In this document: one piece after another, positions 1 to 64,000 of the stretch
Layout of the letters: the number at the start of each line of letters is the position of its first letter
Numbering within the stretch: the stretch's first letter is position 1
Assembly (NCBI GenBank): GCA_030704615.1
Contig: CM060733.1
Location: 59,334,001 to 59,398,000 of the forward strand
DNA from: Takakia lepidozioides
Taxonomy: Eukaryota > Plantae > Bryophyta
Reading direction: 5' to 3'
DNA: 64,000 bases
Notes under the pieces: generated by a model
Seen by the model: only the letters and a program-made list of their open reading frames with translations
Database searches by the model: none
Told to the model about the DNA's origin: nothing
Translations under genes and position numbers: made by a program

Positions 1-674
1 TGAAGAACATGGCCAACACGGAGGGGATGAGTGCACTACAAGGCACTAGTATGGATGAGGTCGGGGGTCATGCCAGGGATTGGATGAGAGCTCTGTGGGA
101 CTTAGGGGAATGCTGCCTCATTTAGGTGCTCTGACAAAGGGCGCGGAGTCATCAGGCTCATCGGATAGCTTTGAGTCCTCCTCTGAGGATGAGGATGAGG
201 ATGACTAGTCCTAGTCCATGTAGGTCCCAGGATCAGCCTACTGAACCCTTGTGAGCTTTTCAGCTCATTTCCTGTAAATATATTTCCATCTTTCCATCTT
301 CCATCTTATTCATGTGTCGCACCGTCCTCACCCTCGATTCATGCTTGCTCAATTGTGTACCTGCTAAATCAGAGAAATGGAACTGTAAGGTCTTCCATCC
401 CCAAAAACAAAACCAGGCAAAAAACAAAAAACCACCCCTAATTCACCCCAAAATCAACCCCCAACCCCCCCCCACCAGGCTGCCCTCGCGACTGCAGAAC
501 GTCGCCAATGGCGACGTGTTTTTGGGCGGGGGTTGCACGCCGCGACGGTCGGGCGTCGCCAATCCCATTTGCGGGCGGCAACCTCTGACACCCCCTACGA
601 CGTGTTTTTTTGGTGCGGGGGTCGCAAGCCGCGACGCCCTGGCGTCGCGTAGCCCGCCACCCTGCCCGCGCCAC

Positions 675-715
<41 letters not shown>

Positions 716-1227
716 TAAAAATAAATTTAAAAAAAAAACAACGCTTGAGCGTCTACAAAACCCACGCCCGGGCATGGTAGAGCCCGACTCCTGTTCCTGC
801 TGTTTTTTTTTGCCACGCCCAATAGTCGCTTGTAGCGACGCACTGACGTTGCTTGGCGTACCACCTGGCTTACGCCACGTGTTTTTGGGTTTTATGATGG
901 GACTCCCGGGCAGGTTAGAAAAAAAAGGGTGCGACGCCGCGCCGGCGCCCCCACCAATGCCGTCGGCTGGAGGTCCGCGACGGCGAGACGTCGCTCGACG
1001 GAGGCCCCTGCCATCGGCGCGGACGGCCTGAAAAGCGACGTCCGACAGTCGTGGGAGTTGGGGCGGGTGCTCGCGACCCCCATACGACGCATTTTTGCGA
1101 CGCCCATGCGACTGCCGGGTGACGGCCGGGCATCGCAAATTCTGCGCCTGCCCCCTGCCCGAAAAGGGCGTTTTCCCGACGCTGCGGCGTGGTTCGGTCG
1201 TCGCAAAGGCCCCCTTTTCCTGTAGTG
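1..1227. mobile_element. Right end of a CACTA (EnSpm) DNA transposon; the element extends left of the window
   Basis: Ends in TTTTCCTGTAGTG (1215-1227), the reverse complement of CACTACAGGAAAA, a typical CACTA TIR. More than 15 GCGAC/GTCGC subterminal motifs lie in both orientations over ~488-1205. The sequence switches abruptly to AT-rich after 1227. Confidence 0.8.
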
Positions 1228-1612
1228 TGATAACTATTAAAATATTAGTTTATAAAATATGTATTCAATTTTGTATAAAACGAGAGGTGAAACGAAATCC
1301 CATATGTGAAACCAAATCTGCAATTCAATTGAATTACATAGACTTGTTTCTTTTCGTAGTTTTGGTGTCTTGAATCGTTTTGAAGCAATCGATCGTCTCT
1401 CTTGCCATCACACATGTGGTTGTTCACCAACTGAGTCACACATGTCATGGTACATATCCAATATCTGATGTTATGGAATAGTCAGCTCACAATTCAGTTG
1501 AATTGACGATGGTTTAGTTGAACTACAAAACTCAGTTCGCCATTCAATTGAACTGTAATGTATAATAATTAAAGTATTAGTTTATAAAATGTGTATTCAA
1601 TTTTGTCTATAT
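1228..1612. repeat. Two imperfect ~45-bp AT-rich direct repeats (~1231-1277 and ~1563-1610)
   Basis: TATTAGTTTATAAAAT(A/G)TGTATTCAATTTTGT occurs twice, about 330 bp apart. Confidence 0.6.
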
Positions 1613-2286
1613 GATAGGCCACGTTGGTGCCATTGCTTTTTAAACTTCATCTTCAAAAACTTCTAGCCACCCTCTCTCACCAGTGTTTTTATTTCTCGCG
1701 AAATGTCGCACTTTTTCGACCCCCCCAAAAAAAAATATATATTCTGTCATAAATTCCTTATTTTCTCATGGATGAAATCGCCAAAATTCTCCAAAAAAAT
1801 ATAAATCTTGGATGAATTCGCCTAATATGGATGAAAGTATAGAAGAGGATGATTCTGTCCAAATTTCAGTGGATGAACAGAAAATATGGCTATTTCCTGC
1901 AAAACTCAGTAGCCACTCCTGTTATTTTCCAAATTTGAAAAACAAAACACTGTCTCTCTGTCACCGCCATCTCTCACCCATCTCTGGAGAGCGTTGACTG
2001 CCAACGTGCTAGCTGTAGCCAATCCTGAACACGAACATTTCATCTATAACTGTGGATGAAATTAATTTATACTTGTCGTTACTTACTTAGTATTTATGCT
2101 CGTATTTCGACGTTTTACCATCCTCATACATCCATCTGTGCTGGGCAAAACCGGAGGAGGAATGGCAAAACCTTACCCACACTCTTCTCTCCCTTCTCTC
2201 TCTCTCTCTCTCTCTCTCTCTTTTGCTTGCAGGGATTTTTGTTTGAGCTGTGTGGTGGTGGTGGTGGATCTGTTGCTGGGCCAGCT

Positions 2287-3059
2287 ATGGTAGTGGCTGC
2301 GGCACCTGCGGTCATGGCACTCTCGGTTACCTCCTTGTCATCTGCATCCGGAGCATCCACTTCTCGCTCCTCGTTCTTCTCAGGAACCAACTGCGCATTT
2401 CAGGTGCCCCTCCTGTCTATGTATGTGTGAATGTGAATGTGTGGGTTTGGGCGTCATTTTTCTTTTCGATTGACCCGATTTCGTTTTCCCTTGGCATCTC
2501 CTTCGTCCTACTTCCTCGTGCAAATTCGTCTTTCTCTCTGCTCAGGCCCTCTTGTGTATGGAAAGATGATTATGACGCAACTGGGAAGGGTATTTTCACC
2601 ACAAGGCTCCGACATTGGTTGGGGTGGCAGGGCATGGCGGCTTGGAGGTGAATATCTCATTCTAGTGCGGAGAATTTTGTTTCTCAGTTTGGTGTTGGAA
2701 GGGAAGAAGAGAGTAACTTGGTGGTGTATGTGCAGGTGAACAGAGGGGAAGCGAGGGTTACGTGCCGAAAGCAGGAAATTCATCCCAAGTTTTTTAGTGA
2801 GGCGAAAGTATATTGCAATGGAGACCTGGTGATGACCACCGGTGGCACGCAGGGGGAGTATGTAGTGGATGTTTGGTCTGGTAACCATCCCTTTTATCAG
2901 GGTAATAAGACGACTCTCCTCCTCGATGCAGATAGGGTTGACAAGTTCAAGCAGCGGTATGGAGGTCTCTCGAACCTTGCCGCCATCCCAGTGCTAAACC
3001 ATGGAGAGATTGTGTTTGAGAAAAAGAAGAAAAATGTGAAGGGTAAAGGCAAAAAGTAG
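2287..3059 (+). CDS. PRPL31: Plastid 50S ribosomal protein L31 (bL31c), 2 exons: 2287-2403 and 2736-3059
   Basis: Exon 1 encodes a Ser/Ala-rich transit peptide (MVVAAAPAVMALSVTSLSSASG...). A phase-0 GT-AG intron spans 2404-2735. Exon 2 encodes RKQEIHPKF...VYCNG...VDVWSGNHPFY, the bL31 signature. A (CT)n tract lies upstream at ~2195-2221. Confidence 0.93.
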
Positions 3060-4298
3060 AGAAAAGGGTGGGCATAAGTGTAGCCTTGGCTGTCAGGTTT
3101 TGAAGATTGGGGTCTTGGTGAAGTGTGCTCCTCAATGTTAAGTGGAAGTACATGGGTTTTTAGGGGAAAAGTGCAGGGTATTGAGATGAAGGTGTTTTGT
3201 AACTAGGAGAGTCCAATTGGCCTCCCGAAGCACCATCAGACCTGTAGAGTGTTGTTGTCTTCAAATTGGATGGAAGTACTACTGTAGTCTGCCGCTTACA
3301 TTTTCTGAAATTTGGGCTCAGTTTTTGGCCCTGTTCATAATGTGGACGTCGCTATGTAACATAAAGCACGGAAGTGATTGGACCACATTACTGTGAGGAA
3401 AAAAGTTGAATTATTTAAGAGATTGTCCACTGCCCCCCGGCGTGCCCTCCCTTCCTATTCTCTCTCTCTCACTCTCTTTCAACAAGGCTACGGCAAACAA
3501 AGCCTTTCTTTTCTGACTCTCTTGCCCTTCCTGTTCCTGTATACTGCATCTGCACCAATTGTTGTTCTGTGGCACGTCCCAAGTCTGCCCTTGTCTAAAC
3601 ATGACCTCTGAAGTTTCTCCTGCAAGGGTCTAGCCAGATAGATGCTGTTTCCCGCCATGCAATCACACCACAGAGCTAGCAGATGCCACAAAGGATGAAA
3701 CTATTTGGAATGGTCTATGAAACTCTAGTTACCAGCCTTCCAAGTGGAATGTTCATTGCATGATTACTACAAGTTTGCCATTAGAAGAGTATCTCCACTT
3801 TTAATTCAATGCGCAATGGTAGGTGGATGAGTTCACCAGAACAGCCAAGAGCTTTCAGTCTGAGACAAGTCCCTGGATTATTGCATCCCCAAATCTTGTA
3901 GGAAAGGATTGGAGAGGTGGACTGTGGGAGATGCTTCACCTCCACCTTCCATCTTCGAGAATCTAGAGGAATGCAGGATAGACAGTGTAAGTATTCACAA
4001 CCAGTCACTGGAGGCCAGCTTAAAGATGGTAACGAGTGGCACTGTCTGTAGAGAGGAGACGCATCAAGCCCCAATTCACGGATGAACTGTCAAGCAGTGT
4101 CCATGGAATTCATCTTGCCTCTCTAAGTGGAATATTGAAACATCAGAATTATGAAAGGAGGGCCAGTTTAATAACTAATACAGGTCCTCTAGCAGCACTT
4201 CGGCATGTGAAGTTGGCTACGGAACTGCCAGTGAGACCAGTTCAGACCCATTGATTTATAAATAACATACGCTGGACTCCTCTTTTGCAGCACTAGAG

Positions 4299-7173
4299 TC
4301 AGCTCTCGATGCTTTGATCAAAGCCTCCACAGGACTCCAGAATACTAAATGTGCCTGAATTGGGATGGATACCATTCTCTAACATTTCATTGTACAGTCT
4401 GCGGACTTCACCGCCTTCGTCTGCCTCTGAGAAGCAAGCCAGAAGTGTGTTGTATATGACGACGTTGGGTTTACACCCATTTGCTTTCATATCTTGAAGG
4501 ACTGTGCATGCAGCCTCCAATCTCCCTGCCTTTCCTGTTGGCATAAGACATCAACATCCCATGGTGAGCATGAAATGATGAATAACAACTGCAGCCTACA
4601 CATCTGAGAGTCAACGTGCTCAGAAACCCTAATGCTACCTCTCCCAAACCCTGTACAAGTTTTCTAAGTGACAGCCACGATCAATCTAGTTTTTCAGTCA
4701 AATTGGAACTGTGGGCTTCTCAGAAGAGTCTTACCAAAGCCATTGACAAGAATCCCGTAAGTGAAGATATCAGGTGAGTGCCCCGCTTCCTTCAGTTGGT
4801 GCAGAACTTTGCACGCCTCTTCCATGCGACCGGCTTTGCTAAGAGTATCCATTAGTATATTGCAAGTAATTTTATCTGTGGTATAGCCTTTCTCTTGCAT
4901 TTCATTGAAGATATTGAGGGCCATGTCTACATCGCCAGCCTTGCCAAGGCTATGGATAATAGTGCCGTAAACCAGAACATCGGGCTTGCACCCCTTCTCT
5001 TTCATTTCCTTAAAAAGAAAGCAGGCTTCCCCAAAATTTCCCACCTTGCTTAGACTCTGGATGAGACTAGCATAGGTGAAAACATCGGGGGTACACATGC
5101 CAACAGCCATGTCTTTGTAAAGTTGGTAAGCGTCTTCCACTCTACCTGCCTTCCCAAGGCCATTGATGAGAGAGTTATAGTTTACAACATTTGGCTCACA
5201 GCCCTTCTGCTTCATTTCAATAAATAATTGATAAGCAGCATCCAGCATCCCTGCTTTGCCCAAACCATCTATGAGGACTCCATAAGCAATGGAGTCGGGT
5301 CGGCAACCAACCTCCTTCATCTCTTTAAAGAGATTCAATGCTTCTTCCACTTTGCCAAGTCTCCCAAAGCTTTGAATAAGAGTACTGTAAGATATCACAG
5401 TTGGAATGTAGCCACTTTGCTTCATTTCTTGGAACATCTGATGAGCTTCCTCAACTCTCCCGACCTTGCCCAAAGCACCAATTATTATATTAAACGATAC
5501 GACATCAGGGCACAATCCATCCTCTCTCATCTCAAGAAAAAGCCAAACTGCCTCATCCACTTTCTTTACCTGCCCTAAGCAATACATCAGGCTGTTGTAG
5601 GTGAGGACGTCAGGCCGACATCCCTGGACTTTCATTCGCCTGAAAAGCAACATGGCATCATCCACATTGCCTGCCCGGCCAAGACCATCAATGAATATGT
5701 TGAATGTAAGTGTGTTGGGCAGACAGTCTGACTCTTCCATCTTGTTGAAAACTTTACGAGCTCTGTCATGGTAGCCTCCTCTCACCAGCACTTGTATCAA
5801 GCAGTTGTAAGCCTCAACACTCACTGGCAATCCACAGTGCTCCATCTCCTTGAAGGCCTCCAATGCCTCACCAATCAAATTGGCCCTGTGAAACAAACAG
5901 TGCTTCATGCAAGATACTGGAAAGCACTTAAGGTAAACACAAATTAAGCATACAATACTCCAGACATTTTCTACAAGTCTCAGTAACTTAAGGGACATAA
6001 ATTAGACAGCCTCAGTTCCTACACTGCTTTCCCAACAGGGCTATCTGGCATGGGGGTTTCTTATCCTCCCGGATCTTTTGACATCCATTTGACCTGGAGG
6101 AGGGTTCTCGTACATTGTAGTATGTTGTGTGTAGAAGCACATACTTTCACACCTGATATTCTCTCAGCTACGTCTGAGGCGTGACAGCCTTTGAAGGGCT
6201 TGACCCGGCACAGACTAGAGTGGTCCTTAAGGGGAAAAAACAGCATGTGAGAACGTCAACCTTGGGAGATGCAAGAAGGAACTCACAGCTCACAGCAATG
6301 CTACAAGTGACAGAGTGTAATGCAGCTCTAACATTAAAAGTACCTGCCATAGCTCCTCACCAGGGCCAAATAGGTGGCTGTGGACACCGCGCAGGACTCA
6401 TTCCGCATCTCCTCCAGCAATTGCTGCATTGCATCAAAGCGCCGTGCAGCCCCCAGTAGTCCAATCATCACAGAGTAGGTATGTGTGGTGTGGTCGTAGC
6501 CCTCTTGTTCTCGGGCCCAATTGAAGAAGCTCAGTGCCAGGTCCATGTCTCTCTGGCGCTTCAAGACCTCGCCCACATGTTGGGGCTTCATTCCCACTGC
6601 CAGCTGCTCCAGTAGCTCCTTCGTCTCCGGACCCCATTTCTTCTCCCTAAGAAGCTTACTTATACGAGCAACGACCCCTAGCTCTTGAAACCTTTGCTGA
6701 GAGTTTGACCTATTGCCCTCTTCTTCTGCCCTTCTCACTTGCGGTTGGAGAGACAATTCAGGAGAGTAGCATAGAATCTCAAAGCTGGCACCTTCTGGTA
6801 GCTGGCCCACATCTTCACTAACACTCAAGTTTTCTTTCTGCGGCGAAGTACAAGCCTCCTGAACAAGCCCTGATAAAGCAGATGCGGCACCGTGGAATGC
6901 CCGACATGAAGAGATACTCAAAGGTGCCTTCACAGATGGAGAATAATGGGATTGAGCACAAATCAATTTCCCCGAGTTAGAGCTGACAAACCTTCCACGA
7001 AACAGAATTGGCCGCAAACTTCCTGCTTGTATATTGGGTGCTCCTCTTGTACAAACACGCAACCTGCTCTCGATTACCTCTACTTTTGACGAGTCCCCAG
7101 TACAATAACTATCCAAAATCTTGGCAAACCTTCTCGCTAACCTTCTGGCAAACCTTCCTCTCATACTCCCCAA
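4299..7173 (-). CDS. P-class pentatricopeptide repeat protein, 3 exons (7173-6344, 5885-4735, 4534-4299)
   Basis: Tandem 35-aa motifs (PDVLTYNSLMYCLGQVKKVDEA, PNVVNYNSLINGLGKAGRVEDA). The N-terminus is Arg-rich and looks organelle-targeted, followed by ALSFFNWAREQEGYDHT. GT-AG junctions restore the frame (e.g. TTT G|GA AAG). Confidence 0.9.
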
Positions 7174-7618
7174 GATTCCTCTCTCCCTCCCGCTTCAGAG
7201 CACGTCCTGGTCCAATGGACCTCAACTCTTTGGTCAGCCGCTCTACACATTCGATGTATTCAGACCCAACCCACCCGCCAAATGTGATGGGCTCACGATT
7301 GCTTCACCTCTCAACCCTCTGTGGGGAAGGATCGACGACCCTAAAAACCCAGAATCCTAAAACCCTCGGTAATAAGAAGAGCCATGGTTGCAAGACAACG
7401 ATGCAGGGCTAATGGATGAATGCCACGTTAGTGGAAGTGCGTGAATCAGACTTGGCCGTCGTTCTTACGCACAAGGTTTCAAATGTCTGGCCCCGCATTC
7501 GATGCAGAGCTGCTGCCAAAATCGTTACTCAGAGAGATCAGACCTCGCGGATGAGTTCCTGAGATGAGTGAGTAGGTCCTTTTCGGATCTTGCAGGGAGT
7601 CTGTGCAGAGGGTGAGAG

Positions 7619-9265
7619 ATGGGCGAGCTCAGATGGGCGAGCCCGTTGATTTACAGACCATCCCATACTTTTCAACTTCCTGTTCGACCCCAGACCCATC
7701 AAACACCGCTGCATTTTCGCTGTGTTTGTGTTTCCAGGCCTTCGAGTATATCAGCTGAGACTAACCCCATACAAGAAGAGAGGAAACAGAGTGTGGCTGT
7801 TTTCTGGGACTTGGACAACAAGCCTCCGAAGTCTGTCCGTCCGTATGACGCTGCACTTCGTCTCAGGGATATGGCCGCGGAGTTTGGGAATGTTGTAGAT
7901 ATGGTGGCGTATGCTAATCGCCATGCTTTTATCTATGTCCCACAATGGGTGAGAGACGAGAGACAAGAGAGGAAGAGGCTAGATGTAATGGAGAGGCAGG
8001 GGCTGGTGGAGGTTGAAGAGCCTTATCTGTGCGAATATTGTGGGCGGAAATGTAAGACACATATCGCTCTGAAGAAGCATTTTAAACAGTTGCATGAGAG
8101 AGAGCGGAACAAACGAATGACCCACCTCAAACATTTGAAGGGGAAGCGACGGATCAAGTACAAGGAGAAGCTGGCCGACAAAGAAGTCAAATACAAGAAA
8201 GTGGCCAGTGAAATTTTAGTGCCGAAATTGGGCTATGGCTTGGGAGCAGAGCTCAAAAGGGCGGGCGTCTTTGTGAGAACTGTGGAAGACCGCCCGCAAG
8301 CTGCAGATGAAGCTTTGATGAAACACATGAATCTCTATATCGCCAGGTAATTTTTAGGAGAGAGAGTCATTGAGGGACTGGCAGAGAGGGAAACCCCGTT
8401 GGTGTGCACCTTGCAGGCTTTCCAATTAATATGTTTCATCTCTCTGAAATTTAGTCATGCTCTACTGTCTGGCCATGGTCGGGCTTCCATGCAGCAACCA
8501 CTGGAAGGTTGCCCGCATAGAATCTTGAGCATGCCATTTCTTCTTCGAAAGGAAGGTCGACACACAGATATACACCCCTTATCCACACCCTTTATCGAAG
8601 GGCGAGAGACCTATCAGCCTTGTTGCTTCAGCCTTGCCTGACGTGCTTGAATCCCAACAACATTAGGCTCTTTACAGAGCTGTTACCAGATTTATCTCAG
8701 AAACGTCATCAGGTGTGTTAGTCAGAATGAATGGAAGAAGGGACGTGCGGTCCCACAGGGCACACGGTTATTAACCCAGTGAAATCTGTGTGGCAGGGGG
8801 CTCGAGTGCCTGTGCCTGGTTTCTGACGATTCTGACTTCATCAATGTCTTGAGGCTGGCCCGAATGCATCGATTACTTACCATCGTGGTGGGTGAGACCA
8901 TGAGACTGAGAGGGTATGCAGATATGTCTTTCTCATGGGATGATGTGGCATCAGGCAGAGCCCAATGGCAGGCCTTGGAGGCCTACAAGCAGTGGTACAA
9001 CAAGGCAGCACTTGCAAAGGAGCTTCTGGATGATTCTGATCTTGAGGAAGGAGAAGGCTTGGACAGCGTGAGTGTGAGGCCTGCTGTTAAGATCTCAGCT
9101 TTCTCAGAGGAGGAAGGAGGGTGGAAGAGTGAGGACGAGGATAGCATGCTTGATGGCGGTGCATCTTTGGACAGGGTGCCTTCAGAGGTTGTTGATGATG
9201 CACTATGGGATGAATCTGACGAGTGGGATGGTGACTCCGATGATGAGTCAGAGATCGACAATTAA
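7619..9265 (+). CDS. NYN (PIN-like) domain protein with embedded C2H2 zinc finger and acidic tail, 2 exons (7619-8346, 8797-9265)
   Basis: Motifs VAVFWDLDNKPP, CEYCGRKC...HFKQLH, QAADEAL and, after splicing, CLCLVSDDSDF (NYN acidic motifs). GT-AG intron 8347-8796. Confidence 0.88.
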
Positions 9266-10946
9266 TGGGTCTTTATATGTGGTTGGCCATCATGAATTAC
9301 ATCAGAGCAAGAGTTCACACTGCGGATACAATCATGGCAAGTCCAGGTCCAAGGTTTGTCTCCTCTCTCTCTCTCTCTCTCCACACATATCTCGGTGTTG
9401 AGTTTTCCTCCAGCTGTAACTGAGATGCACATATACGAAAAGTGGTTCAATCAGGTTAACACAAAGCTTTGGGTGTTACTAGATTTTTCCACTGCAGAGG
9501 GTGCTGTGTGGGTCGACCATTCCAACCATGCTAAGTCCCTAGAATCCATTCAGGCTCAAATAATGCATGTCTGCATGTTCTAGAACAGCTAATGTGGCTG
9601 TTCAGGGCAAGGTTGGCATCTCTAGAGGAGATGGATTCAAGGTCAGATGGTGGGGTCAGTTGACATGTCTAACACCAGATACCCTAAGATAATCCACTCT
9701 ATTTCTTGGAAGCAAGACCGCCTTGTTAAACAGGCTAAGTCCTGGCGGAAAGGGGTAGAAGACATTTTCAAGTATCAGAACATTAGTCCAGAAGAATTGA
9801 CCCTTCTGGATGAATGCTGGTGCCTTTGTTTTCATCCTTGAAAGCCATTCTTTTCCTTGGATCTGGCAATCTTGCTTTTATCTTGGTTACCTGGCAAATT
9901 TGTGTTCAGATTTTACTAGTCTTTACATTGATGTATCTCTCATGATAGTCTACACCTGTCGTTGATGCAGTCTGCTTTAGATAGCAGCAGGAGTGTTGCC
10001 CAATTTCATGCAGCCTCAGGTGCCTGAGGCAGACATGAACCTTTTGGTGGTACAGATCTCACGTGCCAATTATGGAGCCCTTGCAAGAAGCCTCCATGCC
10101 CCACATGGTGTCCCCTTTCCAACCTGTCGCCTCAAGAGTGGTGCTGACATTCGGGTTCATTACACTTGTGACCCGGCAAAGTTGTTACAGTGATGGATTT
10201 GGTATCAAGGAAGAGGTTTATCTCTGTGGGCAAGTATTTCCTCCAGCCTTCTCTTTTGCATGGATTGCTTGTAGGAGCCATGGTTAAGTGTTCCTTTTTG
10301 TTGCACCTCTGCCATCAACATCCACCCTGTAGCTCTTTTTCTGGATGAGAAAAGGCAGGAGATGAGGAAAAGTTTGTGGTTTAGCTAGCATGTGGATTGG
10401 TATGTTGGTCTCTGCTTTGCAATTCCCAATGTTATCTGACCTGATTTTTTATTTGGCATAGAAGAACGCTGTGGCAGTATTAGTTCAGAAATTTGGAAGC
10501 CTATCAGTGATCTATTTGTACTGAGCAGCTATAAAAATGGCCACCAATGAAATCCAGGCCACATACCACCCACAATTAGCTCTGTTTGGCTGTGATGGAA
10601 GTGAACCATCACATGCCAATCCACCAAACCTTTGATGCTTCGCTCAAGCTTTCACCAAGATTCCCAGACATTGGATACTCCGCATTCACTCCAAATAAAT
10701 CTACCAAGGCTTCCCATCTTTGGATTCCACTGCAAAACTGTCAACTTCTGGAACTTCAGGATGTTGTTCATGCTTACTGTTCATTGGAGAGTCTACAGTT
10801 CAGGTAAGTTGACTGGTCCTATTTGATTTGTGATAATAATGGACTGGAAGTGCAGTACTGGCTATTGCCTTCAATGAGGAATCATTTTTCTGAACTTCAC
10901 TTTTTACCATACCTGTTTCACCTTCACCTTTGAATTGTTGGATGAA

Positions 10947-13220
10947 TCACCAGTAATCCCTACAAGAACAAATGCCATCTTGGAAGTGGTGAAAGCGTTT
11001 GGCATCCCGCACAACAACTACTCGCCCAACAATCCTTGATATAAACTTGGTGGCGGTGTGGCAGTCACCACATGCGCGAAGGTTCTTGATGATGCGGATA
11101 GGTGTCCCAGGGGGTGTGCTAATAAGCCCATATGCTATGGCTAGTTTCTCACTGTGGTAGCAAAGCAAAGTCTCCTTTTGCTCCATCTCCACATCATGCA
11201 ATACGAAGCGAGTGTCAGGCACATAACCAGCCTCCTTCATTTGCCTAGACAGTCTTGTCAGCTCAGCACTGATCTCCTCGATTTGCGGATGCTGTCTGTC
11301 ATCTGCAAAGAATGTGTGCACTTGATTGTCGACCTCAATGCAACAGCGACCTGGCACCTTTCTGGCAGACTTATCCTCCATCATTTTCCTCACCTTTGCA
11401 CTGTCATCCCATCTGCCAGCTGCAGCATACATGTTTGATAGTAGCACATAAGTTGCAGCATCCTGTGGATACAACTTAAGGAGGCCTTTTGCTGCACGTT
11501 CTGCCACCTCCATATTCCCGTGAATTTTGCAGGCACCAAGCAAGGGCCCCCACACCGAAGCATCTGCTTCAATTGGCATTCTGTTAATGAAGTCTTCTGC
11601 CTCCTCCAATTGCCCAGCCCGGCTGAGAAGGTCCACAACGCAGCTAAAATGCTCCATCGTAGGAGTGATGCCATAATCTTGTCTCATACAATCAAAGTAG
11701 TGTCTTCCTTCATCCACTAGGCCCACATAGCTACATGCAGAGAGAACAGTTATAAAGGTGACACTGTTCGGCTTCAAGCCCTCCAGTTGCATTTGCTCCA
11801 CCAGTTGCAAGGCCTCCCTACCACACCCATGCTGAGCATATCCTGCGCTCATTGCATTCCATGCGACCACATCTCGTTCAGCCATACTGTTGAACACTTC
11901 TTGTGCATCCTTTACGTTCCCACATTTGGCATACATGTCAATGATGGCAGTATCCAGAATGATATCTGGAGCAATTCCGGCTTTGAGGATGTCCACATGG
12001 ATCTCTTTGCCATTTTTCAGGGCTGCTAGGCTAGCACAAGCTTTGAGAACACCAACGAACGTGACCTGGTTAGGCATCACCCCTTCTTGTATCATTTCTT
12101 CATACATCTCCAACGCCTCCATACCACAACCATGCTGAGCATATCCTGCAATCATTGCACTCCATGAGACTACATTTCGTTGAGCCATTTTGTCGAACAC
12201 TCTACGCGCATCCTTCATATTCCCACATTTGGCATACATGTCCACAAGGGTACTCTGCAGAACAATATTTGGCTCAATTCCCGCTTTTCTGATGTCAGCA
12301 TGGACATCTTTGCCCTTTTCCAAGGCTGCCAAGCTCGCACATGCCTTGAGTACAGAAACAAAGGTGACCTGGTTAGGTGTCACTCCTTCCCTTAGCATTT
12401 GCTCATACATTTCCAAAGCCCCCATGTTGCCCCCATGCTGAGCATATCCTCCAATCATTGCACTCCATGAGACCACATTTCGTTCAGCCATTTTGTCGAA
12501 CACCTGACGAGCATCCTTTATGTTGCCACATTTGGCATACATGTCCACAAGGGTACTAGCCAGAATGATATTTGGCTCAATTCCTGCTTTCATGATGTCA
12601 GCATGAACCTTTCTCCCCTTTTCCGGAGCTGCCAGGCTTGCACATGCCTTGAGACTGCAAACAAAGGTGACCTGATTGGGCGTCACCGCTTCAAGGAGTA
12701 TTCGATCATACATCACCAAAGCCTCCCTATTACACCCTTGCTTGGCATAACCTGCCATCATTATATTCCACGTACAGATATCTCGTTCAGGCATTTTGTC
12801 AAACACTCGGCGCGCATCCACAATGCTCCCACACTTGGCATACATGTTGACTATGCTGTTGAGTAGAAAGGTGTTTGGCTTACATCCACTATGGACAATA
12901 TGGGCATGTACCTGCTTTCCCTCTACCAGGCCTTTCATCTTGATGCACTCCTGCAAGAGACAGACATAAGTATTGGAGTCTACCAAAATGCCTCCTCTGT
13001 TCAAAATGTACAGTGCCTCCTTCAGTTGTCCTCCCTGACACAGTGTCCTCACATTGGCAGATTCGCAACCAGAGCCTCTTATGCCGTCACCAAATCGCAC
13101 TTGGCCATGTGGCATGTCAATTGGCTTTCCTTTCACCCCAGGAGGATTGCAACAATCCTCCATCCAAAGGAACTCTTCTTTGTGCTCCTTATGTCTGTAG
13201 TCTGGCAATCTTGGAATTTT
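10947..13220 (-). CDS. PLS-E-DYW PPR protein (organellar C-to-U RNA editing factor), main exon
   Basis: P-L-S triplets (LVDMYAKCG...ARQVFDKM..RNVVSWSAMIGGYAQHG), E domain, PG box (PGRCCIEV), HSEKLA, CGDCH and a terminal DYW. Acceptor CAG at 13223-13221. Confidence 0.95.
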   Translation of the reverse strand, partial: KIPRLPDYRHKEHKEEFLWMEDCCNPPGVKGKPIDMPHGQVRFGDGIRGSGCESANVRTLCQGGQLKEALYILNRGGILVDSNTYVCLLQECIKMKGLVEGKQVHAHIVHSGCKPNTFLLNSIVNMYAKCGSIVDARRVFDKMPERDICTWNIMMAGYAKQGCNREALVMYDRILLEAVTPNQVTFVCSLKACASLAAPEKGRKVHADIMKAGIEPNIILASTLVDMYAKCGNIKDARQVFDKMAERNVVSWSAMIGGYAQHGGNMGALEMYEQMLREGVTPNQVTFVSVLKACASLAALEKGKDVHADIRKAGIEPNIVLQSTLVDMYAKCGNMKDARRVFDKMAQRNVVSWSAMIAGYAQHGCGMEALEMYEEMIQEGVMPNQVTFVGVLKACASLAALKNGKEIHVDILKAGIAPDIILDTAIIDMYAKCGNVKDAQEVFNSMAERDVVAWNAMSAGYAQHGCGREALQLVEQMQLEGLKPNSVTFITVLSACSYVGLVDEGRHYFDCMRQDYGITPTMEHFSCVVDLLSRAGQLEEAEDFINRMPIEADASVWGPLLGACKIHGNMEVAERAAKGLLKLYPQDAATYVLLSNMYAAAGRWDDSAKVRKMMEDKSARKVPGRCCIEVDNQVHTFFADDRQHPQIEEISAELTRLSRQMKEAGYVPDTRFVLHDVEMEQKETLLCYHSEKLAIAYGLISTPPGTPIRIIKNLRACGDCHTATKFISRIVGRVVVVRDAKRFHHFQDGICSCRDYW

Positions 13221-13668
13221 CTGCGAAATCTATCAGGGTGCAGCTGAGCATCCGTAGCAGCTCTGAACATCAAGCTCATCAACCTCCCAAGCAGCTTGCA
13301 AATACCAGAGAAAAGCCTTGGATAACATACTTCTGTACTCTGCTTGGGAAGAACAACACACAATAACCCCAGTAGGGCCTGAGTTTGCACATGAAACAGA
13401 AATTATACCTACACTGAACATATAGGGGTACAATCATGTCAGAAAGCACTCTCTTCCACTTCCTACATGGAGGAAGCCGAACCTTCTCAATGCTGTTGTC
13501 CTGCCAGTGCTGTTCTATGCTCCAAGATTGACCTTCATGCCAGAACCGCCAAAACATCAACGTTTGGCAGCTTCCCATATCTTGGTCTTTACTGGGGAGT
13601 GCTACTGTGGCTTTCAACAACATTCCCCCAACTTACCTCTATTTGAAGCAATATAATGAAGGACATAC

Positions 13669-14359
13669 AAACATGCCCGCATTGAAGATTAAAGGAGCTT
13701 GCCGATGACGAGGAACTCCTTCAGCTAATTGCTAATCATTTCGATCTTCCTCCACACCTCTTGTTTAACAGATCTTGGCTTGGGTGACGAAGGTTCATTG
13801 TGCATCCAACTCTTTGTATCGAGTTCTGTAAGAAACCGAGCAAGACCAAACAAGAACGTCTCCTCCCCCTCTCTCGTCGCTCTCCCTTGGCTGTAACAGA
13901 CCTTTCTATGGTTCTGTCTTTGTCTTTCCCATGCAACGGATGGGAGCAAAACATAAATACAGGAGACGTTTCAAGAGGGGAACGGTGTCGATTATGGCCA
14001 CATTCCTCTGTCCCCACCCTGTGTGCTTCTTCGACCATATTGCACAGTTTCAGCTGGTACAGGTCAAGGACAATCGAGCTGGATCCTATAGCCGCACACA
14101 AGGCAGAGCACCAAAAAGCAAATTTCATGCCACTACCTTGCATCGGCACCCCTATAGACTCGGAAGATGCCCTGGCCAACACTCGCACGGGAAATTCTCT
14201 TTGACGCATAGCTAAGGGGGATGCCGAATTCAGCTCCACAGTCCGGCCCCATAATGTGCTATATGATGTCAGGCCTCTTGCATTACTGAAGGAAGGAGAC
14301 AAACCCTTGGGCATGGCATCTGTCTCCGCGCTCAAGAGAGCGCAGGAGCACGATGCCAT
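13669..14359 (-). CDS. Putative 5' exons (14359-14137, 13724-13669) encoding the targeting peptide of the DYW-PPR gene
   Basis: MASCSCALLSAETDAMPKGLSPSFSNARGLTSYS...RVLARASS resembles a transit peptide. GT-AG sites with compatible phases (1 then 0) join it to 13220. The model is manual and lacks transcript support. Confidence 0.45.
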
Positions 14360-15287
14360 CCCTTCCCTTCTCTTCACTGCTCCATTGCAACTGTCTCCCT
14401 CCTCTCTTGCTCGCAAAAGGGTCCATCACAAGGATGCTTATGGGTATTCACACAAGCAGATGAAAGCCCACTGGAACCAACCATCATGTTGGTTGGCACG
14501 CCATTCAAAACATATGGAGCACGTGAGGGGTGAAGGGAGCCTTGTTTGGCTACAATTCAAACACTATGCTCTGCCAAGCATGAGAGCCCATTTATTTTGC
14601 AAGAAAATGAGCTCCACTCTACAACGATCAGTACGCACTAAACAATTGAACATATGCTTCGCGAAACAGCTGCAGCGAGCAATGAGCATGCACGAATCCA
14701 AGGCTTCATGATATATCTGTGCGTGACCCATTGCCCTCCAACTCTATCCCTGGAAAAACGGGATTGGCGTCACTTTCTCCCACTCCTCAAAATGTGATGA
14801 TGTGGAAGAATGTCGCTCCTTGAGGTCTTTCTTTTCCGTTCTTCTCGAGTCTTCTGCTTTTGCTCCTGAAGGGACGACAGGTATCTAAGCTTTTTGACTA
14901 ACAATCCCGCACATTGCAGCTATGGTGCATCACTCAAAAGCCTTTCCGGCTGAAGGCTAGTTCCGAATGTCCCAAACCATAGGACGAGAGAAAGTAGACT
15001 GTCTTTACGTGCCTGACAATCAAAGACTCCCCCTACCATGCTTTCTGTGCAATGCTTTGTTGGAAAGGTGAGTGGATGCAGACCAGAAACCCAAAGCACA
15101 CATGTTGCGTGACACAGAGGCAATAGGTGATATATCGATGGAAATTTTGCGATAGTCAGATACACCCATCTTCATGACTTTAGCAGGATTTCTCAACTCG
15201 TGCGCACTCTATTATTACAGTGAGAGGAAAAAATGGCTGTATAGGAACCTAGCAGAGCAAAATGCTCATTACAACGGGTATTATCTC

Positions 15288-17693
15288 CTACGTATCATCC
15301 CTTTGGTATTTGCAATCTTGATAGATGCTCGATTCTGCAGGTGATCTACAAACATCATCACGAACTGCAGCAACAATGCTGCGGCTTCTCTTGGCGTCAG
15401 AGATTTGTGACCCTGTATTAACATAACCTTGGACAACAGCAAACCTTTGCCCCCTTTTCCTCCAGAAGACATGAGGCTGCTTTGATCCAGGCAGCGAGTG
15501 AATAAGAGAATCCCGGTTTTGAACCACCTTCAAGTGATCCAGTATTCGCTTCCCTAACACCGAGCTTTTGTGTACCAAATAGTTCAGAACAGCTTTATCA
15601 TGAAATGTGCGCCTGCTCTTTCTCTCTAGAGCTACTCTGACTATCTCAGTGGCCATTTTGTTTGCAAGACCACAAACATATTGAATTCCCCCCATGATCA
15701 CTCCACTGCTTACCACCACCCTCTCCCTCTCCTCCTTCTCTAGGGAGTTCCACATACGCAATCCATAAACGCTTTGTATCAACCCCTTTGGTTGCCTCCC
15801 TAACTTGGCCACATCATTTACATCTTTTTTCTGTGTACTTGATCCCAAAGGGCTCCCCTTCACAAGAAGAACCTCCTTCAGCTCTGGCCTTTGCAATTCA
15901 TCCTCCTCCTCTGAGTCCTCCCAGTCCTCCTGTTCCAAGGTGGTCCCCGCCTCACTTTCATCCGTCCTACTTGTAGAACTAAGCGTTCTCCGTCCCCTAG
16001 ATGCCATCCGCAGTCCTCCCCCTCCACCATTGGCTTCCAATGTGACCACCCCAGCTGCATAAGCACCTGTGACAACCTTGCCCTCTTTCTCTACAAAACC
16101 GGGCACTTTACCATCCCTTGAAATCTCCTTTCTTTTGTCCATCTCCCCTGCCTCTACCACTCTCAATTCCTCCCCTTCCGCATCAACCCAGGAACGATCT
16201 TCAGCTGAGAGGTAGAGAGACTGCCTCCTGCGAATTGCAGCTAGCACATCATCTACAATGAGAACTCCCTTCACTTGAGTCAAGAGCACATTCCGATACT
16301 TCTGATGCACCATGCCCAGCAGCATATCATAACAAACCCACCGCCGGAGCTGAGCAGGGGTGACGCCAAAAAACCCCCCCAGGGCATCATGGGGGTCAAG
16401 CTCCTGCATGTCAAACCCTACTACGCTCCCCCATGCTGCCCAATTGGGGATTTTGGGGAAGGAGCTTCTCTTCCCCCATAGCACCTCTCCGCGAAGCCTC
16501 TTGTCATCAGCAGCTCTCTTGAACACCATTGCATTGAACGGAGTCACTGATGCATTGGAGACAAAGGGCCGATCTGAAGCCAAGACATAGAAATTGGTCA
16601 ATGTGCAAGATGCGGTTTGAATAATGATAAGGGCTGTAATATCTACATGCGCAGCACTCACAGTGTGCCCAGAATGCATGCACTTAATTTTGATAATTCC
16701 AACAATCAAGCTCGCAGTCTCTAACAACATGATGCAATGGGGTCAAAACTTTACCAAGCAACAATCAGCTGGTATCACCAGATCATTTATCACAAGTTTG
16801 TTCAGGTGCTTGCTATTGGTTTGAGCGATGGAAACTTTACTCCTACATTCGGACCATAGGATAGTTTGTCAATAGTGCACTTGATTATGTGGGAATAGCT
16901 TTGTCAACTGTAAGTATTTGAACAGCACCAGAATTGCCTTGTAAACAAGAACTAGTGGCCCAATGCTTTGCTTTCTCACCTGGGTTCCTCCTGTTGGGAT
17001 CAAACAATGCCACCATCTTCTGGAAGCTCCTCTCTTCCTCTTGAATAACATCCACCATTGCGTTTGGCACTGGATTCGACGGAAAGAGGACAACGAGATC
17101 CGCCCTTGCTGTAGCCCCGCTTCGATGCAAAGTTCTTAAAAATAGACCCAATTCATCACTGCGTGTATCCTCTGTAAGATGTGCCACAATAATCTCTCTC
17201 ATTGGTCGAGTACCTCTTCTGAACAAAGTCCCCATTCCTTGAAGCGCCGCCGGTCCACCTCTGACAACGTTCTCTCTGTCTCTTGATGGAGGGGTGAAGA
17301 GAGGACTGTCGCTTTGGAGCACACGCCATCTTCGTTGCGAGCTGCCCACAACCCCCCATTTTAGCATCTATGAAGGCCTCTTGGCACCAATTGATGCACC
17401 CAATATGCAACCAAAACTCTGCAGTAAATTCATCAATGGGAGAAAAGGGACTCGAATAGTTACCTGTTAAAGTCCAGCCCTGACGCTTCCAGCGATGGCC
17501 GTGGTTGGCGCTCTGATGAGAGCTCCTCAGTATCTACAACAGCGGACAATAGAAGAAGAGAGAAAAGGAGGAGCGTGACACAAAGTAGAATCGTGCCAGT
17601 ATACTTTAATCTGGGAGCTTTATGTTGGCCTCTCTCTACTCCAACCTCCCCACACCAACACGGACAAATCATGCTCACCGACCATACACGCAC
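15288..17693 (-). CDS. Conserved uncharacterised plant type II membrane protein, 3 exons (17693-17464, 17341-16980, 16573-15288)
   Basis: N-terminal TM segment (ILLCVTLLLFSLLLLSAVV). The block ALQGMGTLFRRGTRPM...LFLRTLHRSGATARADLVVLF is recognisable from plant uncharacterised proteins. Both GT-AG introns are phase-compatible. Confidence 0.72.
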
Positions 17694-20600
17694 TCCAAAC
17701 CCCTCTTCCCTCTCTCTGAAGAGGACTACAGGAGATTTACAATCCTACAAACTCCGGTGTTATGTAGAGGACGGTGCCGAGCCATGGTTCTGCAGAAAAT
17801 GCTTGTACAGACCCGCCCTCCTCCTCCCTTACTCCCTTCGCAATAGATAAGTGTACCTACAAGAAGCTATAACAAAAACATATCCCTACCCACCACCTAC
17901 CCGGAACCTGGCCATCTCAATCCAACTGCAAAAAAACTAGGAGAAGCATATGACCAAGCCTTTCACCCCATAGAAAACACAAAAATCCCGACCTCCTTCC
18001 CCACCCAGACACTCGCCCCACCATACTACAACCTGTACTAGAGACAGGAAAAAAAAAAACACAATTGCAGTACAGCAGTACAGCAACGTCCAAATGAGCG
18101 AGACAAAAGCTGGTCACGCATCCAGACACATGTCTGGACTTATAAGTTGCGCAGTGAGGACAAGTGGGTGAGCGCAGCGAGAGGCCTCGTGCTGTGCAAC
18201 CACAAACTCCAACAAGTCCTCGGGAGGAGAGACGGCCATCGCCCGCGTCTTGGAGCTCTCACTAGTCACCACTCGGGCTACTCTCCCCGACCTACTAACT
18301 ACTTGTATCTTTTCTCTATTTTATTTTCCTGAAACTGTTTTGTTCTTTTTTGAATTGCCGATAATCACGCACCAGTTTTGATGTAAGCACATCCACAGAA
18401 GTAGACTAACATTCATCCGCAGCTTTCACTGGTGTTATCCCATCATCCATGTCCCACGATTATTTTTCTAAACGGACGATTTATTTTATTTTATTTTATC
18501 CCTTGTTTTTTCTTTTTTTTTCGCTTCTATTTTGTAGCCTCCCTGGCCGCACTTCCAGGGAATATGTCCCCTGTTTTTAAAATCGTAAATAAATAAATAA
18601 AAGTGGGGCGGGGTCTGGTGTCCCATGTTGTCTCACCACTTTTTGCCTTGTGGGTCCCTTCTCTAGTGGGACTCCGGGTTGGCTTGCTATGCTTCTTTTT
18701 TATGTCTCGGAGTTTTGCTGGCCTTGAATTTCCTTTCCATTCTTTCTCCACGATACGTAATGGTTCGTCTCGGAGTGGTTTCCGGGGCATTTCCCTTCCG
18801 TAAGCCTTCACGGAATTGTAGTGGTTGATGAGCCATTTCCACCGTTTGCGAGAGCAATGGCTGTCAGTTAGCCCGGTTCACGACGTTCGAAAACGCTGGA
18901 CGGGCCTACCTTCACCGGCATAAAAAACCAACGTGTCCCTTCATGGCCCCCCAAAAAATCCTCACCTTACAAATTTCGTGCCCTAGGGTCTGGCCTAAGG
19001 TGCCTCCTCCCCTAAGGATGAAACTTCCCATTTGAGACTATAACGATTTTAACAAAAGGAATTTCTAGGCGGATTTTTACGCCTTTTGCTGGCCTTGTTG
19101 GTTGGTGTGCATGTGCTTTCTTTTCTTGGTTTCCCTTCTGCAAGCCCCCTTCACGTTTATTTTTTCATTCTTTTCTAATGCATTTCTGGTTCCCATATCT
19201 GTTTTCCGGGCCATTTTCCGTAATCTTGTATTCCTCAACAAAACGTATTTATGCATCTCTTTTATGTAATGTCAGCAATCAATCCATCTCATCTTTCCCT
19301 TGCTGCTAAGTTCAATATGAGTCCGCTTCGGTCCCTTTCTCCATTCTTCATAAAATAATAAAATACAAAGAAACCATTGCTGAACATGGCTCATCAGGGA
19401 CAATTAAATTGTGGGTGAACATGTTGTGGAGGGTGGGCATGAGGGTGACAGTAGTAAGTGTTGACATGGAGGATCTGTTCATGCAGCATGCGGGTGGGTG
19501 AGGGACGTGGCGAGGCGTCCGAGGACGTGATGATGAGGACACGACCAGGCCTTGTGCTGTGGACCATGAGTCCAAAACACAGGGACCACACTCACTCGAC
19601 TTTCCACCCTACTAACTATTGCGTCTTATGCTGCAAAATCGATGTTTTTAGGCCTGTCCACGGTCATCGGAAGAACATACGGTGGATGACAAACATGCTC
19701 GTAACGTCGTACGCAGAATAACCCAGGATTCTCAGAATTGGGAAGCGTAGGAAGGGCAGGGTTAGGACCTGGTCGACCATTGGCTTTTCTCCGAGCTGAT
19801 CCATTTGTGCTTTTAGGCGGGTTCGATCCGGTCCTGTCTGTTTTCTGGGGCCTTTCGCTTTTCCGTTTCGGTTCCGTCGCCATGGTCCTTTACACGGACA
19901 GATGGATAGACAAGAGAGCGCCATGTGTACTCCCATGTGGAGAAATTTGGATGAATATTTTTTTTTAATCCATGAATTTACTGAAGGGAGGGAAAATTAT
20001 GTTTTAAATTTTAGAAAAAAAAACTTCACGGGAAATCTTAGCCTTCAAATGGCCGCCTATGGGTTTTAAGTTTTTTCCCCTGAATAATCCTTAATAAAGC
20101 TTCCTCCCCTTAGCCCTATTCCCCAAAAATTTAAGAAATACTTATTTATTCTAATAGGGGCCTCTCTCTGTCTCGCTGAGTCAGCAGAAGGAGAACTCGA
20201 GTTCCTTGGACAGAGAAGGAGTCGCGTGATTGGCACACTGTAGTCCTGTACCTGTCAGGTCTCTCGCTCAACTTCACGTGCTCTACACTCAATGATCATC
20301 TGAGACCAGACTGAGTCTCAGAGTCCAGACTTATTATACAAGACTGGCATCTTGTCTCATCAATGCTCTACAGACTGCAATTTAGGTAGGTATCTAAGAG
20401 ACTAGCTAGCACTCTCAATGACAGCTGCGCCTTCCCCTATGTAGCCGAAGTGAGGTTGATGAATGGACGTGTCGATCCAAAACAAGAGCGAAGCAAATTA
20501 GGTACTCTACAAGCAGCTTCCGAGGCTCCAAGCAGCCTCACTAAACTATATTTTTGGACGTCAACTTTGGACACGGAAATTGAGATGGATCCACTGCAGT

Positions 20601-22169
20601 TGACGGTAAGTAGAAATAGAAACTTCACAAAGTCGTTCAAGCCTGAAATCTGAGAGGCAAGTACGTACGCAGTACGCACCAAAGCAACGGTCCGTTTCGT
20701 TGCACGAGGTCTCACTCGCTCGGACTCCTGAGGTTCCTTACCAACAGGCCCTGCCATATAAAGATAAAGCATAATAGTATTACATTTTTTCTTAGTGTAA
20801 ATCTGGCATAGATTTTGTGGAGTAGGTAAGATTGTCAATAAAGGGATGTTTGTAATTATTTTTGTGTTGAATTTTTCACAAGGAGAAAAAATATTCTGTT
20901 ATAAGAGTTGGAGGAAAGAGGATCTTTGGTCAAAGCATGGTAAAGTCGCTCCAAAAGGAAGGTCAAGTCATGGAAACTGTGCTTTGGCTCACCTAAAACA
21001 ACATAGATTTGCTTACATTCACTAAGATTGTGACGATTGAGTGTGGATCCAACAACATTTCACTTGCTGAATGCAGTGATGCAAGATCCAAACACATCCA
21101 ACAAGGTTACTGTGTCCCGGTAATTCCTTAGATCTTCAAAGTCATCCTCGGTCAAGGTGATCACTGGACATGGAAGGAATGAGTCATAGGGATAGTGCTT
21201 TGGAGCTCGACTACACATAATGGGAACTGGCAAGACGTTTAGAATCATCATTGAAAACTGCCAATCTAGATGTGGGTAATGAGTAATGAGGCTTCCACCT
21301 AAATTTAAGGGGCCATTCCAACAAGGAATCTATTTTCTAAACTTCAAAGAAAGTCATAGGTTAGTCCAAGTTATTTGTGTCACAGCGGGGCAAGATACAA
21401 AGAACATGAATGTTTTTGGCAAAATGAAGCTTTGAGCATGTTCAAATTTCAGATTTTGAGTCCTTTTTTGTCCAGTAACAGAAAACTGTTATTTGACAAA
21501 AGTGTGCCGACCCTTTGTCTTCGGGGCAGAGAGTTGCGCCCTCTCACAGAACTGTACGTGTTAGTGTTATATTCGCAGAGCACTGACCGGCCCGTTGCGC
21601 GACTATGACCCCTGCGTCATATGGAGGTAGACTTATAATCAATAAAAATAAGATAAGTGGATTATATTGGTATTTTTTAATCATGAAGTTGATTTTTTAT
21701 TTATTTTTGATAGATCAATATTGCCCCTCATTTTATAATAATAGCGAGTTGAATGCAAGAGCACGCGCCCGGACGAGGGGCGCCCCAGCCCCCCCCAACC
21801 TTGTGCACGGTCTCTTACGCCCGCCTGTGCCACGGTGGCTGGACCGCCCTGGGTCCGTCGAACGGCCGGTCCGCTGTGGCAAGTCTGCCGGGGAGGTCTG
21901 CTCTGCCAGTCCGCTCTACCATGCGCCAGCGGACTGCCATCCAGAGAGGTTGAGTTTTCCATGAGCAGTGAGCAGGTTTTGCCGAATAGTGCCGACTAAG
22001 GGATATTCATGGAATATATCAAATATTCAAAGAATATTTCTGAACCAGTGCAGAGCCTATGTGGAGGAATATTCTGTCGAGGAATTATATGCCGACCAGT
22101 TCAGACCACTTTCGAACCTATGGCACTGTTCCGCGCCGAACAGTGCCGGCACCTACGTTTTCTAAGAAA

Positions 22170-22207
<38 letters not shown>

Positions 22208-23239
22208 GTTTTCTTTTAGTGTATGAAATGGTGTTCGGTGCCTAACCTTCAATATTTGAGGGGTTATATGCAATATAAATTTAGTACAAATCTCATTTGG
22301 AATCCAAAATGGAAATATTTTTAAAACCAACCTATCCCAAACCTGGAAGTGGTTCGGCAACAAACAGGTCCTCCGGGCGGTTCGGTGACATTTGGCAAAA
22401 TCTGCTCACTCTCACTGCTCACACTCTGGATTTCAGTATTCAGAGCCTCAGCCCCCCATTGAGTCCGCTGCCGGCGCCAGATCGGGGCCGTCCGTTCGAG
22501 AGCGGAGAGGGGTCCCATACGTGAGGAGATAGCTAGGCCGCTTGGCCTTGTCAAGTACGGGCTATGGTTTGGAATACTAAGTTCCTAACATAGCCTACAT
22601 CTATACCTCATCACCCAAGCACTCCTATTTTGCCGCAGTTTGGTGTTGACTTCATCACCTCCAACCTCACCACAGGAGAACAATGATGGTCTGGCTGGTC
22701 ATCACCCCAGCCTCACCATCGACAGCATGCTCTAGGACTGCCGTGATCAAATCCGGACCAATCACCTATAAAAACAAGCGCCACACAAAACTAGCATGGC
22801 GCGCACTCAAGCATGCAGATATGGAGAGGATCAAACACAAGACATCAGAACGACAACTCCCCACACCAAAAAACAACTCCACGGTGTTTGCTCCTGCAAG
22901 GACACCCCAGCCCAAACCTGGACTGACTCTTGCCTCCACCACTACTGAAAGGTCTTGGCCTAATGAGAGGGTGGAACTACGAGGAAGAGAAGCTAAAGCA
23001 ATGCCTAACCCCAGCATGCCCTCATCCCAACATTCTTCATCTCCTCCTCTTCCTTCACTTGCGATTGACCATGGGAATATCATGAATACTCCCAAACCGC
23101 CTTCCACAGAGCTTCAAAATTCGTCCTTCAAGACCACATGCCAGTCCTTAGGCAGTCCGCCAGTGCCTCCACGAGTCAGCACAGGCCGTCCACAGGTCAA
23201 CACGGGCCACCACGACCAGCACATGCCCACACAGCTCAC

Positions 23240-24172
23240 TGGTCACAGCCGTCACAGCCCCACACATGCCACACCTTCACAGCCCTACACAGGTCACAGG
23301 GTCACAGCCCCACAGGCCGCAGCCTGTCCAGCCCATCACAACCCCAAAGGCCACAGGCACAGCCTGTCACAGCCCACCACAACCCCAAAGGCACAGGCAC
23401 AGCCTGTCACAGCTGTCACAAAGCCCTACAAAGGTCACAGGGTCACAGCCCCAAATGCACAGCCTGTCACAGCCCCTCACATCCCCATAGGCCACAGGGC
23501 ACAGCCCGCCCAGCCTGTCACAACCCCTCACAACCCGTTAAGCCCCACAAGCCACAGGGCACAGCCTGTCCCAGCCCGCCACAGCCTGTCACAGCCCTCA
23601 CATCCCGTCACAGCCCCACAGGCCACAGGCACAGCCTGTCACAACCCTACATAGGTCACAAGGGTCACAGCCCAAATGCCACAGCCCCTCACAGCCCATC
23701 AACAGCCCCACAGGCCACAGGGCACAGCCTGTCACACCCCACAGGCCACATGGCACAGCCTGTCACAGCCTTACACAGGTCCAGGGGTCACAGCCCCAAG
23801 GCCACAGCCCCTCATAGCCCCACAGGCCACAGGGCACAACCTGTCAATGCCCCTCACAGCCCATCACAGCGTGTCACAACCCGTCACAGCCCCACAGGCC
23901 ACAGGGCACAGCCCACCACGCCTGTCACAGCCCGCCAACCCCACAGGCCACAGGGCACAGCCTGTCAACAGCCCGCCACAGCCCATCACAGCCTGTCACA
24001 GCTCGCCACACCCGTCACAGCCCCTCATAGCCCGTCACAGCCCACAGGGCACAGCCTGTCACATCCCGCCACAGCCCGTCACAACCCCACAGGCCACTGG
24101 GCACAGCCTGTCACATCCCCTCACAGCCCATCCCAGCGTGTCACAACCCGTCACAGCCCCACAGGCCACTCA
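23240..24172. repeat. C/A-rich modular minisatellite (CACAGCC / TGTCACAGCC / CCCCACAGGCCACAGGG units)
   Basis: Dozens of shuffled ~10-30 bp units over ~930 bp with strong strand asymmetry. Confidence 0.9.
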
Positions 24173-24727
24173 TGACAGTTTAGCCATTTCTCCAAGGGGT
24201 TTAGCCACGCCAAGCTAGGTTTGTGTCTCTGGACTCTAGGCTTCTTTGCACTGAGCTATGGCGTTGTGAAGAAATCAGCAAGGTTTCTTGCTCTTTCGGC
24301 TCCCACACACCACCAATAGTAGCCCTAAGCCATGAGGAAGATGGTTGCCACAAACCAAGCCTTCTTTCTCACTTAGACTCCCCAAACACGCCACTAAACT
24401 CAATGGCAAACAACCAAGCCTTGCTAGTTTCCAGCCCTTGTGAGCACTCATTCAAGCGTTTCCCTTGGCCATAGCATCTGTCTTAGAGCCTATTCCAGAT
24501 TTCAGTCTACCTACCATGAATATATTTGTCATGAACTCTTATATTGGCCAATCCATGTAAACTGACTTCAGCAAATCATGCAAATTAAATGAGGATAAAG
24601 ATGCAGCTAAGCTAAGCTAAATGTATCCTACACCTGCCACTTCAAGAGCCATGCTCTATCTAGGCTTGAGGTTGAAACCCCAACTTAGAACACGCTCTAC
24701 AAGTGTCGGACTGTTACATAAGAGCAG

Positions 24728-25137
24728 ATCAGCCCCTTACCTTCTCTTCTAGTTCTCTAAAGCTTGAAAACAAAAGCCCAATGGACTGAAGGCATGCTCC
24801 ACACATGCCCCACTCTCACCACCAGAGAATCAGCCCCTTTGCTTTCTTTCTTGCACCCACCAACCTGAAAATACATGCTTCAGCGGGCTGGAAGCATGCT
24901 CCACACATGCCCTACAGGGAAACCAGCTCCTTTCTTTCTTTCTTGCACTCCCAAACCTGAAAGTACAAGCCTTCAACAAGCTGAAAGCATGCTCCACACA
25001 TGCATTGCTCTCACATAAGGGAAGTCAGCCCTTCCATCTTCCTTACTTGCCCTCCAAGCTTGAAGATGGAAGCTTCAATGAGCTGAATACATGCTCCACA
25101 CATGCAACCTTTTCACACAAGAGGTATCAGCCCCCTA
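24728..25137. repeat. Four ~93-102 bp tandem repeats with invariant core CATGCTCCACACATGC
   Basis: The core starts at 24793, 24895, 24988 and 25090. Flanks are partly conserved (CAGCCC, CTGAA). Confidence 0.85.
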
Positions 25138-26205
25138 TCTTGGCTCCTTAGCTCATTGATGCTCTCTAAGACAAGACTAAGCACTCCACAGCCCTTGCCA
25201 AGCTCCTGAAACCCTAAAGCTTACATTTCCAGCCACAAGACACTCCTTTTGTGGTGCAAGAGCTCTTATTCCAAGCTCTGAAACATTCTCTTCACTTAAT
25301 TAATTATATTGGCTTTGACCGAAGTCTTCTCTTCTCTTCTCTTCATACATTCTCTTCACATTCCAATTTACGCAAGATATATATATATATATACCTTTAC
25401 ATTCCATACGAAAAGCAACTAAAAAAAATATACGATGCCGCTCGAAGGAAGCATAAGTAATGGTGTCTCTTGACCCCAAAGAGCTACTACCTTCCGAAGT
25501 AAAGGTGGAGGAGATCTTTGTGACACCAATCGGTGAGATTGAACCGACTCGTAGCGATATTGTAAGTTATGATGCTTGCTTTGACATGAGTTAATATTTT
25601 TCCTCTTCATCTTTTTAAATTGTGTAAACAAATAATTAATATGAACCAAAATCAATATTTCATTAGTGATTCTATGACAGTATGAACATGAATATTCATC
25701 TATTTCTGGTAAAGTTGATGCAATTTTTCTCTTCGTAAAAGTAGACTCAAAAATTTTTGTGAGTATTTTGATAGGGCTTTATTTCTTACACATTCACCAT
25801 GCGAGCGTTGCTAGTCATAGAGTGGAATGTTGTTGTGCGCAAACTGGGAGATAGTCTTCCTCGAGCTTGTTTCACTATCGTGAGGGTCTTCATAATAGAT
25901 GTCACAACTTGGTTGCTATCGTGTTTGTGATGGGCATCTATCCACAAATCACAAAATCATCCACCATGCTGAAGCAAGAAGAAAAGTTTATATGCCAACA
26001 ACTTTCCGAACCTCCTAAAAGGGAAAACCTACACTGAGGTTCACCCTTTTAAGAGGTTCTTAGATGGCAAAAAATCTTCGGGCAAGGACTTTTTGCGATG
26101 TGAGATTGTCTCATACACTAGTCTTTTGCAGGTCCTAAGCTTTCAACCTTTTAAATAAATTGTGTTCATTGTCTTAAACACATATTCATGTAACTCTCCT
26201 CCCAT

Positions 26206-26207
<2 letters not shown>

Positions 26208-26258
<51 letters not shown>
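26208..26258. repeat. Compound (CT)n(AT)n microsatellite
   Basis: Directly visible in the sequence. Confidence 0.95.
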
Positions 26259-26461
26259 TGGTATGGATATTAAAAAAAAATTAAGAATTTTTTTGACTAT
26301 TGTTCTGATTTTGGTAGACAATATCCCCAAGGAAAGACAAAAGAAGTAAGGTTGGCTAGCACCTTTTTTATACCTCATGCAATGTACTTTACTTTTATAC
26401 TCCAGTGTATATGTAGTACTCACTCATCTGAATTTCATTTACAGGGACCCCGAGTTCATCT

Positions 26462-27367
26462 ATGCCCGGGAGTTTAAGCGAGTTAGAATGTTGGATCCCA
26501 TTTAAAAGGAGGAGAATGTCAGATTGGGTTGTTAGTATGGCAGTTAGGGAAATGGAAGATGTGGCTGATCTGCCTCTCGTTGTCGAGGGCACACCGAAGT
26601 GTTATATTTGTCTCATAATGCCAAAAAGCTCACCGATTCCCGCTGTTGGAGAGAGAGATTGTCTACTCGTTGATCAAGGTGGTCTAGGCCTTGGAAGGGC
26701 GCTCTAGTCCAAGATTTATGAAGGAGATGGCGGATGAGTGCTTACAAATCAAGGAGAGCTCACTGAGCCTTGTGCCCGAAGAGATTGATGTGCACGAAGA
26801 AATATCGTCTGTGGTTGTGTGTGAGGCTTACAATTTGTTGGAAGCAGACTTTACACTGATCATGCAATTGATGATGGGCCTACTGCGAATGCAAAATTCG
26901 TGAAACGATTCAGGAATATCATCGCCAAAACAGCCAAGCTGCATGGATGGAGTTCTTCTGAATCAGACTCTTGGGTACAACAAAAGATTCCATTTGGAAT
27001 TTTTGTGGAGGCGCTGCGGCTATTGTGGAATTCACAATGTTCTACCAATACTTGAACGTGGAAAGTGCAGGCATTGTTGGCTGAAAGGTTGAAATATTTT
27101 GGGGACTATGAGGTGTGCGTCATGCCAAATCCAGTGATAAATGAAACCTTGGAATTCTTGAGGAATCCTATCAATGTTAAAACTGTAGTCCAGGAATTTT
27201 TCGCATGCGCTAGGCTCAGGCTCGACAAAAATGGCTACAGTCATCCCTTCTCTCCTATTGCTTCAAAAGTAGTGAGAGAGGTCGTTATGGCTCTGTATTC
27301 CAGAGTATTATCGACTGATTACACGAAGGTATTTTCAGCAACGAGGCATTTGGCCGTGCATCGATGA
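26462..27367 (+). pseudogene. Frameshifted coding-like segment of unknown function
   Basis: A chain of protein-like ORFs (26462-26707, 26691-26903, 27065-27367) on the same strand. No family was recognised. Confidence 0.35.
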
Positions 27368-27469
27368 TAACGAATACATTGAATAGGTACAGCACCTGAC
27401 ACCTTCTGACTTGCAATTCTAAACCCTACAATTTGCTGCACCTTACATTCCAAATCATGCAGAGAGACA

Positions 27470-28370
27470 ATTGTTTCATTGATTTTGCAATGCAAAGATA
27501 CTCGCATTTCGAAACCGTGTCAACCTTAAGATGGATTGAGCATCCATGGTCTTGACACCATCCCACTGGGCTCCATAAACTAAAACTTCAAAACTGTCTA
27601 ACACAATGCGATTGCTATCAAAGGCAAGCAACAATTATCAGATCATTTGATATCTGGAGAATTGGTCAATTGAGCGAAGTAGTGCACATTTGCATGACAG
27701 GAAGAGGTGGCCAAGAAATATAGGGGTTTGAAATTTTGCATGAGTGTGGAGCTTCTAATTTGCTTAGTAGCATGGTGATCAAACTAATAGTCTTGAAAGA
27801 CAAACTATGTTTTGCTATGAAGTTAGCTATGCTAAAACACTTTTTCTTTAGGTTTGCATGAAGTGAATGGAACCATAATGCAGTTTATCTTTATCTGAAG
27901 CCATTGCTCCCTTGTAGATGGGTTTGGGTTGTCTTTGGTCCATGGTTGACATCCAAAAATATTAACCATGATGTCGTCAATGATGAATCTCTTCTACTTC
28001 ATGTGCTCGATGTAATCATTCATCCTCTGGATAGACAAAAACTACATTAGCTATCGATTTGTTATTGTGGAGACAACAACATATCTTGGCTACGATGATT
28101 GTGTGTTGTCTACCAATAACAAAAAATCTTGTGTTCTTCACGTCATCCTAGGACTTTGGCTTCAAAGACCAAACTTGACCGTCCTCATCTGGTGAATTGG
28201 AGTTAGATAGACGGGGTGAGGACGCGGTGTTGGAGTAGTCTTGCCTTCACTTCATCCTTGTGGTTCAGATTTAGCGGTCGGTAAACCATTTGTCCCAGCG
28301 CCTGTTCCATCTTTTCAACTGAGATTAAATGTGTCTCATCAAACCCAAATGGAAATATGTCTTGTTTTTC
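27470..28370 (-). pseudogene. Degenerate ORF with a ParB/Srx-like N-terminal motif, probably transposon-derived
   Basis: Manual translation gives IFPFGFDETHLISVEKM...YRPLNLNHKDEVKARL...KPKS*DDVKNTRFFVIGRQHTIIVAK, with internal stops and frameshifts. Confidence 0.4.
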
Positions 28371-28519
28371 ATTTTGACATTTTTTGACATTTTTTGACAT
28401 TTTTTGACATTTTTTTTTGTCATTTATCTTTCTAGATTTCGATTTCTTATCTGTTGTAAATACTGGATCAAGTGACACTTTAGATGAATTTTTTTTTTCA
28501 CCTTCGGAGGAGTAACAAT

Positions 28520-28616
28520 GGCTTATGAATTTGAAGACGGTATCTCTGTAGTGAGAGTACCTAGGACAATGAAGCAGAAAGTGGATATTGTCTTCAGATT
28601 GCCCACACATTAGCAT
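28520..28616 (-). mobile_element. Short fragment of a non-LTR retrotransposon C-terminus (CCHC zinc finger)
   Basis: CGQSEDNIHFLLHCPRYSHYR matches the LINE ORF2 C-terminal E-x-x-x-H-x-x-x-x-C motif. Confidence 0.55.
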
Positions 28617-29006
28617 TGTTACAATCCCCCTTTCCTCTTACATCTGTTTGTTGTTCAAAGGTAGGCTTCCCACCTCAGTTTTATTTCATGCCGAGAGTGG
28701 ATAAACCCTTTAGGTCCTCTTTAATGGCCTCACTCATACCCTTGAACACTTCAGCCTCCAAGTCAGATTTTATCCAACATGGTCAAAGAGCGAGACAAAG
28801 ACAGGGAGAGATATGGCACGTGCAGGCATCAATCAGAAGTGGCTACAGCAGTGGTTGCGTCAAGCAGCTACAGCTCCACAGCCAACGATCAACGACGGCT
28901 CCTCACCCGCTCCCACCTACGGGACCTGCAGCACCCGAACCCATACCCATGTTAGAACACAAAACATAATAATTTGTGGTGGAAAAGCATCATTTCCATT
29001 TACTAA

Positions 29007-29811
29007 CCTTTATGGTAGCCATGAAAGTAGGGTATCACTTTTATCATCTTGTGTTTCGTCAGCTGTGGATTTTTGTTTCCTAATTACATTCTTCTTTTTT
29101 GAAGCCTCATGCTCTTGCCGGTTCTTTTCAGCCTCCCAACCTAAAACAAATAGACGACCCTGGAATCGGCTCCACTCCGCAGTAAAATTGAATTCATCTG
29201 GGACTGACCCATCCCGAGGGGACTTAAACCCAGCTTACACGGTCCTATCCGTCAAGCTTTTGTCCAATTTGTTTATTTATGTGACAAAATCCGATTGTTC
29301 GGGCATTCTTGTCCTCATCTTGGATGAAAATGACAATATACAGATTCTCCCTGTCCGGCTCGATCTCACAATCCACACCATGGGCACATTCAAGCTCTGT
29401 TGTGTGGTCTGATTCGTTGTCATTGATATCTATTTTCCATCTGTTATCCACAATTTCATCTTGGGGTATTGACGTCTCTAGGAAACCACCTGACCATGTG
29501 TTGCGATTCAAAATAGACACCTACAGACTTAGCCTGCTTTCTTTATAGGGCCCACTCCCGAGAGGGGGCAGTAGCCGTGAGACGAAGTGGCTCTTAGTTA
29601 CGCCGGTTTTGGCCGGAGTCTTCTCTCTCTCTGCACCTGACTGGGTGGGGCTGGAGGTGGAGGAGCACTCTTTGCCCAAGTCAAACTGAAAGATACAAAT
29701 TTTGGGACCCATTTGATCCAACATATGTTTTCCCCTCAATATCATATCTAACTCTATTTGTGAAGTAGCTTGGAGAAGTTGGACGTCAACTATATGCATC
29801 TTAGTAATCAT
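29007..29811 (-). pseudogene. Disrupted ORF with possible C2-like beta domains
   Basis: ORFs 29811-29521 and 29520-29245 are in frame across one TAG. HIVDVQLLQA and LYIVIFIQDEDKNARTIGFCHI resemble C2-domain strands. Confidence 0.3.
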
Positions 29812-30294
29812 CTAACCTCAATTAGTGCGCACTTTCAAGCGAAGTGAAGTCAGATTGCTTATCATGGAGTGCTGGTGGATGCGCATGGGTGAGGGTGGCT
29901 GCAATTTCTATAGGGGTTTTCAACGAATTTATGAACTCTTCATTCAACAAATTAGTCAATTGACATATTATTATGTTAAAATATTTGTGATAATCATATT
30001 AGAACTCCATGGCAATTAATTATTATCAAACCTTCGTGAATCGATGTCATGCAATCAAATGAAACTTCAGAGCTTATCATACAAAGACTGATTTATTTGC
30101 TAATTGTTATAATTACTCGTGATAATGTATGATATTTTAATCATACAAAAATAGATTAAGAATAATTTTACGCGATATTACCAAGTTGAGGTTCATATTC
30201 TGGCCCATAGGTTTATAAGGACCAGGTTAGGTGTCTAGTTTTCTGACAGCATGCTCGAAACGTTCATAATGCCATTGAGTGGCCTTGCAATAAG

Positions 30295-31530
30295 TTGATG
30301 TATAACTACTTTTCCATTTCACAAGTTATGAAGAAGGTGTCACAGAAGAAGATCGCAAAGACGTCAAGGCTGAAGGATATGCCCTTTAGTTGTGAACTAC
30401 AATCATATCATGACAAACCCCATTTTCCCCACGCAGATGAGGGAGACATTCTGCATTTGCGAGTAGTGGGACTTAATTCCTTGCTTTAGCTTGAAGGCAG
30501 TTGTGACACCAGAGAAACTGGAAACTACCTCCAAGAAAGTTGAAACTCGCAAGATAGTCATGTATGCGTCTCATTATCTCCAAACTGGGATTCCGAGTTA
30601 TCAACCGACCCTTTACATGTGCGCTGGATGGAGTATAATTCTGATTTAGGCATTTCCTGCCACCAGACGTTCGCTTCTCCAATTTTTACATTTAAGGATG
30701 TGTCTGTGTTTATGGCACTATTTCTCCCAAGGAGGCCTGAGTACCCCCCTGTACTTGCAAGAATTTGATGTGTAGCTGTTTTTCTCTTTCATAAGTTATG
30801 AAGAAGCAGTCACAGAAGAAGATCGCAAAGAGGTCAAGGCTGAAGGCGTTCATTAAGGTTGTGAACTACAATCGTATCAAGCCAAACCAGCTTTTCCTGA
30901 CGCAGATGGTGTCATGAGACATTCTGCGATTTGCACGTAGGTGGACTTAATTTCGATGTTGACTTGAAGGCAGTTGTGACACCAGAGAAACTGGAAACTA
31001 CCTCCAAGAAAGTTGAAACTCGCAAGATAGTCGTGTATCAATCTCCAGCGATTCCGAGTTATCATCTGATCCTTTGGATTCAGACTGGATGGAGTATAAT
31101 TCTGGGTTAGGCATTTCCTGCCACCACACGTTGGCTTCTAAGGAGGTTTCTATGTTTATGGCACTCTTTCTCCCAAGGAGGCCTGAGTACCCCTTTTACT
31201 TTCCCGCAATTTGATGTGTAGCTGCTTTTCCATTTCACAGGTTTTGGAGAAGGCGTCACAGAAAAAGATCGCAAAGAGGTCAAGGCTGAAGGCGTTCATT
31301 AAGGTTGTGAACTACAACCATGTCATGCCAAACCAGCTTTTCCCGTCGCTGATGGTCTCATGAGACATTTTGCATTTGGGAGTAGATGGACTTAATTTGG
31401 ATGTTGACTTGGCAGCAGTTGTGACACCAGAGAAACTGGAACCTACCGCCCAAAAAGTTGAAACTTGCCAGATAGTCATGTATTCGTCTCGTTTTCTCCA
31501 AACTGTGATTTTGAGTTATCATCCAACCCT
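30295..31530 (+). pseudogene. RPL27: Three tandem partial copies (~445-470 bp period) of a 60S ribosomal protein L27 (eL27) gene segment with intron-like spacers
   Basis: Units encode variants of KKxSQKKIAKRSRLKAFIKVVNYNHVMP and DVDLKAVVTPEKLETTSKKVETRK. They start at ~30295, ~30765 and ~31210 and carry frameshifts. Confidence 0.8.
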
Positions 31531-32350
31531 GTATACATGATTTCTGCAAAGGCATGCCTAGCTGAAGGAGTAGGGATACAGTGTGGGTCCAGATTCTTCC
31601 AACAGAGCCGGCCTTCAAGCTCCAGATTACCTTTCATTCTCTGTTGGTTTTAGCTACAAGAAACCTGCATGGGTACATGCTCAACTGGAATCTGCAAGAG
31701 CTACGGCACAATTGAGCAAAATCAGGCGTTGCTAATGAAGGCACTTCCCAATTCACCATGTTTTTCCCTCTTGTCAGATCCTGCCCTAAATTTTCTGGTT
31801 CAATTCTGCGAGTTAGCTGGTTGAGTGAACCTTTTATGGTTTGGAGTGACTTTGACATAATGCTTCCAATGAGTCAACAGGAAAGTATCCAGAAACATGT
31901 GACACATACGAGGCAAAGCGGTGGAATGAACACTTTTGTGACCCTGGCAGTCAATAGTGGGACAATCGAGGCAAATGGTGTATGCCTGTTGGATTTCAGA
32001 GAGTAGCAGATGCAAGACAGCATAGGAACTAGTGTGATAAGTTGTGTTCGGTGTTTCCTAGAACAAATCTAGGCTACCATTATCAGCTGCAAGGCAAGGA
32101 TGTACGCATCTTTTCTGCAGAGGCAGTGATACCTGAAGCAGGGATGGAGCCCAAGCTCACACTTAGTGGGTCAAATGTGAGCTTGGGCGTCACGCTTAGT
32201 GGTCGTGAGCGCATAATGGTGCGGTATCAGAAATGGGGCCTATATCCGAGAATAAATGCAGCCTATTCCCACGAGAATACCAGCAGTGTCATTTGGAAAA
32301 TTGGAATCGTATAGGTGCATTCATTATGTGCATGTAATCAGGTGTGATGA

Positions 32351-33005
32351 TTTATGTGGGCGTTGACGACCACATAATTCCTAGACCTCACAAAGCATCA
32401 TGTTGGAGTATGTTTTTATTATTTTTCGAAATAATTTGAAAATATTTTCTTTTTATTTTGTCATTGGAGGACTTGTGGGAGGTCCACAAATTATGTGGAC
32501 GTCAACACCCACATAAGTCCTCACATTTTATATTTAAAAAACAAATTTGAAAATTTTGGGTTTTTTTTTTTTCTTGTCATTGGAGGCTTGCGAGAGGTCC
32601 ATGAATTATGTGGGGATCAAAGCCCACATAGTCCTCACATTTTAGATTAAAAAAATGTTTTTGAGAATTTTATTTTATTTTATTTATTTTTCGGTCATTG
32701 GAGGGCTTGCGGGAGGTCCACGAATTATGTGGGCGTTAACACCCACATTTGTTTTTTTTTGTTTTTTTTTTTGGGATCGTTGGAGGGCTTGTGGGAGATC
32801 CACGAATTATGTAGGCGTCAACACCCACATAAGGTTTTTTTTTTTGTGGATGTCATTGGAGAATTTGCGGGAGGTCCATCAATTATGTGGGTGTCAATAC
32901 CCTCATAAGTTCTCACATTATCTTTTTTTTTTAAATCATTTTATTGTGTTATTAGAGGACTTGCGGGAGGTCCATGAATTATGTGGGCGTCAACACCCAC
33001 ATAAG
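32351..33005. repeat. Array of ~56-bp hairpin-containing repeats (6 direct, 1 inverted) with T-rich spacers
   Basis: Consensus TCATTGGAGGGCTTGCGGGAGGTCCAYGAATTATGTGGGCGTCAACACCCACATAA at 32461, 32577, 32695, 32777, 32853 and 32949. An inverted copy lies at ~32351-32407. Confidence 0.88.
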
Positions 33006-33571
33006 AGGCAATGAAGGCAAAGTAATAGGACATCCAAAATCAACAGGACACTATGTGTAGTATCTCATTGTTCGACAGTATAAACTCATCGTAGCTAAGA
33101 GTGTCCAAAGTTGAACTCACGTGAGCACAAACTCGGGTTTCGTCAGCAAATTTGGTTTTTTTTATTTTTTTTTATTTTTTTTCCCTCAATCTCTTGTCCA
33201 AAATTGAACTCATGTATAGCACAAACTTGGTTTCGTCAGCAAAATTCGTTTTTGTGATTACATTTTTTTCGCTTGACAAACTGCTGTAACCGATGCGCTC
33301 ATTCAATAGTGGGATAAGTATAGGCACGGAAATGCACGGAAATAGGTTCACTAGACAATGCAGTGAATCACGTCGTAGTGGTGTGGATTTAGCCCTCAAA
33401 TTAGCTTATGCTCTCGTCTTTGTTTGTTTGGCCTCCTCTTGCTACTCCAACATTTTAGATACATATGATTATCCTTTTGTTTGTGCACTTTTCATAAGTG
33501 CGGTCTCTGTTCGCGCTCACAACCACACTTTTTTTTTCATAGAATATGAATGATGGTCTAAAATATCGATT

Positions 33572-34569
33572 ATGGAGATGATCAAGGTATTGGTGGTGGT
33601 AGCATTGTTCGAATATATGGGTATTAGGGTTAGAGCAGACAATGTGGATGCGCTTCCAGGTTGGATGGGGGAAACATATGTTGTAAAAAAACTATTGCGA
33701 GAGAAATTAAGGTCCAAAGAAGTGGAAGTACATCCTTCTATGAAACTTATCTCCATAGAAGAAAGTTCCAGAGGATTAGATGAGATTGTCAAAGTAGATC
33801 CTTCCGCAGTGGTTCAGTTGTCTTCGAGACCTCGAGTTTTTTTGTACAAAGGATTCAACCGCAGAGTGTGATCATCTAATTTATCTTTCTAGAGAAAAAC
33901 TGGAAGAGTCCACAATGGCAGACAACGAGTCCGGTGAAAGTGTGGCGAGTGAGCTTCGTACTAGCTCAGGCATGTTCGTGCTCAAGGGGCAAGACGAAAT
34001 TAGAAGAAAGGATTGCTACCTGGACCTTCTTGCCAAGTGAAAATGGGGAGGCAACTCAGGTGTTGAGATACAAACTCGGGCAAAAATACGAGCCTCACCA
34101 TGACTATTTTTACGACAAGGTAAACCAAGCCGTTGGCGGCCACCGAACGGCGACAATTCTAATGTACCTCTCCAATGTCATCAAGGGTGGGGAAACCATT
34201 TTCCCGGAATCAGAGAGCGATGGCGGCCCCAAAGACGATACATGGTCTTCAAGCGCTAAGCGAGGTGTGGCTGTCAAACCTAAAAAAGGTGATGCTCTAC
34301 TTTTCTTCAGCTTACTTCCTTTGGGTTCACCGGATTTGTCGAGCTTACATGCAGGGTGTCATGTCCTCGAAGGAGAGAAGTGGTCGGCCACCAAATGGAT
34401 ACATGTCTCCACCTTCGAGCGAACAAGGCCTAAGGCCGGCAACTGCGAAAACGAGAACGAGCAGTGAAAAGGCTGGGCCGCACGCAGCGAGTGCCTCAAG
34501 AATAGTGCATGCTCGGTACCCCACAGTGGCCCGGCGCTTGCCGCAAGGCCTGCAAACTTTGCTAACTAA
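33572..34569 (+). pseudogene. P4H: Intronless (processed) prolyl 4-hydroxylase pseudogene with ShKT-domain remnant
   Basis: VDPSAVVQLSSRPRVFLYKGF, QVLRYKLGQKYEPHHDYF, GGHRTATILMYLSNV.KGGET, SLHAGCHV.EGEKWSATKWIH, then CENENEQ*..WA..ECLKN. Frameshifts near 33860 and 33990, stop at 34465, no introns. Confidence 0.85.
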
Positions 34570-35856
34570 GTCAAGGCGTTGTCTTGTCTTGTTCAATCAT
34601 TCTCTTTCTTCTTATCGACAAATCAGATGTCAAAAATCATCACATATTGAGCAAGAATACCAGAAGTATTCAACCATTCAGATAAAGTTATAAAGATTAG
34701 TGATCTATCTACATCCTTGAATCTAGTTCTTCAAAACATGAAAGATGTCATCCCTACAAAAGCACATGCCATACGGTGTTGGAAAGGCATTAGAGTGGAT
34801 ATCATAAATGCTCCCAATAGCATAAAGATTACTCGTTTTAAAACCTGCGTCTTGGTTTGGCATTGGATGGGGTGAATCCTTATGTCGCAAAATCTACGAG
34901 TTGGTCAACGTGGCCCATCCGTATGCATATAGAACATGATTTTCAAATACTACAACAATGTTGAAATATCTTCCGTTTGGATGGTCAATTAACCATCATT
35001 GGAAGCCCAATTTTGGTGAGATCAAAATTCTGTTATATGAATGAGTTTTATTGATTATTGAGACAACCATGTAATTTAAAAAAACCAAAAAAATATTTTT
35101 AGGGGGAAAACAAATCCCCACAATAACCATAGGGCATAGCACTGAGAGCATGCCACTTATTGTAATTTTCAATACCTCAAAAAAACATCCATCCTATATA
35201 GTATAGTTATACTCAACAACTCACAAGAAAGAAACGTCTTGATGGCAAAGCAAATGATTCTCATAGACAAACATAACAAAGAATAATTATTATTAGTAAA
35301 CATAAAAGGTTCACAATGAGTAACAATAGAAATAATGTAAGAACTTAATGCACGCATGCCATTTGACGGCTCCTCCGGCAGCCCCCTATCAAATCCTCCT
35401 CATCCCCTCTCACCCTGGATTCATTATTATATTCTAGTGACAGCTAAAGGTGGGAAACTAATTTTAGTGTAGAGCAAGGAATAGGGTGCCATAGTGCCAC
35501 GTTATGGTCGACACACCATCGTCGTCAGCCACGTCATCACCATAAATTTTTCAAACTGCCCGAACATAAACTGATTTATGAAAATCATTTCTTACATCAT
35601 TGTCAGTCAAGCCATTGTCGTCTACCACATCATTGTTGTCATTTTTTAGGCTGCCCAAAAAAACTGATTTATGGAAATTCTTTTTTCTATAAGTTTCTTT
35701 TTTTCTTTTGTTTTCTTCACGTATTCTATGTAAATGTTACAACACTTCTAAATATTAATTATGATAAAACACTATACAGAAATCAATGGTATGTCCAGTT
35801 TTTGAAACCCTCATAAGGTTTTGTGTCTCAATTTACTAATATATTACAATACTATA

Positions 35857-38800
35857 TATTTATTTATTTTATATTTTTATTTATTTATTAAGATAACAGG
35901 GGCTGTGGCCCTGGATGTGGTTTTATTGAGGAATTATTTGGAAGGAAAAAAATTAAAACCTTCAGAGTGCCACAAGGCTGCCATAAGGTTGTTCGCACGG
36001 AGGTCATGCTAGATAATTGAGAGCAGTAACCGAGAGCTAAGTACGTGCTATAGCCAACTCCCGAAGCCCAAGGCCTATAGCCTAGAGATATTGAGTGACC
36101 ACTACGAGGCAGTGCCACCATCGTGAGTGCGATTCAAACCAAGTCTAAATAGAACGAAGGCTTATAGCCCAAATCAGGCACTAGAGGGCCTTTAGCCTAA
36201 AAAGTTGAGATACCACCACGAGGCAGTGTCTCCACCGTGAGTCAAATGCAACGCAGCAAGTCTAGACTGTGTAATTGAGAGGTAGGTGAGAGTAGCCCTA
36301 GGGAGATAGAGGAGAGGGAAAGATAGAACAGAACGGCAAGCAGCCAAGAGAGGCGTGGAGGGGTTGGAAGGGGGAGGGGGTAGGCAGAGGAGAACTGTAA
36401 GCAAGAAGGGGAAGTCAACGGTGGAAGTGGAGCCTCGCTGCTGAAGCTGATCGAACGTGTTTCCAGTTGATCTCCGATCTGTCGAATTCAGGAGAAGCCG
36501 AAGAGGGGGTTTCTGTGTCCCTCCCACGAAGGCGGAATTATGGCTACCCAAATACAGGTGAGGTCACTGGAGCATGTGCAAATGAGCCCATTGTTGCCCC
36601 AGGTGGCCTTGAATGTGTAGATGAGGGCAGGCAGACGCTCTGGTTTCCTGGCCGCCACTGCACACAGAGATGCCCAAGCCTTCTTAGCTGCTATTGTTAG
36701 ATAAAAAAAAACTAGAGACAGTATATGTGTGGCCGAGGTCTCTCCTTTGTTTATGGCCCATGCACAATGGCTTTTCCACAAATTCCAGAGAACCGACCAT
36801 CTTAGAGCCTCAAAAACCGGACAGTCCGAAGCTTTGGATTTTTGCCTCTAGTTGTAGTTAAGAAGGATTGCCAGAGATCCGAAGGCCACGGTTTCCCAAG
36901 ACCTATAGAAGCCTTTAGCCAAAGGCCAGGCAGAAGGGGCCAGACAATGGAGAAGACAGTGCTCAAGGGTTTCAATAGTCTGGTTGGCACAACATTGGCA
37001 GAGGAGTGCCTCATTGAAACTTAGAAATTGGCCCACCTTGAGAACCCTATTTGCAACTTGTCATAAAAAAGCACTGATCTTAGCTGGTTTAGTTTTTTCC
37101 CAAATAAGGGACCAGATCCCTTTCCAGTCTTCCTGATTGAAGTTCTCATGACTCCATCTATCCTCCCATTTAGTGGTTAAGGGCTTGGCATTTAACAGTA
37201 TCCCAACAATAGACGTTCCACATGATATAATGCAAGTGAATCCATGTTTTGGGTTTTTTTCACGATTTTTGTTTTTTTATCTTATGTACTTTTATGTAGG
37301 CCACATCTTCAACTTTTTGGTCCACTCTTCGTTGCAACTACCCGGAAGCAGAACCCCTTGAGCGAGTCCTGGCCAACTTCTGAGACATATAGAATTTGTA
37401 GGGACTTAGAGTTATGGACAACCCACTGGTTTGGCCGAAGAGGACCAGGGCCAGCTTTGAGAATCAATTCCCAGGAGTCTGGAATGAATCGAATAATGAT
37501 AGAGATACCAGATCTAAGACGGTTGGCTCCTAAGGCCATGTAGAGAGATTGAGGGGTGCTCTCCCACAAGTCGTTGACAGTGGAGATTCCCCTAGTTTCC
37601 CAAGCAACCCATCTTTTGGCCGAAGCGTGGTCCTCCATAGAGGGGTTTGGATTGTTGAGGAACAAGTGTTGCCTAAGGGTTTCCTGAAAAGTGGTGGGCT
37701 CTTGTTTCCTCAAGAATGGACTTAGGCTATTCCAGGACTTCCAGATTGTAGACCAAAGAGGGGAGCCTATGGACTTGTGATTAAAACCTTGAAGGAGCCA
37801 ACGGCTTGACTGTTGCCATTGAACCTGCTGCAGAGGGGTAGAGGAGGATATAGTGGAAGAGACCATGAGCTTCCACCAGCCTCCTTCTGGACCAATGAAT
37901 CTTGGAATCCATTTCCCTAGAAGAGCCTTGATTTGCGTAGCTGGATCAAGAACACCTAGACCTCCCATCTTTTTGGGGAGACATATTTGGGCCCAAGACA
38001 CTTGAGGTCTTTTGTTTTGTGAGGAGGAAGAGCCCTCCCAGATAAAGTTCCTAATCAGTCTTCTGACTTCTTTGATAATTTTGGATTCAGGACCCCAGGT
38101 GGAAGCAAAGTACCAAATACTTGCTAGTATGATTTGATTAGCCACTAGTGCCCTACCTGTGATAGAAAGGTGGCATGATCCCCAGTATGCAAGGTGGCGC
38201 TTCAATTTTTGAATCGTTGGCTCCATCCTCTGCTCCTCAGTCAGGTTGATGCCGAATGTGCGTCCCAGTAGTGTGGTGGGCTCCCCTTCTTTAAGCCATT
38301 GCAGGCCAAGATGCAGCTGCCCCCAGGTAGGAGAGGTACCAATGGTTGATTTTGAGGTGTCTCCTAGAAGTAAGGCTTTGGTCTTGGCCCAGTTGACCCT
38401 GAACCCAAAGACACTACAGAATTGGGCGAGCGTGGATTCTGCAGCTGCTAGGGAGGAGCAGCCTGCCTGAAGAAGTAGGAAGTGTCATCAACGAACATGG
38501 AATCCTTGATTTCCTTCTAGCGGTTGTCTCTGGGGCATTGTGGTTTTAGACCTTTCACCTGAGGGTTGTTGTCTACCATGTGTCCGAGTGCATCAGCCAC
38601 GAACAAGAAGAGAAAGGGGGCCAGAGGGCAACCTTGCCTCACAGACCTCTGGAGAGGAAAGGGTTTCGATAGATGCCCATTGATCATGACCCTGCTAGTA
38701 GCCCCTTGTAGCAGAATATGAACCCATTGACAGAAGCCTGGAGGGATGCCAGATTTGCGAAGCACTGCCATGAGAAAGGGCCAGTCGACCTTGTCGAAAG

Positions 38801-41800
38801 CTTTCTCAAAGTCTAGGAGCCAAAGGGCCAAAGACTGGCCAGTATTGCAAGCAAAGTTGTTAGCCTCCTGAGCTAACAACACGTTGTCTAGGATGTATCT
38901 ACCCTTGACATAGCCAGCCTGCCCTGATCTAATCATGGAAGGTAGTAGGGTTTTGGATGCGGAGGGCTAGGGTTTGAACAATAATTTTATAGGCCACGTT
39001 GAGTAAGGTGATAGGTCTGTTATTACTGAGGTTAGCCCTATCTCCTTTCTTGAAGAGCAAGGTGATTACTCCCTGAGTCATGGAAGCAGGCATGAAGCCT
39101 TTGGCTTTGATGTCGTTCGCCATATCACAGAAGTCTTTGGAGATGGTTGGCCACAAGGATTTGTAAAATTCTACTGGCATCCCATCGATGCCAGGAGTTT
39201 TGTTGTTGTTCATTGCCTTGAGAGCCATCTCCAGCTCTTTTGGGGAGGGTAGAGAACGTCCTTTGGGTCAGCCTGGAAAAGAGAAGCAAAGTGTCTTGAA
39301 GGCTGAGGCCCCCATTTGCTAGGGGTTGGAAGTTGCGACCCCTGGGATCTCTGTATAAAACTGCAAGATGGTTTGGCTATCTCTACGGAGTTTCAACTTC
39401 TGGAAGAAGTACTTGGTCATCTTCTCACCCTTGGTAGACCAATTTATTCCCGCTTGCATCTTCATTTTGTTTTCTTGAAAGAGGAGGTAGCTATCCATGT
39501 TTTGGCGGGCTTCCAAGTAAGTTTGGTAAGTATGGGCATCGCAAGACTTGGATTCCAGCTTCTTTTGGCAAATGCCAAGGCATTTTTTAAGAGCCAGAGT
39601 CTTTCTTTTCTTTGCTGTGGCTAAATCCCTACTGAGGTCTTGACTGACTTTGCAAGTAGCTGCCAACTTGGCTTGGAATCTAAGTATGGGGCACAGGTAC
39701 TGGTTTGCTGAGGATAGCCAGGTAGATTTTAGGCTATCAGTAAAAGAGGAGAACTTGAGGTGGGAGGAATTGAGCCGGAAGATCCCTTTATCGCTGGGAT
39801 GGGAATTGGGCAGTTTGAGAGAAGCTGAGACTAGGGCATGATCAAAACGCATGGGAATAGGGTCCTGAGGGTCCAAGAAGGTAACAGGGGAGAAAGAGAC
39901 AGAGGTATAGAATCTATCAAGCCTAGCCATACTGAGATCAGTGATATCTCTGTTGTTTGTCCATGTGAAGAAGGGGTTGGAGCCTGCTGGGTCGTTGGGA
40001 GGTCCTTCCATTTCAGCCAGGCTGTGGGTCTGGGTTAGACAGTGCCAAGATTGTTCTTCCTCAAGGCTCATGTGAATTGTGCCCTTGCCTATCCTATCCC
40101 TTGCACTCTCTACCATATTGAAGTCTCCTGCAATTACCCATTTAGTGATATCTTTTTGGTCAGTCATGAGAAGGGATATCTTGTGCCAGCAACTCATTCT
40201 AGGGAGTCATTAAAAGCGTGAATATGAAGCCTATGGGATTTGTGTTATTCGGGAACATGAGAGAATAGAATTGGGTCCTTCCCGTTTTTTAATGTGAACG
40301 AACAAGACGAGGGTGCTTGGCTGCTTTGGGAGGGGATTACCCGCCCTGTCAAGAGGGATGTATCTGACCGAGCTCTGAAGGGAGGTATGGATTGAAAGAG
40401 GAGAGGGAAGGGGTGTGGATCCAAGACCTAGGATTAAATTGAGCCGATGCGGGGGCGGAGGGTAGGGGATTGAGGGTAGAATTTTCCAGTCTTTGCTTCG
40501 CATTGGAAAGGAAAGGGAGTCGGATGGTATACACAGGATCTTACAATACTTGCTTGTGATGTGATCAACCGAGAAGCAGAGTAGAGAAATTGACTGAGAG
40601 GGAGGAAGCAGACTTACAAGATTGGATGGTGAAGGGAAGGGTGCAGGTGTCGGGGAGGGCAGCAATGACGGTACTTGGAGGGTGGGCCTTGATAGGTGCT
40701 GGGAGTCGACTGGCGAATTCTGCGTGAAGAATTGTGAGATCTGCAGGTCCGAGGAGCTGGAGGTGGAGAATAAGCCAATGGGATCGTAAGATGGCCTTCG
40801 ATGCGCCTGCGGTCGATATCATCATTCTGATCTTCAACCTCCAAGTCAAGAGCGGCCTTGAGAATGGAGAATGCGTTGCCGAGGGTGCCTTTGGCTCTTG
40901 TTAAGGCCTTGCTTGGAGTGCAAGGACCATCAAAGTGATCTGGCTCAGCCCAGACTCCCAGTAGAGTAGAATCGCTGGTATTTAGGAGGTTTGCGTCCAT
41001 GAGAGCCATGATGTAGGTGTTAGGAGTGAGTTCTTTTAGCAAACCTGGGAAGGTCTCGATGTAGGAACCCCAAGTGACTGGAGAGTGAGGGGGCTGAGAG
41101 TAGAGGGGAAGGTTGTTTTTTAGGTAAGTCTGAATTTTGCTGCATAATGTAGGAATGGGTGAACTGTCCATTGGGGTCTTGGATAGGAAAGATTGTATAT
41201 CATGAACCGAGATCCAGATGGAGTCAAAGCTCATGTTGTCCCTTGCAGTGACCTGCAGAAATGCCAAATTGGGCTTCCTCTTGAAGATCATTGGGGTGAG
41301 GCAAGTGGTGACTGGATCCCCTGTGGATGTAAGCTGTGAGCAACCTCTGAGAGGCAGTGAGGGGAAAGTGTCGAGAGTAGCATAGATTCTTGTAATCGTT
41401 GAATTGTAGGCCACCGGGGAGGGACGGAGTCGGAGCAGGGTCCACAGGAGTCCTCTTGTGGATATTGGGGCAGGCTTTCCCCTTGCTTTTTGCTTGCTCC
41501 ATTTCCAGGAGATTATTCCAGGTATTGGAAGCGGGGTGGGTCCCGAGGGAAAAGGTGTTGGGGAAAGTGCCTTGAGAATGTTGGAAGAGGAAGAACCTTG
41601 GATGCTTGCTACCCCGAAGTCCTGGCTGCTGGGTCCCTTTCCTTTATGTGATCTAGAAGCCGATGCTGAGGTTGCTTCCACTACTATGGGGTCCATGATT
41701 TTTCTCCTTTTCTTGGCCGGAGGGGAGGTGGAAATCTGATTAACTGCGGAGTCCTAATGTTGGAAGCTAAAGGCATGGACGGGCTGCTCCATTGCCCCCA

Positions 41801-41835
41801 TTGGGTGCAAGCGCCCTAACTTTCCCAGAGCCCAG
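35857..41835 (-). mobile_element. Near full-length degenerate L1/Tx1-type LINE (partial ORF1 41696-40614; ORF2 EN-RT-zf ~40500-36400)
   Basis: Endonuclease motifs AGDFNMVE and WTN...RLDRFY. RT motifs KTPGIDG, LDFEKAFDKVDW, RQGCPLAPFLF and SMFVDDT. ITGRALVANQII block. (TAAA)n-like tail at ~35890-35859. Multiple frameshifts. Confidence 0.92.
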
Positions 41836-42199
41836 AGTTTGTTGGCAACAGACTTTCGTCTGAAGAATCACTCGCAAAGTCAGATGCAAGCAACAACTCT
41901 CCATCCTGCAAAACCACAATATAGCAATAGTAGTTAAAATCAATAAGAGCAACAAATTGAAAAAAAAATCAATTCAACAAGTAGTTATACTTACATCATC
42001 GAAGTCCACCTTTTTTTTCTCCTCCTTTGAGAATTCTAGAATCTCAAGTTTGACTTTATCCATCACCGCAATATGTTGGAAATCCTGTTACGTACAGTAC
42101 AATACTATAAAATTCAATAAATCCATTGAGATTTGCTGCAACTATGCTTTCAGCAGTATCAAAACATTGAAAATTCAAAAAAGTCCACTCTCCCCGTTT

Positions 42200-42570
42200 C
42201 GTGCTCAATATAATCACTAATCTCAAGTCGACGCAATCGATGCTCTACAGTTGAGCTAGTTGCTCCTTGCTCGCTTTTGTTTCCCTGTTCTTTGCTCAAT
42301 GCGGTCACTAATCAGTTTAAGTCTACGACATCGCTCTTTGCTCGCTCCTCACTCCTCTCTCCCTGCTCCTTGCTCAATGCAGTCACTACTCAAGTCTATG
42401 CAATCCTTTTTGCGCTCCTTGTTCACCCCTCGCCCCTCACTCATCTCTTCGTGCTCCTTGCTCAATGCGGTCTCTAAGTTTAAGTCTACGGCATCGGTCC
42501 TTGCGAGCCCCGCACTCCCCTCTCTCTGCTCTTTGCTCAATGCGATCACTACTAAAATCTACGCCATCGT
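42200..42570. repeat. Five degenerate ~75-95 bp tandem repeats (TGCTCAATGCRGTCACTA...AAGTCTACG core)
   Basis: Cores near 42202, 42293, 42371, 42459 and 42534. Confidence 0.75.
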
Positions 42571-43691
42571 TGTTGCACAAAGACGGATGTGAAAGAGACA
42601 TGAGAGACTAGAGACAATGGAAGAGCCATCTCACTTTGCCGCTATATGTTGCGAACTGCCAAGCTGTGGACCAGCCATTGGATATGAATGGAGACAAATT
42701 ATGAGGGAAAAACAATTAGTGGTATTGCTCATAAGAGTCAGCACCATGATTGCCATACTCACATTTTCCATGTCTTGCATGAATGAAATATAAATGGAAG
42801 TAGCCGCAAGGTGAAGTGACTCTTCGTTACGCCGACATTGGTCAAAGTCCTCTTGGAAGTTATGGTTGGAGCGTCTCACAAAAGGCACTCCATTGTTTTG
42901 TATGGACTTGTTGTGGGCATTGTTTTTCATAAATGTTTGACTACGCATCCATGGGTGAAAGTATGAAGATGGATGAATGTAGTATGGATGGATGTTTCTT
43001 AATCCGAAACATCGATATGCAGCGTTTATGAGTACAAGGACTAAGTTTAACAAATTTTAACTGAAATTTAGTCCAAGAATTGCTATTATTCTTGAAAATT
43101 AAAATATGAACAAGGACATTTAATGTAGTTTGGATGGATTGTTTTAATAAAATCAATGTGTACTTATACAAAGTTTAGAGCCAGGAAAATATATGACTTA
43201 GTTAAGAAAAAATCAGGACTAAGTATAAATAACCTTACAGTGGTTGTCGTTTTAAATCCAGGTAGGTAGGTGTATATTGGATGTTGTCCATTATAACCAA
43301 CCTAACTATTGAAAAATGGGTCACTGGGTGAACGGGAATTTGTGTTCATTGCATGGGGAGGTTTGGGCAACTATGTGCCTCCGTTATGGCGATAAGAAGA
43401 TAATCACTTTCCAAATTCACCCTCGAAAAAATGCAGTATTCTGATTTGCCCAAAGCCAAATCAACCCTTTCGCTGGGTCTTGCAATCCTGCAGCATGGTG
43501 CTTTCATCTTTGAAGCTGAAGATCGAATGCCAAGGTCTACCACCTCGTAACCCACATCGCCTCCGCTTCTAACAACCAAGAGCTCCACGGTGCTCCTTGC
43601 ATAACAACCTCTCTCATTCTCAAGCAAAAACCACAAGTGCTACAACTAACTCGTATCTGGCACTCACAGATTTGAGCTCATCTTTCTCGAG

Positions 43692-44008
43692 TGATAAAGT
43701 AGAAGAATACAAGCACAAGCTCATACGAGCTCACAAAGCTGAAGCATAAACTCATGCATATATAAACTCATCACTCAAATACAAGTCAAGCCAAGTGCAC
43801 CCCACGCCATGGGGAATCCACACTACGACGCCATAGCTAGGCGCGGTGAGGCTCAGATCGAGAAAGATGAGCCTCCCGCGCTTGTCTTGAAGATAACCAC
43901 TCCAGGGCCTAAATCTGCCTTGACCCCTGGATTGACACTTGGGCCAATCCCAAATGTCAATATGTAAAAGCTAGCTATTTCTTAGCTAGTTTCACACTAG
44001 TGGTAAAT
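43692..44008 (-). repeat. Dispersed repeat ('family B'), an inverted copy of 63123-63441
   Basis: The reverse complement aligns by eye with few mismatches over ~310 bp (CCACTAGTGTGAAACTAGCTA...TTCTTCTACTTTATCA). Confidence 0.9.
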
Positions 44009-47000
44009 ATAAAGAAAACAAAGTATGGGATCCATTATTCTGCCCAAGTTCTACAAAGAAAGCAATGGCAGCTTCAAAGAGATGAAAGACACTGTTGCTG
44101 GTTTGCAGGCAGAGTTTTCAAGTGCGGCAGAGTTGAAAGAAGGGAAATGGACGACATCATGCTCTTCCGCCTCTGTTTCTTGGAGGCCTCCAGCTGATTC
44201 GATGCAACAGCCAGTTTTTGTGCTTGGGTACTGCAGTACTTCCCCTCAGTTCAACACTGCCAACGTGAGGGCCAGCTGACTAAAGGTAGAATTTGGATTC
44301 ACTCTTCTGGGTGGTGATTGAGCTGGTGAGTCCCATATGGGTTCATAACATGTATCTCTACCTTTGTTCTCACCATTTCCTCACTTGAAGATATGAATGA
44401 GTAGATCATGTGTATTCTGAAGCATGCTATTTATGAGCAGTGTAGGTTTAGCAAATCAACTGGCAGCTGTTATCAGAGCTGATTGAACCTGATGAGAAGT
44501 CAGAGGCTGTCAATCATGTACCATGGGCCCCTAATGTTGGCAGGTGGGCTTCTCCAACCCTTCTCTTTCTACACGGAGACACATCTATTTCCTAATTTCA
44601 GTTTATCATAAAAAAATTATCTCGACCATCTGTTTTCTGTAAGTTATTTGTAATTTGCAGGAGACACAAACATTGTCTGCTATTGATCATAAGAGTGGCT
44701 TTGGAAAGGAGACGACTACAGAAGGAAATTCTACAAAAGACAGACTCAGCAGCTAGTCTGTAATCCAAGGAGATTAATAATCCGGAATTCGAACTGATTT
44801 TTCCTGAAAGTCCGTCCCACCTACCTTCCAAGGTTTCACGTAGTTTCTGTTAATCCTACTTTTCTGATGCTGATGAAATTCTGGTTAAGAAACATTTAAG
44901 AATGGTAGTTCTCTTGATACGTTACTAACACTGAAGAGATGGTTGTGTGTTTGAGATCCAGGTACAGAGATTTATCTTTCTTATTCGGGTCAAATCTCTG
45001 ATGAAGCTTAGTTGTTTGAAATGGAGCCAGGCTTTGCGAGTTGATAGCAGTGGTCTCTGCACTCTCCCTTAGGGTCGTCCCCCTTTTTCTTTGGACCCAT
45101 TTGTGTTTCATCTCTTCGCCGAATGTATGTACAGTGTCAATCTGGAGACTTCACACTCACAAGGAAAGCCTGCAGTGTCCAGGGTTGCACGCCTCACTGG
45201 GCACAAGGGAGAGGTTTGTTTTCACATTTTCTGCTCAGAAAGGATTGAGAATTACATGGATTGCTTCTTAGTTACAAGGTCATCTGCTTTGGGATTTTGA
45301 GTAGAACTCTGACTACTGTGGATTAGTGTATCTAGCTCCCTGATGGTGGGCATTGAAGGAACAGAGTTGCCAGTCTGTTGCTAAGAGCCCTCAAAGAAAT
45401 TTTACACAGGATTATGCCGACCCTAGTGGTCAGAGCATTATGGCCAATTTAGGGTTCTGTGCAGGTCAACTTCCTTTGGACATGTTCTGTTGTTCTTTTA
45501 ACGGCTTGACTGTCTCTGTCCGTGGGAAGGTTGTGAAGGAAGCCAATGATCTCTGCTGACCTTTGCCTGAACAGCTGACCCAACAGTGTGTGTGCAATCC
45601 AATTGACAGTAATCATATCCCCTGAGACCTTTTCAAAAAGGGGAACGTATACGAAGGCATTGAGGATAGTTCGAGAGTCCCTTTTCTCCTTCTGACGATA
45701 CATGATCACCATATAGATATTTGATACGCATTCCCTCCCTCAAATGTGTGATCCATGATCTAAGGACAACTTTGATTTCCCACCCTGACAAGAGTGCAAC
45801 AATACTATCAATCGTGTTCATGATTGCTCTCAGCCGCCCTTTCACGCTAAACCCTGATCCTAAAGGGGTGTAGAGGTTTTGGCTTTCTGTTTCACTGAAG
45901 TCTTCTGATGCAGCAGCACACATCACTTGTACATGAAGGTATGGATCTTCCCCCTTCCCACCATTGGATGTTGTCAGAGTAGGTGGGGGGCTGCTCCAGG
46001 AAGATTTTGCTTATGCACAGAAATGACTTCTTGCGTGGTCGGATTTCGGCTGGGCTGACTAAGCGCTGCCTTGAACGTTGCACAGCCTTTGGGATGGTAG
46101 ACTTTGGATTTTGTTTCTGAAGCCCGAGTGCTAATAAGCTGTCCGCAACTGATGACCATTGTAGCAAAAGGAGAAACACAGCAAGTGTGAGGGGCAGTAG
46201 GTGTGCCAAATTGCAGTGGATTGGTGATTTAATAGTAAGTTTTGTAGTTGGAGAGAAAACAGTTGGGAGCTCTCACCTGAATTTTCCAATTAATTCTCAT
46301 GTAGGGTTTTGTTGTCCTCTTTGAAAGAATTGAGTGATTAATCACAAGGTAATCAATTGAGTTTGTGCTTGGTTGTTCTATGAACTGCACGGCTAGGACG
46401 ATTGGTTTGGAGGGCATGCGATGATGACTCATGATTACAGAGAATAGTGTCCATTCCACAGGAGAAGGTTCTATGTGTTCCAACTTCCATGACTCTGAAG
46501 CATGCTCCTCCATCTCCCATAGGTAGTGCTTTCATGGTTTCTATGTCATTTTTCAAAGAACTGAGGTGTATGAATCACAAGGGATGGATGCACACTTAGG
46601 ATCTGACTCAACATGACCAAAGAGCAGTTTCCATCCTATAGGAGAAGGTTCTACGTACATGTGCTTGTGGTTGGTTTCATCCTTAGTGGTCCCTGTTCTG
46701 ATGGCTACATTCAACCAGTGGACGGGTTCTTGCTGTGCAATACTCTGTATGAGTGCATCATAATGTCTCTTCTTCGGTTCTTTGATTTGGTGCACCCGAG
46801 TGTGATGTGACTGTCGTGTGTGTTGACGGACTAGTTTCTACTAGATTGGACAGGCTGAGATGCACCAAACATGGGCTTCCTCTTGAAGACTAGATGTTCT
46901 AAAAAGTGATGTGTTTTAAGCTATGCCTGAATTTTTCTTTGTCTTACAAGCCGGCTTCTGGTCTATAGGTCTTTGCTAAAAATGAAGTAGCCAAGACAAT

Positions 47001-47851
47001 TGGAGCAGGAAGAAGGTCACGGTGTCAGGGTCTCCTTCAGGATATGTATCCACATTTCTGTTGTTGTTCAATTTGAAGCTGATTAGTAAGGGACCTTATT
47101 CCTGCTTGTCTGTACATGACTTGTATCACATGCAATGGATGTAAATGACTTGGGAGCGGAGAAGGACTGCTGAATCTATGAGGAGCAGTCTACATATACT
47201 GCAATTTATGTTTAAATATCTTTGTATGCCTGCAGACCAAACAAGGAATGTGAATGTCTGTCCCTCATTTGATAAACCGAGCCAAAGCTGTAAATGATCA
47301 ATAAGCTTCCACTGCTCTGGTACTTCCACTGCTCTGGTGCTTCCACTGCTCTAATACTTCCACTGATCTGCCCTATCAGTACAAGCTCATTATCTGCAGT
47401 TATTCTGATGGGAGCACAGAAGGCATAACTCCCCTTGGAGAGCAAACAAAAGTGGGTGTGGAGACACCCAAGGAGACATGGCAATAGAGCCCCCTTATCC
47501 TCCACCAACACACAACATCAGCATGAAGGAAAGATATAATTTTGTAGAACCCAGAGGCTCATAAAGAGAGTCTCTCTCAAAAGAAAGCTTCTGTTGTGAG
47601 AACTCTGTACATAGTGTGAGCAGAAAAATTGACAGGTTAATCATGTCTGTGGTAGGCCTACAGAGGGGAATGGATGTGGTGCCAAAACGTTCGGTTTGTG
47701 TTTTCTTTCCAGATGCAAAGTGACCCCTGAACATGTCCCCACAACAGACTGGTTGTGTGGTTTCTGGAAAACATGAGCTGCTCTTCCAGTTCAGACCGAG
47801 GTGTGGAGCTCCCCAACTGTGCTTCTTTGCACAGTGTCATCAACTGGTGAG

Positions 47852-50800
47852 TTACCCAGTTTGCCCCCTGAATTTCTTCCATTTGGCGCTGATACCACCA
47901 AGGACACCACTTCGCAACTTGTAACCTTTTGGGAGACCGCCACCAACAACCTTTAAATCTTCATTTTGCTGAACAGGAATCCCAGAATGCGAGCCATTAT
48001 ATGAAACATCTTCCAGAGTACCACCAATCTGTGATACTGCTTCAGGAACACTGCTGAGGGTCCTGGCTTGCAAGTCACTGTTTGAATCCAACGCTCGAGC
48101 ACTACTACGGATCCTGCAGGCTCGCATATTCTCACACTTCGAAGGTCCTGCCTCCTGATTGGCAATGCCGCCAATCTGAGCTTGTAGATCACTACTATTC
48201 GAATCTCCTTCTGGAGAGATTTTGAACTTGTCTTCCACAACAACTTCAGCATTGATTTTTAAATAGCTTTCTGATGGAGGCGCTTCTTCAACAATTCCAG
48301 AGTATTCATCTGACTTGGAGTTTTCTGCCAAGGTTTTCTCAAACAAGCTGTCAGAATTCTCACTTATCTTCCGTGGTGAATTACTTGCTAATGCATTGTA
48401 GGCAACGGGATTTGGTTCCCCTGGACATCCAACGGCATGGTGGAGGTGCATCTCTTCAGCAACTGATTGTCTGCCCATTGAAGCAAGGGGAGGAATATCA
48501 TCTGAAATTCTGATAGCCCAGGCCGTGGCAGGTTTGGCCTCAGGAAGAGCTTCACCCAAACTCCTCAAAGGTAACAGGCGATCATGTAAGTATAGCAGAG
48601 GATGACCAGCGGGCGCCCTTTCGACCCTCACAAGATCCGACATGGTCTCCACCATTTTCCCAAGGCTTGCAAACCCTGCCGCTTTGTGGTCCAAGACATA
48701 CTGAAATCGACTTAAGAACTTTGGTTTCAACAGTCCTAGATGGTAACCATCCTTACAATCGGGGCAAGCTGTTAGCTCGATGTATAACAGCAGTCTGCAG
48801 TCTAACATCAATTTCCCCGCAAATGCATTGGCCGACAGTGGATTGTCTCTACAGTTCAAGAGAGGAGGAGACTCTCGTCTTTCTTCCCCGGCTATATAGA
48901 TTACGTGCCTCCGCCGGGAGTACTTTAACAGCCGCACAATTTCGGAGAAGTGGTTGATGAGGTCATGGAGATTGTTGAAGCCAAGGTATTTATGGTCCAG
49001 ACGAGCACCACATGCCCGCTGAAAGTCTTCCGGCACAAGTGATATGTCGTACCCATTGGGCACTCTTTCCATGAGATACAGAAGCAACTCCCTGAGCTTG
49101 TTCTTCATGTCCAATGGGCTGAATGGGGCCTTCAAATGCTCAAACACTTCGACATCTTTTGAGACCTCCTTCACATTTTTCTGCGACCCTTTCGTATTCT
49201 TGCGTACAGGCTTACTAGACTCTGCACATAGTGCTGCAGTCTTCGCGCTGATTTCAGGTTTACTCTTGGACTGGCCCCCAACCTGTTTCGTGTGAGAAAC
49301 TGGCAAGCTTGCTACTATTTTCCTTGCATTGTCAGCAATCTCAATTGCCTTTAGGTTGCTCTCGCTTGGAGGCCGTAGCAAGCCTTTCCGGGAGCTGGGC
49401 TGATGTAATGACAACTGATCTCCTGTGATGGCAACTGTAGGTTTGGGAGCAGCCTTCTTCGAATCTTTGTGTGTAGGACCTGTATAGACCAGGCTATAAT
49501 TTGGATCTGACGGAGCTGAGGACGCAGTGAGGCCTTCGCCACTGGCCAGGCTACCCCAAAACCACACTCTGGATGCTATACCAAGCAGGGATGGTGGGAC
49601 ATCCACAGTACCAGGAGGTAGTGCCAGCAGAATATTGTAGGTTTTCATTCGTAGCCGATGCAGCGCATTTGCAAAGTCGAGGTCCCCGGATATGAGCAGA
49701 AAACTTGCTGGAGGAGGGTTGTCAAGTGCGAAAATATCATGTCCACCAATATTGTCTTATTGTTTGCCTCCTTCTTTCCTGGGCACCACCCACAGTCCGT
49801 CTTGTGTAAGGATCCCAAGTGCTGCACATGAACATAATCAATGGTGATTCATAATCATATCAAGTTCCACATGCAACATTGTTCAAGGGCAAGTTATAAG
49901 TTGCACCCTGTCGCAACATCCTGCCAAGTGAGCCACTTGGCGAGGTGGTCATATCTGATGCAAGCTGCTTAGTCCTGTCAACGAGGCATCAATGTTGCTG
50001 GCAATGTATGTAAGAACCCTCGAACATCAAGTGACCAGTTGATGTGATTTTAGATTACAACCTTGTTCAATTCAATGTTGGCAGGTCCCACAGATTGTCA
50101 GTTGATCGACAGTTTAATGAGCCCCTCTGGTCCATTCGATAAATAGTTCAGGAGTTCTTACCTTGTATTCCGTTTGAACACATACATGTATGTATGACCC
50201 AAATTCTGACATTCTTATATTGAACATTCAGCTGACTGATCAGCCAAGATCACCCTCGAGAATTTTCCATGATCTAGATGGACTCTGATTGTACAGAACA
50301 TACCAATTCAAGAATCATACGCGAAGTCTGATCTTGCAGAAAGACTTGCTGCAGTGCTGACAGCTTCAGGCGACAGTACGAAAAAAACAGCATGCAGGAC
50401 CACGGAAAAGAAAGCCTATTTAGTACTGGGCACCATCTCGATCAGGTGATCACTTGTGGAATGCCCTGTAATATGGGAGTAGGTGTTATAGAAAACCAGG
50501 CAAAACCACATAGACCTCTGTTGGAGGTTTTCTCGAGGTTTTATGGATCACATCCTCACATGTGAGTAAAGCAGACGTATCAGCTGGTTCCTAAATCTGA
50601 ACTATCATGCAAGTGTATCACCTTAAGCTAAGTAAAGGAGACAACCGTCATACAATCTACCTGAGCCCACTTAGTTTCTTATTTCCAGAGCGGGAATACG
50701 ACCTGAATACAAAGTCTGCAGTACGTAGTCATCTGATCTGATTCATAAGCAATGGTCCATACATGTTGGACAACAGATGACCACTATTTGAGCCTTGCAT

Positions 50801-51078
50801 GAATGTACGAGGACACAGTCGAAAGACAAACCGGTTGGGACGTGGTGCAAGTCGATGCCTGTGCTTGACAATGCTGTTTGAACGACTTTTGGCAGCGACT
50901 GTAAGTGACCGTAGGCAGAAATGGAGATAGGCCCTTTTAAATCGGCCGCAGTCAGCGATAAGCTTACGTTGCGGGCTATGACATTGGGGTCAAGCCCTGT
51001 AGGCACAGGGCAATTCTCCATGTCCCACCAAACACATATCTTTGCTGTACTCATTGTGGAGGCGCTCCCCTTTGCCAT
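47852..51078 (-). pseudogene. MARF1/Limkain-b1-like NYN + two OST-HTH/LOTUS domain gene (exons 51078-50832 and 49778-47852) with a 1-nt frameshift
   Basis: ICVWWDMENCPVP, ISAYG, STGIDLHHVP, then ALDNPPPASFLLISGDLDFANALHRLR (in a shifted frame). LOTUS-like GYDISLVPEDFQRACGARLDHKYLGF and GYHLGLLKPKFLSRFQYVLDHKAAGFASL. The frame breaks at A4, 49731-49734. Confidence 0.82.
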
Positions 51079-52554
51079 CTCGAACTTCCTGGGCCCGCCA
51101 CTCGTGGCTGCAATCTTCCACGTTCATGTATACATGCTCTCATCACCGTCTACCGCTCTAACTCATGAGTAGTCATCATTACCATGCGGCGGGCCCCCGC
51201 AACGGTATCTTTTTCTGGCCACTGTCCACATGAGCACAAAAGACTTAAGAGATTAGTTATTTCAGATAGTATTGAATCAACCTCCTCTGCATGCATGCTA
51301 TGATCATCTCGGTGCTCGATCACTAGCACTTGCCTTTCAACTGTGCCATGGCATGCAGGATGTCTAAGTCTGAATATTAAACCCTTTTCTAACCTACATA
51401 CCCTTTGTCTACATGCAAGAGGTAGAATACCTGGAAGGATAGGAACAATGTGTGGGAAGCATGGGTGGACTATGCGCACCACCTTGGTTAAGTACAGCAC
51501 CCATAGGTGGACAGGCAAACTGTGCAGATCAGGTTATCCTTGCATTTCCTGGCAGTCTGCAAGCAAGCTCTTCCTTAGGATTCATCTTCATGTCATACAG
51601 GTTGGGTAATGCAGTAGGAGGGTCTTAGGACTGCACTAAACAATCTACTCCACACAAGAAAGACAGTTCTTCCCACAGTTTAGCAAACAGTGACATCTCT
51701 TTCTCACAACCAAGTAACTGAACAAGCAACTAAGGAATGATATGTCAGATGAAGAACAAGGCTAGATGATGGAAGATTCAGCTGTGGGGAGGACCCTGTT
51801 TCATGGTGAGCAGAATGGGCAAGAAGCAAAGGCTGAGTGCAGAAAAGAAATGTCAGCTTAAAAGTTTTAGAACTTTGGACAATCGTATGCAACTGCATAT
51901 GATTGACTTTCTCCAATCTCCTCTTCTGTACAACACTCACTTGCATTTGAGGATACATCAAACCTGCAAAAACTCAGCGGCATACTCAAAATTACCGTTT
52001 GAACTTACACTGTCTCTCTATCACTCTTGGCCCTCTTTCTTGTACGTAAAAACCTGACCTAATTTTTGCATTGTATTTGGAGGTACCTTCCCGAGCAGAA
52101 CTTGCCTCCTGTTTTTGGAGGTACCTTACAAATTTGTAAGGCCCTGCTAGGCTGGCAGGTAGGCTGGCAGGTATCTTACGTTAAGGCCCTGCTAGGTACG
52201 GTTTTCACGTTGGGGAAGGCCCTTCACTCAGGGCCTTCCCCTACACAGTTCATTCCTTGAGCAATGATTGTTCTTGGCTGCTTGTGGAGGGTCCCTCTTT
52301 CTTCATTTCTTTTTCTTTGCTCTTTGAGCATTCCACAGAAAAAATATCATTTCATTCCATTTCTTCATATCTCCCTACTACTGGAAACCTCATGGGCAAG
52401 GTAATCACTGAAGCTTATTACTCATTTCTTGTAAATCTGATGCCTCGGCTCATGTTCTACTATATGAACCTCTTGCTTTCTTTGCAAACACACATGCAAG
52501 TTATTGTATGCACCCATGAGCAATTGGCAAGAAAGTGCAGGAAGGGAAGCTCAC

Positions 52555-55103
52555 CTGCTCATCACTGTCCCACCCTTTGCGTGCTGCTCGTGCTGCGACA
52601 CCCCACACTCAACATCAAGGTGAATCTTTGAACAAGAGACAGCAAGTTCTCTAGACTCTTATGGTTGCTCTTGCCAGAAGGAATGACACCATTCCATCCC
52701 ATGCAACATCGTCAACCCTGTGTCAGTTTGGCTAATTAACTAGGTTTGTGATGGAGCTGGTTGGGTGAGTGGAGCTCTAGATTGAGAGTAAGATATTTTC
52801 TCAAATCCCTAGTCAGATTGACTTTCAGTTTATAGTTCTACAGACATGTAGGCTATTTTTCATTGGTTTTAATATTGGCTGTAGGTGTGAGGAGGACCCA
52901 GCAAGGGGAACCAAAGCCGCATACCCAGTCTGGACCAATCCCTATGTGACCCTCTATGACTCCCAATCCATCAGAAAGGGTGGCCCAGATTCTTTAGATG
53001 AGGGCCAACACCTCCCACTTGGGAGATTTAGCTAACTGACACATTCTGACGTTTGCTAGTTGAGACAGGTTTTCTTTAGAAAGTTTGAAATGATTGGAGA
53101 GACACCATTGCTGCTGGCTGTGTTGATCCAGGGTTGTAGTTGGCAGAGAGATGACCCCTTGGGCAAATGGAAATATGAGTGGTCGGGCTTTGCAGTGCGA
53201 GAGGTCTTACTGTCCCAGTAGCGATTCTTTACTGCCAGCTACAAAAGTTCAAGTTTATTGTGTCAGACTGAGAAGTTGGGCAATATATCATACCGGCATC
53301 ACGATTAAGGTTGCGAGTACGTGGCTTGAACCTCTCCTCACAGCAATCCCAAACTAGTAACTCCCCGTCGAGCACGTCTCTGCTTTCTTCAGTCTGTAAG
53401 TCGAAGCAAATCTAATAGAGAGACGACGCCAACTGAAGTGAGCGTAAATAAGTGCTCAAGAGAGCATATCAGCGTGCTGTACAGCTAATGTGGGCTAGGG
53501 TGACCTACCGTCCTTAAGCCCTCGACATCATGAGTCGAGGTTGGATGGTGTCACATGCCTAATACCAAATACCCATTTTCTGATACAATGTCCGGGGTAT
53601 TCTGATCAGTGACTGTCAGGATCATAGTCCTGTACCTCTATTCACCAACTTTCAAAATCTCAGGCTGAAGCTAAAGCCCTGGCCTCGTCGGGGTCTAAGG
53701 CACTGGGCAGATCACACACAGCAGATTGATGCTTGTGTGGAGGGTTTTCTAGAGGAAATCTGGAAAGTCCGAACACATTGTTTATATCAAGGTAAGTCCC
53801 AATAGTGGAGGAAGCCCCTCACCAAGGTAGTTTGCATGGGGACTACGGCCACAAGGCTATTGCAAACAATGTCTTTTGAGTACATTCTACTAGATTGCTT
53901 GCCCAGTCCTGAAAGGGGTCGGTGCCCGTAAGGGGAAGAGACGGACTCCAAAGTTTTAGCACGGTTGGAATTTCCCTCCCGTATGGCAAATATGTACTTC
54001 AAGGTGGGCCTAATAACGTTGCAAAGCATTGTCCTTTTAACTCAGAATCAATCCAAAGCTAATCTAAGCAATGTAATAGAATGTACTCTTAAGACATTGT
54101 TTGCCGTAGCCTTGTGGCCATTGACCCCACGCCCAGTTTGAGCGGAACACAAAGGGACAGAACCTACCTCTGTCAGGGGCTGACGTTGGTAGTAAGACTT
54201 AACCTTGAAGCAATGTAATAGAGAGCAAGAGGAAGGGAATGAGGTTGATAGTGGACCATGAACAGCAACTTCATACTTCATTTTTTCAAAGGCAATAATG
54301 TGCAAATTCCTTCAACATTATGGTTTCAGCAGTTGATCTTCTTGAGAAAGCATTAATTGCTTATGAAGGTAGGCTGACTGAAGCTGAGACAAAATATTTG
54401 CTGATTGATGTTTATGAATCCTACGCAATCCTTTAGAACCTCATAGTCCAATTCATCTAGTTATTTTCAAGCCACCTAGGACTAGAGGCTGACCGGAGAC
54501 ATTTGGAAGGTGTTGAAGTATGCTTGACATCTTATTGTACATACAAACTCTGGCAGTGGGTAAAGTAGGTGAGATGGCACACCGCTTTGATTTAATTTGT
54601 TGCTGAAGAAGAGGACCAAGTGCAACATTGTATTCTGCATGTTCCTTCCCATATCTGCCCCACCCAGAAACCTAGCAATTCAGCTGACCTTAACCTTGAT
54701 GCTGCATATCTATGCAGCAAGTGTGCAAAAGTGGGCTTGCTCAAACCGGGCAGGTGCAGACCTTGCTTCGAAGTATCCCACTAGAGGTTTGCTTTATTGG
54801 ACAGAGTAGAACAAGAAGAAGAAAGCACTTCAGGAAATATCAAACAGCCCAGAAACTAAGTGGCTCAATGTAGGTAGGCCAGGCTTTTCGGGTCCTCACG
54901 GCTGAAAGTAATTCATTGATTGAATGGCAATGGGCCTTCTGATTGCAATGATGCTAGCAGGTTCAAGTGAGGTAATGCAGAATTGCAAAGGAAACCAAGG
55001 AACAAGACAGTACCGTGACCAAAAGTGCAGGCAATCACCATCCTTGTGTACTTGCATTCGGTCACCATCAAATTTCCACTCGGCCACAACCCTTGCCCTT
55101 CAT
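52555..55103 (-). pseudogene. LIG4: Isolated DNA ligase IV-like exons (55103-55014 and 52592-52555)
   Basis: VVAEWKFDGDRMQVHKDGDCLHFWSR carries ligase motif I (KxDG), with a frameshift just upstream. A micro-exon encodes ARAARKGWDSDEQ. Both are flanked by AG/GT. The other exons are not recognisable. Confidence 0.7.
53790..54210 (-). mobile_element. Degenerate non-LTR retrotransposon RT C-terminal fragment
   Basis: YQRQPLTEV and LCNVIRPTLKYIFAIREGNSNRAKTLESV resemble the post-RT P.LEY...W.G....K.LE block of LINEs. Confidence 0.4.
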
Positions 55104-55419
55104 CTGGATGAGGAGGCTAAAATTAATATGTAAGACAGCAGACAGTGCTACTTGGTAAACATACTCACAACAAAGTTCATACCAGACTCAATCTTGGCAA
55201 AAAGAGATGCAGTAGTGTTTTTAATTGCTCACAAAAAGGCCTCTGGAGAAAAACTGCTAACTCATCAGAAATGGATGCCTCACAAATTGGGCACATCGGT
55301 ACCTTTCACCAGACAGCTTAACTTCCTACTCAGACATGTAAGCACTTCCCTAGACTAGACTTTAAATAAGGGCGCACTTGTGGGAGGGTCCTTCAGGAGC
55401 TATGACCCCCATTGCTTTT

Positions 55420-55860
55420 TCCATGCTTGAAAGAAATGGAAGCGGTGATGGCCTTCATCCAGTAGGCCCACATGACTACAGGCCAAATGTTAGTGATGAC
55501 CACTAACATTTGTGTTGCATTTGCACAAACAGTTGAATGGCCTCCTTACATACCCACAGAGGCCATATATGGGCAACATCACACTCCAAGAAACCATATC
55601 TCATTGCGACATTGTAGAACACTGACAGACACTGTTCCACATTTAGCATACATATCTACAAGGGTAATCTGTAGAATGATATATGGCAGAATCCATGTCA
55701 GTACGGACCTCTCTGCAATTTCCCATCACCTCGTTTGGCTTCACCCCTCCTGTATCATTTGTCTTATACATCTCGAAAGCCTCCCTCCCACAGCCATACT
55801 AAGCATATCCTGTCATCATCATATTCTGCGCATATGTCAAACACTTCATGGACATCCTTG
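55420..55860 (-). pseudogene. Degraded PLS-class PPR fragment
   Basis: Remnants KDVHEVFD, MMTGYA*YGCGREAFEMY, QMIQEGVKPNEV, LVDVYAKCG and ACSHVGLLDEG, with deletions and stops. Confidence 0.75.
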
Positions 55861-56157
55861 AATGGGGCGGAGAGGAGGGTAGCACCTGGTGAACACGTTC
55901 TCTACCCGGTTACCTTGTGGAGAGGGGGTTAGGGACATGTTCATGACCGGTTGAGTGTCAACACGGAGGTGCCACTAATTGTTGGGGACAGTGCCGGTTC
56001 GAGCACTAGCGATACTATTGGGTACACGAGACGAGGTGTGCGGTTTAGGCCACCTTCACCTCCTGTGTCTTCTACGGAAGGTTCTGATTCGGATTGTGAA
56101 TCAGGAGGACTCATACTGGCGGTGCAAGTTGTTTCCTTGCCATTGTTGTGGGACACA

Positions 56158-57203
56158 ATGGAGGAGATGTATAGAGCAACCAATGGGCCACGAAGGTACT
56201 CTGGGGCGGTGGGCACCATCGAGTTGGATGATTTTATCCAAGAGTTTGATAGTTGGTGTGATTTGCAGCAAATGTGCAATCCACAACTATTTACGCCTTT
56301 CATGGCATGGAAGAGGCTGTTTCAGCACCTTGAGGGGCCGCCTATGGATGATTACCATGAGTTCAGGCGGGGGCATGAGGTTGAGATCGAGGAGTGGAGG
56401 ATGTACTGGTCACCCGACTATGTCTCCATCACTAGGGGCACTAGAGCCACGAGGGCAGTGGCTACACCTGCCGCTGCACCGGCAGCTTCAGCAAGCAGCA
56501 GTTGGACTAGTGGGACTGGTGGTACAGTAGCTACGACGTCCACCCAAGCCACTACCGCACCAGCACTAGTACCCGTGCCTGCCTTCAACCCTGTTGTGGA
56601 GTTCTTCGAAGAGTTGAGAGGGAACTACCAAGGGGTGATGACAGAGAAGTTGCGGAGCTTGCAAGAGTTCCAACGGAAGCCGACCGAGAGCTTGAGGGAG
56701 GCTTTCACTCGCATGAGACGCTTGATAAATGTAACCCAAGGGGTTACGGAAGCTCAGGCAGTCCAATTCTGGTATGGGATATTGGACAAGGAGCTGAGGA
56801 GAAGGGTACGGGATGCAACTCTCCTACAAGCAGCCCAACCCACCTTAGCAAATGTGTTTTTGCTGGCAGAGCGGATAGAGCTCAACATGGTGGGTGGTCA
56901 TGGTGGGATTTGCTAAGGAGACACCACGGGGTAGTGGTGCTCCTAGCCAATCACTACCTCAACGTACTCAAGGCAACAAGGAGGCTCAGGTGAAGCTCAG
57001 GGAAGGGCAGAGATGACCTCAGATGCAGGGGTCTCTCCCTTCATTTGTTTGCCAACAACGGGCGGATGTGGTGTGCTGGACATGTGGAGGACCCCATGTC
57101 AAGAAGGATTGCCCAGAGGGAGGCAAAGGGCCGGCACATGCACAGCCTGTACAGTTGCAGTGTGGGCATTGTGGCAAGCACGGGCATGGAGAGGCCCAGT
57201 GTT
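56158..57203 (+). pseudogene. gag: Gag with two CCHC zinc knuckles
   Basis: Capsid-like LDDFIQEFDSWC and LQEFQRKPTESLREAFTRMRRL...FWYGIL. Knuckles CWTCGGPHVKKDC and CGHCGKHGHGEAQC, followed by RGG-rich sequence. Confidence 0.85.
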
Positions 57204-58139
57204 ATGGTTTGCATCCTGAGTTGCGCCCAGACCAGTTCCAAGGGAACAATGGTGGACGGGGGCGAGGTGGACCAGCCCAGAGAGGACGAGGTGGCCAGGC
57301 ACGAGGTGCAGGCCAAGGGCAAGCTCAACATGGCCAAGGACGCGGAGGTCAGGGTGTTGACCCAAGGCATGGCCAACCGGCTTCAGCAGCTAGAGCAGAG
57401 GCTCGCTGCCATGGCTACAGCTCAGGTGGTACCGGCTCCAAGGCCGGATGGTCCACCTCCTGCTCATGAGGGAGGAGATATGGGAGGCATGGGATTCATG
57501 TGCGGAGCAGCACTACCACTAGTGCAGGTGGAGTCTGCTGCAGCCGTGACTCGAGGAGCAGCACGAGTTCCTGAGCCACGAGGTGTAGAGGTGGAGTTGG
57601 ATCCACAGCGTGGGGAGGCAAGCCGTCAGGCTAGGCTTCCTTAGTCATTCACATTGGCGGAGATAGTGTCGACACCATCCATGGCACCTAGTTCTCGCCC
57701 GACTGTTACCGAGGCGGAGGTTACTATGCCATTGGGGAGAGCTACATGGGTAGCACCACTACCTAGTGTTGCCAAGGCTACGGCAGCTAGTGTGCTACTA
57801 GGAGCGGCCACATCTGTGTGCCAGGCTCCATTGTTCTCGGCTACCATGATTGCGACGCCGAGGGTAAGACCAGCTGAGGTGTTCAGGCTGGCAGCTACAC
57901 TCTGTGAGAGTGGGGAGGTTACTTCATCTTCTACAAAGATAGTGGGAGGTATAGTGCCGGAGGGATCCTCGGATTTGAGGGTCAAGACTGCCACAGCGGC
58001 GCCATGGCAAGCTGCAGCTGCCAGGTTGATGGAGTTGTCAGCTAGGCCAGCCATTGAGCGCGCCATGGTTACACCTGGAGTTATCATGTTAGACAACCAG
58101 GATGGCATTTTCTGTTTGAGTGGACCGGCAGGCAAGAGG

Positions 58140-58430
58140 TACTGGCCATTGTGGGTCTTGTTGGACTCGGGAGCTCAGCCATTGATGCTGGGCAGAGCTG
58201 CTATTGCAGGCTTGGGCCTCACGGAGGTGGATATGGAGCCTTGTCCTTTCCAGATATAGACGTCTCTGGGAGGATCGGAGCAGGCTCGGGGCATGACATC
58301 AGACTACGGCCGGATCACCCTACAGATGGCTCAGTGATGCGAGCCAAGGCCATTGTGATAGACGCGGTCTCATACGATGTCCTGGTTGGTGGGGCAGTGT
58401 TGTACCCCATGGGCTTCACTCTGGATTGGA
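58140..58430 (+). pseudogene. Retroviral-type aspartic protease
   Basis: VLLDSGAQ active site and a YDVLVGGAVL C-terminal motif, separated by a stop and frameshift. Confidence 0.85.
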
Positions 58431-58857
58431 GGAGTCAGCTTCCTATAGGCATGCATGGCAGTCAGGGGAGAGTCGGCGTATGCAGCTCCCTGTGACGTTC
58501 ATAGGAGGAGTTGCGGTTGCCCAGCGAGGCAAGATGCCGACACTAGCAGCATTCACAGCGGCAGTGAGTTGGCCTGAAGAGTTGCTTGAGGGCAACGCTC
58601 ATTCAGAGGATGTGCCACCTCCGGGAGAGCAGGATGACATGTATGGTATGGCGGAGTTGCCTACCATGGTTGCTCAGACTCCATTGTGGGGCACGAGCAA
58701 GGATTTGCAGCGGGTTGCTGATCGACGGGTACAACAAGCCTAGGTGGAGGCTTTTGTACCATCAGGAGAGGAGGAGAGTGCGGGGATTGCACCAGGACCA
58801 CCTCAGTTGTCTCCATTGGACACCACATCTATTGTGTGGCAGTATCCGGATGAAGGC

Positions 58858-59790
58858 ATTTGTCTTCTGGACTTGTTTGGCGGGATCAGCACCGGATTGG
58901 CTGCTGTGTTACAGGCAGGTGTACGAGTTCGGCGTTACCTGTATGTGGAGAGGGATGAGACTGCACGATGCATTTCACTTCACCATGTTGCTCAGTTGGT
59001 GCAGCGGTACCCTGAGTTGTTGCCGGTGTCTGCAGTTCGTGGATATCAGCAGGCCTTGCCAGCAAACATTTCGTTGCTGGGGGCGCAGGATTTGGAGCGG
59101 GTTGGCTTCATTGATCTGGTAGTGGCAGGTTGGCCCTGCCAAGGGCATTCATCAGCCGGGCATGGCAATGGATTGCGAGACTCGAGGTCGGGTCTGTTTT
59201 GGGAGATGGTGCGGGTTTTGCGCCACTTGCAGCTTCATCAAGCTGTATCTCCAGCATACATCTTGGAGAATGTGCCACTGATGGGCGATTCTCGGGCCAG
59301 AATGATGGCCAGTGTGCATCAAGTCCAGTCGTGGCTTGGGTCAGCAGTGTTCTTAGATGCAGCTACAGTGGGGTCACAGGCTCATCGTCCACGGCTATGG
59401 TAGACTAACTTAATGCCACCCGCACTGCTCAAGCGTGCATTTGATGGGGTGCAGCGGCCAGCACATCTCACAGTGGATAGCATTCTGGACACAGGGAGGC
59501 AATCTCAGCGTGTGAGACACGATGACTGTTTGCCTTTGGCAGTGGTCAACAAGGTGGCTCAACCGCGAGCAGCATTACCTACACTGCTCAGCTTCCCAGG
59601 ATCGCATGCTTTCCGGGATTGTGGACCTGGCCTCATGTGGGATGCTCAATTGCAGCAGTTAGTGGAGCCTAATGCTGACGAGCATGAGAGGGCAATGGGT
59701 TTTACCACTAGTACCACGGCGGTGCCGTCTCTTTCTGAGGCAGCACGTCATCAGGTGTTGGGGCAAGCAATGGATCTCAATTGCTTGACC
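58858..59790 (+). pseudogene. DNA (cytosine-5) methyltransferase domain, DNMT3-like, inside pol
   Basis: Motif I LLDLFGGISTG, II YVERD, IV DLVVAGWPCQ (catalytic Cys codon 59137-59139), GLRDSRSGLFWE, VI YILENV, VIII SQAHRPRLW*TN, IX EHERAMGF, X ARHQVLGQAMD. One frame throughout, with one internal TAG at 59401. Confidence 0.93.
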
Positions 59791-60158
59791 TGCATTATCA
59801 GCTTGGCTATGGCTGAGCAACGCAGAGTGCGGAGTACACTTCCCTCGCTGGTCTCTCTGCCTACCGAGACGGTACAGGCAGTGAGTGGGGGCGAGCATGT
59901 GAGGACCATGGGTGTAGGCATCCATGGCACACGTAGGAGGTGCTCGAGGTTCAGAGGGAGTTGGCAGCCAGGGTGGCGGTGATGGATGAGGTTGGGGATT
60001 TTTCTCGGGTTGAGGAAGTCCTCGAGGATGAGATGATGGGGCAGGATGAGGCTTTGTCATTGACTGAGCAGGCAGGGAGTACTGCTCAAGAGGTTGCAAC
60101 ATAGCAGCCACTGGACGCGTCCTTTACCTCTAAGCCCACTGGACTTAAGGTTGCAGTT

Positions 60159-61030
60159 ATGGAGGGCAATTGGGAGCCTGACATTGGACCCATTGTCACC
60201 GGAGGAGAGAGACCACGTATACGGCGGTTCCTGAGGGCTTACAGGAATTGCTTTGCCTTCAGCTTTAAGGACTTGGGAGCACTAAAGGGTCAAGAGATTT
60301 GTATTGAGTTGGCCGCTGACCCTATAGATACAGTGACATGGAGAGGTCTTTGATTCAGATGAGGACTCAAGATCTCTGGGAGGCAGGTTTGGTGGAGCTC
60401 TCTGGTGGAGAGTATGCTTCAGCCACAGTGATGCCAGCCAAGAAGGATGTCTATGGCAATTGGACGGAGAGACGTATGTGCGGTGAATACCGGCCTGTAA
60501 ATCGTCAGACCAAGTCCGATAAGTATGCCATGCCAACACCGGAGGAGATCTTTGATACCATCGGGCATGCTAAGGTCTTTAGCACTTTGGATTTACGATC
60601 CGGATATCATCAGTTGCCGATCAAGGAGGTATTGGAACGCTTGAGAGCGCACGGATTGAAGTTGGGAAGTGCAAGTTTTTCCACAACCAGATTGAGTATC
60701 TGGATCACATGATATATCCTGGAGGATTGGGGGTATAACAGACTAACGGCTTATGCTAGCCACTCGAATAACGCTGCAGAGGCTAAATATAGCTCATATG
60801 AGGGAGAGTGCTTAACTGTAGTGTGGGCCGTGGCACACTTCAAGTGCTATCTATATGGCAATCTCTTCACTCTTGTCACGGATCACCAGCCACTCAAGTA
60901 GTTGATGGAGTCAGACAAGCTTACGGGGAAGCCTACATGGTGGGCACTCATACTCCAAGAGTATGACTTTCAGGTTGTGCATCGACCGGGTTTGGTCAAT
61001 CGGGATGCGGATGGATTGAGTTGCAATCCA
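60159..61030 (+). pseudogene. Reverse transcriptase and RNase H with internal deletions
   Basis: YASATVMPAKK...RRMCGEYRPVN...FSTLDLRSGYHQ is joined directly to VLERLRAHGLKL. RNase H motifs YSSYEGECL, LVTDHQPLK and NRDADGLS are present. Confidence 0.9.
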
Positions 61031-61376
61031 TGCACGAGCCAGCAGGATGACACTGGAGCTCGGTGGCATGGTGAGACGGACGAGGAGATGGTGCCGGGAT
61101 GGCACGCATCTGCATTTTTGTGTATCTTGGCATCGGGAGGTCAGGTTGGACCTACAATAGGGATGACTATAGACGGAGTGTTTGAGGACCCTGAGGCTAG
61201 TGATGAGCCAGGTAGTGCCAGAGATATACATGAGGATTCAGCTGTGTTGGACTACCTCCACACGGGAGACACGGCAGCCACTTTGACTGCCAAGGAGAGG
61301 GATCGGATCGTGCAACAAGCCAAGAGGTTCAAGTGGGAGGGGATACACTTGCTCCCGAGTATGGGAGGATGGTCGG

Positions 61377-62460
61377 GTGAGGATTGTGCCTCACCCCACA
61401 CAACGTGCACGGTTAGTGCGGCATGCCCATGAGGAGTTGGGGCATTTTGGAATGCGACGCACTCACAGTTTACTGCAGAGGCAGTATTGGTGGCATGGTA
61501 TGCATACAGAGGTGCAACAGTTCGTGGCTAGGTGCATGGTGTGTGACAAGGTGTGTGCTTCATTCAACGCCCCTACACCACAGTTGCATCATTTACCAAT
61601 CATGAAATTGGGCTACAGGTGGAGTCTTGACTTCGCAGGACCGTTGCCACTGACTATGCGCCACCACAAATATGTGTTGGTGATGGTGGAGCACTTCTCC
61701 AAGTGGATTGAGTTGGTTCAATTGCCTGACAAGGCTAGTGAGGGGGCTGCGTATGCATTCTTGGATCGTGTGCTTAACCGATTCGGTGCTCCAACTGAGG
61801 TACTCACGGACCAAGGGAGAGAGTTCTTGGGGGAGTTTCAAGCTTTGTGTGATAAAGCCTTGATAGACCACCGCACCACTTCTCGGATCATCCTGAGGCC
61901 AATGGCTTGGCAGAGAGAGTTGTTCAGACGGTGAAGAGGGGTTTGCGCAAGTATGGCTTGCAGAAAGGACACCTAGGAAATTGGGATCTTCAGATGCCTT
62001 GGTTAGCCATGAGCTGCAGGTTCAGCAAACAAGCATCACTTGCATCTTTCTCACCATATTTCCTTCTCTTTGGCCGAGAGCCGGATTTGCCTGCAGCCAT
62101 TCGTAGGGACACTGCTCAAGTCCTTAACCTTGATGATCCGGACGTGTGGGTACATGCATGTGATCAGCGTGCAGAGTTGTTCAAGAAAGTCATGCCGATG
62201 GCTTTTGAGAACCTTGCCATTGCACAACACCATGATACGTTGAGGTATGTCACTATACGTGGTGGAGGATATCGTCCTGGGGTTCGGAGGTTTAGCCCTG
62301 GTGACTATGTTTATTTGCAGCAAACTGCTCCTACGACCCTGGATGTCACTGCAAGGCGTGTTATTCTGAGGGTTCGAGAGGTGTTGCCCTCAGGAGTCCT
62401 GATCTTGGACGGTCGGGATGGCATGACTTAGAAGGACCATGTGCGTAATTGTGCGTCATG
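61377..62460 (+). pseudogene. Integrase (HHCC zinc finger + DDE core + C-terminal domain)
   Basis: HEELGHFG...CMVC, WSLDFAGP, LTDQGREF, AERVVQT and SPYFLLFGR. One frameshift near 61880. Confidence 0.93.
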
Positions 62461-62524
62461 TCACCTTCCCAATGTCGATGGCAGAGTTGACCCAAACTTG
62501 GCAATGGTACTTGCAGGTTTGAGG

Positions 62525-62654
62525 TGCATGCTTTGTGGGTCTGCCAAAGGGGCAGCCACCATGCTGGTGTGTGATCAATGCTCAAGGGGTTGGCATATGG
62601 GATGTTTGACACCACCTCTTAGGTTCCTGACGGAGATTGGTTGTGTCCACACTA
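62525..62654 (+). pseudogene. PHD finger at the integrase C-terminus
   Basis: CMLC-x11-CDQCSRGWHMGCLTPPL then, after a frameshift, VPDGDWLCPHY. This is a C4HC3 pattern with the last Cys changed to Tyr. Confidence 0.88.
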
Positions 62655-62924
62655 CTTGGGATAGCGGCAGTGGACATGACTGGAGGCAGCTAACAAAACA
62701 TGGGAGGCCAAGCTCATAGAAGTCAATACACGAGATCCCAAGCTCAAGTTCACAGGTTGCAAGACGGCGACTAACGATGGGGCAACTCTTGCATCCGGCC
62801 TCTTGATCTATCGAGTTTGAGTGTAGTAGGGACAGTGGTGGAGGACTTAGTGAGGCTATGGTAACTATCACATCTTGTGGCTACCTGAACTTAGAGGGAC
62901 CTAAGCACCAGCTAGGGGGGCGAT

Positions 62925-63114
62925 TGTGTGGACTAGTGACTGCCATAGTGGGCAGCATAGTGGCAGCCTAGTGACTGACTAGTTGTAGCCTAGTGGTTGG
63001 ACTAGTGGTTGGACTAGTGGTGGACTAGTGGTATACTAGTGTGTGGTATGCACATGTGTTGTGTGGTTTTGGACAGCGATGTAGTTGTGTAGCGATATGT
63101 ATGCGCACGACAGC
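62925..63114 (+). repeat. First 190 bp of the 3' LTR (family A), rich in ACTAGT/GGACTAGTGGT sub-repeats
   Basis: Starts TG four bases after the PPT. Near-identical to 63443-63631. Confidence 0.8.
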
Positions 63115-63442
63115 TGTCAAGTTATTTTACCACTAGTGTGAAACTAGCTAGGAAATAACTAGCTTTTACATATTGACATTTGGGATTGGCCCAAGTGTCA
63201 ATCTAAGGGTCCAGGCAGATTTAGGCCCTGGAGTGGTTATCTTCACGGCAAGCGCGGGAGGCTCATCTTTCTCGAGTTGAGCCTCACTGCGCCTAGCTAT
63301 AGCGCCGTAGTGTGGATTCCCCATGGCGTGGGGTGCACTTGGCTTGACTTGTATTTGAGTAATGAGTTTATATATGCATGAGTTTATGCTTTAGCTTTGT
63401 GAGCTCGCATGAGCTTGTGCTTGTATTCTTCTACTTTATCAT
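63115..63442 (+). mobile_element. Family B repeat interrupting the LTR
   Basis: Starts TGTCAAG exactly where the two LTR-A copies diverge. Homologous to 43692-44008. Confidence 0.75.
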
Positions 63443-64000
63443 TGTGTGGACTAGTGACTGATATAGTGGGCAGCATAGTGGCAGCCTAGTGACTGACTAG
63501 TTGTAGCCTAGTGGTTGGACTAGTGGCTGGACTAGTGGTGGACTAGTGGTGTACTAGTGTGTGGTGTGCGCATGTGTTGTGTGGTTTTGGACAGCGATGT
63601 AGTTGTGTAGCGATATGTATGTGCACGACAGCCCAAATGATGCTCATGTTGAAAGATTGGGGAGTTCTTCATGGCATGATGCATCTCATGGTACCCAAGG
63701 CGCCTCTCCCGCTCATGTCCATGATACCTCCATTGTTGGCCAGTCCTCGGCCAGGAAGGGCCTCGCATTTGGCCAGCTCGTTGCTGTGACTCTAGCTAGT
63801 GGCAGTTGGGGTCAAGCCTCTCCTGAAGAGCAAGCACAACTCCTAGGACCATCTTGAAAAATCTTTATATTACCCGTATACAATGCTTTTAACGAAGGAG
63901 AGAGGGTAGCGCTAGATACTGCAGGCCCAATGGTGGACTCATCAATAGTATCGGTAGTATCTGGCACAAGAGCCACTTCAACTACAACATCTTGGCCCAA
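63443..64000 (+). mobile_element. Second LTR of family A; right boundary not determined
   Basis: Restarts TGTGTGGACTAGTGACTG and matches 62925-63114 through ...GCACGACAGC, then continues with new sequence. Confidence 0.75.

Follow-up and report, generated by a model that had tools for sequence, protein, structure and literature searches.

Elements with a methyltransferase of their own have been reported so far in algae. The closest described system is KnitGypsy-Dnmt3 of Klebsormidium nitens (de Mendoza et al. 2018, PMC5890265), for which the cited sections describe a Gypsy polyprotein with a DNMT3-related domain that is unpermuted and free of introns, a DIRS-like repeat structure, and purifying selection on the DNMT. 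According to the same source, SymbioDIRS-Dnmt3 of Symbiodinium is also a retroelement with a DNMT3-type enzyme, but it is a DIRS element of dinoflagellates that goes back to an independent capture, and its enzyme was shown to methylate CG de novo. Outside retroelements, non-flowering plants have a host enzyme, e.g. PpDNMT3b, with a linear catalytic domain of the DNMT3 type and a C-terminal DUF3444 (PMC6453930). According to a review, land plants such as tracheophytes lack transposon-encoded DNA methylases (PMC6338049); Physcomitrella is given as the sole bryophyte sampled in the 2018 survey (PMC5890265), and two further sources refer to “streptophytes” (PMC12344493 and bioRxiv 10.64898/2026.05.21.726589).

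We analysed a stretch of 64,000 nt from Takakia lepidozioides (“the window”; contig CM060733.1, positions 59,334,001 to 59,398,000), which contains a dead copy of an abundant Gypsy retrotransposon of mosses and liverworts with a DNMT3-like domain. Our literature searches retrieved no description of such a family in land plants, although the supplementary trees of later papers could include bryophyte copies, and searches with six Marchantia gene ids retrieved no papers.

Organization of the element and its methyltransferase domain

The element occupies 55862..63630 of the plus strand, with an approximate start, and its edges coincide with steps in read depth (bins 55768-56084 and 63376-63692). 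It is decayed and 5′-truncated, with no repeat A1 and only a remnant of the leader; in relatives, a leader of ~1.1 kb and repeat A1 precede gag. Pfam matches and the comparison with relatives reveal the Ty3/Gypsy domain order PR-RT-RH-INT with a DDE integrase. The capsid-like region of gag (56158..56892) has a below-cut-off match to PF03732 (E=0.0014) and a value of 64% to residues 1-237 of Marchantia Mp4g09160. Two zinc-knuckle-like motifs (57074..57205), read from the translation and out of frame with gag, have 44% to the corresponding part of the relative P0122. The aspartic protease (58068..58430, DSG at 58164) is frameshifted and has 53-55% to the P0122 protease region; the proteases of relatives match PF13650/PF13975. 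The region of reverse transcriptase and RNase H (60165..61027; PF00078 8e-5, PF17917 2e-16) contains frameshifts and two large deletions in comparison with ORF2 of locus L044, and the RT catalytic centre is absent. It is followed by the DDE integrase with an H2C2 zinc finger (61377..62428; PF17921 6e-16, PF00665 3e-14) and by a PHD finger at the integrase end (62525..62625; PF00628, E=3.7e-7). A search of viral contigs gave no match.

The methyltransferase domain (58837..59832, plus strand) lies between protease and RT, comprises 332 codons, and is intronless, with one premature stop at 59401. The motifs follow one another in linear order in a single frame on the pol strand: I (FGG, 58873), II (VERD, 58942), IV (PCQ, 59128), VI (ENV, 59260), VIII (HRPRLW, 59383), IX (ERAMGF, 59686), and X (RHQVLG, 59746). 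The match to PF00145 is well above the cut-off of 22 bits (E=1.9e-12, 47.7 bits). Among PDB sequences, DNMT3A was the best match from the single sequence (1e-8), and the profile search gave DNMT3A (9e-20), DRM (3e-10), HaeIII (1e-5), HhaI (4e-5), and DNMT2 (1e-3). The predicted structure has a methyltransferase fold (pLDDT 84.4); a Foldseek search with this model had DNMT3A as the best match (2.4e-19), and 35 of 35 among the matches listed were DNMT3. The ESM Atlas contributed generic PF00145 clusters only. As judged from sequence profiles and the predicted fold, the domain is DNMT3-like and unpermuted, nearer to DNMT3 than to DRM, DNMT1, DNMT2 or the bacterial enzymes. The catalytic Cys and Glu are retained in 141 of 141 domains, and the PC, EN, and RxR residues hardly vary. 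An earlier note on this DNA, made from the letters alone, had already recognized such a domain, with linear motifs I-X and no intron, between protease and RT; the domain is real, but its size of ~310 codons and the element end at 63114 had to be revised to the values given above.

Distribution and ancestry of the family

In runs from three studies, read depth is flat across the whole element and does not change over the DNMT bins. In run X1 it is ~1.0M in the DNMT bins, 0.58-1.12M in the internal bins, and ~130-160 in the flank, ratios that were not converted to copy number; the profiles of runs X5 and X6 have the same shape. We surveyed 80 metagenome loci with DNMT as bait, so that members without DNMT could not appear. 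Among the loci with enough flank, 56 of 62 have PR upstream of DNMT, and 53 of 61 have RT downstream of it. The order across the family is gag-PR-DNMT-stop-RT-RH-INT-PHD, and L044 is uninterrupted from gag to PHD except for that stop. Proteins of Marchantia, Calypogeia, and Sphagnum have the same domain order, and a Riccia protein is also named as a family member. In Marchantia the family is represented by unnamed gene models, several of which have a full-length ORF1 and all motifs. For three host proteins encoded next to the element, a search for identical entries gave no hit.

For the DNMT domain, dN/dS is 0.06-0.19 in eight unsaturated between-family pairs and 0.53-0.74 between decayed copies within one family. 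The domain is under purifying selection. That the domain is a single chance insertion, a neutral passenger or the product of faulty assembly or contamination would be compatible with the broken state of the window copy, and none of the contigs listed bridges its 5′ edge. This explanation is largely refuted already and hardly credible, given the flat depth, the constant order and spacing at many loci, the chromosome-scale bryophyte assemblies, and dN/dS values well below 1. Several expectations of the earlier note are thus borne out: the host is a land plant (a bryophyte) with a precedent in Klebsormidium, the HMM search is positive, the PR-DNMT-RT order recurs in other bryophytes and in most of the 80 loci, and neither a one-off insertion nor a chimeric or contaminant contig was encountered.

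In the DNMT tree, all 43 PR-DNMT-RT domains, GAQ93235.1 among them, are set apart from 98 RH-DNMT-INT domains with a support of 1.0; the trees are unrooted and comprise neither host DNMT3 nor DRM sequences. Klebsormidium GAQ93235.1, which we infer to be a KnitGypsy copy, and two Closterium proteins group with the window domain, the identity to GAQ93235.1 being only 37%. This grouping points to the element as the land-plant branch of KnitGypsy-Dnmt3, and the domain probably goes back to elements of streptophyte algae by inheritance rather than to a capture in this genome. The earlier note had relied on the linear order as opposed to the permuted plant DRMs. This holds for the DNMT3-like character, but non-flowering plants have an unpermuted DNMT3 (PMC6453930), so that linear order alone is no argument against a plant source, and the grouping with algal elements is the better one. 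The RT-RH tree (63 sequences) also unites the 10 PR-DNMT-RT elements (0.998), nested among others under midpoint rooting; as it is devoid of reference lineages, it does not classify these elements.

A conserved stop codon between DNMT and RT

Of 54 DNMT-RT junctions, 53 have an in-frame stop ahead of RT. In the window copy, it reads TAG CAG CCA (60102..60110, plus strand). CAR-YY directly follows the stop in 51 of 53 cases, compared with 1 of 60 decay stops used as a control. The complete CARYYA is present in the window, L003, L044, L046, and L049, i.e. in four of six lineages; the largest lineage has CAA CCC, short of the full motif, and TAA is used at 14 of the 53 conserved stops. UAG followed by CARYYA is described as the readthrough signal of TMV (PMC2754532). 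The conserved stop and its context suggest that RT-RH-INT-PHD is likely made by readthrough. Ribosomes would very probably halt at the UAG in most cases, yielding abundant Gag-PR-DNMT, and occasionally continue to RT-RH-INT-PHD.

DNMT is in frame with RT, yet upstream of the stop, and is therefore part of the gag-protease frame and not of the portion that contains RT. The placement “inside pol” in the earlier note thus needs a correction: the domain is integral to a Gypsy family, but it ends ORF1 ahead of a likely leaky stop. In the distant relatives P0193 and P0448 no stop separates DNMT from RT, which indicates that a Gag-level dosage of DNMT is not essential.

A domain in the structural frame might act on RNA, or as a nucleic-acid-binding component of the particle, instead of methylating DNA, and in the cited work the Klebsormidium domain showed no activity on DNA in yeast (PMC5890265). 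We regard this as improbable: the nearest sequences and folds are those of DNMT3A/B, the tRNA methyltransferase DNMT2 reached just 1e-3, and the near-invariance of the PC, EN, and RxR residues also argues against it.

Split repeats and predicted self-priming

The element is Gypsy by its coding domains and atypical by its ends. Instead of paired LTRs, we found split direct repeats, arranged A...B-A-B in L062, L038, L073, and L071 and B-A-B in the window copy; paired identical flanking LTRs are absent. On the plus strand, a polypurine-tract-like G run (62912..62922), found at the same place in peat-moss-like loci, abuts repeat B1 (62923..63112). The GACA at the end of B1, a GC, and the first letters of A2 (63115..63440) together form the palindromic junction GACA-GC-TGTC. 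Repeat B2 (63441..63630) is the 3′ end of the element and differs from B1 at 7 of its 190 nt. A2 is 95% identical to the A copy at 44012-43693, which belongs to another 5′ end of this family in inverted orientation (43676..44012, minus strand), with repeat A followed by a predicted self-priming site. It may or may not be the displaced 5′ end of this copy; a comparison of its flanks with those of the element yielded no matching target duplication.

The junction is common to the window, the peat-moss-like loci, L044 (with GT as its centre), and L049. Family members have TG...CA ends, and an exact 4-bp target duplication was found in seven of nine relatives with both ends, while the remaining two have 3 of 4 bp duplicated and an ambiguous case, respectively. 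The predicted self-priming site of the window has a 17-nt complement (63261-63277). Complements of 10-17 nt occur in 11 of 20 loci, and the other nine have <=8 nt, as do the controls.

Taken as sequence features, the split repeats, the palindromic junction, the 4-bp duplications, and the self-priming site suggest integration from a circle. The RNA would probably prime itself, and RT would produce linear DNA whose true LTR is B+A. The DNA ends may then be joined (A2|B2 joint) and the integrase may open the internal palindrome to insert the element, which we consider reasonably plausible, though less so than self-priming. Foamy virus integrase is reported to cleave palindromic circle junctions (PMC1180852). 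Copies of the type A-B-A-internal-B, expected under the circle model, were absent among the loci with a 5′ end. Methylation could conceivably steer this step: of the two B|A palindromes, which are identical and have the core CAGCTG, the enzyme would mark one and the integrase would open only the other. The conservation of the junction in four lineages and the occurrence of one of the two expected opening products would fit; direct evidence is lacking, the centre of the L044 junction is GT, and recombination or assembly collapse could conceal the missing product, and we rate this idea as improbable.

Decay of copies and possible role of the methyltransferase

Decay of the copies is 0.32 at CG, 0.40 at CHG, and 0.09 at CHH. 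This CG- and CHG-biased decay is the ordinary pattern of plant silencing and contains no element-specific mark. The CpG o/e is 0.49 in the element and 0.48 in the flank.

Our preferred reading, to which we assign a probability of about 50%, is that in live copies the DNMT enters the particle, where it would methylate newly made DNA of the element prior to integration. The chances are even that the enzyme would mark the new DNA, probably at CG, giving a premethylated copy that is taken for host DNA or soon undergoes silencing. The dinoflagellate retrotransposon DNMT3 is reported to cause de novo CG methylation in yeast (PMC5890265). Against this reading speak the failure of the Klebsormidium element DNMT to methylate in yeast, which its authors considered inconclusive (PMC5890265), the lack of an element-specific decay mark, and a CpG o/e equal to that of the flank.

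Alternatively, the enzyme might act on chromatin after nuclear entry and methylate the insertion site or, in trans, existing copies, so that the family is silenced and the host suffers less damage, an option raised in PMC5890265. Gag-level production would by our reasoning far exceed the need of one cDNA, the integrase PHD finger ties the complex to chromatin, and the copies show heavy CG and CHG decay. However, the Pfam search with P0122 found PF00145 only and no recognised targeting module on the methyltransferase domain, and the host MET1, CMT, and DNMT3 can account for the decay pattern (PMC6453930, PMC10952607). We consider action on chromatin unlikely.

Extending premethylation of new DNA to the whole family, one may tentatively picture an ancient green-lineage clade that is still alive in mosses and liverworts, Marchantia among them. 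It would package an active de novo methyltransferase in the same proportion as the capsid and integrate via a circle opened at the internal palindrome rather than by linear LTR ends, and its premethylated copies would be a second, mobile source of de novo 5mC in bryophyte genomes; we regard this full picture as doubtful. Non-canonical methylation and DNMT counts in bryophytes may need another reading, and a leaky stop combined with split ends would be an unusual route of expression and integration. Because the family is present in Marchantia gene models, the role of retrotransposon DNMTs becomes testable in a genetic model plant. Programs that search for paired LTRs would presumably miss elements with split ends.

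Comparison with known systems

Tcn1 and Tf1/Sushi chromoviruses (PMC6317226) share the Gypsy order, moss hosts, and predicted self-priming, at a site complementary to the interior of the LTR, with the window family. They are described with a chromodomain on the integrase, for which Pfam gave no match on the window integrase, whereas the window family has a PHD finger, split repeats, and a methyltransferase. Three other candidates were rejected. A DIRS/Ngaro element is excluded as 14 window ORF pieces gave no tyrosine recombinase match but rve and H2C2 matches instead; Troyka has no split repeats and is described with CG...CG ends, a 3-bp duplication, and a distribution limited to animals (PMC12440569), in contrast to TG...CA and 4 bp; and Gypsy-7a_cRei has a PHD finger, but a methyltransferase is not among the domains given for it in the cited text (PMC9940879).

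As in TMV-type readthrough (PMC2754532), the family has CAR-YY after an in-frame UAG, and the polymerase part lies downstream. Here, the stop separates DNMT from RT within a retrotransposon, CAA CCC is the sequence in the commonest lineage, and readthrough is a prediction. The domain resembles PpDNMT3b in its linear catalytic part, but DUF3444 had no Pfam match in the window or in the proteins of relatives. SymbioDIRS-Dnmt3 is a DIRS element, whereas the window family has a DDE integrase and 4-bp target duplications. KnitGypsy-Dnmt3 is closest and has in common with the window family the intronless DNMT3-related domain, a DIRS-like repeat structure, and purifying selection on this domain, but it belongs to an alga and the very abundant window family to land plants; the cited sections of PMC5890265 place its DNMT in the Pol ORF and do not mention readthrough, whereas the DNMT of the window family ends the gag-protease frame.

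A DNMT3-type methyltransferase in a dead Gypsy copy

The decayed Gypsy-type element (~55862–63630, +) encodes gag, zinc knuckles, a protease (PR; motif DSG at 58164, +), a C5 methyltransferase (DNMT), reverse transcriptase (RT), RNase H (RH), integrase (INT) and a PHD finger. The methyltransferase that the earlier note had claimed between PR and RT is present in a single frame at 58837–59832 (+) and matches PF00145 with 47.7 bits (cut-off 22). Its assignment to the DNMT3 type also held, i.e. DNMT3A/B are the nearest solved relatives by sequence search, profile comparison gave 9e-20 for DNMT3A/B versus 3e-10 for DRM and 4e-5 for HhaI, and the predicted structure (pLDDT 84.4) matched DNMT3A/B best in Foldseek (2.4e-19). 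The observation of a methyltransferase-bearing retrotransposon is real. Premature stops lie inside the domain (59401, +) and just 5′ of it (58741, +). The window copy is dead: its reading frames are shifted in several places, and of its two large deletions one removed the RT catalytic centre.

The element is flanked by a plastid ribosomal protein L31 gene with identities of 80% to Riccia, 77–78% to Ceratodon, 76% to Marchantia, 69–74% to Physcomitrium and at most 69% to named vascular plants; the five best matches overall reach 81–86%. On this one gene, the host is most likely a moss or a liverwort. A decayed PPR-gene fragment adjoins the element's left side (55406–55825, −) and resembles the intact PPR gene at 10947–13229. 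Elsewhere, the window contains a MITE-like inverted repeat (53834–54132; 67-nt arms, 165 nt spacing) and degenerate tandem arrays with periods of ~10 to 470 nt (23278–24182, 24722–25133, 30284–31533, 32347–33026, 42172–42576). Broken ORFs at 37309–41753 (−) look LINE-like, with endonuclease- and RT-like wording, and we take two genes (7616–9265, +; 47852–51123, −) to be NYN-domain-like.

Abundance and selection

Contigs from four sequencing runs were mapped over 54500–64000. In run X1, summed depth was ~130–160 in the flank versus 0.58–1.12 million in internal bins (DNMT, ~1.0 million); runs X5 and X6, from other studies, were equally flat across the element, with the flank near zero. Because X1 is possibly the source sample and depth is not a copy number, we conclude only that the family is very abundant and that the DNMT is covered as well as the rest of the element. 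The right flank (63631–64000) has about eightfold single-copy depth in X1 and is probably another low-copy repeat.

Protein searches returned 118 and 61 relatives, with named ones in Marchantia polymorpha, M. paleacea, Riccia, Calypogeia and several Sphagnum species (identity up to ~70%); together with the flat depth, this speaks against a one-off insertion of the DNMT. Five Marchantia models annotated as hypothetical proteins (Mp4g09160, MpVg00370, MpVg00540, Mp5g06330 and Mp5g06860; proteins P0122, P0241, P0242, P0248 and P0249) are full-length gag-PR-DNMT ORFs of the family, two of them on the V chromosome. From 108 confirmed metagenome stretches 80 loci were retained, most of them from one lineage called peat-moss-like for its grouping with a Sphagnum protein. 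The domain order noted earlier recurs, with PR 5′ of the DNMT in 56 of 62 and RT 3′ of it in 53 of 61 loci with sufficient flank; because the DNMT served as bait in finding them, only the depth profile bears on members lacking it. In one peat-moss-like locus (L071), pieces of another, divergent Gypsy family with a DNMT are also present (4007–4429, −; 17459–18479, +), 37% identical to the Marchantia domain.

The dN/dS of the DNMT was 0.06–0.19 in eight unsaturated between-family pairs (three further pairs were saturated), and 0.53 and 0.74 in two within-family pairs of decayed copies.

Ancestry of the domain

A profile search (E up to 1e-30) yielded 533 clusters at 50% identity. In the best 150, which were examined, the DNMT lies either between PR and RT (PR-DNMT-RT) or between RH and INT (RH-DNMT-INT). 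An unrooted tree was built from 141 domains, namely those that reached 250 residues and could be assigned to a placement, together with selected matches from the earlier searches; it contained no host DNMT3. In it, all 43 PR-DNMT-RT domains separate from all 98 RH-DNMT-INT domains with support 1.0, and none of the 141 departs from the catalytic Cys and Glu. The window domain groups with Klebsormidium nitens GAQ93235.1 (37% identity), two Closterium proteins and bryophyte elements; these three algal proteins are the ones named to organism among ten members looked up. Inheritance of the element DNMT from streptophyte algae fits this sequence grouping, and transfer may be an alternative origin of the bryophyte domain.

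The RH-DNMT-INT elements (P0151–P0173 and many of P0429–P0566) also carry a PHD finger and a related DNMT and make up a second, large class of Gypsy elements; no description of them was found in the literature consulted.

A conserved stop after the enzyme

The earlier note had placed the DNMT inside pol; its position between PR and RT stands, but a conserved stop separates it from RT. ORF1 proteins (gag-PR-DNMT) of Marchantia, Calypogeia and others terminate shortly past the DNMT. At 53 of 54 DNMT-RT junctions (from the window plus 53 loci; a further 26 were missing one anchor, and an insertion led to the omission of L024), an in-frame stop lies ~17–23 codons 5′ of RT (39 TAG, 14 TAA). CAR-YY follows directly in 51 of these 53, which represent 44 distinct copies in six lineages with otherwise dissimilar linkers; as a control, 60 stops that arose by decay inside the DNMT (18 loci) were checked, and only one had this context. 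Four lineages show the complete CARYYA, among them that of the window (TAG CAG CCA, 60102–60110, +). In locus L044, this stop is the sole interruption between gag and PHD.

We infer that termination would yield Gag-PR-DNMT as the abundant product, and that readthrough would supply RT-RH-INT-PHD. Two observations count against readthrough: CARYYA is incomplete in the largest lineage (CAA CCC), and no stop separates DNMT from RT in P0193 and P0448, which are more distant relatives.

Split repeats and a possible integration route

Repeat B1 (62923–63112, +) is followed by a GC spacer (between 63112 and 63115, +), A2 (63115–63440, +) and B2 (63441–63630, +). Among relatives with both ends, the order is A-internal-B-A-B in L062, L038, L073 and L071, and A-internal-B in others. 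Termini are TGTC...GACA, and a 4-bp target duplication is exact in seven of nine testable loci (one 3/4, one ambiguous). The B|A junction GACA-(GC)-TGTC is shared by the window, the peat-moss-like lineage, L044 and L049, and a G-rich tract lies directly 5′ of B1. In the window, the bases after A1 are complementary over 17 nt to a stretch inside A; complementarity of different sequence spans 10–17 nt in 11 of 20 loci, and at most 8 in the other nine and in controls. An isolated inverted family 5′ end (43676–44012, −), with repeat A (44012–43693, −) and the predicted priming site, precedes the truncated copy by 12 kb.

These features suggest a route in which the RT product would carry an LTR composed of B+A, its linear ends would be joined to give the A2|B2 joint, and integrase would open the internal palindrome at B|A; cleavage of palindromic circle junctions is described for foamy-virus integrase (PMC1180852). 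Against this route, the mirror product expected from such opening, A-B-A-internal-B, was not seen among relatives with a 5′ end. Some A|B joints have extra bases (L050, 13290–13360; L038, 10815–10880), with priming-site sequence retained in L050/L051 and an insertion in L038, consistent with linear cDNA ends being joined imprecisely.

Possible function of the enzyme

In live copies the enzyme is probably functional, judging by selection and by the invariance of its catalytic residues. Its most likely substrate may be the element's own cDNA (probability about 0.5), by analogy with a proposal for algal elements in PMC5890265, where the dinoflagellate enzyme methylates CG in yeast and the Klebsormidium enzyme did not. 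Action on chromatin appears rather unlikely. Pairwise C/T differences in 18 loci (0.32 CG, 0.40 CHG, 0.09 CHH) and a CpG o/e equal to that of the flank are ordinary host-type silencing and uninformative on DNMT specificity; PMC11982613 and PMC10952607 provide host context only. An RNA or structural role is improbable, and control of the integration junction slightly more so.

Comparison with known systems

The stop resembles the TMV readthrough signal (CAR YYA after UAG, with the short product ~tenfold over the long in TMV; PMC2754532) in the window's UAG and CARYYA, and readthrough of the element is accordingly a prediction. The likeness to Tcn1 and Tf1/Sushi elements (PMC6317226) is predicted self-priming, with the element's site deduced from complementarity. 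No land-plant description of a DNMT-bearing Gypsy element, its stop or its priming site was found in the literature consulted, most subscription papers and Repbase being outside its scope. According to a 2019 review, land plants such as tracheophytes lack DNA methylases encoded by transposons (PMC6338049), and the 2018 survey covered Physcomitrella as the only bryophyte (PMC5890265). Bryophyte copies may be contained in the supplements of PMC5890265, PMC12344493 and a 2026 bioRxiv paper. The window element is a land-plant branch of KnitGypsy-Dnmt3, the DNMT3-bearing Gypsy element of Klebsormidium nitens, whose DIRS-like repeats are already stated in its figure legend (PMC5890265).
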